A stretch of 64,000 nucleotides of DNA, from contig CAWDKY010000014.1 of the NCBI GenBank assembly GCA_963802945.1, forward strand, positions 128,001-192,000, written 5' to 3'. This DNA is from an uncultured delta proteobacterium (lineage in GTDB: Bacteria > Desulfobacterota > RBG-13-43-22). Below the pieces are notes generated by a model. It saw only the letters and a list, made by a program, of their open reading frames with translations. It was not told the DNA's origin and searched no databases. The translations under genes and the position numbers were made by a program. Positions 1 through 64,000 of the stretch are shown here, one piece after another. Each line of letters opens with the position of its first letter. Within the stretch, counting starts at the first letter, position 1.

Positions 1-16
1 GTTTGCGACTTTGTTA

Positions 17-949
17 TTAATTAAACAGGCCATAAACGTTTTCTTCTGGTGGGGTACCTCTCTTTTCCAAAGAATACACAACCTTTTTGTAGTCGGGTTT
101 ACCCTTTCGGTGTATAGAAATCAAAAACCGGAGTATATCTGTAGAGAATTTTCCTTCTACCGTCATTTGAGTCAAGACCTCAAGACAGGTGCGTAAATCA
201 AAAGGTCGGTTGCGGTAGGGACGTGGCGAGATCAAGGCATCATAAACGTCACAAATGGCCACCATTTCCACAATAGGGCTGGAAATCGGAACTCCAAAGG
301 GGTATCCGGAGCCGTCCAGCCGCTCGTGATGTTCCAGGGCTACCGTGGAGCCTAACAGATCCTTTTCCCCGTGAAAACAAGTGAGGAGAATGGCACCTGC
401 CACCGTGTGATGACGAATACGTTGAAGTTCACTCCGGGTCAGCGGGGTCTTCTTTTGCAGGATTTCCATGGGTACATTGATCTTGCCAATATCATGGAGA
501 GGTCCCATGACGGCAAAATGTCGTTCCCAATCCAGGAGGCGGATCAGTTCCATCGCCATGTAACCGGTAAGAACAAAAACATGAAGGGAATGCCAGTAGG
601 TTGAGGGGTCTTTTTCTTTAAAAAAGTTCAGCCCATCTATTACGAAGGGAGAAAGCTGGGCATTTTTTAACATAGCTACCAATTTAGTTTTTACTTTAGT
701 ATTTTTGAAAAGTTTCTGGTATGGCAAATCGGAAATGGCTTTGTTTAAGTCCGACCAGAGGGTGGGAAGGCCCTCGACAGGAATGAAAGGTTTGGGTTGG
801 GAGGAAACCTCAATAATCTTCCAGAGAAATTGTTTGGAAAGCGGGGCACCCTTTCGGGCAATTAGATTACCCTTCAGATCCAACACCGGAAAAAGAAGAA
901 TGTTATTTTTTTTCTTGGTTGAGGCAGTTAGAATTGGAAGCTTAGCCAT
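17..949 (-). CDS. HD-GYP domain protein (putative c-di-GMP phosphodiesterase)
   Basis: Motifs YWHSLHV, LHDIGK, HHERLDGSGYPFG and DVYDALISPRPYR. Confidence 0.9.
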   Translation of the reverse strand: MAKLPILTASTKKKNNILLFPVLDLKGNLIARKGAPLSKQFLWKIIEVSSQPKPFIPVEGLPTLWSDLNKAISDLPYQKLFKNTKVKTKLVAMLKNAQLSPFVIDGLNFFKEKDPSTYWHSLHVFVLTGYMAMELIRLLDWERHFAVMGPLHDIGKINVPMEILQKKTPLTRSELQRIRHHTVAGAILLTCFHGEKDLLGSTVALEHHERLDGSGYPFGVPISSPIVEMVAICDVYDALISPRPYRNRPFDLRTCLEVLTQMTVEGKFSTDILRFLISIHRKGKPDYKKVVYSLEKRGTPPEENVYGLFN

Positions 950-1032
950 TTTTAATCCCCTTATGAGTAATATTATAAGTTTTGTTTGCGGTTAACCAAA
1001 TAAAAAGTGTACAAAAAACGATTTTAAAGAAC

Positions 1033-1166
1033 AAAAAACCCCATATCTCTGTTGAGAAATGGGGTCCGTTATTCATCCATCGACACTCCCTTGGTAAAAG
1101 GTTGCCACCAAGAAAACTTTGTTAAGTTACTAAGAATTTCGTACTATTTAATTGGTAAAAAGTCAA
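1033..1166 (-). promoter_or_regulatory. Putative sigma70 promoter plus structured leader ending in a terminator hairpin (copy A)
   Basis: TTGACT at 1166-1161 (the -10 box, TACGAA, is weak); hairpin CCCCATTTCTC-AACA-GAGATATGGGG followed by U6; ungapped homology to 13630-13709. Confidence 0.55.
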
Positions 1167-1335
1167 TTAATTTCAATTTCCTTTAATCGACCACGATCCA
1201 TCCCATACCCCTGCCAATAGGGTAGAATCCTCTGATGCCGCCTTTTTTTGAAGACTTCACCTACCAACTCTTCAAAAAATCTGGCCCAAAAAATTAATGA
1301 TTACGATGGAAATATGCATGGTGAGTTGAATAACT

Positions 1336-1446
1336 TTAATGCTGTTTGTTCCTCTTCTCCTCGTACATCAGGGTGTCTGCCTTAGCCATAAGTTCATCGA
1401 GAGAAAAGGGTTTTTGGGGGTCATAAGGTGCTATGCCTATGCTCAG
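1336..1446 (-). pseudogene. C-terminal remnant of a GGDEF (diguanylate cyclase) domain
   Basis: Minus strand reads LSIGIAPYDPQKPFSLDELMAKADTLMYEEKRNKQH*, typical of a GGDEF C-terminus; the upstream part is missing and a GGGGTCAGGTCT REP-like motif abuts it. Confidence 0.7.
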
Positions 1447-2185
1447 TTCAGGGGGGTCAGGTCTATTTTCTTTGCATTCTGCTTTCTGTCTCCCGTCCCT
1501 CAGCTAAATTTTCAAACCCGTAAAAGTAAGCTCCGCCCCAATTGGATGGACTTGAAGTCGCAAATTGCGATATCAAGTTTCAAATTCCCTGAAATAAAAA
1601 ATCTTAAACGTTCGAAAAAAGAAATGTGTGTTCAGCTATCCATTCAACCGGCAATCAGGCCCGGAAACTTACTTCAAAAAGCAAGGAAATGTTAACTTCA
1701 CAAATATGGGGGAAAGGCTTTAAAAAACGTTCGTCGTTCGTCGACAACTAAGCAAGTAAATCCTAAGAACACAACGATAATATTAAGAAAATAAAGAGAA
1801 AGAGGGGGGAAGTCAAGGGGAAAATAGGTCCAAGATTCGAAGGGGGCGGAGGGTGTCGAAGAAAATAGGGCTATGCGATGGACTTTAAAAATAGATTACC
1901 GTTTGTAAGGTAGCATAAAGAGCCAAAATTTAAAATCAACATTTCAGGAAGGAGTGCGCAGGTTTCCTCAAAATTGGCCTCACACCACTGAATTCAACGA
2001 GTACACCTGTAAATCTTCAGGACCGATGAATGCTGACAAGAAAGATTTGTGTTTAAAAGCAAGCAGAAAGTTTATATGAGAAGGTTTGGAAAATGAGGCA
2101 ACAAGACTGACAGCCAATTTAAGGGAGAGAAGATATTTTATTTCTGGTCATCTTTTGACCGGTAAATGATCGGGGTCATGGGCAT

Positions 2186-2554
2186 CTACTCTTGGTTAAT
2201 GTCCTTGAGAAACCTTCTGACAAGATTTTCAATAGCTTTTCCTTGTTTCTCTGTTAACCTAAGAAACTTTATGCCCAGTTGATAATTATAATCGTTTGTC
2301 CCTCTATTATATTTAGTAGCTCTTACTATTTGGCCTTTTAGGCTAATAATATCCGACGAATTTTTAAGACCGAAGGAAATCTCAATCTGTTTGTTAACTT
2401 GTACTGGAACAGGAGAGTAGCAGTAAATAAGGCACCCTCCTTTACTCAGATTTGTCATATAGCCTTCCTCTGATATCTTTCGCATATTGTAGAGGATAAC
2501 TCTCTGCAGTCCCCCTCTTTTGAATTCTCTTCGTTGTTCACTCTTTTGATTCAT
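2186..2554 (-). CDS. PilZ domain protein
   Basis: RREFKR (RxxxR) and NLSKGG ([D/N]xSxxG) motifs; C-terminal LGIKF. Confidence 0.85.
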   Translation of the reverse strand: MNQKSEQRREFKRGGLQRVILYNMRKISEEGYMTNLSKGGCLIYCYSPVPVQVNKQIEISFGLKNSSDIISLKGQIVRATKYNRGTNDYNYQLGIKFLRLTEKQGKAIENLVRRFLKDINQE

Positions 2555-2959
2555 TAACCAACCCTATTGAACTCTTGTCTTTTTTCATGAAAGGAATTTT
2601 GAGGAGTTCAGAAAGGAGTATGCAAGTTTTCTCAAAATTGGCCCCCACGAACTAAATTAAAATCTTTCACCTACAAATGTTTTAAGAAGATAGACCAAAA
2701 AGTTGACGATTACTGTTTGAACTATGCAATCCGCCCCTCGATCAGATGAGGCGGCTCGTAGAGTATCTCCATAGATTATAAGGGAATTAGACATTTTGAT
2801 TTTATTTTTAACGAAGCCTCCGGGAGACGTTACTATAGAAGCCATAATATCGGACCATTTGTTCGCCCTGGTCGGGGATGTGGGAGGGCATGGCTGCCAG
2901 CCAATTCAAAGCGCCAAAAATTATTATTGATGGTAGGCCTTGAATCGGTAAGTAAGTTT

Positions 2960-3481
2960 TTACTTCACCACACCACAAGCTACTCTGGCGCCACCACCAC
3001 CAAGCATGGCCGGAATGTCGGAATAATTGTCCCCCCCCGCATGGATCATAAGGGATCTCTCCTTGATGTCTGCCACTCTGAGACGCGGAGCAAGCACTGG
3101 AAGGGTTGCCTTTCCATCAGCAGTTACATAGAGTGCGGGCAGATCGCCGAGATGTCCGTTACCATAGGGTCCTTCGTGTTTGCCCGTATGGGTAGGGTCG
3201 TAATGCCCGCCAGCTGCAAGCCCCGCAACTGGCTTCCCTTCCATCATGGCCTGGGAACAATCCGGCTTGGCATGCACGTGGAACCCGTGCAGACCGGCTG
3301 CAAGATCGCTTAACTGTGGTGTCAGGATAAGTCCATACTTGCTATCGGATGCCGTGACCGTGCCGATTTCCTTCCCCACTCCCTGTTCGGACACCAAAAA
3401 GACCTTAATAGTCAACTCCTCAGCAAAGACCAACCCTGAGAGTACAATAATACACGATAAGACAATTATAGTTTTTAACAT
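2960..3481 (-). CDS. sodC: Periplasmic Cu/Zn superoxide dismutase
   Basis: Signal peptide; [31 protein letters not shown] and RVACG motifs. Confidence 0.95.
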
Positions 3482-3529
3482 TGCATTCTCCTCTCCAGTT
3501 TTGATGGTTTAAGTTTATCGCAATTGGGT

Positions 3530-3585
3530 GATAAGAGGTTACTTTTAGATAGTAAAGTATAAGGAAAGAAAAAGGTATGGTCAAG
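3530..3585 (-). promoter_or_regulatory. sigma70 promoter module upstream of sodC, also found at 47350-47414
   Basis: TTGACC-17 nt-TATACT; 27 of 28 nt identical to 47387-47414; followed by AAAAGTAACCTCTTATC. Confidence 0.65.
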
Positions 3586-3791
3586 GAGAAAAGAAGCCGA
3601 ATTCCGGGGACGCTATACTAATTTCTTGTCACCTTAAATCCTCGATCCCTTATTTCTCATCAAGTTAGACCATGGACAACATAATCTTCTTGAATTAATA
3701 AAGGCATTTATTACAATGGGGTAACAGGCCATTATAGAAAACTTTTTCCCTTGCCGGTCAAAAACATCTAAGGGATGAAAGGAGTAAACGG

Positions 3792-4355
3792 ATGAAGAAA
3801 AAAAAATTGGATTATTTTGAGGCCCTGTACAATGTAGCCAAGGTCATTAACGCTACGCTGGAACTCCCCCAGGTTTTATCGGAAATTGTCCATTGTATAA
3901 CAGAAACGATGGGGGTCAAGGCCAGTTCCTTGCGTCTCTTGGACCCTCGAAAGAAGAAGCTGCTCATGGCCGCCACCCATGGTTTAACGGCCGGGTATAT
4001 TAGAAAAGGGCCGGTCCTGGTGGAAAAAAGCGGCTTGGATCGCAAGGCCCTGAAAGGGAAATCCATCTGGATTAAGGATGCTCAGACCGACAAAAACTTC
4101 CAATATGGGGGGCGGGCCAAAGAGGAAGGGATCAGGTCCGTATTGGTAGTTCCCCTGGGGATCGGGAAAAAAGTCATCGGGGTCATGAGGGTCTATACGG
4201 AAAAGGTCCATGAATTTAGCGCCCAGGATATTCAATTCCTGGAGGCTGTGGCCAGCTTAAGCACCTTAGCTATTGAAAATGCCCGACTCCATCAACATCT
4301 TAGAACCGAGTGCGATCTGCTTTCGGCCTACAAATACCGTCTGGACGACAATTAG
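3792..4355 (+). CDS. Stand-alone GAF domain protein
   Basis: GAF signature ([17 protein letters not shown]...[27 protein letters not shown]); AGGAG RBS. Confidence 0.85.
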
Positions 4356-4369
4356 AAAGGAGAAAGCCG

Positions 4370-5380
4370 ATGATACGCATTGGGATAAATGGTTTTGGTC
4401 GAATTGGACGGCAAGTGTTGAAGGCCGTGCTGGAAAGATATCCGAAAACTCTGCAGGTCGTGGCGATTAATGATCTTTTTGATGCGGAAACCAACGCCCA
4501 TCTTTTCAAATACGATACCAACTACGGGAGATTTTCGGCCGATGTTGCCGTTGAAAAGGACCTTTTTTATATCAATAAAAATCCGATCAAATGCTTTGCT
4601 TTCCGTGATCCGGCGGCTATTCCCTGGGACGACGAAGGGGTGCAGATCGTCATTGAAAGTACGGGCTTATTTACCGCTGGCCCCAAGGCCGCAACCCATT
4701 TGGAAGCCGGGGCTAAAAAAGTCATTATCACCGCTCCGGCCACAGAAGTTGATCTGACCGTGGTTATGGGCGTCAACCAGGGGGTTTATGATCCTAAAAA
4801 ACATCATATTGTTTCCAATGCCTCCTGTACCACCAATTGTCTGGCCCCGCCGGCTTTGGTCATCCATCAGGCCTTCGGCATAGAAAAAGGGATGATGGTT
4901 ACCATCCATTCCTACACCAACGACCAGCGCATCCTGGATCTGCCTCATAAGGATCTGCGCCGGGCCCGGGCTGCCGGACAAAATATCATTCCCACCACCA
5001 CCGGCGCGGCCAGGGCTTTGTCATTGGTTATCCCCGACCTGGCCGGACGTCTTGACGGCTACTCTCTGCGAGTGCCTACCCCGACGGTTTCGGTGGTGGA
5101 CCTTACTGTGGCCTTGAAAAAAGAAACTCAGACTGAGGAATTTAAGGATGTATTAAAGAAAGCCGCTCAATCCGACTTAACGGGGATTATGGCCTGTGAA
5201 GAAGAACGACTGGTCTCCATGGATTTCAAAGGCGATGAGCATTCTTCTATTGTGGACTTGGAGTTCACCCAAGTGTTGCAGAAGAATATGGCCAAAGTCG
5301 TTGCCTGGTATGACAATGAATGGGGTTATTCCTGCCGGGTGGCCGACCTGGCGAATTTAATGGATCAGAAAGGGATATAG
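4370..5380 (+). CDS. gap: Glyceraldehyde-3-phosphate dehydrogenase, type I
   Basis: [30 protein letters not shown]; start placed at ATG 4370 after AGGAG. Confidence 0.97.
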
Positions 5381-5505
5381 GACTCAACTTAATATTGCTA
5401 TAAGTTCCCGGTCAGAAGAAAAAGGGTCAAACCTTGATTTGTGATTTCAAAGTAACTAGTCAAGGTTTGATCCTCATAAAAAATATTTGCCTAATATTAT
5501 CCGGA

Positions 5506-6624
5506 TTAATAATGTCGAAAGACCTCTACATCCGGCACCTCCATCGCTCCTTCCGGACACAGTTCAACACAACAATAACAGGCAATACAAGCGTCGTTGA
5601 TGGAAAATTCCGGTTCCAAAGTAATTGCCTCTGCCGGACAGTTAAGGGCGCAGTCACCGCAGGTAATGCATTTTCCCTCGTTCTTTTCCGGTTTAATTGT
5701 AATCCGAGTCTCCATCATCCTTTGGGGATAAAGTCTTCTAAACTCGGCCAGGACTTTTTCTTCCAGGTGCACGGCATAGAAGGTGGCCGGCATCTTGAAT
5801 CCAGGGATCGGCACCAATTCACCCAAAATTTCAGTCTCTTTTTCCTGCAAGGTGCCCAGACAACGGGCCTGGGCCTCTTTCTGTATTGGAAGCAAGGTCG
5901 GATCCACGCCCATCATCCGGGCCATAACACTGTCCAGGGCTAAAGGATCGTTGCTGGCCAGTAGTTTTCTCACCTCCCGTAGTTGTCCACCGTGGCAGGG
6001 GCCGTTACCTTCAATGGCCGTGATGGCATCCATAATATGCAAATCAGGCGGACGTACCTGGTGAATGTCACAAACGGTTTTGGCAAAGGTTTCTGCGCTC
6101 CGGGACTGGATATGAAGACGGGCCTTACAGGATCCGGCTATATAGCCGTAAACATTTTTTAAGGCCCCGGTGATCATCATTCCTGAATGGGTTTTAAAAA
6201 CCGGCAGGTTGATTATGTAGTCGGCCTCAAGAATGGCCCGGGAGATGATCAATTGAAACCCGGTCTGGCTGCCTCTTTTTTCTACGACTCGGTTTGATAG
6301 TGAGATAAAACATCCTTCTGAGGCATCCAATATACCGGTAATTTTGGCTACGTTGCGGGAACTGCGGTTAAGGCCTCCGGGATTGTCACCCACCCACACC
6401 TTTCCATTACGATCCAGACAGGAACGGACCACTTCCCTGACCAGTTCCGGGTGTGTTGTATGCCCAAGTTCGGGTACTGAAGGTCCCACCATGTTGGGTT
6501 TAATAAGGACCTTGGCCCCGGCGAAGGTGCGAGGTGCAAGGGTCGTCATAATATACTCGACCGACGGCCTCAGATCGTAACCCACCTTCTCAATCATTAC
6601 CCGGGAAACTTGTTTTTCAGACAT
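5506..6624 (-). CDS. DUF362 family protein with C-terminal 2x[4Fe-4S] ferredoxin domain
   Basis: VLIKPN, TTHPE, NLPVFKTH..ITGALKN; two C-terminal CxxCxxCxxxCP motifs. Confidence 0.85.
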   Translation of the reverse strand: MSEKQVSRVMIEKVGYDLRPSVEYIMTTLAPRTFAGAKVLIKPNMVGPSVPELGHTTHPELVREVVRSCLDRNGKVWVGDNPGGLNRSSRNVAKITGILDASEGCFISLSNRVVEKRGSQTGFQLIISRAILEADYIINLPVFKTHSGMMITGALKNVYGYIAGSCKARLHIQSRSAETFAKTVCDIHQVRPPDLHIMDAITAIEGNGPCHGGQLREVRKLLASNDPLALDSVMARMMGVDPTLLPIQKEAQARCLGTLQEKETEILGELVPIPGFKMPATFYAVHLEEKVLAEFRRLYPQRMMETRITIKPEKNEGKCITCGDCALNCPAEAITLEPEFSINDACIACYCCVELCPEGAMEVPDVEVFRHY

Positions 6625-6651
6625 TTATTCTGACCACCCTAATCGAAAACC

Positions 6652-7413
6652 TCAAGGGGTCACTGTTTGGCCGCCGCCGATAGTAATGGAATAGCCGGTC
6701 ATAAAGGAGGCTTCGTTGGAACACAGCCATAAGACAGCGCCGGCAATCTCCTCAGGCAATCCGAACCGGCCCATGGGCACTGTGGAAAGGTAAGCCTCTT
6801 TCATGGGCGGCCTGGCGGTAAACCCTTCCTCAAGCATGGGCGTCATGATCGGCCCGGGACAGACGGCGTTGATCCGGATGTTTTTAGTCGCATACTCGGC
6901 TGCTGTGGATTTGGTCAGGCCGATGACACCGTGCTTGCTGGCGCTGTAAATGGCGCTGCCCGGTGAACCGCTGATGCCTGCTGTAGAGGCCGTGTTGACT
7001 ATGGCTCCGCCTCCCTGCTGGAGCATTTGCTGTATCTCATATTTCATACAAAGCCAGACTCCCCTGAGATTGGTGTTGATGATCTGGTCCCAGGTCTCCA
7101 TAGTCTGTTTGACCAGACGATTCATGGGACCCCCTACTCCTGCATTGTTGAAGGCGTAATCGAGTTTCCCAAAACGATCAGCGATCTCTTTAAAAAGGTT
7201 TTCCACATCCGATGGGCTGGTGACATCGGTCTTAATGAAAACAGCTTCTCCGCCTTTTTGGGTAATCTCCCGGACTGCCGCTTGACCGAGATTTTCCCTT
7301 CGGGCGGCAATGACCACCTTGGCGCCGTCTCCGGCAAAGGCCAAGGCCGTGGCTCTGCCGATGCCTGAATTGCCACCGGTGATCAAGGCCACTTTATCTG
7401 CGAACCTTTTCAT
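6652..7413 (-). CDS. Short-chain dehydrogenase/reductase
   Basis: TGGNSGIG, NNAG, YSASK motifs. Confidence 0.95.
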   Translation of the reverse strand: MKRFADKVALITGGNSGIGRATALAFAGDGAKVVIAARRENLGQAAVREITQKGGEAVFIKTDVTSPSDVENLFKEIADRFGKLDYAFNNAGVGGPMNRLVKQTMETWDQIINTNLRGVWLCMKYEIQQMLQQGGGAIVNTASTAGISGSPGSAIYSASKHGVIGLTKSTAAEYATKNIRINAVCPGPIMTPMLEEGFTARPPMKEAYLSTVPMGRFGLPEEIAGAVLWLCSNEASFMTGYSITIGGGQTVTP

Positions 7414-7441
7414 GGGAGTTCCTCCTGTAAAAAGAATTTAA

Positions 7442-7590
7442 CAGGTTGTTGAAAAAGGCCCATCTACTGCGTTGCCATCATTCCTCGTCATTACGACGTA
7501 CTTCTATGTACGTCTCATTCCTCAGAATTTCTGGCGCCTTGTATCTGAACCTTTTTGAACAACCTGTACTAAAGAGTTTTATTCATTCTG
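7442..7590 (+). mobile_element. ~150-bp MITE family 1, copy 1
   Basis: Starts CAGGTTGTTGAAAAAGG with an internal inverse CCTTTTTGAACAACCTG; TTAA on both sides; homologous to 26681-26843 and 61002-61150. Confidence 0.85.
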
Positions 7591-7671
7591 TTAATGACCA
7601 GTTGCTTTTGAATAAAAAGAATATAAAATAGAGAGGAAAAGAGAGTCAAGGGAAAAAGGAGGTAATAAAGC

Positions 7672-9912
7672 GTGGTTATTGCACAAGCCCCTGAGGGCAC
7701 CCAAAACGAGGCAAGCCTTAAGGAGGATGGGAAGCCGATACGGATCGGCCGATTCATTGACGGTCCGTTGATCGGTGTTGATTACCATACTCTTTCGATG
7801 ACAGGGGTGACCGACAAGAAAGGCGCCTTCCGCTTCCGTGACGGCGAGAAAGTCACCCTACATATCGGAAAGCTCCAATTGGGTACTACCGCAGCCGCAG
7901 TGTCTATTTCTCCTGTTGATCTTGTCCCCGATTCTAATAAAAGTCAATCATCCTTAATGGATCATCGTGTCATCAATCGTGCGCGGTTTCTACATAGCCT
8001 CGCTTCAAAGACCGATCTTTCCAAAGGCATTATCATTACTGAGACGATACACCAGGTTATCAACCGGGTGGCCGCCCACATCAATTTCGACCAGGAAGAG
8101 GCGGCCTTTACAGCCGATCCATCGGTGCGTTACCTCTTTGAAGAGCTTGGGTTGCGTCTGCACAGTGTCGAGGAAGCTCGAAACCATCTTCGGCGCAGCC
8201 TGGCCGGGATCAAGAAGATCGTTGATGTCAAAATTCCAACCCGCGACGGATCGTACTTGTCGGCTGATGTATATCGTCCTCTGGATGAAGGGCATTATCC
8301 TGTTATTCTGCGGCTGAGTGTTTACGGCAAGGCCTTCGGAAACGGTTCCATCTGTTCAGAGGAAGACTACTTTCGAAGTGAAAAAAGGGAGGATGCCTGG
8401 TTCCAGGAGCGTCGTAAGGGCCTCCCCCCGTCTTTACGATATGCGGAAAATATCGTCAGCGCCAATACCATGGACTGGGTGCCGCGTGGGTATGTAGTGA
8501 TGCGGGTTGACTGCCGGGGAGTCGGACGCACACCCGGTGTGCTTAATCCCTTTTCGCGGCAGGAAGCGGAGGACTATTTCGATGTCATCGAATGGGCCGC
8601 AGCCCAGCCCTGGAGTAACGGGAACGTGGGGCTGCATGGGGCCTCTTATGCAGCAACTATCCAATGGAACGTGGCCGCCCTAAAGCCGCCGTCCCTGCGG
8701 GCCATGATTCCCTGGACCGGTGACGCTGACTCCTACCGCGATCTCTCTTATCCCGGCGGCATCTTTAACGAAGGATATCGCCGTCAATGGTGGAACAACC
8801 TGCTGGGAAACTCATGCGGGGCCGAGACCGTTGATCTGATCGATAACATGCTGGCCCATCCTTTTGATGATCCCGAGTTCTATGGACCGAAGGGTAAGGG
8901 CCCGTTAAGTGCTGATTTCAAGCACATCACCCTTCCATTTTTGACAGCTATCAGCCAGACCGGAGTCTTACATGCCAGGGCCGGGTTTGAGGCCTTTACC
9001 CAATCACCTTCTTTAGACAAACGACTTGTCGTGGTTGACGCCAATTACTTCAAGTTTCTCTATCAAGATTGTCTGACGGACCAGTTCGCTTTTTTTGATC
9101 GTTGGCTTAAAGGCATTGATGATCCAACGACTGCTTTGCCGTCGGTTAGAATGATCATGAGAAACGGATGGGGTAATTTTGAATGGCGTGATGAAGAGTC
9201 CTGGCCAGTTCCCGGCACTATGTACCGAAGTTTATTTCTTGATGCTGGGACAAAAGGCCCCATAGGCGGTGTCGATCCAGCGAGGCCTTCTTTGAAACTC
9301 GTCGAGTCACCTCTGGCGACCGAGGCCCTGGTCTCTTACTCGGCGGATGTCGAGGATATTGAAAGGGGTGTCCGATCAGGTATTTCCTTCATTTCGGATA
9401 TGCTTAGCGAAGACCTCGAACTGGCCGGTCACTTCACGGCCACCCTTTGGATTTCTTCCAGTTCGTTTGATATGGACGTCTATATGTCCCTGCGGGTAAT
9501 CGGACCTGACGGGATTGAAGTACCCTATGCCGTTTATGCGCGTCAATCCAAGGCCCCGGTGACCTGGGGATGTCTGAAGGTCTCCCAAAGGAAGATCGAT
9601 CCGGTCCTTTCCACAGATCATCGTCCCTGGCATACACACCGTTTAATCGATCGGGCGCCCCTCAAGTCCTCGGATGAGATCGTCCGTATTGAGGTGGAGC
9701 TGATGCCGGCCACTTCCAGAATTCCGGCAGGCCATCGGCTCCGCGTCGATGTGCAGCCAGTGGAAGGTGAGGGAGGATTCCTCGATGCCCAGGGCCATCC
9801 GGCCCGCCGGGCTTATGATCCGAGTTATCACAATGGAGCAGAGAACAGAATCCATACCGGCAACAAATTCCCAAGCTCTATCCGGATTCCCGTGGTATCA
9901 AGGCATAGCTGA
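7672..9912 (+). CDS. CocE/NonD family serine hydrolase with extra N-terminal domain
   Basis: IPTRDG..LSADVYRP, nucleophile motif GASY, PepX_C-like C-terminus; exact start uncertain. Confidence 0.85.
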   Translation: MVIAQAPEGTQNEASLKEDGKPIRIGRFIDGPLIGVDYHTLSMTGVTDKKGAFRFRDGEKVTLHIGKLQLGTTAAAVSISPVDLVPDSNKSQSSLMDHRVINRARFLHSLASKTDLSKGIIITETIHQVINRVAAHINFDQEEAAFTADPSVRYLFEELGLRLHSVEEARNHLRRSLAGIKKIVDVKIPTRDGSYLSADVYRPLDEGHYPVILRLSVYGKAFGNGSICSEEDYFRSEKREDAWFQERRKGLPPSLRYAENIVSANTMDWVPRGYVVMRVDCRGVGRTPGVLNPFSRQEAEDYFDVIEWAAAQPWSNGNVGLHGASYAATIQWNVAALKPPSLRAMIPWTGDADSYRDLSYPGGIFNEGYRRQWWNNLLGNSCGAETVDLIDNMLAHPFDDPEFYGPKGKGPLSADFKHITLPFLTAISQTGVLHARAGFEAFTQSPSLDKRLVVVDANYFKFLYQDCLTDQFAFFDRWLKGIDDPTTALPSVRMIMRNGWGNFEWRDEESWPVPGTMYRSLFLDAGTKGPIGGVDPARPSLKLVESPLATEALVSYSADVEDIERGVRSGISFISDMLSEDLELAGHFTATLWISSSSFDMDVYMSLRVIGPDGIEVPYAVYARQSKAPVTWGCLKVSQRKIDPVLSTDHRPWHTHRLIDRAPLKSSDEIVRIEVELMPATSRIPAGHRLRVDVQPVEGEGGFLDAQGHPARRAYDPSYHNGAENRIHTGNKFPSSIRIPVVSRHS

Positions 9913-10015
9913 TTCATGTTGCTAGGCCCTTAGGGGATGTTTCGTGAATAAACCGAATGTTTTTTTGAACGAAGATTAATGATTAATGATCAAACTCAGG
10001 GGGAAAAAAGATAAG

Positions 10016-10979
10016 ATGAAAGCAGCCGTTTATTATGAGACCGGTGGCCCCAATGTCTTTAAATATGAAGAAGTCCCGGATCCGATATGCGGGCCCCGGG
10101 ATGTTGTCGTTGATATTAAAGCCATTTCCATCGAAGGCGGTGATGTGCTCAATCGGGCTGGAGGACTTGTGCCCGATGTTCCCCATATTGTGGGTTATGA
10201 CGCCGCAGGTATTATCAGTCAAGTGGGGGCCAAGGTGACCAATCGCCAAATAGGACAGAGGGTGACAACGTTGAATCCCTTCGGCTCCCATGCGGAAAAA
10301 AGAGCAGCGGCGGCTATCACCTCCTGGATCATCCCCGACAAGGTGTCCTTTGAAGAAGCGGCTTGTGTGCCGGTGACTTTCGGAACGGCCCATGATTGCC
10401 TGTTTGAATTCGGCCGTTTGAAGGCTGGAGAGACGGTTTTAATCCAGGCCGGAGCCAGCGGTGTAGGGTTAGCGGCTATCCAGTTGGCCAAGAGGGCTGG
10501 TGCGAAGGTGTTGGCCACTGCTTCCAGCGATCAACGGTTGGAGCGGTTGAAGGAATACGGCCTGGATGAAGGAATCAATTACGCTGAAAAGGATCTGGTG
10601 TCCGAAGTCAGACGATTGACCGACAATCAGGGCGTGGATTTGGTAGTCGATGGGGTTGGAGGAAAAGTCCTCCAGAAAAGCATCGAGGCTGCCCGTGCTC
10701 GCGGTCGTATCATCACCTTCGGCCAGGCCGGGCGCGGCTCTTGGAAAATAGATGTCAGCGGCCTGCCGTTAGGCAATAAAACGCTGACCGGGGTCTATCT
10801 GGGGGCCGAGATCGCCACCGACGCGGGCGCAAAAAATGATCAACCAAATATTAGAGAATATCGCCGCCGGTGCCATTAAAGTGCCTATCGATCGGACATT
10901 CCCCCTATCTCAGGCGGCTGAAGCCCATGCCTACATCGAGAGTCGGCAGGCTGTTGGACGGGTGCTTTTGATTCCTTAA
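10016..10979 (+). CDS. NADPH:quinone oxidoreductase (MDR family), apparent +1 frameshift near 10822
   Basis: MKAAVY, AGASGVG; the normal C-terminus (IDRTFPLSQAAEAHAYIESRQAVGRVLLIP*) continues in another frame. Confidence 0.85.
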
Positions 10980-11342
10980 AGGGCTTTAGCTCTTAATTTG
11001 ACGGATAAAGGACCGAAGGTAGGTCAAAGACTACTTTGATCTCATGGGTGTTCCTATGGATGAAGCGGATTTTCTGGAGCACCCCGGCTGCTGCGATTGG
11101 TACGACACCGATGTTTCCCAGGACATCCTGCACTACCAGAATACCTCCTATCCGGATCATCTGGACCGGCTCCGAAAAGAAGTGGAACAAATGATGGAGG
11201 AGTGATCCTGGGTCGAGAAAAGGCCGCCGATTTCAAAAAATCCTGTTCAAAAAAATCCTTGACATACATGAGTAACTTATATAACAGTTCCTTTTAAAAG
11301 GAAAAATCTGAATTTAGATATTTAAGGCAAGAGTATAAAGAG

Positions 11343-11401
11343 AAAGCCGTGGTAGACAATGAGCACTCAATTGAAGTGGTTTTTTCTATCAGGGCTTTTT
11401 T
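11343..11401 (+). terminator. Terminator-like hairpin in the 5' leader of the first membrane hydrolase
   Basis: AAAGCCGTGGTAGA pairs with TCTATCAGGGCTTT, followed by a T run; TTGACA at 11259 upstream. Confidence 0.5.
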
Positions 11402-11671
11402 GTTTTTTGAGGGATAAAGTGAGTGCAAACATTGTAAAAGCTAAAAGCTTAAAAGCCTAAAAACGGATTTGATTACTTAAGGCGCACAAGCAGGTAATGG
11501 TTTGAAAATAATAACGAAAGGAGGTTAGAGAAAAGAACGAAAAGGTATAGGCCTTGTCCCGATGAGATATCTTTTGAAGGCTGCTTTTTTTATTGTTGTC
11601 TGGGTGTTATGAAAACAGGTCATTGAGTCTTTGGGTGAATAACAACCTTTTCCTTTAAAAGGAGGTTTTTT

Positions 11672-13468
11672 ATGAGTTCAAATTCCAAAAAACTGTTTAA
11701 TTGGCCTATGGTGATTGCCCTGATACTCATTTTGGGAGGGGGGGTTTTTGCCTATCTGGTCCAGACAGGTGGTGGCGACATCGCCATCCGAGATGTCCGA
11801 TTTATGGGGGCTAACAATACCATGATGAGTGCATTACTCTATATACCCAAGGGAGTAGATGCCAAACATAAAGCCCCGGGTATTTTAGCCATCCACGGGT
11901 ATATTAATTCCCGTGAGACGCAGGACGGCTTTGCTATTGAATTTGCTCGTCGAGGATATGTTGTCCTGGCCCTGGATCAGACAGGCCATGGATATTCCGA
12001 TCCCCCGGCCTTGTCCAATGGTTTTGGTGGCCCAGATGGGCTGAAATATTTGCGGTCACTGGATATGGTTGACCTTGACAACATAGGGCTGGAAGGACAC
12101 TCCATGGGGGGTTGGGCCATCGGTATTGCTATGGGCCTGATGAAGGATGGTTACAAGTCTTGTGTTTTGGCCAGCACCTCTACCGGAACTTATGGCGCTC
12201 CGGATGGTACTCCGACTTTTCCGCGAAACATGGGCCTCATCTACGCCAAGTATGACGAGTTTTCACAGTTAATGTGGAATTCTCCGATTCCCAGGGATGC
12301 TGTTAAAGGCGACAAGATGAAAAAGGTTTTCGGTACCACGGAAGATGTGGTGGTTGGAAAGCTTTATGGCTCCATTGAAGATGGCACCGCCCGGAAGCTG
12401 TATCAACCTTCCACGACCCACGCCCGAGTCCATCTCTCCAGAGTGGGCATCGGTGATGCCGTTGAATGGTTCCAGATGACTTTGAAAGGGGGGAAAAACC
12501 TGCCCCCATCGAACCAGACCTGGTACTGGAAAGAGTTTTTTAACTTAGTGGCCTTGGTCGGGATGGTCATCCTGCTTGTAGCCTTGGGAGGATACCTGCT
12601 CAAGACCGATTATTTTAAAGAGCTCCAAGAGGAACCTGCTCCCCAAAAATCCCTATCCGGAGGAGGATGGTGGGGCAATGCGGTGATCATGGTATTCCTG
12701 CCGCTCGTAATGTATTTGTGGGCCTGGATATATCATTGGAACAGCAAAGGGTTAGCCAAACCCACCTTCATATGGCCGGAGCAAATTACAACGGTCATTA
12801 TGTTTTGGGCTTTTGGCGTGGCCATCATTTCGCTGATTCTCTTCTTGGTGTGGTATTTCCTGACCAAAGAGAAATCGGGAGCCACCTTGGTTAATTTTGG
12901 TTTGACCTGGAAGGATGCAGGACTGCAATGGGGGAAAATCGGTAGGTCGTTTCTGCTGTCCTTCATTGTGATCTTCGTTGCCCATCTGACATTGGCTATC
13001 TCGACCTGGTGGTTTCAGACGGACTACCGTTTTTGGGTCTTTGCCATAAAGCCGCTGGATGCTCTTCATTTCGGCATCACTCTGGGTTATATCATCCCCT
13101 TTCTCTTCTATTTTATTATACTGGGGATTGTATTGCACGGGCAGATGCGACTGGGAAAACCTGATGCACCCCTGGGCATGGGAAAAGAGACGATTATCAA
13201 TATACTCCTACTGATCGTCGGATATTTCATTTTTCTGGCTTACCATTATATCCCGCTTTTTGCCGGTGGGACACTGGGATTTACAGACCGTTCCGCAGCG
13301 TTATTTGGTATCGTCATGTTCCAGTATATTCCTATATTCGCTATCGTAGGGTGGGTCTCAACCTATTTCTATCGAAAAACAGGTCACATCTATGTGGGCG
13401 CCTTTTTGTGCGCCATGCTGATTACCTGGATCATCGTATCAGGCCAGGCGATTCATTTTAAGTACTGA
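11672..13468 (+). CDS. Membrane-bound alpha/beta hydrolase (paralog 1)
   Basis: N-terminal TM, HGY oxyanion motif, GHSMG nucleophile elbow, about 8 C-terminal TM helices; AGGAGG RBS. Confidence 0.85.
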   Translation: MSSNSKKLFNWPMVIALILILGGGVFAYLVQTGGGDIAIRDVRFMGANNTMMSALLYIPKGVDAKHKAPGILAIHGYINSRETQDGFAIEFARRGYVVLALDQTGHGYSDPPALSNGFGGPDGLKYLRSLDMVDLDNIGLEGHSMGGWAIGIAMGLMKDGYKSCVLASTSTGTYGAPDGTPTFPRNMGLIYAKYDEFSQLMWNSPIPRDAVKGDKMKKVFGTTEDVVVGKLYGSIEDGTARKLYQPSTTHARVHLSRVGIGDAVEWFQMTLKGGKNLPPSNQTWYWKEFFNLVALVGMVILLVALGGYLLKTDYFKELQEEPAPQKSLSGGGWWGNAVIMVFLPLVMYLWAWIYHWNSKGLAKPTFIWPEQITTVIMFWAFGVAIISLILFLVWYFLTKEKSGATLVNFGLTWKDAGLQWGKIGRSFLLSFIVIFVAHLTLAISTWWFQTDYRFWVFAIKPLDALHFGITLGYIIPFLFYFIILGIVLHGQMRLGKPDAPLGMGKETIINILLLIVGYFIFLAYHYIPLFAGGTLGFTDRSAALFGIVMFQYIPIFAIVGWVSTYFYRKTGHIYVGAFLCAMLITWIIVSGQAIHFKY

Positions 13469-13476
13469 GTAAGTCT

Positions 13477-13559
13477 TCAGGGTCAGCCCTTGACGTGTAA
13501 GGCGTTTAGTCGGTTTTGTAAGGTATATGAGAAATAAAAAAGTCAAGGGCTGACCCTGA
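13477..13559. repeat. REP-like inverted repeat downstream of paralog 1
   Basis: 18-bp perfect IR TCAGGGTCAGCCCTTGAC...GTCAAGGGCTGACCCTGA; second copy at 15800-15871. Confidence 0.8.
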
Positions 13560-13578
13560 TCCTTCCTTTTACAATTGA

Positions 13579-13712
13579 TTGATTTTAAATCCATTAACAG
13601 GTAAAATATTTATGGTTAAATAGCTTAGCTTTCTTGTTGGCAACTCACACCCTTAGGAGTTCCAATGAAAGAACATTAAACCCCATTTCTTTATAAAGAA
13701 GTGGGGTTTCCT
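13579..13712 (+). promoter_or_regulatory. sigma70 promoter plus two-hairpin structured leader (copy B)
   Basis: TTGATT-17 nt-TAAAAT; hairpin 13629-13671; hairpin AAACCCCATTTCTTT/AAAGAAGTGGGGTTT; homologous to 1036-1115 on the minus strand. Confidence 0.6.
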
Positions 13713-13994
13713 TATTCAGCAATATTGGAAAAATAGTCAAGTCGGGTCCAACGAGAATTGGAGATTTCTATAACTGAGATCTCTCGACAGGTAGAGGTTG
13801 GAACAACCGGGGTGGCCATGGCGACTAAAATGGTGGGGCGGAAAACTTAAGTGAATGAAGTGGACAACGTCCCCTTCTGCGTCTGCGTGGTCTTTTCTGT
13901 CAGGGCTTTTTTTATTGGAAAAACAAAATTGGATCTGAGGGGAAAGGAGTATAACACTCATTTACTGATAACCATTAAATATTAAGGAGGTCTT

Positions 13995-15788
13995 ATGAAA
14001 GAGACAATTGACAAGAAGCCATTAACCCTTTTAGTATTTGCCTTAATATTAATCCTGGTAGGAGGCCTTTTGGCCTACTGCATCCAAACCAGCGGAGGTG
14101 TTTCAATTAAAGATGTACGGTTTGTGGGTAGTGAAGGAAAATTGGTCAGCGCCCTCCTTTACGTTCCGAACGGAGTAACTCCACAAAAGCCGGCACCGGC
14201 CATCGTCGCTACACATGGTTATATCAACTCCCGAGAAACCCAAGACGGGTTTGCCATTGAATTTGCCAGACGCGGTTTTGTCGTTCTGGCCCCTGATCAA
14301 CCCGGACATGGTTTTTCCGATCCACCGTGCTATGTCAACGGTTTTGGTGGCCTGGACACCCTGAAATATTTGCGAACGTTGGACATCGTTGATCCCAACA
14401 ATATCGGTCTGGAAGGTCATTCCATGGGAGGCTGGGCATCGGTGATTGCCGCCGGAGCAAACAAAGATGGGTATAAATCTTTGGTCCTGGCAGATTCTTC
14501 AACCGGAACATTGGGGGCCCCAAATGGAACTGCGGATTTTCCGCGCAACATGGCTCTCATCTTCGCCAAATATGATGAGTTTGCCCCTTTCATGTGGGGT
14601 TCGCTAATTCCGGCGGATATCGTAAAAACAGACAAACTTAAGAAAGCTTTTGGAACTACAGAAACCGTAGAAGTCGGTAAACTGTATGGTTCCATCGAGA
14701 AGGGCACAGCCAGAAAGCTTTATCAGCCGAACATGACCCATGCCCGCGTGCATTTCTCCATAGCGGGCATTGGGGATGCCGTTGAATGGATGCAGGCCAC
14801 CTTGAAAGGCGGCAAGAACATACCCCCGTCCAATCAGATTTGGTACTGGAAAGAGCTCGGCAACTTGATCGCCTTGATCGGAATGGTCATTCTCCTCATG
14901 GCCCTGGGGGGATATTTGCTTAAAACCGATTACTTTAAAGAGCTCCAAGAGGAACCCGCCCCGAAAAAATCCATGTCCGGAGTAGGATGGTGGATCGGTG
15001 CGGCGATCATGGTGCTTCTGCCGATTTTTCTCTATTGGTGGGCCTGGTGGCAGCATTACGACAGCAATGGGATAGCCAAAGCCTCTTTTATATGGCCGGA
15101 GCAGCTTACCAACGTCATTATGTTCTGGGCCCTTGGTGTGGCTGTGGTTTCGCTGGTGCTTTTCCTTATATGGTATTTCTCGACCAAAAAGAAATCGAAG
15201 GCCACTATGGCCGATTATGGTCTGACTTGGAAGGATAAAGGTCTGAAATGGGGGAAGATCGGCAAGTCCTTCCTGCTGGCTTTCGTTATTGTCTTTATTG
15301 CCCATCTCACCTTAATTATCTCAACCTGGTTGTTTCAAACGGACTACCGTATTTGGGTCTTTGCCGTAAAGCCGCTGGATGCTCTTCATTTCGGCATCTC
15401 TCTGGGTTATGTCATCCCCTTTCTTTTCTATTTTCTCGTTTTGGGGATTGTCTTGCACGGGCAGATGCGCCCGGGTAAACCTGATGCGGTCATAGGAATT
15501 GGAAAAGAAACCATCATCAATATCATCCTGCTGATTCTCGGTTATTTTATTTTTCTGGCCTACCACTATATTCCGCTTTTTGCCGGTGGGACGCTGGGAA
15601 TAAAATTGGGATCCATGATGTTGGGTGGTATCGTTATGTTCCAGTATATTCCCATATTTGCCATCGTCGGCTTGGTTACAACCTATTTCTATCGAAAAAC
15701 AGGTCATATCTATGTGGGCGCCTTTTTGTGCGCCATGCTGATTACCTGGATCATCGTAGCTGGCCAGGCGGTTCATTTTTTCTACTAA
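13995..15788 (+). CDS. Membrane-bound alpha/beta hydrolase (paralog 2)
   Basis: Same architecture as 11672-13468; HGYINSRETQDGFAIEFARRG and GHSMGG identical. Confidence 0.85.
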   Translation: MKETIDKKPLTLLVFALILILVGGLLAYCIQTSGGVSIKDVRFVGSEGKLVSALLYVPNGVTPQKPAPAIVATHGYINSRETQDGFAIEFARRGFVVLAPDQPGHGFSDPPCYVNGFGGLDTLKYLRTLDIVDPNNIGLEGHSMGGWASVIAAGANKDGYKSLVLADSSTGTLGAPNGTADFPRNMALIFAKYDEFAPFMWGSLIPADIVKTDKLKKAFGTTETVEVGKLYGSIEKGTARKLYQPNMTHARVHFSIAGIGDAVEWMQATLKGGKNIPPSNQIWYWKELGNLIALIGMVILLMALGGYLLKTDYFKELQEEPAPKKSMSGVGWWIGAAIMVLLPIFLYWWAWWQHYDSNGIAKASFIWPEQLTNVIMFWALGVAVVSLVLFLIWYFSTKKKSKATMADYGLTWKDKGLKWGKIGKSFLLAFVIVFIAHLTLIISTWLFQTDYRIWVFAVKPLDALHFGISLGYVIPFLFYFLVLGIVLHGQMRPGKPDAVIGIGKETIINIILLILGYFIFLAYHYIPLFAGGTLGIKLGSMMLGGIVMFQYIPIFAIVGLVTTYFYRKTGHIYVGAFLCAMLITWIIVAGQAVHFFY

Positions 15789-15799
15789 GTAAGCCTTCT

Positions 15800-15871
15800 G
15801 GGTCAGTCCTTGACGTGTAATGCCCTTGCCCGATGTTGCAAGGTGTGAAAAAAAAAGTCAAGGGCTGACCC
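15800..15871. repeat. REP-like inverted repeat downstream of paralog 2
   Basis: GGGTCAGTCCTTGAC...GTCAAGGGCTGACCC. Confidence 0.75.
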
Positions 15872-15933
15872 TTATACCTCCCTGGTATTTTGTTTCAGAA
15901 GATAACATCCGTTACCCTAAAGGAGAATCAAAG

Positions 15934-16923
15934 ATGACCAGAGAATTCACTCCTGAATCCATCTATGGCCTGGCGCGAAGTTTTATGGAATGCCGCCTGC
16001 TGTTAACGGGTGTAGAGCTAAACCTCTTCAGCCTGGTTGCTTCAGCTCTCTTAACAGCGGAAGGGATTGCGGGTGAAATAAAAGGCGATCTCAGGGCTAC
16101 AACCATCCTGCTGGATGCCCTCAGTGCTTTGGGATTCCTGGAAAAGCATGATAATCATTACCGGACCGTTCCCTCCCTTATCCTTCTATTATCTGAATCC
16201 GATCCCCAATCCATTCTGCCGGGCCTTATGCATACGGCTCACCTCTGGCAGACATGGTCCAAGCTTACGGATGTCGTGCTTAGGGGCGGACCGACCAAGA
16301 GAAATGGGTCCGGCTTTACCGATGATCGTCTGTCAGCCTTTATCGGGGCTATGCACGTAGGCGCGGCCGGAGCTGCCGACGGTATCGTGGCGGCGATTTC
16401 ACCCGGCCCGGCAAAAGCCATCATTGATATCGGAGGTGGTTCCGGCACGTACACCATTGCTTTCCTCAAGGCCTCCCCAAAAATGAAAGCTACACTTTTT
16501 GATCTGCCGCCGGTTATTGAAATGGCCCGAAAACGGATTACGCAGGCGGGTATGCAGGATCGTGTTACTTTGGTCCCTGGTGATTTCTACAAAGATGCCC
16601 TCCCATCAGGTCATGATCTAGCCCTATTGTCGGCGATTATTCATCAAAACAGTCCTGAGCAAAATCGCGCCTTATATCAAAATATTTTTCAGGCCCTGGA
16701 TTCCGGGGGCCGCATTATCATACGGGATCATGTAATGGAACCGGATCGCACCAGGCCTGTTTCCGGGGCGATTTTTGCGGTCAACATGCTGGTCAACACT
16801 CCCGGAGGAGGGACCTATACCTTTGAGGAGATCAGAGAGGGCTTGACCAAGGCCAAGTTTGATCGAGTGAAACAACTACAAACACAAGGGATGTTTTCCC
16901 TGGTCGAGGCCTTTAAGCCTTAA
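15934..16923 (+). CDS. SAM-dependent O-methyltransferase (Methyltransf_2 with dimerisation domain)
   Basis: DIGGGSG, FDLP, GDFY motifs; ATG 15934 after AGGAG. Confidence 0.9.
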   Translation: MTREFTPESIYGLARSFMECRLLLTGVELNLFSLVASALLTAEGIAGEIKGDLRATTILLDALSALGFLEKHDNHYRTVPSLILLLSESDPQSILPGLMHTAHLWQTWSKLTDVVLRGGPTKRNGSGFTDDRLSAFIGAMHVGAAGAADGIVAAISPGPAKAIIDIGGGSGTYTIAFLKASPKMKATLFDLPPVIEMARKRITQAGMQDRVTLVPGDFYKDALPSGHDLALLSAIIHQNSPEQNRALYQNIFQALDSGGRIIIRDHVMEPDRTRPVSGAIFAVNMLVNTPGGGTYTFEEIREGLTKAKFDRVKQLQTQGMFSLVEAFKP

Positions 16924-16946
16924 AAGCGGAAAAGATATTGGAAATG

Positions 16947-18581
16947 TTAGGGGGCCATCCTAGAAAGATCGGTAGGGACGGTACGGAGCGACAGGGGTTC
17001 AACCAATTTTGAAATCTCGATGTTTTTCAGCCAGAGCTTGTTGTTCTCCTCCGGATAATCGGACCGGTAATGGGCGCCTCTGCTCTCGGTCCTTTTAAGG
17101 GAGGAGCGCACTACCATGTCCGAGACCTTTAACATATTCTCCAATTCAAAGGCACCAAAAAGATCTTGGGCACTGCTGATGGAGATCATTTTAAACCGTG
17201 CTTTCAGATCGGTGATCTTATCAAGAGCTGTTTGAAGCCCTTCTTCATTTCTTATGATTCCTACCTTGTTCCACATGGTGGTTTTTAGAAGATGCCCTAT
17301 TTCTTTGATCCCTTCCCCTCCGTCTGAGGAGGCCATCGCCCTGAGCCGGTCCACCTCTTTGGAAATTTCTTTTTGGGCCTCAGGGGCTTTTTTTTCTGCC
17401 CTGGCCCTTTGAGCCGCTTTCTGACCGGCGATTTTTCCGAAAACAAAAGTCTCGGCCAGGGCATTGCCTCCAAGCCTGTTCGCTCCGTTGACACCGGCAC
17501 AGACTTCTCCGGCCGCGTAAAGACGGTCAATTCCGGTTTCGGTCCCTTCATCAATTTTCGCCCCGCCCATAAAAAAGTGGGCATAGAGACCGACAGGGAA
17601 ATGCCTTTTGTCCGGCGGGGTGTTTTTAGGCAATAGAACGCTTAATTTCTCAAACCGCCCCGCATCTAAAGGCGTGGTGTCCAGAGTCAGGGTTTCTCCG
17701 TCATTGGAATGGCCGGCCTGGATTTCCAGCATGATGGCCCTGGAGATGGCATCCCGGGTCATCTTGACCGGGTCGCTTATAGCGTACTTTTCCAGAATAT
17801 TCTCCTCCAGAGCGTTTCGGATAACCGCTCCCTCTCGGGCACAGAACATTTCGGCGTTGGGGCCGGAAACGGAAAACTGTACAAACTCCATATCCATCAT
17901 GGGAACTCCTACCTCAAAGGCCAGAACATAGCCATCACCAGTGGAGCCCGCCGCATTGCTGGTTCGGAGATAAATTTGTCCTCCTCCTCCCAAGGCTAAA
18001 ACGATCGATCGGGCCTTGAAAATATAAACACCGCCGGCCTCATCCAGACCCACAGCCCCGGTCGCTTCATTTCCTTGAACCAGAAGCCCGGTAATCAGCA
18101 CACCCGACCTATGGGCAATACCTTTATTTATCGCGTAATCTCGCAAGGGCAGGGTGAGATCAGTGCCGACCGCCTTATCGCCAAAGACATTCCTGGGATG
18201 GGTATGCCCGGCCATAAGTGCCATATGAAAGGTTTCTCCCTGCTTTCTAAATCGAACCCCGAAGCTTTCCAGTTCCAGCACCAGCGGTCCGATCTCTTGA
18301 GTCAACACTTCAACCAGACGCTGGTTGTTCATGTACCTTCCCCCGATGATGGTGTCCTTGAAATGCAAAGCCGGGGAATCCGCAGGCACCCTCCACCCGG
18401 TGCCCGCGGCAATGCCGCTGCCCGATATGGCGGTATTGTTTCCCAGCCCGATTTTGGACTTGGAGATCAGCAGCACTTCGGCCCCGAATTTTCTGGCCTC
18501 GATGGCCGCTCTAAGTCCTGCCGCCCCGCTTCCAAGAATCAGGACCTCGGTTTCGATTGTTTGAGGGATTTTCAACTCCAT
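16947..18581 (-). CDS. Succinate dehydrogenase/fumarate reductase flavoprotein-like FAD oxidoreductase
   Basis: GSGAAG, STGDG, DMEFVQF, HFFMGG, GANRLGGNAL, RTESRGAHYR. Confidence 0.85.
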   Translation of the reverse strand: MELKIPQTIETEVLILGSGAAGLRAAIEARKFGAEVLLISKSKIGLGNNTAISGSGIAAGTGWRVPADSPALHFKDTIIGGRYMNNQRLVEVLTQEIGPLVLELESFGVRFRKQGETFHMALMAGHTHPRNVFGDKAVGTDLTLPLRDYAINKGIAHRSGVLITGLLVQGNEATGAVGLDEAGGVYIFKARSIVLALGGGGQIYLRTSNAAGSTGDGYVLAFEVGVPMMDMEFVQFSVSGPNAEMFCAREGAVIRNALEENILEKYAISDPVKMTRDAISRAIMLEIQAGHSNDGETLTLDTTPLDAGRFEKLSVLLPKNTPPDKRHFPVGLYAHFFMGGAKIDEGTETGIDRLYAAGEVCAGVNGANRLGGNALAETFVFGKIAGQKAAQRARAEKKAPEAQKEISKEVDRLRAMASSDGGEGIKEIGHLLKTTMWNKVGIIRNEEGLQTALDKITDLKARFKMISISSAQDLFGAFELENMLKVSDMVVRSSLKRTESRGAHYRSDYPEENNKLWLKNIEISKLVEPLSLRTVPTDLSRMAP

Positions 18582-18851
18582 ATTTTTCTCCTTAAAAAAA
18601 TTATCTCCCACATCTATTTTTTATCGAAGTAATTTTTACACGGATGACTGAAGGAAAGCAAAAGAAAACTAGTGATCAAAAAGTAGTCACAGCACCTATT
18701 TAGTATCAGCGAAAAGAAACGAGAAGAGGATAAAGGGGAAAATCCTTTGTATTTAAAATATGTTATTTTAAACTATCATTTTCCCCTTGCCTTTTTCTTG
18801 AAAATTGACCAAAACATTATTGTAAAAAAGCTTTGACTTCCCTATCAGGTG

Positions 18852-19001
18852 TGACGGCTCCGCAAAAATCCACCCTTTTTGTCATTCCTGCCAAAACAGG
18901 AATCCAGGAAGATGAAGTAGTTTTGGACCCCTGCGCCTGCCCCGGACGAGATCCGGGGTTCTCAGGGATGACGGTCTAGGTGGTATTTGGCCCATTCATC
19001 A
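18852..19001. repeat. REP/MITE-like composite (GTCATTCC...GGATGAC type with nested palindrome)
   Basis: GTCATTCCTGCCAAAACAGGAATCCA...TGGACCCCTG[CCCCGGACGAGATCCGGGG]...CAGGGATGAC. Confidence 0.65.
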
Positions 19002-19047
19002 GGAACAGGGAAGCTTGAGAAGTTAAACTAACGAAGGAGGAAGATAG

Positions 19048-20157
19048 ATGGCTGATTTTACATTAGATGAAGACCAGAAGCAGATTCAAGACATGATGCG
19101 CAAATTTGCCGAGAAGGAGCTGAGGCCGATGGCCCGGGATTGCGATGAGAAAGACGAGCTGCCGGCCGAGCTTTTGGCCAAGGTCTGGGAGCTGGGATTT
19201 TGTCCCAATATTATTCCCGAGAAATTTGGGGGATACGAGATGGGCCGCTCGGCGCTCAATGCGGCCATTATGGCCGAAGAACTGGCCTGGGGGGATGTTA
19301 GTCTGTCCATAGGGGCCTTATCACCCCTGTTGATGGCCATACCGGTTCTGGAATATGGGACCGAGGAACAGAAAGAGGAATGGCTGCCTAAGTTTTGCGG
19401 AGAGAAGTTTTTTCCGGCGACTGCGGCCTTGATGGAGAAGCGGATCACCTTTGAACCGACCATACTGCATACCACGGTGGAGATGCAGAAGGATGTGATG
19501 GTTGTGAACGGGGCCAAATGCATGGTGCCGTTAGCCGACCAGGCGGAACAGATCCTGGTGTATGCCGCCACGGCCAAAGGGGCCGGGGCAGCGGCCATCG
19601 AAGCGATTATTGTGGACAAAAACACGCCAGGGGTGAGTGTAGGGGAACGGGAGAAGAACATGGGTTTCAAGCCATTGCCTCTTTTTCCGGTCACTTTCAA
19701 GGATGTTGAGGTACCCATTGCCCGGCGGCTGGGGGGGGATAAAGGGATCAACTTCATGAGACTTTTGAATCTCTCCCGGGCCAATCTGTGTGCCATGGCC
19801 GTGGGGGTATCGCGGGCCTCGAATGAGTATGCGATCAAATATGCCAAGGAGCGAATTGCCTTTGGGGAGCCGATAGCCAGCCGGCAGGCGGTGGCCTGGA
19901 TGCTGGGGGAATCGGCCATCGAAGTGGCCGGGATGCGGTTGATGGTCTGGCGGACGGCCTGGCGGCTGGACCGGCAAGAGGATGCGACCCGGGACGCTGG
20001 ACTGACCAAGATGTATTGTGCCGACAAGACGATGCTGATCACGGATTACGGGGTACAGGTTTTGGGCGGACATGGATATATACGCGAACATCCGGTGGAG
20101 TTATGGTTCAGGAACGGCCGTGGTTTTGACACCATGGAAGGACTGGCCATCGGCTGA
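19048..20157 (+). CDS. Acyl-CoA dehydrogenase (FadE24-like partner)
   Basis: EELAWGD, YAKERIAFGEPI, QVLGGHGYIREHPVE; ends shortly after MEG. Confidence 0.9.
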   Translation: MADFTLDEDQKQIQDMMRKFAEKELRPMARDCDEKDELPAELLAKVWELGFCPNIIPEKFGGYEMGRSALNAAIMAEELAWGDVSLSIGALSPLLMAIPVLEYGTEEQKEEWLPKFCGEKFFPATAALMEKRITFEPTILHTTVEMQKDVMVVNGAKCMVPLADQAEQILVYAATAKGAGAAAIEAIIVDKNTPGVSVGEREKNMGFKPLPLFPVTFKDVEVPIARRLGGDKGINFMRLLNLSRANLCAMAVGVSRASNEYAIKYAKERIAFGEPIASRQAVAWMLGESAIEVAGMRLMVWRTAWRLDRQEDATRDAGLTKMYCADKTMLITDYGVQVLGGHGYIREHPVELWFRNGRGFDTMEGLAIG

Positions 20158-20240
20158 TCAAAGAAGAAAAATACAGAACTATACCCTGATATCATACAGA
20201 ACGAAGCTGAAACAGGCTTCCAGCAATAAGGAGGAAGAAC

Positions 20241-21416
20241 ATGATTGATTTTTCATTTACGCCCAAAACGTTAAAAGCCAAAAAGAAATCCAAAGAAGCA
20301 GCAGAATTTTTAAAAAGCATTACCCGCTATTACGATGAATATGAACATGAAGAATTAAAGGAAAACGAAATAAAGACGGCCAAAGAATATGGAAAAGCCG
20401 TCATGGATATATTGGCCGAGCCCGGTCCGGGGGATGGCCAGTTCCTGACGGGAATTATCAACAGCGAAGAGCGTTGCACCGGAGACCCGATGATGTCCCA
20501 GACCGTGGCCAATTTCGGACTCGGCAATGCGGCTATCCGGGCCGTAGCCACACCGGAACAGAAAGAACGCTTCGGTAATTTATTTTGTGCCATGGCTATC
20601 ACCGAACCCGGTTTCGGGTCCGATACGGCCGCTGTATCCACCACCGCCAAACTCGATCCTGAAACAAACGAGTGGATTCTGAATGGCGAGAAGATCTTCG
20701 TGACCTCGGGTAAACGTTGCAATGCCGTAGTAGCCTGGGCCACGCTGGATAAAAGCAAGGGACGGGCGGCCATTAAAAGTTTTGTGGTCGAAAAATTTCG
20801 CAAGGGGTGTACGTTGACCAAGCTGGAACATAAGTTAGGAATCAGGGTATCGGACACCGCCTCGATTGTTTTCGAAGACTGCCGCATCCCCTATGACAAC
20901 ATCCTGGGTTCGCCGGAGATTAAAGAAGCCAAGGGCGGACAGGTGGGTGTCCTGGCCACCTTCGACGCCACCAGACCGGGAGTGGCCTCTCAGGCCATCG
21001 GTGTGGCCAGGGCTGCCCTGGAGTTCACCAAAGAGAAACTGGAAGAGGCGGGAGTTACCTTTCCCTACGACCGTGGTATTCATTCGTTGAGCGCCGTTCA
21101 GAAAGAAATACTGGATATGGAGGCCAATCTTGAGGCGGCCCGACTTCTGGTCTGGCAATCGGCCTCTATGCTCGACAAGGCCCTCCGAAACAGTCTGGAA
21201 TCCTCCATGGGAAAGGCCAAAGCCGGCAAGGCAGCCTCGCAGGTTTGCCAGAGATGCGTGGCCCTGCTCGGGCCTCTTGGCTACTCCCGTGAATGGCTGG
21301 CGGAAAAATGGATGCGGGATGTCAAAATCAACGACATTTTCGAGGGAACCGGTCAGATCCAGATGCTGGTGGTCTGCCGTCAGATCCTGGGGTTTTCGCG
21401 CAATCAGTTAAAGTAA
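20241..21416 (+). CDS. Acyl-CoA dehydrogenase (FadE23-like)
   Basis: AMAITEPGFGSD, LNGEKIFVTSG, KLGIRVSDTA, DIFEGTGQIQ. Confidence 0.92.
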   Translation: MIDFSFTPKTLKAKKKSKEAAEFLKSITRYYDEYEHEELKENEIKTAKEYGKAVMDILAEPGPGDGQFLTGIINSEERCTGDPMMSQTVANFGLGNAAIRAVATPEQKERFGNLFCAMAITEPGFGSDTAAVSTTAKLDPETNEWILNGEKIFVTSGKRCNAVVAWATLDKSKGRAAIKSFVVEKFRKGCTLTKLEHKLGIRVSDTASIVFEDCRIPYDNILGSPEIKEAKGGQVGVLATFDATRPGVASQAIGVARAALEFTKEKLEEAGVTFPYDRGIHSLSAVQKEILDMEANLEAARLLVWQSASMLDKALRNSLESSMGKAKAGKAASQVCQRCVALLGPLGYSREWLAEKWMRDVKINDIFEGTGQIQMLVVCRQILGFSRNQLK

Positions 21417-21439
21417 AAATACTTTTTCTATTTTAAACT

Positions 21440-21490
21440 AAAACAGGTAACCCCCGAGGTTTTTAGTTCTTGGAGTTACCTGTTTTTTTT
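21440..21490. terminator. Intrinsic terminator between convergent genes
   Basis: AAAACAGGTAAC...GTTACCTGTTTT followed by a T run. Confidence 0.75.
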
Positions 21491-21567
21491 ACCTTCCCGA
21501 AAAGTATTAAACGTTAGCTGATCCAGGACTTAGGTTCAGGGTAAACGGTGTACGGGTTTTTTCTAAT

Positions 21568-22335
21568 TTACTTCCAACCGCCGCGTGCCCCGCGTCCCAT
21601 ACCTAAGGGGCCGACCGGCCAGTTAAAACCCGTGGTCATCACGATATCGATATCCTCGGCCGTGGCCAGGCCCTCTTCCACAATTTTGTTACATTCGGCT
21701 CTTAAGGCACGATAAACCCGGTTGCCGATGAAACCAGTGTCCCCTGGCCTGTCTTTGACTTTTACTGGCATCTTTCCCCATCTGCGTCCCAGCTCCATGG
21801 TGATTTCGATTACCTCAGGCATCACATCCTTTGTCCAGATGACTTCACAGCCTTTCATGACGTTGGCCGGGCTGAAGAAGTGCATACCGATGAAACGATC
21901 CTTACGGGTCGTCACTGCCGCCAGATCGGCGATGGTGAAGAATGAGGTGTTGCTGGCGAAAATGGCCTCCTTCTTGACGACTTTGTCCATTTCGCTGAAC
22001 ACCTTGATCTTGACGCCCTTGTCTTCCATCACACCGGTTGTTCCGCCGATGGCCTCGATCATGAAATCTACGTTTTTTAAATCATCGACCTTACTGGTTA
22101 CCGTGAAAAGGGACAAGGCTTTGTCCGCCTGTTCCTTGGTCAACTTGCCCCGCTGAACTGCGCCGGCCAAGCCAAAACGGCCGTTGGCAACGCTATCTCT
22201 GGTTTTGGCCACGATTTCGTCGGTCAGATCACGGCAAATAACTTTGTACCCGGCCAGGATCGCCGATTGACTGATCCCTTGTCCCATCAGACCACCACCA
22301 AGCACACCGATTGTTTTGATGTCATTAATGTTCAT
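21568..22335 (-). CDS. 3-hydroxyacyl-CoA dehydrogenase family protein
   Basis: GGGLMG, ASNTS, GMHFFSPA, GFIGNR, WPVGP. Confidence 0.92.
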   Translation of the reverse strand: MNINDIKTIGVLGGGLMGQGISQSAILAGYKVICRDLTDEIVAKTRDSVANGRFGLAGAVQRGKLTKEQADKALSLFTVTSKVDDLKNVDFMIEAIGGTTGVMEDKGVKIKVFSEMDKVVKKEAIFASNTSFFTIADLAAVTTRKDRFIGMHFFSPANVMKGCEVIWTKDVMPEVIEITMELGRRWGKMPVKVKDRPGDTGFIGNRVYRALRAECNKIVEEGLATAEDIDIVMTTGFNWPVGPLGMGRGARGGWK

Positions 22336-22549
22336 TGCTGCTCCTCCTTTTTGGTTTTTTCTTCATTGCTTATTGATTCAAAAGGTATAAAGAAAATAGA
22401 TTATCTGTCAAGGAAATTTTTTAGAAGAAAAAAAGGACAGAAGGCGCCTTCACAAGAAAATCGGACAATGCAGACAAGACCCCCCTAATAGGTTTCTTTC
22501 TTGAGGAACTCCGTAAGAATCCTTTTTGTAATGGTATTTGACAAATTAT

Positions 22550-22719
22550 CCATATAATACGAATATCGTTTTATCTCTTTATTTTCATTAAATACGAATT
22601 TGTGTAGATATGTATCTCTTTATTATTATGTAAATTTTACCTGTTATCAAATAGGATGGTGTGTTATAATATTATGTAAAACATCGGGGAAAAAGAACTT
22701 CGTATGTTAATTGTTCGGC
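22550..22719 (+). promoter_or_regulatory. AT-rich attI/Pc-like head of the cassette array
   Basis: Direct repeats AATACGAAT, TATCTCTTTATT and ATTATGTAAA (twice each), extended -10 TGTTATAAT, and core site GTTCGGC at 22713 just before the first cassette gene. Confidence 0.45.
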
Positions 22720-22732
22720 AGAGGGAATAATT

Positions 22733-23335
22733 ATGAAACAAACCATTTCACCACTCTACAAAGATGATGAGGGGATTCAGAGGGTTATTCTGAATCCCAA
22801 GGTTCCTATACCGATGCAAGTATGCAATGCCTGCTGGAATATTCTCGACAATGATACAGCGTATTGTCGTAGGTGCGGTAATGTTGGCACAGTGTTTTCT
22901 ACCGCAAGTGCAGTTCATCAAAAATGCTTCAGTCATGAGTCGAAAAGCGCTGTCCATTTTTGCAATTATTGTAGCAGGCCGTTTTGTGAAGAATGTTTGG
23001 AGATCAACAAGGAAAGCATCTTGGCAATGGGTATGTATTCATATTATTGCCACCTCTGTCTTTCAGACATTGAAAGAATAAAGCAACAACATTCAGGTAG
23101 AGATAAGACTATTTGTTCCAGGCACACCGACCGGCATGCAACGCTGACTTGTGTGGCCTGTGGGGAAAGAGTTTGTTCATTTTGCGCATATCATCCGATT
23201 GTAGGGTTGTTTAGAAAGCGGGTCGAAGATAGAATCTTCTGTTTTTCTTGTATCAGAGGTCTTATCTATGAGCGTAAGTTCAAATATAGCGTAATTGATC
23301 AGTTCGTAAAGGTGTTTGAGCAATATATATTTTGA
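22733..23335 (+). CDS. Cassette gene 1: zinc ribbon plus B-box-like zinc finger protein
   Basis: CxxC..CxxC followed by two CxxH-x7-CxxC-x3-CxxC...CxxC units. Confidence 0.65.
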   Translation: MKQTISPLYKDDEGIQRVILNPKVPIPMQVCNACWNILDNDTAYCRRCGNVGTVFSTASAVHQKCFSHESKSAVHFCNYCSRPFCEECLEINKESILAMGMYSYYCHLCLSDIERIKQQHSGRDKTICSRHTDRHATLTCVACGERVCSFCAYHPIVGLFRKRVEDRIFCFSCIRGLIYERKFKYSVIDQFVKVFEQYIF

Positions 23336-23347
23336 TGATTTGAAGTG

Positions 23348-23406
23348 ACCGAACGCGAGTCGTTCCACCGGATCACGTACCGCTCCCCGTGATTCGGGCG
23401 TTCGGC
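23348..23406 (+). mobile_element. attC site 1 (59 bp)
   Basis: R'' ACCGAAC...R' GTTCGGC with internal imperfect palindrome (GGATCACG/CGTGATTC), just after the stop codon. Confidence 0.75.
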
Positions 23407-23460
23407 GTAGCGGACAAATTCCCCACTTTTGGGGCATGCTTCAAGGCGGAGTGATTTGAG

Positions 23461-24007
23461 ATGTCTGATCAACAAATCGGAAAGAAGATGCTGGAAGGGT
23501 TCGAGTTGGAACCGTTTCTGGAGGCCTACAAATGGGTAACGGGTGATGCTCTTAGAGTAGCCGAGGCCAACGACAGCCCTGACTTTATTTGTGAACGTCC
23601 TGACGGCAGTCGGGTGGGTGTCGAATTGACAAAGGTCACCCGTGACAAGAATCTTATCTTTGCTGAAAAGGTTCTGGATAGAAAATATAAGATTGACCCT
23701 TATGAGGCAACCGACATTATTCACTACTTGCTGGAAAGGAAAGAGGAAAGCAGAGCTGCCCGCTATGTACTGAAGGCGGCGAAAAACATGCTCGTACTTC
23801 AAGCTTGTCGATGGCAGCCTTGATAATATCATGTGGGTTTTTGACAGGCTACAAGATGATTTTGTTGACCATGGATTCGAAGAGGTATGGCTTGCCGATT
23901 ATTCTGGATATGAGGCCTATGGTGATATTGAGCTGTTCGGTCTCTTTCCTGCCCAATGGTGGGGTTATCACCAGCGTCCGTGCCCATATCGAAAACCATA
24001 TGGTTAA
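23461..24007 (+). CDS. Cassette gene 2: PD-(D/E)xK-like hypothetical protein, apparent +1 frameshift near 23801
   Basis: SPDFICERPDGSRVGVELT motif; second frame LVDGSLDN...YRKPYG* ends directly before attC2. Confidence 0.6.
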
Positions 24008-24012
24008 AAGGT

Positions 24013-24078
24013 GCCGAACAAGGCGCTGAACCCGATCGTGGCCCTGTCGGGCCACTCCCGGTGAGTTTCTTGTTAGGC
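24013..24078 (+). mobile_element. attC site 2 (66 bp)
   Basis: R'' GCCGAAC, central palindrome GTGGCCC/GGGCCAC, R' GTTAGGC. Confidence 0.85.
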
Positions 24079-24088
24079 AATATTAAAA

Positions 24089-24652
24089 ATGTCAAAAATA
24101 CAAAAAGATTTCGAGCTGTTGAGAAAGCACTGCATTGAGTTGAGGCAGAATTTCAATACTTACGCAGAATTGTTCAATGAAGAGAACCGAGAAATTCTGT
24201 CAAGGGTAGCAGCTACTTTTTTTTCAGATATCGCAGAAATTATGCAACGAGATTGGATCCTTCAAGCTTGTAAATTAATGGATCTAGCCATCACAAAACG
24301 GAAAAGGATTGAATTAGAAAATATAACAATCCGATTAATTAATAATCAGCTAAAAACCTGCTTATTATTAACTCAGGAAATTCAAAAAGTAACAGAATCA
24401 ATTTTGAAGTTCGGAGAAAAAATCAAACCTGCCCGACATAAAAGGTTAGCACACTATGATAGAGAGCATCAGGTAAAAGGGATAACTTTAGGGCAAATAT
24501 CTGAGGAAGAACTCTTAAATTTCATGAAAGATATACAACAGTACTGCGATTTAGTTGGAAACGCTATAGGAGTTGGGCCACTGGATTTCTCTAATTCAAG
24601 CTGTAAAGGTGATGTATTAGATTTTCTAAAAGTTCTGCATGAAAAAGTATAA
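24089..24652 (+). CDS. Cassette gene 3: HEPN-like (AbiU2-like) protein
   Basis: Predicted all-helical, RHKRLAH (Rx4-6H) motif, low GC. Confidence 0.65.
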   Translation: MSKIQKDFELLRKHCIELRQNFNTYAELFNEENREILSRVAATFFSDIAEIMQRDWILQACKLMDLAITKRKRIELENITIRLINNQLKTCLLLTQEIQKVTESILKFGEKIKPARHKRLAHYDREHQVKGITLGQISEEELLNFMKDIQQYCDLVGNAIGVGPLDFSNSSCKGDVLDFLKVLHEKV

Positions 24653-24655
24653 GTT

Positions 24656-24710
24656 TCCTAACATTCACATCCATCGGACACTAAACGCGCCGGTGATTTA
24701 AGCGTTATTA
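24656..24710 (+). mobile_element. attC site 3 (55 bp)
   Basis: R'' TCCTAAC...GTT; internal CATCGG/CCGGTG pairing; its end overlaps the stop of the convergent CAP gene. Confidence 0.7.
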
Positions 24711-25217
24711 AGGTTGAATGAGGAGAGAGGTCAAGCGCCCCTCAGCCCTGCCCACTCCATGCCTGGTAAAACGGCAATCCAGCATATTTCTCCGGTGACT
24801 CGGGTTATGCAGCCAGATCTCGTAAACTTCTTTTCCGGTTTTTGGACCAGAAGCGATATTTTCGGCGGCTGCGGAGAAAACAAGATTCGCCGCTTCCAGC
24901 CGGTCGAAAGGATCTTTGCCGTCAGGATTGGTGTGACTGAAAAAGTTCCGTGAAGCCATGTCCCGGCTATGGTTAAACGCGACGACCGCAATCCGGTCAT
25001 CCCACTTCAATTCCGGACAACCAATATTCTGCCGCCGGGCATTAACACAACGTATAAATTCCCGGATCTCGGGATCAACAGGGCCGGACCGGATCGGTTC
25101 TTCTTTGGAATAGCCCGAAGAAAACAAAAAAACCAGAATCAGAATACTGACTGCCGGCAGATACTTCAAGTGCCCCTTGCCGATTACATTTGAGCAAACC
25201 GGAACCTTTCTTTTCAT
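24708..25217 (-). CDS. CAP/SCP domain protein
   Basis: VNARR, HSRDMA..FFSH, AAENIA, WLHNPSHRRNML; N-terminal hydrophobic segment. Confidence 0.88.
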   Translation of the reverse strand: MKRKVPVCSNVIGKGHLKYLPAVSILILVFLFSSGYSKEEPIRSGPVDPEIREFIRCVNARRQNIGCPELKWDDRIAVVAFNHSRDMASRNFFSHTNPDGKDPFDRLEAANLVFSAAAENIASGPKTGKEVYEIWLHNPSHRRNMLDCRFTRHGVGRAEGRLTSLLIQP

Positions 25218-25230
25218 AAAGAAGCCGGAG

Positions 25231-26667
25231 TCATGTTCTGGAAACCAGTATCTCCAACAGTCTTTCGTGAATATTATCAAATCCGCCGTTGGACATGATC
25301 AAAACCACATCATTGCTCTTTAGATGGTGTGAAAGAAATTTCAATATTTCATCCGTATCCGGAAAATAGCTGGCTTGTTTACCGGAAGCGATCAGCTCCT
25401 CAACCAATCGGGCCGATGAAAATCGTTCCCCTTCCGGTATCTTTTCCAGGCCGGGGGCCTCCCGGATCAGGATCAGAGCGGCTCCATCAAAGGATGAAAC
25501 ATATTCCTGTTGAAAAATATTGCGCCGGCTGGTATTGGTCCGGGGTTCAAAGACGGCGATCAATCTCCGGCCAGGATATTGCGATCTGACGGCCCGTAAG
25601 GTCTCCCGAACCGCCGTCGGATGGTGGGCAAAGTCATCGATCACAGTGACTCCGGCCTTGATCCCTCGGATTTCCTGACGGCGATGGACCCCTTGAAAGC
25701 CGGCTAATCCCTGGGCAATTGACTCGGGCTTCAAGCCCACGTGGAGCAAGATCGGAATCAGCGAGAGAAAATTCAAGGCATTATGTTCCCCGGGCATTGG
25801 GGAATCAAAACTATACCAATACGCACTGCGGCGATAAATTTTGAAACGGCTGCCGTTTTCATGGGTGGTCAAATCTTCCAAATGCCAGTCCCATTGATTT
25901 TCCATTCCATAGGTTTCCACCGGACAGGAGGCCAGGTGAATAATTTCCTGAATCCGGGGCTCGGCCCCGTAGGCCGCCAATAACCCATCTTCTGAAATAA
26001 TGGACAGGAATCGGCCAAAGGCCTTCTGTATGGTCTTTACATCAGGATAAATATCGGCATGGTCGAATTCGATGCTGGTCAAAACCGCATAGTAGGGTTG
26101 GTAATGCAAAAACTTTGGACCTTTGTCAAAAAAAGCCGTGTCGTATTCGTCCCCTTCAATCACAAAAAACGGCCCGCTGCCAAGCTGATAATTCCGTTCA
26201 TAGCCCTTAAGGATACCGCCGATCATAAAAGATGGAGATAAACCGGCTTGATCAAGGATAGAAGCCAATAAAGACGAAGTCGTCGTCTTGCCATGGGTCC
26301 CGGTCACCACCATAGGGATCTTTTTCTTGAGAAAAAATCGGGCCAGGGCCTGAGGCAGAGAAAGAAAAGGCAGCTTAAGGCGTATCAGTTCCTGGGCCTC
26401 GGGATTGACCTGAGTGATGACGTTTCCCACGATGACCAGATCAGGACGCCTTTTGAGGTTTTCCGGCCTGTAGTCCTGCATAACCTCGATCCCCATACTC
26501 GTAAGGAAAGAGCTCATGGGTGGATAAACCGCCTGGTCGGAGCCGGTGATATGAAATCCCTGCTCTTTAAGCATCCCGGCCAGAGAACCCATAGCGGTGC
26601 CGCAGATGCCCATCAGATGGATGTGTTTGATTTTTTCAGGGAGATAATTCTCCGTCAGGTCGATCAT
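25231..26667 (-). CDS. mpl: UDP-MurNAc:L-Ala-gamma-D-Glu-meso-DAP ligase
   Basis: GICGTAMGSLA, YPPMS, GTHGKTTT, EGDEYDTAFFDK, DDFAHHPTA. Confidence 0.93.
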   Translation of the reverse strand: MIDLTENYLPEKIKHIHLMGICGTAMGSLAGMLKEQGFHITGSDQAVYPPMSSFLTSMGIEVMQDYRPENLKRRPDLVIVGNVITQVNPEAQELIRLKLPFLSLPQALARFFLKKKIPMVVTGTHGKTTTSSLLASILDQAGLSPSFMIGGILKGYERNYQLGSGPFFVIEGDEYDTAFFDKGPKFLHYQPYYAVLTSIEFDHADIYPDVKTIQKAFGRFLSIISEDGLLAAYGAEPRIQEIIHLASCPVETYGMENQWDWHLEDLTTHENGSRFKIYRRSAYWYSFDSPMPGEHNALNFLSLIPILLHVGLKPESIAQGLAGFQGVHRRQEIRGIKAGVTVIDDFAHHPTAVRETLRAVRSQYPGRRLIAVFEPRTNTSRRNIFQQEYVSSFDGAALILIREAPGLEKIPEGERFSSARLVEELIASGKQASYFPDTDEILKFLSHHLKSNDVVLIMSNGGFDNIHERLLEILVSRT

Positions 26668-26680
26668 GATTTTACCTTAA

Positions 26681-26843
26681 CAGGTTGCTGAAAAAGACCC
26701 ATCAATCCCGCTACCGGCGGGATTGCCATCACCCCTCGTCTTTGCGGCGTACTTGTTTGTACGCCTCATTCCTCGGGATTTCGGGACGTCTTGTATCTAG
26801 ACCTTTTTGAGCAACCTGTAAAAAAGAGTTTTTCCGCATCCTG
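26681..26843 (+). mobile_element. MITE family 1, copy 2, carrying an extra internal palindrome
   Basis: TTAA-CAGGTTGCTGAAAAA...TTTTTCCGCATCCTG-TTAA; extra AATCCCGCTACCGGCGGGATT absent from copies 1 and 3. Confidence 0.85.
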
Positions 26844-26871
26844 TTAATTTGTGCTTGGAGTTGTATAGATG

Positions 26872-28584
26872 TTATTTTGGCTTTATCTGCAGGCTGCGCA
26901 GGCGATTGACAGCCCCGGCGATTTCAAAGAGCCTGGGCCTGCCCAGGTTTCCAACTGGATAGGGCATCAGAATATCCAGCCCTTTCTCTTCGATCTCGGC
27001 CAGGGCCTTTTCTAAGCCTTCCTTGAGACAGGGGCTATTATCCAAATACTTGTTGGCATAAAGGTGAATGCACCGGCCGATGGCCCGGGTTTGACTGGTT
27101 TCCACTAACTGTTCCAGAAAAGACAGGTCAATGAACTGTTCTCCGTAAACAATGGTTTCCAGACCCTTGGCATCGATGCGGACTTCTCTGTTCCCCCGGC
27201 TGGGATCAAAACTTTCGGGTTTGGGCTGTCTGGCGGTAATTTCTCCAAAACCCTCGCCGCCTTCATCTATACGTTGAACCGGAAATTTTTGGGCAATGGC
27301 CCGGGCTTCCTGGGTCACGGCAAAAGGGCGGTAATTATTCATCCAGATGACTGTATCGGCCACTTCAAAGTAGTCCCCGGAACCCCCCATGACCAAAATG
27401 GTGGAAACCCCCAGGTCCTGATAGAGCTGGCGGACCTTGTCGATAAAAGGGGTGATCGGTTCATGGGCCTTCTGCACCAGTTCCTGCATACGCCGGTCCC
27501 GAATCATGAAATTGGTGGCTGAGGTGTCCTCATCAATCAGCAAAACTTTTGCCCCCATTTCCAGGGCCTCCATAATATTCGCGGCCTGCGAAGTGCTGCC
27601 GCTGGCGTTGTCGGTGCTGAAACGAAGCGTATCCCGAAGTAAGGGAAGTGATTTGATGAATGAGCTGATATTGACTTTTTCCACAAACCGGCCGTCTTCG
27701 GCCCTGATTTTTACCGTTGCCGCAGCAGTGACCACATATTCCCGTCCATCTCCTGGAATATGGCTATAGATCCCCAGTTCCAGGGCCCGCAGGAGGGTGG
27801 ATTTTCCCTGAAAGCCTCCACCGACAATCAGGGTGACCCCTTTGGACAGTCCGAGTCCGTTAATCAATCCTTTATGAGGAAGCTGGAAAGATACGGAGAT
27901 TTCCTGAGGGGGATAAAAGGGGACAGCCCCCATGGTCAACGGACGGGCGCTGATGCCGCTTTCCCTGGGCAGGATCGCCCCTTCGGGGATAAAGGCCACC
28001 AGCCCTTTTTCGTCAAGGGCCGATCTCAACCACTCCTGGTCCTCATAGGCATCAACAAAGTGCTTTACCTTAAGTCCCATATTGGGAAACTGAAAGACCC
28101 CTTGCTGAATAACCTTGGGCAGGTCTTCAAAAAAGATGGAAACTGCCTCCATGCCCTGAATGTTTCGCCCGGCAGACGGCAGGCCGACAGTCAGGCGCAG
28201 TTCCAGGGTTTCTCCGTCAATGATTACAGCCGATCGTTCCAGGATTTCCGGGCCGCCGGATTCGATAAACAAATGACCTCTACTCCCTGTGTCCCGGTGT
28301 TTGGAAGAAAGGTTCTGTATGGCTTGCTGGACCTGCCGACCGATAAAATCGCAAAAGCCGATCCGGCGGGTCTTGTTTTCCCACAGATCCGAAAATATCT
28401 TCCATTTTTTCAAGGAAAGGATTACCCGAAACCGGGACGGCGGGGCAAAAGGATCGGGTTGGACGCGATCGATAGACAGTTCATATTGGGAAAAAAGATA
28501 AAGGCCTTCGATATCCTGATAGGCCTTGTAGCCTTTATCATGAATACGGAACAGGGTCTTTTTCAAATCATCGGCTGATTTCAT
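26872..28584 (-). CDS. Predicted ABC-class ATPase (COG3044-like)
   Basis: VQPDPFAPPS, Walker A GGGFQGKS, NASGSTSQAA, Walker B LLIDEDTSATNFM. Confidence 0.85.
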   Translation of the reverse strand: MKSADDLKKTLFRIHDKGYKAYQDIEGLYLFSQYELSIDRVQPDPFAPPSRFRVILSLKKWKIFSDLWENKTRRIGFCDFIGRQVQQAIQNLSSKHRDTGSRGHLFIESGGPEILERSAVIIDGETLELRLTVGLPSAGRNIQGMEAVSIFFEDLPKVIQQGVFQFPNMGLKVKHFVDAYEDQEWLRSALDEKGLVAFIPEGAILPRESGISARPLTMGAVPFYPPQEISVSFQLPHKGLINGLGLSKGVTLIVGGGFQGKSTLLRALELGIYSHIPGDGREYVVTAAATVKIRAEDGRFVEKVNISSFIKSLPLLRDTLRFSTDNASGSTSQAANIMEALEMGAKVLLIDEDTSATNFMIRDRRMQELVQKAHEPITPFIDKVRQLYQDLGVSTILVMGGSGDYFEVADTVIWMNNYRPFAVTQEARAIAQKFPVQRIDEGGEGFGEITARQPKPESFDPSRGNREVRIDAKGLETIVYGEQFIDLSFLEQLVETSQTRAIGRCIHLYANKYLDNSPCLKEGLEKALAEIEEKGLDILMPYPVGNLGRPRLFEIAGAVNRLRSLQIKPK

Positions 28585-28727
28585 GCCTTCGCTCCTAACG
28601 ATTTTTTAAGATTAATATCAAAATCCGTAGAGGGTGTCATTAAAGAAATGACCCAGTCCCTTTTTTCTCCTTGAACTTCCCCTTAGCATCTTTTATGCTC
28701 TTTTCAACTCAAAGGAATTTTTACTTT

Positions 28728-29051
28728 ATGAAGCCAACGCAAAGTATGGTACTTGATTCTTATAAAGAACACTTCAAGGAAGCCTTAAATAATTACGAGA
28801 GTATTTTGGGCATCTTAGATCAATTTGAACTTGAGCTTCCCTATGACGACAATGAGTCTTTCCCGGAAGATTGGCCGGAAGATCCCACGGCCCTTTTGGG
28901 ACAATATCTTGAAATCTTGGAATTTAGTGAAATAGAGGAAGATGAGTTCCGATGCAGTGTGAATGATTTGGTTGAGAGCAACGGTGCGGAATGGTTTTGG
29001 GGCAACAGGATGAGGCTGGCAGCGGAGATTGAATTTATACGCAGGTTGTAG
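28728..29051 (+). CDS. Acidic hypothetical protein
   Basis: 107-aa ORF preceded by TTGAAC-17-TATGCT; no family recognised. Confidence 0.6.
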   Translation: MKPTQSMVLDSYKEHFKEALNNYESILGILDQFELELPYDDNESFPEDWPEDPTALLGQYLEILEFSEIEEDEFRCSVNDLVESNGAEWFWGNRMRLAAEIEFIRRL

Positions 29052-29259
29052 CCTAACAGTAAGCAAAAAATAAAAGAGGACATCCGTCCCCCCCGTATTT
29101 TATCAAGCCGTAGACTTTGATTTTTAATGCCCCGTGTGCCAGCATAGGATTCTTTACTAATTTATATTATTAATAAATAATATAATAATTATTAATTGGA
29201 CAAATGCTAATTGTTTCTTTATTCTTGCCGAAAAAATATTGATTATATGAACAAAGCCC

Positions 29260-30159
29260 TTGGGAAAAATTGCCTCCATTGATATCGGTTCCAATACGTT
29301 ACGATTATTAATCGCCGAAAAAACAAGGGATGGGATTCGTGCTTTTTCCCGGGATCGGGAGATTGTCAGGTTAGGGAGAAGTTTTTATCCTAACCTGCTC
29401 CTGGCTTCCCAGGCGATGGAAGCCGCAATAACGGTCTTGAGTCGATTTAAGATCAGGACCAAGCAGGAAGGGGTGAGGAAAATCATTGCTGCCGGTACCG
29501 GGGTCCTTCGAGAGGCTAAAAATAGTTCTGATTTTCTGGAAAGGGTTAAAAGGGAAACCGGGGTATCGGTTAAGATTCTTAAAGGGACTGAGGAAGCCCG
29601 GATTATGGCTAAGGGGGTGCTTTCCGTTTTTCCTTCAACCTTTGGGAGAACTGTTATTTTTGATGTGGGCGGCGGGAGCACCGAATTTGTTGTTGTGACC
29701 GATGCGCAGATAGGCCGAAGGACCAGTTTGCCCCTTGGGGTTGTGGAATTAACCGAAAGGTTTTTAATGTCCGATCCACCGAAAAAGAAAGAAGCGGATT
29801 CTCTGAAGGTTCATTGCCAAAATATTTTAAGGAAAAATTTGCCAAAGGATGATAAAATAAATTGCTTAATTGGAACGGCAGGGACTATTACCACTTTAGC
29901 TGCAATGGTCAAAAAGCTTTCCAACTATGACCCGGAGAAGATCAATGAGACGGTACTGACCAAAGAAAATCTTATTGAATTATCAAAAAAGATCTTAGCC
30001 CTTTCTTGTCATCAAAGGGCCGAATTGACAGGTCTGGAAACTGAAAGGGCCGATATCATCGGAGCCGGGATTCTGCTGGTTCTGGAGGTTATGGATTATT
30101 TTTCCAAAGAGTCCCTGCTGGTCAGTGATGCCGGGCTGTTGGAAGGATTGATTTTATAG
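29260..30159 (+). CDS. Ppx/GppA family phosphatase
   Basis: IDIGSNT, FDVGGGSTE, RADII, SDAGLLEG. Confidence 0.92.
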   Translation: MGKIASIDIGSNTLRLLIAEKTRDGIRAFSRDREIVRLGRSFYPNLLLASQAMEAAITVLSRFKIRTKQEGVRKIIAAGTGVLREAKNSSDFLERVKRETGVSVKILKGTEEARIMAKGVLSVFPSTFGRTVIFDVGGGSTEFVVVTDAQIGRRTSLPLGVVELTERFLMSDPPKKKEADSLKVHCQNILRKNLPKDDKINCLIGTAGTITTLAAMVKKLSNYDPEKINETVLTKENLIELSKKILALSCHQRAELTGLETERADIIGAGILLVLEVMDYFSKESLLVSDAGLLEGLIL

Positions 30160-30160
30160 A

Positions 30161-31781
<1,621 letters not shown>

Positions 31782-31848
31782 ATAGAGGTTCACGGTTCAT
31801 GGTTTAAGGTTCAAGGTATAAATCTTAGGTGCATGAGAGACAGAATAA

Positions 31849-32219
31849 GTGGGGAATTTTATCGAACTAAAAGTCTGGCAACGATCTAAGGATTTATCCG
31901 TATTTATTTATCAGTTGACCAACCAAGGCTTTTTTCTAAAGATTTTGGTTTGAGAGATCAGATTCGCCGTGCCGCGGTATCCGTTCCGAGCAATATCGCC
32001 GAAGGGGATGAATTAAGAACAAACAAACAATCTGTTCAATACTTTTTTATGGCCAAAGGTTCTTTAGCTGAACTTTTAACCCAAGCATTTATTTCTTTTG
32101 AGATAGGGTATATAAGCCAAGAAAAGTTCTACTATATAAAGAATGAATGCCAGGCCATTTCAAGCATGTTGACAAAGTTGATTCATGCTAGATCTAAGGC
32201 ATTATCCATTGATTCTTAA
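31849..32219 (+). CDS. Four-helix bundle (23S rRNA IVP-like) protein, frameshifted in a T run at ~31930, flanked by inverted heptamer repeats
   Basis: FIELKVWQRSKDL then FGLRDQIRRAAVSVPSNIAEG...AKGSLAEL; repeats at 31787-31820 and 32221-32255. Confidence 0.85.
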
Positions 32220-32272
32220 TCTTTAACCGTAGACCTTAAACCTTGAACCGTAAGCCAATTTTTTAGAAACCC

Positions 32273-33832
32273 ATGGACATTCACAGTCAAAAAGTCCTGA
32301 TCCTTGATTTTGGTTCTCAAACGACCCAGCTTATTGCCCGTCGGGTCCGGGAGGCCAGGGTGTATTGCGAAATCCATCCCTTTAACTGGCCTCTGGGAAA
32401 AATTAAGGCCTTTGATCCCAAAGGGATCATCCTTTCCGGAAGTCCGGCCAGTGTGTATGATCCCAAGGCCCCTTTTCCGGATCCCGGCATTCTGGAATTG
32501 GGCGTTCCAGTATTGGGGATTTGCTATGGTATGCAATGGATCACCCAGCAACTAAAAGGCCGGGTGGGCCGATCGGCCCACCGGGAATACGGCCGGGTGG
32601 AACTTACCTTTCTGGATTTTCAGGATCTCTTTTTCGGGCTCGACAAAGGAATAAAAACCCAAAGCCGGATCGTCTGGATGAGCCATGGGGACCGAATTGA
32701 ACGTCTCCCCAAAGGTTTTTCGGTTATTGCCCGAAGTCAAAATGCCCCGATAGCGGCCATGTGCAATCAGAAAAGGTCCATCTTCGGGGTTCAATTTCAC
32801 CCCGAGGTGGTTCATACCCCGGCCGGGCATCGCATACTGAAAAATTTTCTTTTTAGGGTCTGCCGCTTGAAACCACTTTGGACTTCCAGTTCTTTTATTA
32901 AGCACACCATCTCTCAAGTCCGGCAACAGGTGGGGGAGGACAAAGTCATCTGCGCCCTTTCCGGCGGGGTGGATTCCTCAGTGGTGGCCGTTCTGCTGCG
33001 TCAGGCCATTGGAAAACAGTTGACCTGTGTTTTTGTCAACAACGGCGTGCTTAGGAGTGGAGAGGCCGAAAAAGTAGTCCGGATCTTTCGGGGCCATTAC
33101 CACATTCCCCTGGTTTATGTTGATGCCTCCCGGTCTTTTCTTTTAAAACTTAAAGGTATTATCGACCCGGAAAAAAAGCGGACCATTATCGGCCATGAAT
33201 TTATCCGCATCTTTGAAGCCGAAGCCAAAAAGATCGGTTCGGTTCGTTTCCTGGCCCAGGGGACCCTCTATCCGGACGTGATCGAATCGGTCTCCTTTAA
33301 AGGCCCTTCAGCCACTATCAAGACCCATCATAATGTGGGCGGACTTCCGGCGCGCATGAAATTGAAGCTGATCGAACCCCTAAGGGAATTATTTAAAGAT
33401 GAAGTCCGAGAAGTGGGCCGCAATCTGGGTATGCCTGAAGAAATAGTCAGCCGGCAGCCATTCCCAGGTCCCGGGTTGGCGATACGTATTCTGGGAGAGG
33501 TGACCGAGGCCCGTTTGAAAATCCTTCGCCAGGCTGATACCATTGTTTGGGAGGAGATGCGAAAGGCCGATCTTTATACCAAGGTCTGGCAGTCTTTCGC
33601 TGTTTTGCTGCCCGTTAAGACCGTAGGCGTCATGGGGGACGAACGGACTTACGAAAATGTCATTGCCCTGCGTATCGTTGACAGCCTGGATGCCATGACC
33701 GCCGATTGGAGCCGCATCCCTTACGGTTTATTAGGTCAGGTGTCCAATCGGATCATCAATGAAGTCAAAGGAGTCAATCGTGTTGTCTTTGATGTCTCTT
33801 CCAAACCTCCCAGCACGATCGAATGGGAGTAA
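32273..33832 (+). CDS. guaA: GMP synthase (glutamine-hydrolysing)
   Basis: [43 protein letters not shown]. Confidence 0.98.
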
Positions 33833-33834
33833 TC

Positions 33835-34005
33835 AGTTCGGAGTTTTGAGTTCGGAGTAAAAACCAGCAATTCAAAAAAAGTAATATGAATGATTGGCAG
33901 TTGACTCCGAACTCTGAACTCCAAACTCAATTCGTCAAAGGACGAACGTTTTTCATTGAACTTTGAATCTTGTACCTAGAACCGTAAACCGTAAACCTTA
34001 CACCG
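33835..34005. repeat. Inverted heptamer repeat element plus a second half array
   Basis: AGTTCGG AGTTTTG AGTTCGG ... ACTCCGA ACTCTGA ACTCCAA, then TGTACCT AGAACCG TAAACCG TAAACCT. Confidence 0.7.
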
Positions 34006-34015
34006 GGATTTAATT

Positions 34016-37000
34016 ATGCCGCACGCCCCTTTTGTTCATCTCCATCTCCATACCCAGTACAGTCTGCTGGATGGAGAGATCCGACTGAAAGGGTTGTTTG
34101 AAAAGGCCAAGGCCTTCAAGTTGCCGGCCATTGCCATGACCGATCACGGCAACCTCTTCGGCACGGTGGATTTTTATAAACAGGCCCAAAACCACGGATT
34201 AAAACCCATCATCGGCTGCGAAGTCTATGTGGCCCCGGGAAGCCGTCTGCAAAAAGAAACCCAACCCCATCAGGAAAATGCCTTTCATCTGGTTCTGCTT
34301 TGCAAGAATGAAAAAGGATATCACAACCTGATCCAATTAGTAAGCCGGGCCTATTTTGAAGGTTTTTACTACAGACCCCGGATTGATCGGGAACTGCTGA
34401 AGGAATATCATAAAGGATTGATTGCCATGACGGCCTGCCTTCATGGGGAGATCCCTTATTATCTCCTCCAAGGAGACTTCGACCGGGCCTTGAGCCATGC
34501 CCGGGAATTGGCCGAAATATTCGATCAGGATCGGTTTTATCTGGAACTTCAAAAAAACGATATTCCGGATCAGGAGATCGTCAACAAAGGTCTGCTGGAA
34601 ATCCACCATCAACTGGGTATCCCCATCGTAGCCACCAATGATTGCCATTACTTGACCCAGGAAGAGGCCAAGGCCCACGATGTCTTGCTCTGTATCCAGA
34701 CCGGCAAGACCGTAGACGATCCCAACCGGCTGCGATTTTCCAGTAATCAACTCTACTTCAAATCCCCGGAAGAGATGGCAGTTCTCTTTGCCGACCTGCC
34801 GGAGGCCGTACAAAATACATTGCATATTGCCGATCGATGCAATCTGGAATTGACCTTCGGTCATTCGCATCTTCCTCGCTATCCTTTGCCGCAAGGAGAG
34901 ACCATGGATAGTCGTCTCAAAAAGGATGCCCGCTTAGGTCTGGAAGAACGGCTGGCCGTGAAGGAACAACTGGATCCAACCTTCTCCCCGTCCCGTTCTC
35001 AAGAATATCAGGATCGTCTGGAAAAAGAACTGTCGGTAATCACTTCCACAGGGTTTTCCGGATATTTTCTGGTGGTGTCCGATTATGTGCGTTTTGCCAA
35101 AGATAAAAAGATTCCAGTTGGGCCGGGCCGGGGTTCCGGGGCCGGGAGCCTGGTGGCCTACGCCTTAAAGATCACCGATATCGACCCTCTGGATTATGGC
35201 TTGATTTTCGAGCGGTTCCTGAATATGGAACGGAAAGAGTTGCCGGATATCGATGTGGATTTTTGTGTGGAACGAAGAGATGAGGTTCTTAAATACATCG
35301 CCGAGAAATACGGCCAGGAGCATGTGGCCCAGATCATCACCTTTGGTAAGATGCAGGCCCGGGCCGTCATTCGGGATGTGGGCCGGGCCTTGAATATCCC
35401 TTATGGCGAGGTGGATAAAATCGCCAAATTGATTCCCTCCGTATTGAACATCACCTTAAGCGAAGCCTTGGAGATGGAGCCGCGACTGAAGGAACTCAAG
35501 GAATCCGACCCGACCATCAAAGAACTGCTGACTATTGCCGAGGCCCTGGAAGGCTTGCCCCGTCATGCCTCCACCCATGCCGCCGGGGTGGTTATTTCTC
35601 CTCATCCGATTACCGAAACCGTTCCCTTGTATAAAGGGCCCAAGGGAGAAACCCTGACCCAGTATGAAATGAAATCGGTCCAAGATATGGGGCTGATCAA
35701 ATTCGATCTCCTGGGATTGAACAACCTGACCATCATCGAATATGCCTTGAGGACCATAAAGCGAACACACGATCAACCCATCGATCTGTCTCGTATCCCT
35801 CTGGATGATCCGGCCACCTATGAGCTATTGGGACGGGGGGATACTACCGGGGTGTTTCAATTGGAAAGCTCGGGCATGAAAGACTTGCTGGTCAGGAGTA
35901 AACCACAAACTTTTGAAGACCTCATTGCCCTCAATGCCCTTTACCGTCCCGGGCCTTTAAAAAGCGGTATGGTTGCTGATTATGTGAAGAGAAAACACGG
36001 GGAAGTGCCTATCGAATATCCCCATCCGCTTTTGGAAGGGGTTTTGAAAGAAACCATGGGCATCATTGTTTATCAGGAACAGGTTATGCAAATCGCCGCC
36101 CTGCTGGCTGACTATTCCCTGGGAGAGGCCGATACTTTACGGAAGGCCATGGGTAAAAAAATATTTGAAGTCATGGCTCAACAGCGAACCCGCTTTCTGG
36201 AAGGAACCAAAAAGAAACGGATCGATCAGAAAAAGGCCGGCGAAATTTTTGACAAAATGGAAACCTTCGGCGGGTATGGGTTCAATAAATCCCACAGTGC
36301 CGCCTATGCCTTGATCACTTACCAAACCGCTTATCTGAAGGCCCATTATCCTTTGGATTTCATGGTCGCCCTGATGACCAGCAAGATGGGTAATTCCTCG
36401 GAAGTGACCAAGTGTATTGCCGAATGCCGGGAAAAAGGGATTGTGGTCCTGCCGCCGGATGTCAATCTGAGCCACTTGGATTTCACAGTCGTGGGAGACA
36501 ATATTCGTTTTGGGCTGGCCGCAGTCAAAAATGTGGGGGCCGGGGCGATAGAGTCCATCCTGGAAGCCAGGAACAAAGGGGGAGAGTTTAAATCCTTGAT
36601 CGATTTTTGCCGGAGAGTGGATCTTCGCCGGGTGAACCGGAGGGTGGCGGAGAGTCTGATCAAGTGCGGGGCCTTTGATTCCCTGGGGGTGGCCCGGTCC
36701 AGGCTGATGGCTTTTTTGCCTGAAGCCTTGGATATAGGACAACAACGGCAAAAAGAAGAGACTGAAAACCAGTTCAGCCTTTTTGCCATGGCCGGAGATA
36801 CGGGTTTGACCCACCCGGATATCGAACCCCCTATGGTTGAAGAGTGGAGAGAAAGCCAGAAACTCTCCTATGAAAAGGAAATCCTGGGGTTTTATATTAC
36901 CGGTCATCCCTTGACCCGCTATACCGAGACCCTGCAAGATTTGAAAACAGTGGACATCCAAAACTTGTCCGAACTGGAAGATAAAGAAAATGTGCGTCTG

Positions 37001-37564
37001 GCCGGAATGGTTGCGGCCTTAAAAGAGATCAACAGCAAAAAAGGGGAGCGGATGGCTTTCGCCACGATTGAAGACCTGACCGGTTCCTGTGAAGTCATCA
37101 TTTTTTCGGACATCTTTCGAAAATGTTCACAGGTGTTGAAAGATGAAGGACCTTTATGGGTCAGCGGTATCACGACCAAAGATGAAAAAGGGATTAAGGT
37201 GATTGCTAATGATGTACTCCCGCTGGCCGATGCTGAAGAAAAAATGGCGCAACAAGCGGTTCTTAAGATTGCGGTTGACGGTCTGACCCGGGATCAGATT
37301 TTATTGTTAAATGATTTTTTAAAAGATCATCCCGGTTCCTGTCCGGTCCAGATTTGCGCCTGCCTGCCTGATCAAAGTCAGATTCTTCTGAATCTTCCTG
37401 AAACCCGAACGATCCGGCCCTCAGTTCGATTAAGACGGGAGTTGAAGGGACTTGCCTGCAATCCTATTCTGGAAGTGGTGTATTCCTATGAATCTATATC
37501 CACCAGCGGTGTATCTTCCGGTCGCTCCAGATATAATAAAAGAAATGGTGAGGGTTTGACATAA
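34016..37564 (+). CDS. dnaE: DNA polymerase III alpha subunit
   Basis: PHP domain (HLHLHTQYSLLDG), GPGRGS, PDIDVDF, YGFNKSH, internal clamp motif QFSLF. Confidence 0.98.
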   Translation: MPHAPFVHLHLHTQYSLLDGEIRLKGLFEKAKAFKLPAIAMTDHGNLFGTVDFYKQAQNHGLKPIIGCEVYVAPGSRLQKETQPHQENAFHLVLLCKNEKGYHNLIQLVSRAYFEGFYYRPRIDRELLKEYHKGLIAMTACLHGEIPYYLLQGDFDRALSHARELAEIFDQDRFYLELQKNDIPDQEIVNKGLLEIHHQLGIPIVATNDCHYLTQEEAKAHDVLLCIQTGKTVDDPNRLRFSSNQLYFKSPEEMAVLFADLPEAVQNTLHIADRCNLELTFGHSHLPRYPLPQGETMDSRLKKDARLGLEERLAVKEQLDPTFSPSRSQEYQDRLEKELSVITSTGFSGYFLVVSDYVRFAKDKKIPVGPGRGSGAGSLVAYALKITDIDPLDYGLIFERFLNMERKELPDIDVDFCVERRDEVLKYIAEKYGQEHVAQIITFGKMQARAVIRDVGRALNIPYGEVDKIAKLIPSVLNITLSEALEMEPRLKELKESDPTIKELLTIAEALEGLPRHASTHAAGVVISPHPITETVPLYKGPKGETLTQYEMKSVQDMGLIKFDLLGLNNLTIIEYALRTIKRTHDQPIDLSRIPLDDPATYELLGRGDTTGVFQLESSGMKDLLVRSKPQTFEDLIALNALYRPGPLKSGMVADYVKRKHGEVPIEYPHPLLEGVLKETMGIIVYQEQVMQIAALLADYSLGEADTLRKAMGKKIFEVMAQQRTRFLEGTKKKRIDQKKAGEIFDKMETFGGYGFNKSHSAAYALITYQTAYLKAHYPLDFMVALMTSKMGNSSEVTKCIAECREKGIVVLPPDVNLSHLDFTVVGDNIRFGLAAVKNVGAGAIESILEARNKGGEFKSLIDFCRRVDLRRVNRRVAESLIKCGAFDSLGVARSRLMAFLPEALDIGQQRQKEETENQFSLFAMAGDTGLTHPDIEPPMVEEWRESQKLSYEKEILGFYITGHPLTRYTETLQDLKTVDIQNLSELEDKENVRLAGMVAALKEINSKKGERMAFATIEDLTGSCEVIIFSDIFRKCSQVLKDEGPLWVSGITTKDEKGIKVIANDVLPLADAEEKMAQQAVLKIAVDGLTRDQILLLNDFLKDHPGSCPVQICACLPDQSQILLNLPETRTIRPSVRLRRELKGLACNPILEVVYSYESISTSGVSSGRSRYNKRNGEGLT

Positions 37565-37570
37565 GTATTG

Positions 37571-37755
37571 AAGGATTCAAGGGGTCAGTACTATGTTCGG
37601 AGTTATTAGTTCGGAGTAAAACCAACCCCTTTTAACTCTAAAGGATAATGCTGGACAATAAATAGTTTACACCAAACGCCAAACGCTTTATTCTTAAAGT
37701 TTGGCGAAAACCGAACCTTGTACCTTGGTCCTTAAACCGTATACCGTCCACCTTA
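37571..37755. repeat. Cluster of degenerate 7-9-mer repeat arrays
   Basis: AAGGATTCAAGGGGTCA; GTTCGGAGTTATTAGTTCGGAGT; ACCTTGTACCTTGGTCCTTAAACCGTATACCG. Confidence 0.55.
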
Positions 37756-37759
37756 TTTT

Positions 37760-38489
37760 ATGCCCAACTATCAAGAGCGGTTCTATCGCAGCAAAATCAG
37801 TTCTCCGGATTGGATTTCTTTTACTATCCAGGTGAAAGAAAGCGACCTGTGGGTGCGGGCCAGGAAAGATCTTTCGGCCGAGGGGTATGAACGGGTTTTT
37901 CAATACCGTCATGCCCTGGAAACCTATATCCACCAAAACCCCGATTTTAAGGATTCGCTTGCGCCCTTAGCTCTGGATCCTCTGGCCCCCTCCATTGTAC
38001 AAGCCATGCTTCAATCCGGGCAAAGTGGCCGGGGTCGGCCCCATGGCCGCAGTAGCCGGAGCCATCGCCGAGTTTGTCGGCAAGGATCTACTGGCCTTTT
38101 CCCCGGACGTTATTATAGAAAATGGAGGGGATTTATTTATCGTCTGCAACGAATCCTTGACGGTTGGGATCTATGCCGGGGAGTCTCCTTTAAGCGGACG
38201 GGTGGGAATTCAGTTGACCCCTTCCGACAGGCCGGTGGGATTATGCACTTCTTCCGGGACCGTTGGTCATTCCCTAAGCTTCGGCCGGGCCGATGCAGTG
38301 ACTATTTTATCTCCATCGGCCGTGCTTTCCGATGCCGTAGCCACGGCGGTTGGGAACCGGGTTCGTACAAAAAATGATATTCAACCGGCCTTGGATTGGG
38401 CACAAACGATCCCGGAGATTGAAGGGGCCTTGATTATTTGTGGAGATCAGATGGGGGTTTGGGGAGATTTGGAATTGGTGACCCTATAG
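37760..38489 (+). CDS. UPF0280/ApbE-like family protein, apparent +1 frameshift near 38022
   Basis: YQERFYR..VKESDL in one frame; VGPMAAVAGAIAE, IENGGD, CTSSGTVGHSLSFGRADA in the next. Confidence 0.85.
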
Positions 38490-38577
38490 AGTGTTTAGTT
38501 CGGAGTTGGAAGTTAGGAAGAAGCATTCTTTAATGGGGGATTTTTACTACGAACTCTGAACCCTAAACTCCGAACTT
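38488..38577. repeat. Inverted heptamer repeat element (no gene inside)
   Basis: AGTTCGG AGTTGGA AGTTAGG ... ACTACGA ACTCTGA ACCCTAA ACTCCGA ACT. Confidence 0.7.
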
Positions 38578-38605
38578 TATTTTTTAGAAGCAGAGGATTA
38601 CGAAT

Positions 38606-39475
38606 ATGAAAAATAGCAAGTTTTTATTCTTATCAATAATTATATTACTCGCCGCCCTTTGGGGCTGTGGGACGGTTCCCATAGGCAAAGAACGCAAGGG
38701 CCCTCCCAAGATCGCTCTCGTTTTAGGGGGCGGATCGTCCAGAGGATTTGCCCATGTGGGGGTTATCCGGGTTCTGGAGCAGGAAAAGATACCTATCCAC
38801 ATGATCGTCGGGACCAGTGTGGGCAGTCTGATCGGGGCCTTGTATGCCTCTGATCCCAATAGCCTCAATCTGGAATGGATTTCTTTCAGTATAGAAAAGG
38901 ATGACATCTTTGATTATTCGGTGATTTATTCCAAGATGGGACCCGTTCAGGGGGAGCGGCTGGAAAAGTTCATCCAGACCAATGTCAGAGCCAAAACCCT
39001 GGAGCAGATGAAGATTCCTTTTTATGCCGTAGCCACGGATCTGAACGAAGGCAACACCTGGGTCTTTGAAAAAGGATCAGTGGCCAAGGCCGTGCGGGCC
39101 AGTTGTTCCATCCCGGGTGTCTTCCAGCCGCTGGAATTGGGCGGGAAGATGTATGTGGACGGCGGGGTGACCGACAATCTGCCGGTGGATGTGGCCCGGG
39201 CCAAAGGTGCCGATATCATCATCGCCGTCAATATTTCCAAAAATATCCGGAACCCTCAGATCAATAATTTAATCGATGTCATCATGCAATCCATCAGTAT
39301 CATGGGCCGGGAATTGGTCACTTATAAATCCAGAGGATATGATGTGCTTATTGAACCCAATGTGGGGGACGTGGGTATGACTGATTTCACCCAGAAAAAA
39401 AGATTGATGGATGCCGGGATTCAGGCGGCCAGACAAGCTATGCCGAAAATTCGGAAACTGATTGAAGAAAGATAG
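38606..39475 (+). CDS. Patatin-like phospholipase, probable lipoprotein
   Basis: Lipobox-like LWGC; GGGSSRG, GTSVG, DGG motifs. Confidence 0.92.
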   Translation: MKNSKFLFLSIIILLAALWGCGTVPIGKERKGPPKIALVLGGGSSRGFAHVGVIRVLEQEKIPIHMIVGTSVGSLIGALYASDPNSLNLEWISFSIEKDDIFDYSVIYSKMGPVQGERLEKFIQTNVRAKTLEQMKIPFYAVATDLNEGNTWVFEKGSVAKAVRASCSIPGVFQPLELGGKMYVDGGVTDNLPVDVARAKGADIIIAVNISKNIRNPQINNLIDVIMQSISIMGRELVTYKSRGYDVLIEPNVGDVGMTDFTQKKRLMDAGIQAARQAMPKIRKLIEER

Positions 39476-39618
39476 TCACTTAAAAGGGTTCGAGGATTCC
39501 AGGATTCAAGAGGTCGAGAGTGGCAAATCTGAAGGTCTTTCATTTTAATCCATGCACCTTTGAATTCTAAAATTAATTTTTCTGCTTCGTGGTGCCCCAA
39601 AGTGGCATGAAGGTTTTT

Positions 39619-40533
39619 ATGAAAAAAGGTGTTCATCTCTGGATAGGTTTGGGTTGCCTGTTGCTTTTTCAGGCGGCCCTTTTCTTAAGAATCGAGTCGG
39701 TGACCACCTATTTTTATTCTCTGATCTGGTGGTCGTATATCGTTATGATCGATGGCATTATTTACCGGCTCCGAGGAAACTCGCTGATCGTCAACCGGAC
39801 CCAGAAGTTTTTTCTTTTAATCCCTTGGTCGGTGGCGATCTGGCTTGTATTTGAAGGATTTAATCTGGTTTTGAAAAATTGGTATTATGTAGGGGTGCCG
39901 AAAGAAATTTTTTTACGCTGGCCCGGATATTTTGTGGCTTACGGCACGGTCCTGCCTGCCATCCTGGAAACCCGAGATCTTTTATTCACTTTGGGGATTT
40001 TTGCAAAAAGTCGTTTAACCCCCATTCCGGTTCAGGATTCCTGGTACAGACCTTTGATTATTACTGGGACCTTGTGCCTAATACTTCCCTTGTTTTTCCC
40101 GCGATATGGCTTTCCCTTGGTTTGGCTGGGTTTTATTTTTCTTCTGGAGCCTTTCAATCATCGCACCGGAAGACCTTCTTTGTTGACAGATCTTAAGGGG
40201 GGGGAAACCGGAAATTTGTCTCAACTCTTGCTTTCAGGGATGATTTGCGGTCTCCTTTGGGAATTCTGGAATTTTTGGGCCGAGGCCAAATGGGTTTACA
40301 CCGTTCCCTGGGTTGAGGATATTAAGTTGTTTGAAATGCCGGCCCTGGGTTTTTTCGGTTTTCCTCCTTTTGCTGTAGAATGTTTTGTCCTGGTTCATTT
40401 TTTGAGGTTGTTTGAATCCCGACCGGCAGGGAAAAAGAAAATTTTCTGGCAGGCCGTTCCCTTATGGCTTCTTTTCTATGGGGTCATGTTTGCGGCTATA
40501 GATTCTTACACTGTTCATTCGTATGGTCAGTAA
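39619..40533 (+). CDS. Integral membrane protein of unknown function
   Basis: About 8 TM segments; family-like motifs GLLWEFWNFWA.AKWVY and FEMPALGFFGFPPF; start uncertain. Confidence 0.75.
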   Translation: MKKGVHLWIGLGCLLLFQAALFLRIESVTTYFYSLIWWSYIVMIDGIIYRLRGNSLIVNRTQKFFLLIPWSVAIWLVFEGFNLVLKNWYYVGVPKEIFLRWPGYFVAYGTVLPAILETRDLLFTLGIFAKSRLTPIPVQDSWYRPLIITGTLCLILPLFFPRYGFPLVWLGFIFLLEPFNHRTGRPSLLTDLKGGETGNLSQLLLSGMICGLLWEFWNFWAEAKWVYTVPWVEDIKLFEMPALGFFGFPPFAVECFVLVHFLRLFESRPAGKKKIFWQAVPLWLLFYGVMFAAIDSYTVHSYGQ

Positions 40534-40561
40534 ACTGTCTTCTGGGGGGAACACAGGAAAG

Positions 40562-42007
40562 ATGAAAAAGGGGTCAAGGATTCAAGGAGTCAAGGATTCA
40601 AGTGAAAGGCCTGGAAGAAACAAAAAGCAAACCCTTGAACCCTTGAATCCTCGAATCCTCGAATCCTCATTTTTTAAGAAACTCTATTTCATCAGCTTGG
40701 GGTGTGTCAAGAATCAGGTGGACAGTGAGATGATGCTTCATCAACTGACAAACAATGGTTTTTCTATCGCCCAGGAACCTGATGAGGCCGAAGTGGTGAT
40801 CATCAATACCTGCAGTTTTATCGAGTCCGCTACCCAGGAAAGTATAGAAACCATTTTGGAGGCAGCCCGTTTAAAGAAAGAGGGGGCTTGCCAAGTCTTG
40901 GTAGTCACCGGTTGTTTCCCTCAACGTTATAAAAAACAATTGATAAGTCAATTGCCGGAAGTGGACCTATTCCTGGGGACGGAATCTTTTTTAGGTTTGA
41001 CCTGGCATCTACAAGAGTTGTTGGCCGGCAAAACAAAATCGAAAATGATTCTCAAACCCGATCCCGGACTCTGGGAAGAATCGCATCATCGTTTACTGAC
41101 CACCTCCCCGGGAACGGCTTATTTAAAAATCGCCGAAGGCTGTTCCAATCACTGCGCCTACTGTACGATCCCTTCTATTCGAGGAAAATTCCGCAGTCGT
41201 GACCCAAAGGTGTTGATACAGGAAGCTCAAATCCTGGCCGTGCAGGGAACCAAAGAACTCATTTTGGTGGCCCAGGATACTACGGCCTATGGATATGATC
41301 TTCGTCAACCGGCTTCTTTGATTGGCCTGATTAAAAATATTTTAAAGATCAATTCTTTTCAGTGGCTGCGCCTGCTGTATTTGAGGCCGGAAAGGATTAC
41401 GCAAGAACTCTTGGATTTGATAGCCCAGGAAGAAAGAATTTGTCCATATTTCGACATCCCGATCCAGCATGTCAGCGACCGTATTCTAAAGTCCATGGGC
41501 CGGCCTTATGGGCAAAAGGCATTAAGGGATTTGATTAAAAAAATCTATAGCACAGTACCTGAGGCAGCCCTACGGACGACTTTAATGGTGGGCTTTCCGG
41601 GTGAAAGGGATGAAGATTTTCAAGAACTGCTTCAATTTGTTGCCGAGACAGCTTTTGATCATCTGGGGGTTTTCAGATATTCCCCTGAAGAAGGGACCCC
41701 GGCGGCCAGCTATCCCGATCAGGTCCCGGAAGAGATCGGTCAATGTCGGATGGAGTTGTTGATGTCCAGGCAGAAAGAAATCTCCTTAAAGAAAAATCAA
41801 AGTCGGATCAGTTCAGTGGAGCCGGTCCTGATATCCGGAATTAGTCCGGAAAGCGATTTATTGATCGAAGGTCGGACCCGTTTCCAGGCTCCGGAGGTGG
41901 ACGGGGTAGTCTTTATTGCCGACGGGGAACCCAAAATAGGTGAGATGGTCAAAGTTAAAATCACCGAAGCCCATGCTTATGATCTGGTTGGGGTAGTGTT
42001 TGAATAA
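40562..42007 (+). CDS. rimO: Ribosomal protein S12 methylthiotransferase, with a repeat-derived N-terminal insertion
   Basis: SLGCVKNQVDSE, NTCSFI, radical SAM CSNHCAYC, TRAM domain (QAPEVDG). Confidence 0.93.
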   Translation: MKKGSRIQGVKDSSERPGRNKKQTLEPLNPRILESSFFKKLYFISLGCVKNQVDSEMMLHQLTNNGFSIAQEPDEAEVVIINTCSFIESATQESIETILEAARLKKEGACQVLVVTGCFPQRYKKQLISQLPEVDLFLGTESFLGLTWHLQELLAGKTKSKMILKPDPGLWEESHHRLLTTSPGTAYLKIAEGCSNHCAYCTIPSIRGKFRSRDPKVLIQEAQILAVQGTKELILVAQDTTAYGYDLRQPASLIGLIKNILKINSFQWLRLLYLRPERITQELLDLIAQEERICPYFDIPIQHVSDRILKSMGRPYGQKALRDLIKKIYSTVPEAALRTTLMVGFPGERDEDFQELLQFVAETAFDHLGVFRYSPEEGTPAASYPDQVPEEIGQCRMELLMSRQKEISLKKNQSRISSVEPVLISGISPESDLLIEGRTRFQAPEVDGVVFIADGEPKIGEMVKVKITEAHAYDLVGVVFE

Positions 42008-42203
42008 ATATTTTCCTATTAAGAGTGGAGGATCAAATCTCTCTGAACATCTTAAGGATAGATGCTCAGGCCGATCAGGTCCAGATCGAAATGTTTACTC
42101 AGAACGCCCACCCAATAAAGGCCTTATCATATACCGCAAGTGGATCTGTTGACCTGTTCGTTTAATGGTTTCAGCCACCGTCAAGAAAAGTGGTACATTA
42201 GAC

Positions 42204-42986
42204 TCATCGAGAGAGGAGAACGATCAGAAGAGATAAAAAAATCATGACATGAGCGGTGATAATACCCCATTTATGGCGATGGTAGAATTCGTTTGCCTTT
42301 TGAATCCGCTCGAGTCCACCACATAATCGCCTGAAACGCTCAAGAACCGGGTATTTGTTATTGTCCGAGGCAAAATCTTTTTGAAACGCAAACATGGGAC
42401 AAACGGCGTAGAGGTGATCAGTCAGCGGCCGAAACAGGGTATCGATGACAACCCCTTGCCAGGGCTGAGAAGCCACGGTTTCAGCGTAAGATCTGTTTAA
42501 GGCATAGGCATGGGCAAGGCTCTGGTAAACGACTTTTTGTATGAAGGGATTAGTCGTTCTCCGACTTGAGCGTATTAAGGCCCCCAAAAGCAGCACTTTC
42601 CAGTCCGGATGGTCTATGAGAAATTGAGTGCATTGCTTGAAGCGCTCTAGGTCAAAGCGGTCAAAAATGATGTCATCTTCGAAAACGACGATACTTTCTG
42701 CGCCGGCATCCAAGCCGTTACGCAGGCAGGTTATGTGAGATTCATACATCCCTTGTTCGACATTGAAGGGATGACGTTTGACAATGACGAATTCAACTTT
42801 TCCGGTCAGTCCTACCTTCGAGAACGAGGCTGCAGCCGACTGCCGCCGGTCTTCACGCTCTTCCAAGGAGATGCAATAGATGCGATCAAAAAAATTCCAG
42901 CCATAAGTCTCTTTCTTCACGATGTCCTCGATCAAGAGCTTTTTTCTTTGACGAACCAATATAATATGAGTATTGTGCCCTGTCAA
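42204..42986 (-). CDS. Glycosyltransferase family 25-like protein
   Basis: IYCISL..REDRR, GMYESH, VFEDD, AHAYALN; C-terminal TM; start uncertain. Confidence 0.8.
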   Translation of the reverse strand: MTGHNTHIILVRQRKKLLIEDIVKKETYGWNFFDRIYCISLEEREDRRQSAAASFSKVGLTGKVEFVIVKRHPFNVEQGMYESHITCLRNGLDAGAESIVVFEDDIIFDRFDLERFKQCTQFLIDHPDWKVLLLGALIRSSRRTTNPFIQKVVYQSLAHAYALNRSYAETVASQPWQGVVIDTLFRPLTDHLYAVCPMFAFQKDFASDNNKYPVLERFRRLCGGLERIQKANEFYHRHKWGIITAHVMIFLSLLIVLLSR

Positions 42987-43021
42987 GAGATGGCTGGAAG
43001 TGGACTTTCTGTGATTTTTTA

Positions 43022-43062
43022 GGTAAGCCTCCGGCTCTGCCGGAAGTCGAGTGACTTACCTG
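43022..43062. mobile_element. Possible IS200/IS605-type end hairpin remnant
   Basis: GTAAGCCTCCGGCTCTGCCGGAAG subterminal-type hairpin; no transposase nearby. Confidence 0.4.
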
Positions 43063-43074
43063 GAATAAGGTCTT

Positions 43075-43425
43075 ATGATTCGAAGAAAAATTATCGAATA
43101 CCTTACCGAGAGAAAATTTATCATCGAGATACTTGAGAATCCGACGGATCTCAGTGAATTCAAAGAACGTCCGACGGCGCGTTTGATCTTCGGATTGATC
43201 TTGATGGGGTTGAGTTATGTTATCGGATGGCCGGCAGTGGCCGTTTTGAGCCTTCTAGCGGCCTGGTTCAGGAAACCGATGATTGCCGTCATCGGCTGCC
43301 CAACGACCTACGGTCTCTCCTATGTGGTCTTTATTGTCGGCGCCTGGCTTGCCCGCGCACCCCACTATCTGGGGATTCTGGGGAAATACACCCTACAAAA
43401 TTTCCTCAAAAAATTGCTCTCCTAA
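43075..43425 (+). CDS. Small membrane protein (2 TM)
   Basis: Two hydrophobic segments; no family recognised. Confidence 0.7.
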   Translation: MIRRKIIEYLTERKFIIEILENPTDLSEFKERPTARLIFGLILMGLSYVIGWPAVAVLSLLAAWFRKPMIAVIGCPTTYGLSYVVFIVGAWLARAPHYLGILGKYTLQNFLKKLLS

Positions 43426-43652
43426 TTGGATGGAGGAAGTTATGGCCGAAGGCATCAAGAGGGGAAAAAGTGGAACCCCGCCATTCATGATGTCGAATAG
43501 GCAGGAGGTCCTTGCCAAGCTGAGCTTTACCCATCTTGGCATCTTCAGGCTGTCTCCGGAAAAGGTCCAATCGGCGCCGCTGATATAAAAATGGCAACCG
43601 AACCCCCTCCAAAGCCTTTCGAATGGATTGGGATAATTCTCCCATATCGATA

Positions 43653-43985
43653 TCAAGAGACAGGGGCGTCTCCCTTAGACACGGCCACGGCAAATTTACA
43701 AAATTGTTCCCAGGTACTGAAATCATACCACCACTTGAACCCCATATCCTCAATCCCGCACTCTTTTAGTTCCTGAGTCAGTTCAGAAAGCATCATAAAG
43801 AGGGAGTTCTTTATAGGGGAATCGGGATAATCCGTCTTTTCAGGATCTTTCCCAAGACTGCCCTCCTGATAAACCGGGTGTCCCAAATTCCCTTTTAGAA
43901 AACCATATCCGGCTTTGCTCTCGATAAGTGCTTTAAGCCCCAAATAGAGAAACTGCTGTTGTGAGAAGGTCAGATGGCTAAACAT
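43653..43985 (-). CDS. Hypothetical protein
   Basis: 110-aa ORF with AAGGAG RBS. Confidence 0.6.
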   Translation of the reverse strand: MFSHLTFSQQQFLYLGLKALIESKAGYGFLKGNLGHPVYQEGSLGKDPEKTDYPDSPIKNSLFMMLSELTQELKECGIEDMGFKWWYDFSTWEQFCKFAVAVSKGDAPVS

Positions 43986-44059
43986 ATCGATGCTCCTTGT
44001 TCTTTACCGAAAGGTTCTTTTATCCCGCAATCCGTAATCGGCAATTCGAAAATGAACGC

Positions 44060-45061
44060 CTATACCGCCTGCAATCGTTTCTTTCCATCCGTTGAAAAAT
44101 AGATCAGCCCGTCCCTGAGTTCTCTTTGGACCAGACCCTTATTCTCCAGATAGATCAAATGGGAGATGGCTTCAGCAGTGGCAAACCATTTTTGCATGAC
44201 CGGAAAATCGTCCCAGGATTTGGCCACGATATCCCAGGTCATTTTCGAGGCCGTCCAGTAAGCGGTGAGGGTTTCCTCTTGCAGGATGGAAATCACTTCG
44301 TTGGCCCGGATACGATGATGTTCGAGCAATTCCAAAACCCGTTTTTTAAAGTCGGTAATAAAGCTCCGATGTCCGGGAAGACATAGCCGCACATCCATTT
44401 CATAGACTTTTTTCAGACTCTTGATATACAGGGCAAGAGGATCATGGTCATCGGACCAGTTTTGTATATTGGGGGTGATGTCGCCCAGCACATGGTCCCC
44501 TGAGAAAAAGATCTTTTTATCCCGCTCATACAGACAGACATGACTTAAGGTATGTCCGGGTGTGGATACCACTTCCAAGGTATAATCCCCAACTTTGAAA
44601 ATATCTCCAGCCCGGGTAACCTGATAATCCACCACGGATTCCGGTCCATACTTAAAACCGGGATGGTTCACCATGGCAGACTGGAGTTCCTCGTCGGGGA
44701 AGCCGCTCTTGGCGGCATAATCCCCCATGGGAGAACGTCGGGCATGGGGTGTAGTGCCCGCCTTTAATCGATAGGCATCGTCTTCTCCCATATAGGCCCT
44801 TGACCCATCTCTCATCAAACCGGCCACCATCCCCTGATGATCGGCGTGCAAATGGGTGATGAAAAAGTCGGTCTTTCCCAGATCCACACCGATCTCTTCA
44901 AGACCCGGCTCCAAGACCTGTTTGCAAGCAGGACGGTTCATACCCGTATCGATGACCAGGTTCCGGTCGTCTGAGGTAAGGACATATGAGTTGATTTCTT
45001 TGAGGGGGTTCCCCGGCAAGGGAACGACAATTCGGTACAATTGAGGCAAAATCTCTTCCAT
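44060..45061 (-). CDS. MBL-fold metallo-hydrolase
   Basis: IDTG, THLHADH, TPGHT, SGDH, PGH. Confidence 0.92.
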   Translation of the reverse strand: MEEILPQLYRIVVPLPGNPLKEINSYVLTSDDRNLVIDTGMNRPACKQVLEPGLEEIGVDLGKTDFFITHLHADHQGMVAGLMRDGSRAYMGEDDAYRLKAGTTPHARRSPMGDYAAKSGFPDEELQSAMVNHPGFKYGPESVVDYQVTRAGDIFKVGDYTLEVVSTPGHTLSHVCLYERDKKIFFSGDHVLGDITPNIQNWSDDHDPLALYIKSLKKVYEMDVRLCLPGHRSFITDFKKRVLELLEHHRIRANEVISILQEETLTAYWTASKMTWDIVAKSWDDFPVMQKWFATAEAISHLIYLENKGLVQRELRDGLIYFSTDGKKRLQAV

Positions 45062-45244
45062 AATCAAAAATCTCCTTTAATAGAATAGACAAATGGAATG
45101 TTAATAATCAGACCTGTTGAAACTTAGTGGGAAATGATGGCCAAAGATCGGGTTGTTGTGGGATCATTTATTTTCTCCTTGTAACACAGGTTCATGCTTT
45201 CTTTCAGGTTATGCCAGATTAAGGATTTAAGAAAGGATCTCCTT

Positions 45245-45260
45245 TGGCATGGAAAGAGCA
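45245..45260 (+). promoter_or_regulatory. Possible sigma54 promoter
   Basis: TGGCATGGAAAGAGCA has GG-N10-GC spacing; lacks the TT before GC. Confidence 0.35.
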
Positions 45261-45366
45261 TAGAATAAGCTAATGGAAGGGTCAAGGATAAAAAATCGAG
45301 TCCCTTTTTCTCCTTGATCCCTTTTTCTCCTTGCCCTATACTCTTTCCATCTTAATAAACTTTTTT

Positions 45367-46437
45367 ATGAGTATGCTGCAAGGTCGAATTGATATTCATC
45401 ACCATGTTATCCCGCCTGCCTTTTTAGAGGCGATGGCCGACAAGGGGATTAGCCAGGTAGCAGGTGCCCCCCTGCCAAGGTGGACGCCCGAAGCCTCGAT
45501 GGCGGTCATGGATATGAACGGGATTCAGACCGCAATGACCTCCATTTCTGCGCCGGGCGTGTATTTCGGAAGCGTACCGGATGCCTGTGATCTGGCACGT
45601 CGATGCAATGAATTCTCGGCGGATGTGAAGTCCCGATATCCGGGTCGCTTCGGTTCATTGGCCGTCTTACCCATGCCTTTTACTGAACAGGCCTGCAAGG
45701 AAGCCGTCTATGCCCTCGATACTCTGCTGGCAGACGGCATTGGACTGCTGGGCAGTACCGAAGGAAAGTTTCTCGGAGATCCCGCCTTTGAGGAGCTGAT
45801 GGCCGAACTGGACCGACGCCAGGCCGCCGTCTTTGTGCATCCGAACCTTCATGCTACGAGCCAGGCTATCGGGTTGAATGTGCCGGGGTTTCTGATCGAG
45901 TTTCTCTGTGATACAACACGGGCTGCGCTCAATCTGATTGTTTCCGGAACCACAGAGAAGTATCCCAATATTCGATGGATACTTGCCCATGCCGGGGGGT
46001 TTTTGCCCTACGTGGCTTGGCGGGTTTCTCTGGGAAATCTCATGCCGGAGGTCAGCCAACATGCCCCCCAGGGGATGCTGGCCTATATTAAACGCTTTTA
46101 TTTCGATACGGCCTTGTCTCCTTCTCCATACACAATGGCTGCTCTTAAGGAGCTTGTTGAGCCGTCCCACATCCTTTTCGGCAGTGATTTTCCTTTTGCC
46201 CCCGCAGCAATCTCTGCGCTTCAAGTGCAAACCTTGGATCGCTCTCCTATATGGGATGACAATACCAAATACGGGATCAACCGTGGTCATGCACTCAGTC
46301 TTTTTCCCGCCCATAAAAGGGTTGATGAGGTTGTCGCTCTACAGCCGGTCTATGGGCAGCAATCTTTCAGCGTCCGTATTATGCGGGTCTTGGTAAAACC
46401 ATTGGTCGCTGTGGCTGACCGTTTAAGGAACAAGTAA
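45367..46437 (+). CDS. Amidohydrolase_2 family protein (aromatic-acid decarboxylase-like)
   Basis: DIHHH, FVHP, AHAGGFLPY, YFDTA, FGSDFPF. Confidence 0.9.
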   Translation: MSMLQGRIDIHHHVIPPAFLEAMADKGISQVAGAPLPRWTPEASMAVMDMNGIQTAMTSISAPGVYFGSVPDACDLARRCNEFSADVKSRYPGRFGSLAVLPMPFTEQACKEAVYALDTLLADGIGLLGSTEGKFLGDPAFEELMAELDRRQAAVFVHPNLHATSQAIGLNVPGFLIEFLCDTTRAALNLIVSGTTEKYPNIRWILAHAGGFLPYVAWRVSLGNLMPEVSQHAPQGMLAYIKRFYFDTALSPSPYTMAALKELVEPSHILFGSDFPFAPAAISALQVQTLDRSPIWDDNTKYGINRGHALSLFPAHKRVDEVVALQPVYGQQSFSVRIMRVLVKPLVAVADRLRNK

Positions 46438-46559
46438 ATCGGCACTTATCATAGCGGACCGCTTATCCCGGTTAATTAAAGGGTCTTGATCCCATGAAAC
46501 GTTTCTTCTTGATCGTTATGCTTGAACTCATACGGTATCAGAAACCTTCCGTAATGAAA

Positions 46560-46640
46560 ATGAGGTTCAAGGGCTTTGGTTTTGGATGGGGGTCTCTGTT
46601 TTTCCTGCCGTAAACCCAAATGACCTAAGATAGGTTTAGT
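46560..46640 (-). pseudogene. Possible C-terminal remnant of an IS91-like transposase
   Basis: Minus strand reads ILGHLGLRQEKQRPPSKTKA, resembling the IL.HLGL...RPPP tail of IS91-family proteins (from memory, not searched). Confidence 0.35.
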
Positions 46641-46737
46641 GCTGCCGATTAGGCAAAAGACGAAGTAGAGACAAAGATGTTCATCCCTTACTTTTGGTAA
46701 AGGATGAAAAATAGGGAAGTAGCAGAATAGAGGCAAG

Positions 46738-47319
46738 TCATCTGAAAAACAGTCCAAGCGATAAGGTAACAGCATTTATGCCAATATTTTCGTGATTGAG
46801 TCCGGCATTGGAGACGTGATATAAACGGATGGCGGAGAACCACTTTGTATCTCCAATGTGATACTCGGTTCCAATACCAAGTTGAGGATTGAAGTTGATC
46901 CGCAATCCTTGACCTTCAACCTGAAAGTCGGTGTAGATAATGCCGATGCCTCCCTCTACATAGGGGTGGAAAAATTTAGTGTCGAGACACCTCAGATAGT
47001 ATAGGTGGAATATATTGGCCGAGGTTATAAGGCGTGTGTACGGCCCTGACGTTACGCCTGCTGTCAGTTCCACTTTGAATTTTAGTTGCTCCGGCGGTTT
47101 ACGGCCCCACATCTTGGGGTGATTGAACAGGCCAATGCCCGAGAGAAGGGCAAACTTGATGTCTCCCTCGGGAGTGTAAGTTGTGCCGCCTGTGATCGCG
47201 AAGCCATAGTGGCCCGGAACCGGCTGGGTCGTATTGTTGTCCTGTGCGAAACATATAGCGCACCCGAGAAACAGAAAGACAACAAGTATGACAAATGAAA
47301 GAAGGAGAATTCTATACAA
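46738..47319 (-). CDS. PagL-like lipid A deacylase / acyloxyacyl hydrolase outer-membrane barrel
   Basis: Signal peptide; PYVEGGIG, NFNPQLGIG, catalytic HVSNAG, NIGIN. Confidence 0.85.
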   Translation of the reverse strand: MYRILLLSFVILVVFLFLGCAICFAQDNNTTQPVPGHYGFAITGGTTYTPEGDIKFALLSGIGLFNHPKMWGRKPPEQLKFKVELTAGVTSGPYTRLITSANIFHLYYLRCLDTKFFHPYVEGGIGIIYTDFQVEGQGLRINFNPQLGIGTEYHIGDTKWFSAIRLYHVSNAGLNHENIGINAVTLSLGLFFR

Positions 47320-47349
47320 AGTTGAAATCGTGCCTACCAGACTAAATTG

Positions 47350-47414
47350 GTAAGAAGTTACTTTTTGATGGAAAGAATATAAAGAATATAAGGAAAGAAA
47401 AAGGCATGGTCAAG
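47350..47414 (-). promoter_or_regulatory. sigma70 promoter module, second copy
   Basis: TTGACC-17-TATATT, then AAAAAGTAACTTCTTACC; matches 3530-3585. Confidence 0.65.
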
Positions 47415-47716
47415 AAAAAAAATAACTCTTAAGGCAAGTGGACAAAGGGTGTCTTCTGAAGAAAATGGAACAAGGCAGGGCTGGCCCTTAAGAATAGCCG
47501 TTAACGATTACCATTTAAATTCTTCTCTTTTTTCAAAAAGGGTATTGCTTGGGCTGTTCGTTCGGGTCGAGAGTTTACAAGGGCCTGCTTTTTCCGAAAG
47601 TCCCCTGCTCAAAGCAAACATCTCCGTCATGGGCGGACTATATTTTTCCTGGATTTTTATGGAATCCAAAACCCTGGTCGAGGCCGACAAATAACCGCTC
47701 CTAACCATCTTATTAT

Positions 47717-48442
47717 CTAGGCACAGACCGGACATTCGGGATTTGGTTCAATCCGGACTTCTGAAAAGCGCATCTCCAACCCATTATAAACAAGAAGTCG
47801 GCCGGTAAGGAGTTTTCCAAAACCAACCAAATATTTAATGGCCTCATTGGCTTCGATCAGGCCGATAATTCCCGGGGTAGTCCCTAAGACTGGGAATTTC
47901 TGCGGCGGAGGGGCTTGAGGGAAAAGACATTTCAAACAAGGGGTCTGTCCGGGCTGGATCACGGTGATCATGCCCATCATACCAAGGATGCCTCCATAGA
48001 TAAAAGGGATCCTCTGGCGTATTATCTGTTGGTTGATCAAATACCGGGTCGGAAAATTATCCAAGCCATCCAGGACCAAATCGCACCCGTTCAGCAATTC
48101 GGGCAGGGATTCCTCGTTAATCTCTTCTTTTCGGATCTCCAGGTCAATTCTTGGATTTAGCTTGGATAGTTTTTCTTTGGCTGATTCCACTTTGGGCCTA
48201 TTGATGTCCGGTTCCCAGTGGAGGATCTGCCGGTTTAAGTTGCTGAGATCCACCTGATCCTTGTCTACAATCCGCAAGGCGCCTAGGCCGGCGGCGGTTA
48301 AATAATAGGCGGCAGCCGAACCTAGGCCACCAAGGCCGGCAATCAAGATCCGGCTTTTTTTTAATTTTTCCTGCCCTTCTTCCCCAAAATGTTTAATCAT
48401 GATTTGCCGATTATAGCGAAGGGCTTCCCGGTCATCGAGCAT
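47717..48442 (-). CDS. HesA/MoeB/ThiF family adenylyltransferase
   Basis: RYNRQI, GLGGLG, SNLNRQ, two CxxC motifs. Confidence 0.93.
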   Translation of the reverse strand: MLDDREALRYNRQIMIKHFGEEGQEKLKKSRILIAGLGGLGSAAAYYLTAAGLGALRIVDKDQVDLSNLNRQILHWEPDINRPKVESAKEKLSKLNPRIDLEIRKEEINEESLPELLNGCDLVLDGLDNFPTRYLINQQIIRQRIPFIYGGILGMMGMITVIQPGQTPCLKCLFPQAPPPQKFPVLGTTPGIIGLIEANEAIKYLVGFGKLLTGRLLVYNGLEMRFSEVRIEPNPECPVCA

Positions 48443-48783
48443 CTGGGACCTCCTTTGGGTTTTTCGTCAAGCCTATTATCTACCACTGGGAAAAATTCGG
48501 TCAATCTTTTTTATGTCTTTGTCCCAGAGGTCTTTTTCACGGCGTTCGGTCAAAAGAGATTAGTAAAAACTGTCTAACAGATTGTATTTTCTTTTGTTTT
48601 ATACAATAGATCCTGACCTATTTTCTTGTTTAAAAAAATTGTTTGACCTTTGGAGAAAAATAATCTAAGCTCCCCACTTATTTGAAGGTCCAAAGCCTTT
48701 AATCCATCCAAGGATAATCCCAAAGACTTGCAACTCGTTGGTTTTTGGTAAAAAATTATTTATCGAATAAGGAGGAAGAATCA

Positions 48784-48969
48784 ATGTTTCAAGTTACGGT
48801 TGACGCCGACAAATGTACAGGAGATTCCAACTGTGTGGATACCTGTCCGGTTAGTGTTTTTGAACTGCAGGATGAAAAGGCCGTACCCGTCAATATGGAC
48901 GAATGCCTGGGCTGCGAAAGCTGTGTCGAAGTTTGTGAAAGCGGGGCTATTACAGTAAAAGAAGTATAG
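48784..48969 (+). CDS. Dicluster ferredoxin (61 aa)
   Basis: CTGDSNCVDTCP and CLGCESCVEVC; AGGAGG RBS; TTGACC-17-TAAGCT upstream. Confidence 0.92.
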   Translation: MFQVTVDADKCTGDSNCVDTCPVSVFELQDEKAVPVNMDECLGCESCVEVCESGAITVKEV

Positions 48970-49029
48970 CCTTTCCGATCATTTTTACGTTGGGAACAGG
49001 TCAGGGAATTCCCCGGCCTGTTCTTTTTT

Positions 49030-50775
49030 ATGGACCTTTCTTCCCTAACACCATCACAAGAGCAGGCGGTCAGACATCGGGGAAGCCCCTTGATTGTTTT
49101 GGCTGGGCCCGGGACAGGGAAGACCAGAACCCTGACCCTTCGTATCGCCCACCTGATAGAATCTGGAATCACCCGCCCTGATCAAATACTGGCCATCACC
49201 TTTACCAATAAAGCCGCCGAGGAAATGAGGTCCCGGATAGAACAACTCTGTCGATCGATCGAAAGTGCTTCCCTGCCCTGGATTTCCACTTTTCACGGCT
49301 TTTGTTTCCGCTTCCTTCGGGAGCATCTTTCTACCTCTTTTCAATTATTATCTGAAAATGAGTCCTTGGTTTTTCTCAAAGAAACCGTCCGAAAACAATT
49401 CCCCGACTTCCCGACCCAGTCTTTAAAGGACTTAGCCCGGCACATCTCCTGGGCCAAGAATGCCTTGATTCTACCAGATTTACCAGAAACACTCCCCCAT
49501 TGGGATACCTATCCAAAGTGGCCTTCCTGCTATCAAGTCTTTCAGGAAAAGCTTGCTGATCACCAATTTTGGGATTTTGATGAACTCCTTATTCAAGCCG
49601 TTACCCTCATGGAAAGAAATCCCGACCTGAGGGCCGTGCTTCAAGCCCGATTCCCCCATGTATTCATTGATGAATTTCAGGATATCAACCCTTGCCAATA
49701 TCGGCTCTTTCAACTATTGACCCAAAAAAATGGGGAATGGATGGTTATTGGCGACCCCAATCAGGCTATCTACGGCTTCCGGGGGGCCAGCGCCGATTTT
49801 TTCTCCCGCCTCCGACAAGATTGTCCCTCTTCGACGGAAATTGTTCTTAGGGAGACTTTTCGGCTGAACCGGACCGTCCTGGCAGCTTCGTCTCAGGTCA
49901 TAAGGAGTTCGCCCCGGAACTTAATCTCAAACCGAAAAGGGGAGCCCTCATTTCCCGTGGTCAGTCTGTCCTCGGCCGAAGAAGAAGGGGAATACATCAC
50001 CCGGATGATAGAAGAAGAAATGGGGGGGCTGAGCCTGTCAGCCGAAGGGCCGAATTCTTTTTTTAGGCAGAACCAGCCCCGAAGTTTTGCCGATTTTGCT
50101 GTTCTTTACCGCCTTCACGCCCAAGGGGTACTGCTGGCCAAGGCCTTTTCAAAGAAGGGGATCCCCTTTAAAAAGATACAGGAAGTGCACTGGGTGGAAA
50201 GGGCGGAAATTCGCGCCTGCTTGACTTTGCTCAAGGCTTTACCCTCTTTAGAGGTTTCCCCGGCGGAAGCAATAGAAGAGGTTGTTTCGCATGAAAATCC
50301 AGAAGTTCATCCGACCACGGCCGAAGGAGCTGAAGCCTTGAAAAAGCTTCGTCTATGGGCGGCCACGTTCAAAGGTCGTCTGGGAGAATTTATTGAGGTC
50401 CTTTCGATTCAAACCGGACTGGATACCTATGAACCGGATCAGGAAACCGTTAAACTTTTGACCCTTCATGCAGCCAAAGGCTTAGAGTTTCCCATAGTCA
50501 TCATTGCCGGTTGTGAGGCTAACCTTCTTCCCCTCTCTTTGCTTAAGGAATCGGATCTGGAAGAAGAACGGCGTCTTTTTTACGTGGGCTTGACCCGAGC
50601 CAAAGAAAAAATTATTTTGACCTGGGCCAAAAAACGAACCTTATTCGGGCAGAAACTGGTCCAATCCCCCTCTCCGTTTCTAGAAAATATTGAAGCCCTC
50701 CTAAAAGATCAGATTAATATTGAAGGGACTAAGCCATCGAAGAAACCGCTTAAAAAGCAGATGTCCCTGTTTTAA
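49030..50775 (+). CDS. UvrD/PcrA-like SF1 helicase (compact form)
   Basis: AGPGTGKT, TFTNKAA, DEFQD, GDPNQAIYGFRGA, TLHAAKGLEF, EERRLFYVGLTRA. Confidence 0.93.
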   Translation: MDLSSLTPSQEQAVRHRGSPLIVLAGPGTGKTRTLTLRIAHLIESGITRPDQILAITFTNKAAEEMRSRIEQLCRSIESASLPWISTFHGFCFRFLREHLSTSFQLLSENESLVFLKETVRKQFPDFPTQSLKDLARHISWAKNALILPDLPETLPHWDTYPKWPSCYQVFQEKLADHQFWDFDELLIQAVTLMERNPDLRAVLQARFPHVFIDEFQDINPCQYRLFQLLTQKNGEWMVIGDPNQAIYGFRGASADFFSRLRQDCPSSTEIVLRETFRLNRTVLAASSQVIRSSPRNLISNRKGEPSFPVVSLSSAEEEGEYITRMIEEEMGGLSLSAEGPNSFFRQNQPRSFADFAVLYRLHAQGVLLAKAFSKKGIPFKKIQEVHWVERAEIRACLTLLKALPSLEVSPAEAIEEVVSHENPEVHPTTAEGAEALKKLRLWAATFKGRLGEFIEVLSIQTGLDTYEPDQETVKLLTLHAAKGLEFPIVIIAGCEANLLPLSLLKESDLEEERRLFYVGLTRAKEKIILTWAKKRTLFGQKLVQSPSPFLENIEALLKDQINIEGTKPSKKPLKKQMSLF

Positions 50776-50905
50776 TTGGGAGATCTCTTTTGGGTTTAAA
50801 ATTTACCGGGTTATCTTGACAAGAATCCAGCAGATGATTATCTGTTAAATAAAAGCATGTTATTTAGTAATGCCGAAGATTAAAATATAAAAAGGGGGTG
50901 TTCCT

Positions 50906-51352
50906 ATGTTTGACCTTGTGCCATGGGAAAGAACAAAAACCTTATCCAAGTTAAGAAAAGAGATGGATGATTTGTGGGGCCGTTTTTTCGGGGATGCCGG
51001 TTTTCCGATCTTCTCAGAAGCGGCCTGGGCACCGGCTTTGGATGTCAAGGAGACAAAAGAAAACATAGTGGTCACCGCTGAAATCCCGGGTTTAAATGCC
51101 AAAGAGGTGGAAGTGACCATCAGCGGTGATTTGCTGACCATCAAAGGGGAAAAGAAACAGGAAAAAGAAGAAAAGGACGAGTCCTATCACCTGATCGAAC
51201 GACGTTACGGCTCTTTTTCCCGGAGTATCCGGCTGACCACCGATGTAGATGCAAAAAATATCAAGGCCTCTCATAAAGAGGGGATCCTGACTATTACCTT
51301 GCCTAAAAGCGAGAAGGCCAAAGAAAAACAGATCAAGATTAATGTAGAATAA
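50906..51352 (+). CDS. Hsp20/alpha-crystallin small heat-shock protein
   Basis: PALDVKE, ERRYGSFSRSI, GILTITLPK. Confidence 0.95.
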   Translation: MFDLVPWERTKTLSKLRKEMDDLWGRFFGDAGFPIFSEAAWAPALDVKETKENIVVTAEIPGLNAKEVEVTISGDLLTIKGEKKQEKEEKDESYHLIERRYGSFSRSIRLTTDVDAKNIKASHKEGILTITLPKSEKAKEKQIKINVE

Positions 51353-51369
51353 GATCCGAACAATAACCG

Positions 51370-51411
51370 AAAAAGAAAAGGCCGTATCATCCGATACGGC
51401 CTTTTCTTTTT
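51370..51411 (+). terminator. Intrinsic terminator after Hsp20
   Basis: AAAAGAAAAGGCCGTATC-ATCC-GATACGGCCTTTTCTTTT. Confidence 0.88.
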
Positions 51412-51526
51412 AAACCCTATTGCCCGTTTGGGGTGGGTACCACGAAACATGAAAATTTTTATAAGGATTCAAGGGGTCAATGGATTGAAAGGTTCAATTT
51501 TAAACCTATCCTCATTGTTTTTTTTC

Positions 51527-51556
51527 TTGACAAAGGGGTACTTCTTCCATTAAATT
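51527..51556 (+). promoter_or_regulatory. Putative sigma70 promoter of the aro operon leader
   Basis: TTGACA at 51527, 18-nt spacer, TAAATT. Confidence 0.55.
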
Positions 51557-51589
51557 ATTTACTATTGAGAGGTAAGTAGGGCGAAATTG

Positions 51590-51676
51590 ATGGAAAAAAG
51601 ACTTTATAGCTATAATTTTTGGTATTATTTTTATTATTACTTTCCACCGGTCTGCCCATCGCTTTGGAGGACTTAA
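51590..51676 (+). CDS. Aromatic amino acid attenuator leader peptide MEKRLYSYNFWYYFYYYFPPVCPSLWRT
   Basis: 28 codons: 7 Tyr, 3 Phe, 2 Trp; nine consecutive aromatic codons; directly upstream of a terminator and the aro operon. Confidence 0.88.
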   Translation: MEKRLYSYNFWYYFYYYFPPVCPSLWRT

Positions 51677-51746
51677 AGAAACTTAAAAAGAAAATAAATC
51701 AAAAAAAGCCATGGGGAGACGGAAAGATGCTCCTCATGGCTTTTTT
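51650..51746 (+). terminator. Attenuator: alternative antiterminator (51650-51665 with 51705-51720) and terminator (51708-51746)
   Basis: Terminator GCCATGGGGAG/CTCCTCATGGC followed by U6; GTCTGCCCATCGCTTT pairs 14/16 with AAAGCCATGGGGAGAC. Confidence 0.85.
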
Positions 51747-51811
51747 GTTTTTACAGCATAGGATAGCCGGGAGCAACAACGTCGACCCAGGTCGTTTGAA
51801 AGGAGTTAATC

Positions 51812-52840
51812 ATGGTGATCGTGATGAAAAAACATGCCACGGGAGAAGAAATTGAAAATGTTATTAAATGGATTGAATCCGTAGGATACCAGACCCATCC
51901 CTCTCGAGGTGTGGAACAAACCATTATCGGGGTGGTTGGAGACGACCGGGGTAAGGCCCAATTAAAATCCGTAGAGTATCTTCCCGGAGTGGAAAAGGTC
52001 GTTCCTATCTTGAAACCCTATAAACTCGCCAGCCGGGAGGGCAGACCGGGGGATACGATCGTTCAGGTCGGTAATGTTGAAATCGGCGGCCCGGAATTTA
52101 TTGTCATGGCCGGCCCCTGCTCCATTGAAAGCGACGAACAACTGATGGAAAGCGCTTACATCATAAAAAAGGGTGGCGCCCACATCTTAAGAGGCGGGGC
52201 TTACAAGCCCAGGACCTCTCCCTATAGCTTCCAGGGGCTGGAAGAAGAGGGGCTTAAGATGTTGAAAAAGGTCCGCGATAAAATGAATATCCCGGTGATC
52301 ACCGAGGTCATGAACACCACGGAGGTTGAGTTGGTTGAAGAAAACAGCGACATCCTGCAGATCGGGACCCGGAACGTCCAAAATTTTCCTCTCTTGAAAA
52401 AAGTCGGCCAATCCAGAAAGCCGGTCCTTTTAAAAAGAGGCATGATGACCACGATTGAAGAGCTTCTGATGTCTGCTGAATATATTCTTGCCGCCGGGAA
52501 CGATCAGGTCATCCTTTGCGAGCGAGGCATCCGAACCTTTGAAACCGCCACCCGTAACACCCTGGATTTGAGCGCCGTCCCGGTCTTAAAGGAACTGACC
52601 CACCTACCGGTTATCGTCGATCCCAGCCACGCCACCGGCCATTGGAAATACGTCCTTCCCTTATCCCGGGCCGCCTTGGCCGTGGGAGCCGATGGATTGC
52701 TCATCGAAGTCCATCCCCAGCCGGAAAAGGCCCTCTGTGACGGTCCGCAGTCCCTGAAACCGGAAAAATTTTATCAACTGATGGATGAATTAAGGATGTT
52801 GCAGGGGGTTTTAAGAAAAGGAACAGGTGCTTTGCAATGA
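51812..52840 (+). CDS. aroF: DAHP synthase type I-beta with N-terminal regulatory domain
   Basis: [39 protein letters not shown]; Thermotoga-like N-terminal domain. Confidence 0.93.
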
Positions 52841-53933
52841 ATCAGATCAGGGTTAATTTAGACGCCCAAACCCCAACCCATTATAAAATCTATATTGGTC
52901 GGGATATTATAGATCGAATAGGGGTTATTTTAAATAAAGGGGACTGGATCAACCGTTATGTCATTATCACCGATTCCCAGGTGAAAACCATTCACGGGAA
53001 AAGGGTGTTGGATACCTTAAGAAAGATGGATCTCAATGTAGATATGATCGATTTTTCTGCCGGGGAGAGTTCAAAAAACATACAAACTTCCCTTCAGTTG
53101 GTGGACAGCCTGATCGCCCTGGGGGCGGACAGACATTCCGGCCCTGATCGCCTTGGGAGGAGGAGTGGTTGGGGATATAACCGGGTTCATTGCCTCTATC
53201 TTATATGAGGGGCCTTCCTTTTTTTCAGATGCCAACCACCCTTCTGGCCCAGGTGGACAGCAGTATCGGAGGCAAGACCGGGATTGACCTTCCGGTCGGA
53301 AAAAATCTCCTGGGGACTTTCTATCAGCCCCAGGCGGTTTTTATCGACCTGACCTTTCTCCAAACCCTGACGGACCTGGAATTCAATAACGGCCTTCCGG
53401 AAATCCTGAAATATGGGATTATTGAAGATCCAGAACTCTTACGGACCTTGGAGGATAATACAGAAGCCATCAGGGCCCGGGATTTTTCTCTGATGGAAAG
53501 GATAATTTCCAAATCCTGCCGGATCAAAAAAAGGATCGTGGAAATGGATGAGAAAGAAGGCGGACTCCGCCGCATTCTTAACTTCGGCCATACTATCGGT
53601 CATGCCGTGGAAGCGGAATCGGGTTATTCCCTCTCTCACGGGCAAGCCGTGGCCATCGGCATGGTCTGTGCCGCCTTCTTGTCTGAGAAATTAAACTATT
53701 TATCTTCCAAAGAACGGGAGCGGATCGAGTCCCTGGTCAAGGCCTTCGGTCTGCCTTACCGTATCCCCAAAGAACTGAAAACAAAAGCCCTGCTTGACAG
53801 GATGATGAGAGACAAGAAAAAAGAGGGGGCCATTCTCCCTTTTGTGCTGCTGAAAAAAATCGGACTCCCTTTTATCAATGGAGGGGTTTCCGAGAAAAAA
53901 ATTCAGGAAACGATTGAGGCCCTGAAAGCATGA
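52837..53933 (+). CDS. aroB: 3-dehydroquinate synthase, two apparent +1 frameshifts (~53137, ~53200)
   Basis: GESSK; middle frame LIALGGGVVGDITGFIAS; then MRG..PTTLLAQVDSSIGGKTG, LNFGHTIGHAVE, HGQAVAIG. Confidence 0.92.
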
Positions 53934-55009
53934 AAAAAAATTCGATAAAAAAATTAAGAGACGACTTAAGAAAAAAAGATCAGGAAATTGTAACCCTCCT
54001 TAACGAACGAGCCGAACTGGCCCTTAAAGTGGGCCGAATTAAAAATGAGAACGGCCAGGAAATCTATGATCCTTCCCGGGAGAGCCTGGTTTATCAGCAT
54101 TTATCTCAGATCAGCCAAGGGCCTCTACCCGTAAAGGCCCTGCAGGACATTTACCGGGAGATTGTCTCGGCCTCCCGTGCCCTGCAAGGACCCATCACTG
54201 TGGATTATTTTGGTCCGGAAGCCTCTTTCACCCACTTGGCCGCTTTGGCCCATTTCGGCCGATCAGCGCAGCTTATACCGCAAACCACTATCCCCATGGT
54301 CTTTGAACAAGTCGAAAGGGGTAGGAGTTCTTACGGTGTGGTACCCATTGAGAATTCCGGAGAGGGATCGGTTAAACCGACCCTTGATTGTTTGCTTACA
54401 ACGCCGCTTTCCATCCGGGCCGAGGTTTTTTTAAGGATCTCCCATTATCTTCTGGCCTCCCCCAAAAAGATGAAAAACATCAAAAGAATTTATTCCCATC
54501 CCCAGGCCCTGGCTCAGTGCCAGGTCTGGTTGGAGAGGAACTTTCCTCGGCGGCCTTTATTAAAAGTGGAGAATACGGCCGAGGCGGCCAAAAAGGTTTT
54601 GGAGGACAGGGAGGGAGCGGCCATAGGCAGCCTGCAGGCCGCTGAGTTGTACGGACTTCAAATCCTGGCCGACAGGATTGAGGATTACCCTTTAAACACC
54701 ACCCGATTTCTTATTATAGGAAAAGGTCGAAGTGAACCTTCCGGAATTGATAAAACTTCTATCCTCTTTGGAACCACCCACGTTCCGGGGGCTTTGCTTC
54801 ACGCCCTAGAACCCTTTGCCCGGGAAGGACTGAATCTGCTCAGGATCGAGTCCTATCCCTGGCCGAATCGGATGTGGGAATATTTATTCTTCGTGGATTT
54901 TGCCGGGCATCAAGAGGACGAGAATGTCCAACGCTGTTTGAAAGAGACCGGGAAGGTCACCAATTTTCTCAAGGTCATGGGGTCTTATCCCTGGGGAGAA
55001 ACACCGTGA
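53930..55009 (+). CDS. pheA: Chorismate mutase/prephenate dehydratase
   Basis: CM domain (LLNERA, YDPSRE), VVPIENS, SHPQALAQC, NTTRF, ACT domain. Confidence 0.95.
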   Translation: MKKNSIKKLRDDLRKKDQEIVTLLNERAELALKVGRIKNENGQEIYDPSRESLVYQHLSQISQGPLPVKALQDIYREIVSASRALQGPITVDYFGPEASFTHLAALAHFGRSAQLIPQTTIPMVFEQVERGRSSYGVVPIENSGEGSVKPTLDCLLTTPLSIRAEVFLRISHYLLASPKKMKNIKRIYSHPQALAQCQVWLERNFPRRPLLKVENTAEAAKKVLEDREGAAIGSLQAAELYGLQILADRIEDYPLNTTRFLIIGKGRSEPSGIDKTSILFGTTHVPGALLHALEPFAREGLNLLRIESYPWPNRMWEYLFFVDFAGHQEDENVQRCLKETGKVTNFLKVMGSYPWGETP

Positions 55010-55695
55010 GGATCTGCATTCCCATCACCGCTGCTACTACCCAGGAAGCCCTGACCAAAATGAAAAAAGGGTTTGCTCTGGCCAAAATGTTGGAATTGAG
55101 AATTGATGGAATCCCAAAAGTTGATTTAAAGAAATTGTTGGCCGAAAAAAAGGGAGAAATTCTGATAACCAACCGGGTCAGGGAAGAGGGAGGGGCCTTT
55201 GTCGGCGGAGAACAAAAAAGGGTGGCCCTCTTAAAAAAGGCCGTGGCCTTGGGCTGCGATTATGTAGACCTGGAGATCAGGACAGAACAGGCCTTAATTC
55301 TTGAACTGAAGAAAAAAATCGCCGGCCATCGCAGGCGCACCCGGTTGATCCTTTCTTATCATAATCAGGAAAGGACCCCAGGGATGAATATCTTAAGAAA
55401 AAAAATAATTGAAGGGTATAAGTCCGGAGCAGATATCCTCAAGATCGTTACTTTTGCCAAAAAGATGGAGGACAATCTCAAGGTCCTTGGCCTCATTCCC
55501 TATGCTCAAAAAAAAGGTTTGAAGATCATAGCCTTCTGCCTGGGAGAAAAAGGAAAGATCAGCCGGATCATGGCTCCAATGCTGGGTTCTTATCTGACCT
55601 ATGCCTCTTTGGAGAAAGGGGAAGAATCAGCTCCGGGACAAATGACGGTTGAAGAAATCAAGCGGGTATTAAGGATGTTGGGAGAAAAGAAATAG
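55006..55695 (+). CDS. aroD: Type I 3-dehydroquinate dehydratase
   Basis: GTG start overlapping the pheA stop; LELRID, EEGG, LSYH, SRI, APGQ. Confidence 0.92.
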   Translation: MRICIPITAATTQEALTKMKKGFALAKMLELRIDGIPKVDLKKLLAEKKGEILITNRVREEGGAFVGGEQKRVALLKKAVALGCDYVDLEIRTEQALILELKKKIAGHRRRTRLILSYHNQERTPGMNILRKKIIEGYKSGADILKIVTFAKKMEDNLKVLGLIPYAQKKGLKIIAFCLGEKGKISRIMAPMLGSYLTYASLEKGEESAPGQMTVEEIKRVLRMLGEKK

Positions 55696-55721
55696 GCTTA
55701 ATAAAATATTTGAAATAAAAT

Positions 55722-56103
55722 TGTTACGGGTTGCAGGTTAGATAATCGTGTCTTTTGGCCGTCAACTAGAACCAATGCCATTAACTTAAGGGAAACTTTA
55801 TATCCAAATCGTCACCCCGGCGAAAGCCGGGGTCCAGAAAAGCTAATAAAAGCTGGATTCCGGCTTCCGAGACTGTGTCGCAATTATATTTTTGTCATTC
55901 CGTGCAAGCGAAGCGCGACACGGAATCCAGTATTTTCATTAAGTTCTGGATGCCGGCTTTCGCCGGCATGACGGCTTTGACGGCTCTGTCCGCTATTACG
56001 ACACAGTCTCTCCGCCGGAATGACTCCAAGAGTTCCAAACCAGAGCAATAAAGTTTAAGTTAACAGTATTGACCCGTAACTCGTAACCCCAAACCCGTAA
56101 CCA
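55722..56103. repeat. Nested repeat complex: heptamer arms > outer IR > REP > MITE family 2
   Basis: GTTACGGGTTGCAGG...ACCCGTAACTCGTAAC outside; AATGCCATTAACTTA/TAAGTTAACAGTATT; REP GTCACCCCGGCGAAAGCCGGGGTCCAG...CTGGATTCCGGC..GCCGGAATGAC. Confidence 0.75.
55869..56010 (+). mobile_element. MITE family 2, copy 1 (142 bp)
   Basis: TIR GAGACTGTGTCGCAAT/ATTACGACACAGTCTC; 3-bp duplication TCC; nearly identical to 58272-58412. Confidence 0.9.
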
Positions 56104-56117
56104 GAAATTTATAAGTC

Positions 56118-56936
56118 ATGCCGACATCGGACATAAAAATCTTTGCTGTTTTTGGAAACCCGGTCGCCCATAGCTTGTCACCGCTGATGCACCAGGCGGC
56201 TTTCAACCGGATGGGTCTCAAGGCCCAATATGTCCCATTTTGTGTGAAAGACATAGGGAAGGCCGTGGATGGGATCCGGGGTCTGGATATTCAGGGGGTG
56301 AGTGTCACCCTGCCGTTTAAAACCGAAGTCATAGATTTTTTAGATGAGGTCGAAGAAGATGCCCGCCGGATCGGGGCGGTCAATACGATTAAAAATAGTC
56401 GGGGGAGACTTATAGGATACAACACCGACTGGAAAGGATTTGTCCTTTCATTGAAAGAAGGCCTGGAAATCAGGGGAAAACAATTTGCCGTCATTGGGGC
56501 CGGAGGTGCGGCCAGGGGGATTGTTTATGGCCTGATAAAGGAAGGTGGATATCCGATTATCCTGAACCGAACCCTTTCCAAAGCAAAGGCCCTGGGGAAG
56601 AAATTCGGGTGTCCTTTTCTGCCGTTTTCCGAAAAAGAAAAGATCAAGGCGGACTGTCTGATCAATACCACCTCACTGGGGATGGTTCCAAACAAAGAGA
56701 AGTCACCTTTCCCCAAGAAGTTTCTTAAAAAATTTCCATGGGTCGTGGATATCATTTATAATCCTTTAAAGACAAAACTCCTCAAGGGAGCCGAGGAAGC
56801 GGGATGCCGGACCATATCCGGTGTGGGAATGTTCGTGCATCAGGGAGCGGAACAAATAAAAATCTGGACCGGTCAGGAACCCCCCAGGGCCTATATGAAA
56901 AAAGTTGTTCTGGCTAAACTCGAAGAAAATGATTGA
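56118..56936 (+). CDS. aroE: Shikimate dehydrogenase
   Basis: GNPVAHSLSP, SVTLPFK, GAVNT, NTD, GAGGAARG. Confidence 0.96.
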   Translation: MPTSDIKIFAVFGNPVAHSLSPLMHQAAFNRMGLKAQYVPFCVKDIGKAVDGIRGLDIQGVSVTLPFKTEVIDFLDEVEEDARRIGAVNTIKNSRGRLIGYNTDWKGFVLSLKEGLEIRGKQFAVIGAGGAARGIVYGLIKEGGYPIILNRTLSKAKALGKKFGCPFLPFSEKEKIKADCLINTTSLGMVPNKEKSPFPKKFLKKFPWVVDIIYNPLKTKLLKGAEEAGCRTISGVGMFVHQGAEQIKIWTGQEPPRAYMKKVVLAKLEEND

Positions 56937-58191
56937 GATAAAGCCCATAACTCAGCTCAATGCCCGGGTAACCATGCCTGGTTCAAAAAGCTACACCCAA
57001 AGGGCAATGATCATGGCCGCCCTGGCCGAAGGGGGCTCTTGTTTGCAAGGGCCGCTTTTTTCTGAAGATACCGGATATCTGACCGAAGCCCTCCGTCTGC
57101 TGGGCGCAGGGATTCAGGTCCATAATGGTGCAATGTTAGTGCAGGGAACAGCAGGATGGATCAGCAATCCCAAAAAAGAAATCTATCTGGGAAACAACGG
57201 CACAGCCATGCGCTTACTGACCACCGTGGTCTGCCTTGGGAAAGGGGAATTTTTTCTCACCGGCGCCCCCCGTCTTTTGGAAAGACCGGTTCAGCCTTTA
57301 CTTACCGCCCTGAAAACTCTGGGGGTGGAGGCCCGAAGTGAAGGCAGGGAAGGGTTTCCGCCGGTTGTCATCCGGGCCGATGGTCTTCAGGGGGGGAAGA
57401 TCCAACTCCGTAATATTGAAAGCAGTCAATATGTCTCCTCCCTTTTGATTTCCGCCCCATTGGCCAGAGAAGACTTTTCCCTTGAACTTCAGGGTTCAAT
57501 ACCTTCTATGCCTTATGTGGAAATGACAGCGGCTTTGATGAAACAATTTGGCGTGGAGGTCGAAAGACCCTCATCAGCCCGGTTTTTAATAAAAGCCCGG
57601 CAAAAATATCAGGGCATTACCTGCCGGATTGAAGGAGATGTTTCGGGCGCCTCTTACTTTTTTTTGGCTGCTGCTCTGTGCCAGGGGAGGGTAAGAGTGG
57701 AGCCGATCATTCCCAACACCCTCCAAGGCGACATTGGTTTTTTAAAGATTTTGGAGGAACTCGGCTGCGAGGTTATCCGAGGCGATCATTGGGTGGAGGT
57801 TACAGGAGGAAAACTGGTATCAGGAGAAATCATCTTTGACTTTGGTGATATGCCGGATGTGGTTCCAACCTTGGCTGTCCTGGCCGCCTGCCGTCCGGGT
57901 AGAACGATTATTAAAAATGTCGCCCATCTCAGAATAAAAGAAAGCAATCGTCTGGAAGCCCTGGTCAGGGAATTGACTAAGACCGGGATCAAGGCCGAAG
58001 AGACAGAAGACGGTCTCAGGATAGAAGGGGGCAGGCCTCATGGGGCGGAGATTGAAACCTATAACGATCACCGGATAGCCATGAGCTTTGCCATCCTGGG
58101 TTTGGCTGTGCCGGGCATTAAAATCAAAGATCCGGACTGTGTTAAAAAATCCTTTCCAGGATTTTGGGGAGAATTGAAAAAACTGTATTAA
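56929..58191 (+). CDS. aroA: EPSP synthase
   Basis: PGSKS, NGTAMR, SSQYVS, RIKESNR, DHRIAM, KSFP. Confidence 0.97.
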   Translation: MIEIKPITQLNARVTMPGSKSYTQRAMIMAALAEGGSCLQGPLFSEDTGYLTEALRLLGAGIQVHNGAMLVQGTAGWISNPKKEIYLGNNGTAMRLLTTVVCLGKGEFFLTGAPRLLERPVQPLLTALKTLGVEARSEGREGFPPVVIRADGLQGGKIQLRNIESSQYVSSLLISAPLAREDFSLELQGSIPSMPYVEMTAALMKQFGVEVERPSSARFLIKARQKYQGITCRIEGDVSGASYFFLAAALCQGRVRVEPIIPNTLQGDIGFLKILEELGCEVIRGDHWVEVTGGKLVSGEIIFDFGDMPDVVPTLAVLAACRPGRTIIKNVAHLRIKESNRLEALVRELTKTGIKAEETEDGLRIEGGRPHGAEIETYNDHRIAMSFAILGLAVPGIKIKDPDCVKKSFPGFWGELKKLY

Positions 58192-58271
58192 ATCCTCATG
58201 CCCGCTTTCGCTGGAGTCAATGGAAAATGAACATATTGATTTATCATGTAATAAGGTGTCATTCCGGCGAA

Positions 58272-58412
58272 GAGACTGTGTCGCAATTATATTTTTGTCA
58301 TTCCGTGCAAGCGAAGCGCGACACGGAATCCAGTATTTTATTAAGTTCTGGATGCCGGCTTTCGCCGGCATGACGGCTTTGATGGCGCTGTCCGCTATTA
58401 CGACACAGTCTC
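58272..58412 (+). mobile_element. MITE family 2, copy 2 (141 bp), inside a REP hairpin
   Basis: Same TIRs; 3-bp duplication GAA; host REP GTCATTCCGGCGAA|AGCCGGAATCCAG. Confidence 0.9.
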
Positions 58413-58531
58413 GAAAGCCGGAATCCAGGTAACTTATATCATCAAATGCCCTGGATGCCGGATCAAGTCCGGCATGACGTTGAAAAGACCACACCAAGGC
58501 ATAGGTGGGTGCTATTATCGCAATAAAAACC

Positions 58532-59053
58532 ATGCATATTTTCTTAATAGGATATCGCGGTAGCGGAAAAACCTCGGTGGGCAGGAAGCTGGCTGAAAAA
58601 CTAAAGGCCCCTTTTTATGACACCGATCAAATGATCATAGACCGTATGGGTAAAACGATCAAACAATGGGTGGAGGAAAAAGGATGGGAATCCTTTCGCC
58701 AGGAAGAAAAGGCCATCATCCAGGAGATCTCTTCTTTGGATTGCGCTGTAATTGCCCTGGGTGGGGGTGCGGTGATGGACCCTGAAAACAGGGAAGTATT
58801 AAAACAAAAGGGTCTGATCGTTTGGCTGAGCGCCGATGTCCAAACCATCATGGAAAGGATGAAATCCGACCCTGCGAATGAGGACAATCGTCCCGCCCTT
58901 TCCGCCAAGGATTGGGAGACTGAAATCCAAGAACTGCTGGCACAACGCATACCGGTTTATCAGCGATGGGCTGATTTTTCCGTAGACACGGATGGAAAGA
59001 ATATTGAGGGGATTGCTGAAGAGATTTGTAATCATATCCAACAAGCCCAATGA
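58532..59053 (+). CDS. aroK: Shikimate kinase
   Basis: GYRGSGKT, DTD, FRQEE, LGGG, RPAL. Confidence 0.95.
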   Translation: MHIFLIGYRGSGKTSVGRKLAEKLKAPFYDTDQMIIDRMGKTIKQWVEEKGWESFRQEEKAIIQEISSLDCAVIALGGGAVMDPENREVLKQKGLIVWLSADVQTIMERMKSDPANEDNRPALSAKDWETEIQELLAQRIPVYQRWADFSVDTDGKNIEGIAEEICNHIQQAQ

Positions 59054-59104
59054 ACCCAATGAACTCAATGAACCAAAAAAACCAAACAGAACATTGGAGA
59101 CGCT

Positions 59105-60160
59105 ATGTCCGGTAATTCAACAGGTGTTTTATTTAAAGTTACGACTTGGGGAGAATCTCATGGACCGGCGACAGGTGCGGTCATAGAGGGCTGCCCGCCT
59201 TTGATCCCTTTGACTGAACAAGACATCCAGAAAGACTTAAGCAGAAGAAAACCCGGACGAATGGCAACCGCTTCTTCAAGGAAAGAGGAAGACCGGATAG
59301 AAATCCTTTCCGGTGTCTTCGAAGGCCGGACCACCGGGACCCCCATTGCCCTGCTCATCCGCAATAAAGATGCGGACAGCTCGGCCTATGATGCCCTTAA
59401 AGAGGTTTTTCGCCCAGGTCATGGGGATATTACTTATTTAAAAAAATACGGGATCAGGGATCACCGGGGAGGCGGCCGCTCTTCAGGAAGGGAAACCGCA
59501 GCCCGCGTGGCCGCCGGGGCCGTTGCCAAAAAAGTGCTTGCCAGGGAAGGTATAAAGGTTATTGCCTATACCTTGGAATTGGGCGGCATCCGGGCCGAGG
59601 TCATTAACCTGGGTGCAATTTCCAAAAACAACCTCTTTTGTCCTGATCCTGAGGCGGCTTTAAAGATGGAAAAAAAGTTACGGGCGATTGCCGAGAAAGG
59701 GGATACCCTCGGAGGGATTGTGGAGATCATGGTCCGGGGATGTCCTGCGGGCCTAGGGGAGCCGGTCTTTGACAAGATGGATGCCGATCTGGCCAAGGCC
59801 TTGATGAGCATCGGATCAATCAAAGGGGTGGAAATCGGTGCCGGATTTGAAGCGGCCCGGATGACCGGTTCTGTTTGTAACGACGCCATAACACCTAAAG
59901 GGTTCTTGACCAATAATGCCGGCGGCATTCTGGCCGGTATCACCAACGGCGATGACCTGATTATCCGGGCGGCCTGCAAGCCCATCTCTTCCATCAGGAA
60001 AGAACAAAAAACCGTCGATCTTTCGGGGAAGCCGGTTGCTTTATCGATCAAAGGCAGACATGATGCATCGGTCATCCCACGGATCATTCCGGTCTGTGAG
60101 GCCATGGTCAGCCTGGTCTTGGCCGATCATCTGTTAAGACAGAAGGCGATTTCTAAATGA
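59105..60160 (+). CDS. aroC: Chorismate synthase
   Basis: TWGESHG, RPGHGD, RGGGRSSGRETA, GRHD. Confidence 0.98.
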   Translation: MSGNSTGVLFKVTTWGESHGPATGAVIEGCPPLIPLTEQDIQKDLSRRKPGRMATASSRKEEDRIEILSGVFEGRTTGTPIALLIRNKDADSSAYDALKEVFRPGHGDITYLKKYGIRDHRGGGRSSGRETAARVAAGAVAKKVLAREGIKVIAYTLELGGIRAEVINLGAISKNNLFCPDPEAALKMEKKLRAIAEKGDTLGGIVEIMVRGCPAGLGEPVFDKMDADLAKALMSIGSIKGVEIGAGFEAARMTGSVCNDAITPKGFLTNNAGGILAGITNGDDLIIRAACKPISSIRKEQKTVDLSGKPVALSIKGRHDASVIPRIIPVCEAMVSLVLADHLLRQKAISK

Positions 60161-60930
60161 AAAAAATCAGGATCGGAATCATAGGAGGGACCGGTGGAAT
60201 AGGCCGATGGTTTGGCCATTTTTTTCAAAAGGAAGGTTTTGAGGTTGTGATCTCCGGCAGGAAGGTTGGTCCGGATTTCCAAACGCTAGCCCGGCTATGT
60301 CCCGTGGTGGTGGTCAGTGTTCCGATCAAGGTGACCTGCCAGGTAATTGAACAAGTAGGGCCTTTTATGCCCAAGGAATCCCTTTTGGTGGACCTCACTT
60401 CTCTTAAAGAAGAACCGGTCAAGGCCATGCTCAAATCCTCTCGGTCCGAGATCATCGGCCTTCATCCTTTGTTTGGACCCAAAATAAAGTCCATGGCCGG
60501 GCATAATATTGTCTTGTGTCCGGCCCGGACCCGTAAGTGGCTTCCCTGGATAAAAAATATTTTTCTTAAAAATAGGGCACGGCTAATCGAGACCACCCCC
60601 AGACATCATGACGAACTGATGGCCCTGGTCCAGGGATTAAACCATCTAAATACCATCACCCTGGGTCTGACTTTGGGGCGTTCAGGCTTCGATTTTGAAG
60701 AGCTGAAACAAGTTGCCACCCCGAATCTTAAAGCCAAGCTGGATATTTTGAAAGATGTTTTCAGCCAAAATCCAAGGCTGTATGCCGAAATCATTACCCA
60801 GAACCCATATCTTCCTAAGGTGGTGAAGGGATATGAGGAAAGCCTTTCCGAAATGAAAAAATGGATCGAACGTAAGGACAGTGTGAATCTGCAAAAACGT
60901 ATAGAGGGCACAAAACTTTTTTCTCAATAA
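60157..60930 (+). CDS. tyrA: Prephenate/arogenate dehydrogenase
   Basis: GGTGGIG, DLTSLK, HPLFGP, HDELMALVQGLNH. Confidence 0.92.
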   Translation: MKKIRIGIIGGTGGIGRWFGHFFQKEGFEVVISGRKVGPDFQTLARLCPVVVVSVPIKVTCQVIEQVGPFMPKESLLVDLTSLKEEPVKAMLKSSRSEIIGLHPLFGPKIKSMAGHNIVLCPARTRKWLPWIKNIFLKNRARLIETTPRHHDELMALVQGLNHLNTITLGLTLGRSGFDFEELKQVATPNLKAKLDILKDVFSQNPRLYAEIITQNPYLPKVVKGYEESLSEMKKWIERKDSVNLQKRIEGTKLFSQ

Positions 60931-61001
60931 ACTCTTTGGCCCGATGGATTTTACCGTATCCTTCCTTAAAATCCATGCCCAAAAATGTAATTTAGAATTA
61001 A

Positions 61002-61150
61002 CAGGATGAGGAAAAACATTTTTAAAAGGTTGCTCAAAAAGGTTTAGATACAAGGCGCCCGAAACCCCGAGGAATGAGTCGTACATAAAAGTACGTCGCA
61101 ATGACGAGGGATGAGGGCAACAAAGTAGATAGACCTTTTTCAGCAACCTG
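61002..61150 (-). mobile_element. MITE family 1, copy 3 (inverted)
   Basis: Reverse complement of copies 1 and 2; TTAA on both sides. Confidence 0.85.
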
Positions 61151-61167
61151 TTAAAGGATAAAAAAAC

Positions 61168-62196
61168 ATGAGCTTCAAGTACATTAGAGCAATATCCACT
61201 CCCCAGGAGATTCTGGAGGCTATGCCGCTGTCACAGGACCTGGCTCGCATCAAGAAAAATCGGGATCAGGAGATCAAGACCGTCTTCACTAGGGAGAGCA
61301 ACAGGTTCCTGCTCATCATCGGCCCTTGTTCGGCCCATGATGAAGATGCGGTCTGCGATTATATAGCTCGGTTGGCCCGGGTGCAGGCAGAGGTCAAGGA
61401 TAAGATCATCCTGATTCCGAGAATCTATACCAACAAACCCCGCACCGACGGTATGGGCTATAAGGGCATGGTCCACCAGCCGGACCCCCACCAAGAACCC
61501 AATATTGTCGAAGGAATCCAGGCCATCCGGAGGATGCACATCCGCGCCCTTCGGGAATCAAACCTTCCGGCTGCCGATGAAATGCTCTATCCCGGAAACT
61601 ATCCTTACCTTGAGGATGTTTTAAGTTATGTGGCGGTGGGTGCCCGTTCGGTGGAGAATCAGGCCCATCGCCTGACCTGCAGCGGTCTTGAAGTACCTGT
61701 GGGTATGAAAAATCCGACTTCCGGAGAACTTGAAGTGGCCCTTAATTCTATTCAGGCTTCACAAGCTTCCCATGTTTTCAATTATAATGGCTGGGAAGTC
61801 AAGACCACCGGCAATCCCCTGACCCATGCCGTGCTTCGGGGAGCGGTGGATCACTTCAAGCTGGCGGTTCCCAATTACCATTTCGAGGATCTGACCCTTT
61901 TTGCCAAGGCCTATCAGAAACGAGGGTTGGTCAACCCGACGATCATCGTGGACACCAATCATGCCAACTCCAACAAGAAATTTGCCGAACAACCCCGTAT
62001 CGCCAAAGAGGTTATGCACAGCCGTCGGCACTCCGGTCTGCTTACGGATATGGTTCGGGGCTTGATGATCGAAAGTTTTATCGAGGAAGGCTCCCAGCCC
62101 CCGACGGGTACGGTGTACGGGAAGTCGATCACCGACCCGTGTTTAAGCTGGAAAGACAGCGAAAGGCTGATTCGTGATCTGGCCGGGATGCTATAG
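61168..62196 (+). CDS. DAHP synthase type I-alpha
   Basis: IGPCSAH, KPRT..GYKG, GARS, GMKN, HAVLRG, DTNHANS, MIES, YGKSITDPC. Confidence 0.92.
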   Translation: MSFKYIRAISTPQEILEAMPLSQDLARIKKNRDQEIKTVFTRESNRFLLIIGPCSAHDEDAVCDYIARLARVQAEVKDKIILIPRIYTNKPRTDGMGYKGMVHQPDPHQEPNIVEGIQAIRRMHIRALRESNLPAADEMLYPGNYPYLEDVLSYVAVGARSVENQAHRLTCSGLEVPVGMKNPTSGELEVALNSIQASQASHVFNYNGWEVKTTGNPLTHAVLRGAVDHFKLAVPNYHFEDLTLFAKAYQKRGLVNPTIIVDTNHANSNKKFAEQPRIAKEVMHSRRHSGLLTDMVRGLMIESFIEEGSQPPTGTVYGKSITDPCLSWKDSERLIRDLAGML

Positions 62197-62314
62197 TATC
62201 ACCTGATTTTCCCTCGCCCTGCCAGGTTATACAATCGGCCTTTCCCTTCCCCCCATGTGGTTTGACATTACCCTTCAAACTTAGCCTTTGGCCCGACGCT
62301 TTTTGACACTTGTC

Positions 62315-62866
62315 CTAGTATTTCGCAACCCAAGCCGCGAAGGCTTCCATGAACTTTACGAGAAATTCCCGAGTTGCTTCATTCTTAATAGTTCCATCCG
62401 CATCGAAGAGCTGCGCAGCACCGCCGATGTAGGCCTCAGGCTGCGGCATGGTGGGAATATCCAGGAATACGAGAGATTGCCGGAGATGATGATTGGCGCC
62501 AAAGCCGCCAATGGCACCCGGGGAAACGCTTATCACCGCACCAGGCTTTCCTCCCCAGACACTTTGGCCGAAGGGCCGCGATCCTACATCAAGAGCGTTC
62601 TTTAGCACGGCGGGAACGGATCGGTTGTATTCCGGTGTGATGAACAGCACGCCGTCAAAAGATTTCACCCGCTGCCGGAACTCTATCCAGGCCGAAGGCG
62701 GCTTTCCCTCATCATCATAGTCTTGATTGTAGAGTGCCAGCCCGCCGATTTCGACAATTTCAAACATGAGTGATTCAGGCGCCAGTGCGATAAGCGCCTT
62801 GGCCATTTTCCGATTGAAGGATTCTTTGCGAAGGCTTCCTACAAAAACAGCAATCTTTTTAGTCAT
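62315..62866 (-). CDS. NAD(P)H-dependent FMN reductase (ChrR-like)
   Basis: GSLRKESFN, TPEYNRS, LKNALD, GGFGANHHLRQ. Confidence 0.93.
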   Translation of the reverse strand: MTKKIAVFVGSLRKESFNRKMAKALIALAPESLMFEIVEIGGLALYNQDYDDEGKPPSAWIEFRQRVKSFDGVLFITPEYNRSVPAVLKNALDVGSRPFGQSVWGGKPGAVISVSPGAIGGFGANHHLRQSLVFLDIPTMPQPEAYIGGAAQLFDADGTIKNEATREFLVKFMEAFAAWVAKY

Positions 62867-63067
62867 TCTTTATCCTCCCTCTTTATTGACTCTTTGGATG
62901 GTTATCCAATTCGTGGTGACCCAGGGGTCGGGCCTGAAACCCAAAAGTACGAAAAACGCCCTTTTTATCCCCCAAAAACTCATTATAGGCCCTTTTTAGA
63001 GGGCTCAGACGATAGTATTCCCTGCTAGATTAATCAGCTCCCGTGGGCCGACCCCATCCCTACTTGG

Positions 63068-64000
63068 TTAATCTCCCGATTCTTTCTTTCCCTTGCAACG
63101 ATCCAGTTTTGGATCCATCCATGGGAGAATTTTTTCCGCAGGAATCTTATGTGTTGGACCAAAGTAAGAATAGTCTTTAGACCAATAATAAGGTGGGATG
63201 TTGAAAGAGACCTTCTGTTGCTCGGGGGGAACAAATTCGTTTATATGCATATCCTCGATAACTTTGTGGTCGCAGGCCCGCATTTTGAACACCTGCCCGT
63301 TTTCTTCTTGATAGGCATCTCCCTCCCAGACCTTGATGATCTTTTCTGCATCCGTACTGCCGGCCCTTTCGATTACACTCATTAGCCAATAAACCTCCAT
63401 CGCTCCCCCAATATCGATTGTATAAGTCCCCTTGAAGGACATCTTAAATTTGCTGTTATACATTTTGTAGAATTTAATATTTTCTGGTGTTTTGAAGGTC
63501 GGATTATCACTCTGATACCCGACAAGCTGCACCAAACCTTTTGATCTCTCGACTCCGATGTCGCTAAGGGCATTGGGATCAGATAGGAAAATGTGGGCAA
63601 AAGGAAGCTTGACCCCCATTTGCCTGGTTTGTTTAAGGAGGTTGGCAGCGTCCGGAATCCAGTCACCCGTGAAAATCACTTCAGCACCAGAGGCCTTTAT
63701 CTTCGTAACATAAGGGGCATAGTCAGTCAGATACAGCTTATGATAATCCTCACCGACGATCTGGGCTTCGGGATAATATTCTTTTAAGCCCTTTTTAAAC
63801 GACTCGGCCAGGTCATGGCCGAACATGTAATCCTGACAGATAATATAAAACTTTTTTTCTTTTTTTCTTATTTGTCCATAATAATAGGCGAAGCCTTTGC
63901 CAACCTGTGAAGTCGAATACATGGTCATGAAGGCGTAGCGGGAAAAATTCGTGGCGTCCATGAGTTCGTCGGATAAGGAAGCCATGTTCTGTGAAATAAT
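63068..64000 (-). CDS. Branched-chain amino acid ABC-type substrate-binding protein (5' end outside the window)
   Basis: QDYMFGHD, TDYAPYVTKIKASGAEVIFTGDW, MRACDH; frame open to the window edge. Confidence 0.85.
   Translation of the reverse strand: MISQNMASLSDELMDATNFSRYAFMTMYSTSQVGKGFAYYYGQIRKKEKKFYIICQDYMFGHDLAESFKKGLKEYYPEAQIVGEDYHKLYLTDYAPYVTKIKASGAEVIFTGDWIPDAANLLKQTRQMGVKLPFAHIFLSDPNALSDIGVERSKGLVQLVGYQSDNPTFKTPENIKFYKMYNSKFKMSFKGTYTIDIGGAMEVYWLMSVIERAGSTDAEKIIKVWEGDAYQEENGQVFKMRACDHKVIEDMHINEFVPPEQQKVSFNIPPYYWSKDYSYFGPTHKIPAEKILPWMDPKLDRCKGKKESGD

Follow-up and report, generated by a model that had tools for sequence, protein, structure and literature searches.

The intergenic region of 285 nt that precedes aroF in the DNA analysed here (hereafter the window, 64,000 nt in all) in all likelihood houses a ribosome-mediated, i.e., leader-peptide, transcription attenuator of the trpL/pheL kind that gates aroF. 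We favour this reading because of conservation, covariation and geometry, and because this genome also has a comparable Trp leader elsewhere; the core proposal of a preliminary description of this DNA, namely a leader-peptide attenuator with alternative antiterminator and terminator, stands on the same evidence. The aromatic operon of this uncultured relative of sulfate reducers would very probably be switched on by the ribosome when Tyr, Phe or Trp is short. The element is a new example of a textbook kind of attenuation and does not overturn current understanding.

Results

An aromatic leader ORF downstream of a sigma-70-like promoter

The features of the region are collected in Table 1. The leader ORF opens with ATG at 51590 and closes with TAA at 51674-51676, and its translation, MEKRLYSYNFWYYFYYYFPPVCPSLWRT, contains 7 Tyr, 3 Phe and 2 Trp; this agrees with the preliminary description, which had given a 28-residue ORF of that composition with a run of nine aromatic codons at these positions. 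The unbroken stretch comprises codons 10-18 (51617-51643). Aromatic residues take up 12 of the 28 codons, compared with 9.1% Y+F+W across the long ORFs of the genome, and in 5000 shuffles of the intergenic sequence the observed 9 aromatic residues in a 10-residue window never occurred (shuffle maximum 7). Six-frame translation of the 4.37-Mb genome nevertheless yielded 178 stop-to-stop frames with at least 7/10 aromatic residues, 6 of them with 9/10, which are mainly Phe runs out of T-rich DNA. Since such frames are not rare genome-wide, the aromatic run by itself is not convincing, and the weight of the case lies on conservation.

Table 1. Positions of the leader elements and of the downstream gene cluster, numbered from the first nucleotide of the window
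Feature	Position	Strand	Description
Sigma-70-like promoter	51527..51556	+	-35 TTGACA 51527-51532; 18-nt spacer; -10 TAAATT 51551-51556; T-run before
Leader ORF	51590..51676	+	28 codons plus TAA; 12 aromatic residues (translation)
Regulatory codons	51605..51643	+	Tyr 6, 8, 12, 13, 15, 16, 17; Phe 10, 14, 18; Trp 11
Segment A, antiterminator 5' strand	51650..51665	+	Inside leader codons 21-26; 14/16 complementary to 51705-51720
Segment B, antiterminator 3' strand	51705..51720	+	Doubles as terminator 5' arm (51708-51718); from folds and alignment counts
Segment C	51730..51752	+	Terminator 3' arm 51730-51740 and U-tract 51741-51752; from folds and helix counts
Downstream cluster	51812..62196	+	aroF (I-beta DAHP synthase), aroB (split), pheA (CM-PDT), aroD, aroE
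Downstream cluster, continued	to 62196	+	aroA, aroK, aroC, tyrA, aroG-type I-alpha DAHP synthase

The promoter matches the consensus at 10 of 12 positions. Its -35 box and the T-run ahead of it are kept in 11 of 12 loci of the genus, namely those in which the 420 nt of upstream sequence taken extended to the promoter, and the DNA beyond the promoter is unrelated from locus to locus within the genus. Transcription would accordingly be expected to start ~25 nt 5' of the leader ATG. In a consensus scan, no promoter-like site was found on the + strand from 51616 to 52077. The upstream neighbour is a gene of the Hsp18/Hsp20 type (50906-51352) with its own bidirectional terminator (51370-51411), upon which sit two Rfam Thr_leader matches that fall below the gathering score.

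The leader has a weak Shine-Dalgarno sequence that, as judged by eye, lacks conservation in the genus; it is the in-frame ATG kept among relatives that points to translation of the leader. We also considered AGGAGG or rare Arg codons ahead of the leader stop as a site that might hold the ribosome, and dropped the idea: 28 of the 80 leaders contain AGGAGG, and AGG accounts for 16% of Arg codons.

Alternative pairing of the leader RNA

The terminator stem pairs 51708-51718 with 51730-51740 in 11 base pairs, one of them G-U, and is followed by T6 G T5 (51741-51752). This hairpin dominates the centroid fold of 51560-51760 and, with its A/U extension, reaches -26.4 kcal/mol. The 14/16 complementarity of segments A and B never arose when the leader region was shuffled 20000 times. 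Both the 11-bp terminator with its U-tract and the 14/16 antiterminator pairing had been predicted in the preliminary description; each is now confirmed in the window and found to be conserved among relatives, with compensatory changes in both.

Folding of both conformers, as had also been proposed there, places them in the expected order, with A:B forming before the terminator 3' arm is made and the terminator forming when A is masked. For RNA up to 51722, the fold is A:B (-21.0 kcal/mol). Masking of the ORF to 51688, corresponding to a ribosome at the stop codon, leaves the terminator as the sole fold; with a mask ending at 51641, corresponding to a ribosome stalled at about codon 13, RNA without the 3' arm folds to A:B. 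Taken alone, A:B and the terminator core each have -19.1 kcal/mol. The completed RNA favours the terminator, so that, as with attenuators elsewhere, kinetics must decide between A:B and terminator.

A local hairpin at about 51642-51680 is weak and appears in the single-sequence fold. The 1:2 hairpin that had been suggested at 51642-51669 fared less well than the other structures: in the comparative test, 69.1% of cells were paired versus 66.2% with partners slid by one column, i.e., it is not conserved. As the 1:2 hairpin lacks comparative support, the switch looks three-segmented, and an untranslated leader should therefore default to read-through, unlike trpL.

An Rfam cmscan of 45000-64000, at E up to 1, placed no riboswitch, T-box or leader family on the leader. 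On the minus strand, a microRNA match of 23.5 bits over the terminator is a chance hit.

Conservation and covariation among relatives

The window derives from a 4.37-Mb MAG whose class, order and family coincide in the genome collection (21 genomes in four genera). Close relatives of its AroF come from Thermodesulfobacteriota/Deltaproteobacteria MAGs, and those at 73-80% identity belong to Syntrophaceae, Smithellaceae, Syntrophales or Syntrophus aciditrophicus. In the genus of the window, where AroF is 85-100% identical, all 12 loci have an ORF of 27-31 codons with an in-frame ATG and 7-10 aromatic residues per ten. In these leaders, Phe and Tyr are exchanged and codons are switched synonymously, with Trp kept in 11 of the 12.

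The species collection contains 312 AroF relatives, and of the 80 best, 79 are preceded by an aromatic leader ORF (at least 6 per ten); these 80 come from MAGs of Syntrophaceae, Smithellaceae and Syntrophales, nine of them in the genus of the window. The sole exception (L066) has 235 nt upstream on its contig. Omission of this locus and addition of the window gave an alignment of 80 leaders with 79 distinct rows (alignment A1), in which three or more Tyr occur in 77 leaders, two or more Phe in 74 and one or more Trp in 72. The order of Y, F and W and the synonymous codons vary among relatives, and the aromatic run is retained. A comparison of short ORFs upstream of aroF in related genomes had been put forward as a check on the original reading, and in it the run proves to be conserved (12/12 and 79/80 loci) and the stems covary.

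The most conserved stretch is the distal ORF together with the terminator arm, rather than the aromatic run. Within the genus, the A strand is invariant, third codon positions included, and across relatives the distal peptide varies (VCPSL, VCLSL, VCLLL, VCPAL) with base pairing maintained. Because wobble bases are invariant and residues change with pairing kept, the constraint lies on the RNA and not on the peptide.

Over the 79 distinct rows, the terminator helix is paired in 95.9% of cells, with both-side changes at 4 of 11 pairs; taken together with the second terminator of the relatives (see below), pairing amounts to 93.1%, compared with 28.6-51.7% for slid partners, and the two helices hold 130 double-change cells versus 42.4 in shuffles, with 0/500 shuffles as high. 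The antiterminator A:B is paired in 90.9% of cells compared with 29.9-44.7% when slid; it has 30 double-change cells versus 9.4 in shuffles (0/500) and both-side changes at 5 of 15 pairs. As an example of compensation, alignment columns 42/97 read U-A in 38 rows, C-G in 12 and G-C in 8. The shuffle controls overstate significance here, the compared sequences being related; since kin sequences can beat shuffles without structure, the slid controls and compensatory pairs are the better evidence.

At 77 of the 80 loci, the terminator has 9 or more pairs and is followed by 8 nt that include 5 or more T. In the 80 leaders, the last aromatic codon and A are separated by a median of 6 nt, A and the stop codon by 9 nt, and the stop codon and B by 21 nt; for an assumed footprint size, this spacing fits a stalled ribosome that leaves A free and a ribosome at the ORF end that masks it.

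Outside the genus of the window, 69 of 70 loci have a second terminator hairpin, again with a U-tract, behind the first, and its stem covaries, with both-side changes at 7 of 11 pairs. Within the genus, no remnant of this second terminator was detected (0/10 loci with at least 8 pairs or a U-tract), and RNAalifold on the genus loci returned no conserved hairpin in its place. Pairing of the first 3' arm with the second 5' arm (C:D) reaches 91.5%, a value equalled by 396 of 500 shuffles, with 1 double-change cell; this is a conserved palindrome, for which the comparison has low power. A relay may possibly operate in most lineages, in which one leader serves two terminators, with A:B and C:D formed in the on state and B:C and D:E in the off state.

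A family of leaders across the phylum

A covariance model of the distal ORF and terminator (R1, 115 positions) finds a single site in the genome of the window, at 115.5 bits. Of the 14 genomes of the genus, 13 score 95 bits or more and the remaining one (G010, 85% complete) 33.7 bits; the 6 genomes of two sister genera all match, though more weakly, and in the fourth genus of the family, represented by a single genome that is 89% complete, R1 had no match. Those two sister genera have leaders resembling MISLQSQQDFYYFYYWPGTRLLMD, in which A and B both differ from those of the window yet pair with each other. Each of the five sister-genus sites read has an aromatic leader, A, B and a terminator. 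These leaders precede aroK in 4/4 loci scanned, with aroC next in the 3/3 loci whose following ORF was scanned, and a DAHP synthase gene comes after aroK-aroC in two loci.

In an even sample of the phylum, R1 matched at E up to 0.001 in 63 of 151 genomes and 41 of 110 genera, some of the weak matches among these perhaps being false. We read 48 of the phylum sites. In the first batch, all 8 sites have an aromatic leader and two terminators; they lie ahead of 6 AroF-like ORFs (identified by eye, their N-termini resembling that of the window's AroF) and, at 2 sites, of a 264-residue ORF, which at L126 is an ADH synthase (NCBIfam, 408.4 bits against a cut-off of 241). The 40 further sites were taken by score down to ~39 bits with the genus of the window omitted, and 37 of them have at least 5 aromatic residues per ten in the ORF. 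For two of the 40, the sequence examined held no next ORF; in the other 38, Pfam assigned the next ORF to DAHP_synth_1 (10), DeoC-family aldolase (15), shikimate kinase (2), Peripla_BP_6 (2), POR_N (3), the anthranilate synthase N-domain (1), FmdE (1) or nothing (4).

The codon runs differ according to these genes. Runs of Y and F, in part with W, stand before DAHP synthase (10), DeoC-family aldolase (15) and aroK (2), such that first-enzyme leaders mix Tyr and Phe, frequently plus Trp; the leaders before the binding proteins (2) are of Phe only (6 F, 0-1 Y, 0 W), and those before trpE (1) and POR_N proteins (3) have runs of Trp only, with 3-4 W. This tuning of codon runs to the downstream gene is the best evidence we have that it is the codons that the switch reads. 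Apparent leucine leaders at L130, L132, L139 and L149 were rejected, as their Leu runs are Tyr codons out of frame; these four loci have a DAHP synthase or DeoC aldolase downstream (Pfam) and the aromatic frame is present.

The genome of the window itself has a second leader. Its fused anthranilate synthase gene trpE(G) (NF010081, 1034.7 bits; cut-off 645) lies behind a promoter, a WWWW leader, MNQNLTSNKNWWWWQDSREGFVHR, and two terminators, and by our own reading this design matches that of the aroF leader down to the C-C mismatch in A:B. A genome-wide scan of the same genome (G000) for leader ORFs with terminators gave the aro and trp leaders as the only convincing cases; three Leu/Ile candidates were dropped, there being no biosynthetic gene behind them. 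The other I-beta DAHP synthase gene of the genome (C15:374480) is without a leader, with at most 3 aromatic residues per 10.

The downstream gene cluster

The genes of the cluster exceed curated NCBIfam cut-offs except for aroB, the larger piece of which scores 301.1 against 305 and the other piece far below. Relative to a genome of the same genus (G005), aroB in the window is split by two single-base insertions, at 53140 and 53200; G005 has identical gene order and an intact aroB. Copies of a single repeat, inverted at its ends, lie in the gaps at 55695-56118 and 58191-58505, which measure 422 and 313 nt in the window versus 114 and 203 nt in G005. No terminator-like site was found on the + strand within the gaps of the cluster. 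Gene order suggests that the ten-gene cluster is co-transcribed and would thus be controlled by the attenuator.

Discussion

In the mechanism that we propose, transcription would begin ahead of the leader ATG at the distance given above. When charged Tyr-, Phe- and Trp-tRNA are ample, the ribosome would pass the aromatic codons and cover A en route to the stop codon at 51674, upon which B would pair with C, the terminator would form, and RNA polymerase would halt at the U-tract (51741-51752). When aromatic aminoacyl-tRNA is scarce, the ribosome would stall in codons 6-17 with its front edge short of A, leaving A free to pair with B once B has been made (-19 to -21 kcal/mol); no terminator would then form, and transcription would enter aroF. 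The attenuator would by extension gate the shikimate-pheA-tyrA cluster beyond aroF. For the assumed footprint, stalling at codons 17-18 would put the ribosome over the start of A. We infer leader translation, ribosome footprints, termination, read-through and transcript extent; the codon content makes sensing of all three amino acids plausible.

Assembled public sequencing runs bear on termination to a small degree. Two metatranscriptome runs of one study each yield a single contig that belongs to a close relative, differing by 1 letter and 1 gap over 122 nt, and that includes the aromatic run of the leader; one contig ends at 51752, and the other aligns to 51753 plus six letters. Contigs from two DNA runs continue across 51752/51753. 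The sequencing runs that matched contain at most 0.26 of the sampled words and were represented by contigs only, and the RNA contigs lack cover of 51774-52215, which is uninformative. The RNA contigs are thus a weak hint of a terminated leader RNA; being contigs and not reads, they cannot prove a 3' end.

Those same contigs, in ending at the U-tract, would also fit a stable short transcript. On that reading, the hairpin would be the constitutive terminator of a small RNA or small-protein gene, or would shield an aroF with its own promoter from transcription upstream, and no switch would operate; in addition, trans-acting attenuator RNAs are known in Sinorhizobium (PMC6614838). We nonetheless consider such an arrangement highly improbable, given that hsp18 already possesses a bidirectional terminator of its own, that the + strand offers no promoter-like site between 51616 and 52077, and that the conserved, covarying A:B pairing would be needless for a plain terminator. 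It is likewise highly improbable that the leader chiefly affects aroF translation, whether by coupling or by masking of the ribosome-binding site. A GACCC motif conserved in the genus does lie 16-20 nt before the aroF Shine-Dalgarno, and RNAalifold pairs it weakly with GGAG (-1.39 kcal/mol); this pairing, however, has almost no energy and 0/5 compensatory pairs, the 135 nt from the leader stop to the aroF start exceed the distance for coupling, and a strong U-tract terminator intervenes. As for a chance co-occurrence of ORF and complementarity in AT-rich intergenic DNA, for which the 178 aromatic-rich frames genome-wide might speak, its probability is close to nil: neither the 5000 nor the 20000 shuffles matched the observed values, and conservation of the element at ~90 loci with unconserved flanks refutes it.

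An alternative that retains the A/B/C switch would have it driven by a TRAP-kind protein, a small ligand or TnaC-like arrest of the nascent peptide in response to a free amino acid, with the aromatic codons secondary. The greater conservation of the distal ORF and terminator arm relative to the aromatic run would suit such a switch, as would the weak ribosome-binding site of the leader and the absence of a 1:2 hairpin. Against this, codon runs follow the downstream gene on a constant RNA chassis (Trp with trpE, Phe with transport, Tyr/Phe with DAHP synthase), the distal peptide changes with base pairs kept, and Rfam offers neither a riboswitch nor a T-box for the leader at E up to 1; we thus hold a switch that does not sense tRNA to be very unlikely, and retain leader-peptide attenuation as the preferred reading.

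Modular re-use of one RNA switch with exchanged codon runs is largely seen in the loci compared. A broader proposal would treat the element as a single instance of a modular aromatic attenuon used throughout the phylum, in which the codon run alone is swapped so as to set the amino acid that is read, with a two-terminator relay elsewhere and the second lock lost in the genus of the window; this we put forward tentatively, as a conjecture that may well prove wrong. The family is large and its mechanism classical, and we found no description of it for Syntrophales or delta-proteobacteria. With subscription papers outside its scope, a literature search for aromatic or aroF leaders in Syntrophales or delta-proteobacteria returned none, and the accessible parts of PMC4833913, PMC1262725, PMC2965389 and PMC545781 contain no aromatic or aroF leader for delta-proteobacteria. 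Our analysis gives a function to a 28-codon gene that had gone unannotated and to an intergenic region of 285 nt that would pass as empty, and it indicates that in uncultured syntrophic and sulfate-reducer lineages (Thermodesulfobacteriota), aromatic synthesis is regulated mainly by ribosome-sensed RNA switches and not by TyrR/TrpR repressors or T-boxes. The family (63/151 genomes) lies outside Rfam as searched and is ready for a covariance model, making curation and annotation feasible. Furthermore, the codon composition of the paralogues provides a natural series for relating leader codons to amino-acid specificity, and the tandem-terminator form poses a testable question of design.

The trpL, pheL and pheM attenuators have a four-segment anatomy. 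The leader in the window resembles these Escherichia coli systems in its ORF of end-product codons, its terminator and overlapping antiterminator, and in that ribosome position would decide between them. It differs in its mixed codons, the E. coli leaders having codons for a single amino acid and gating terminal branches or a synthetase. In E. coli, the 1:2 hairpin leads to termination without translation, and none is conserved in the family of the window; to our knowledge, this hairpin is not universal among leader-peptide attenuators, and its absence would not exclude membership. A Russian comparative paper of 2010 is said to describe attenuation across many phyla, and the aroR-aroF attenuator of Corynebacterium glutamicum, discussed below, is reportedly the subject of Neshat et al. 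2014 (J Biotechnol 190:55). The E. coli pairs trpL-trpEDCBA, pheL-pheA and pheM-pheST are named as attenuators in a review (PMC11802643).

According to the same review (PMC11802643), C. glutamicum aroR-aroF has a tested Phe-Tyr-Phe leader that is induced by Phe but not by Tyr limitation; an aroF leader had earlier been predicted there (PMC4046766). For Shewanella, a screen lists aroF with an "attenuator sensing tyr-tRNA" and credits E. coli work of 1980 (PMC2659441). The common-pathway target is thus less unusual than the preliminary description had held, aroR-aroF being a precedent. Since the Phe-Tyr-Phe aroR answered to Phe only, codon presence does not prove sensing. The aroR motif is limited to Phe-Tyr-Phe, whereas 12 of the 28 codons of the leader in the window are aromatic, 7 of them Tyr; the operon in the window also adds pheA, tyrA and a second DAHP synthase, and the two come from different phyla. 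The likeness is functional only. Within that likeness, aroR-aroF and the window each have a leader with Phe and Tyr directly before a DAHP synthase gene, where stalling raises, or in the window would raise, transcription, and both leaders would control entry into the common pathway rather than a terminal branch.

Origin and architecture of the operon head

The AroF protein of the window, together with the probable leader-peptide attenuator preceding its gene, lies nearer to Syntrophales MAGs (73-80% identity) than to sister genera of its own family, with which identity reaches only 57-59% (genomes G014-G020); such a pattern hints that the head of the operon was laterally transferred or replaced. 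The N-terminal domain is likewise absent from the same sister genera, where the operon starts with leader-aroK-aroC.

The leader itself also differs between the window's genus and its relatives. Directly 3' of the first terminator, a second intrinsic terminator occurs in 69 of 70 relatives outside the genus (loci L040-L110; columns 159-194 of A1, an alignment of 80 leaders) and in none of the 10 loci within it; judged by this distribution, the second terminator was lost from the genus. Its stem base is similar to that of the first. In the relatives, the two terminators could pair with each other as a relay, for which A1 revealed no covariation across these loci. A GACCC-type motif located 3' of the terminator and 5' of the aroF ribosome-binding site is kept in 10/10 genus loci and is weakly paired with GGAG by RNAalifold, which detected no compensatory change in this pairing among those loci.

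On the other side of the leader, the two-way terminator 3' of the upstream gene hsp18 matched Thr_leader on its two strands at 38.7 and 34.8 bits, both below the Rfam gathering score of 55. We rejected this identity: the two hits reflect chance resemblance to a hairpin bearing A- and T-runs.

Features flanking the aro leader, within the shikimate cluster, and elsewhere in the genome (G000)
Feature	Position	Remark
Two-way terminator 3' of hsp18	window 51347-51440	both strands; sub-threshold Rfam Thr_leader matches
GACCC-type motif	window 51780-51800	between terminator and aroF ribosome-binding site
aroB, two ORFs	window 52837-53933	split by single-base insertions
aroD/aroE gap	window 55695-56118	repeat copy
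aroA/aroK gap	window 58191-58505	repeat copy
Trp leader peptide MNQNLTSNKNWWWWQDSREGFVHR	G000 contig C34:84770-84844	outside window; within C34:84700-85046

Possible disruptions within the shikimate cluster

In the same-genus genome G005, aroB is intact and encodes 364 residues; compared with it, the window's copy is divided by one inserted base each at 53140 and 53200. The split could reflect a misassembly or a genuine pseudogene; in the latter case, the pathway would be without this copy of 3-dehydroquinate synthase. Each of two intergenic gaps holds one copy of a ~150-nt repeat with 12-nt inverted ends, resembling a miniature transposable element; the corresponding G005 gaps measure 114 and 203 nt.

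A proposed common RNA chassis for different leader codons

Homologous switches were compared by leader codons and downstream gene (loci L137, L153, L145, L148, L169, L154, L126, and L127). Phe-only leaders precede periplasmic binding proteins, Trp-only leaders precede POR_N-type oxidoreductases and trpE, and mixed leaders precede ADH synthase, the alternative entry to dehydroquinate. Together, these suggest that a single RNA chassis underlies an aromatic regulon. Within the window's own genome, the Trp leader is preceded by a TTGACA/TATAAT promoter and followed by two tandem terminators, then by a fused anthranilate synthase TrpE(G) of 718 residues; its switch design is that of the aro leader.
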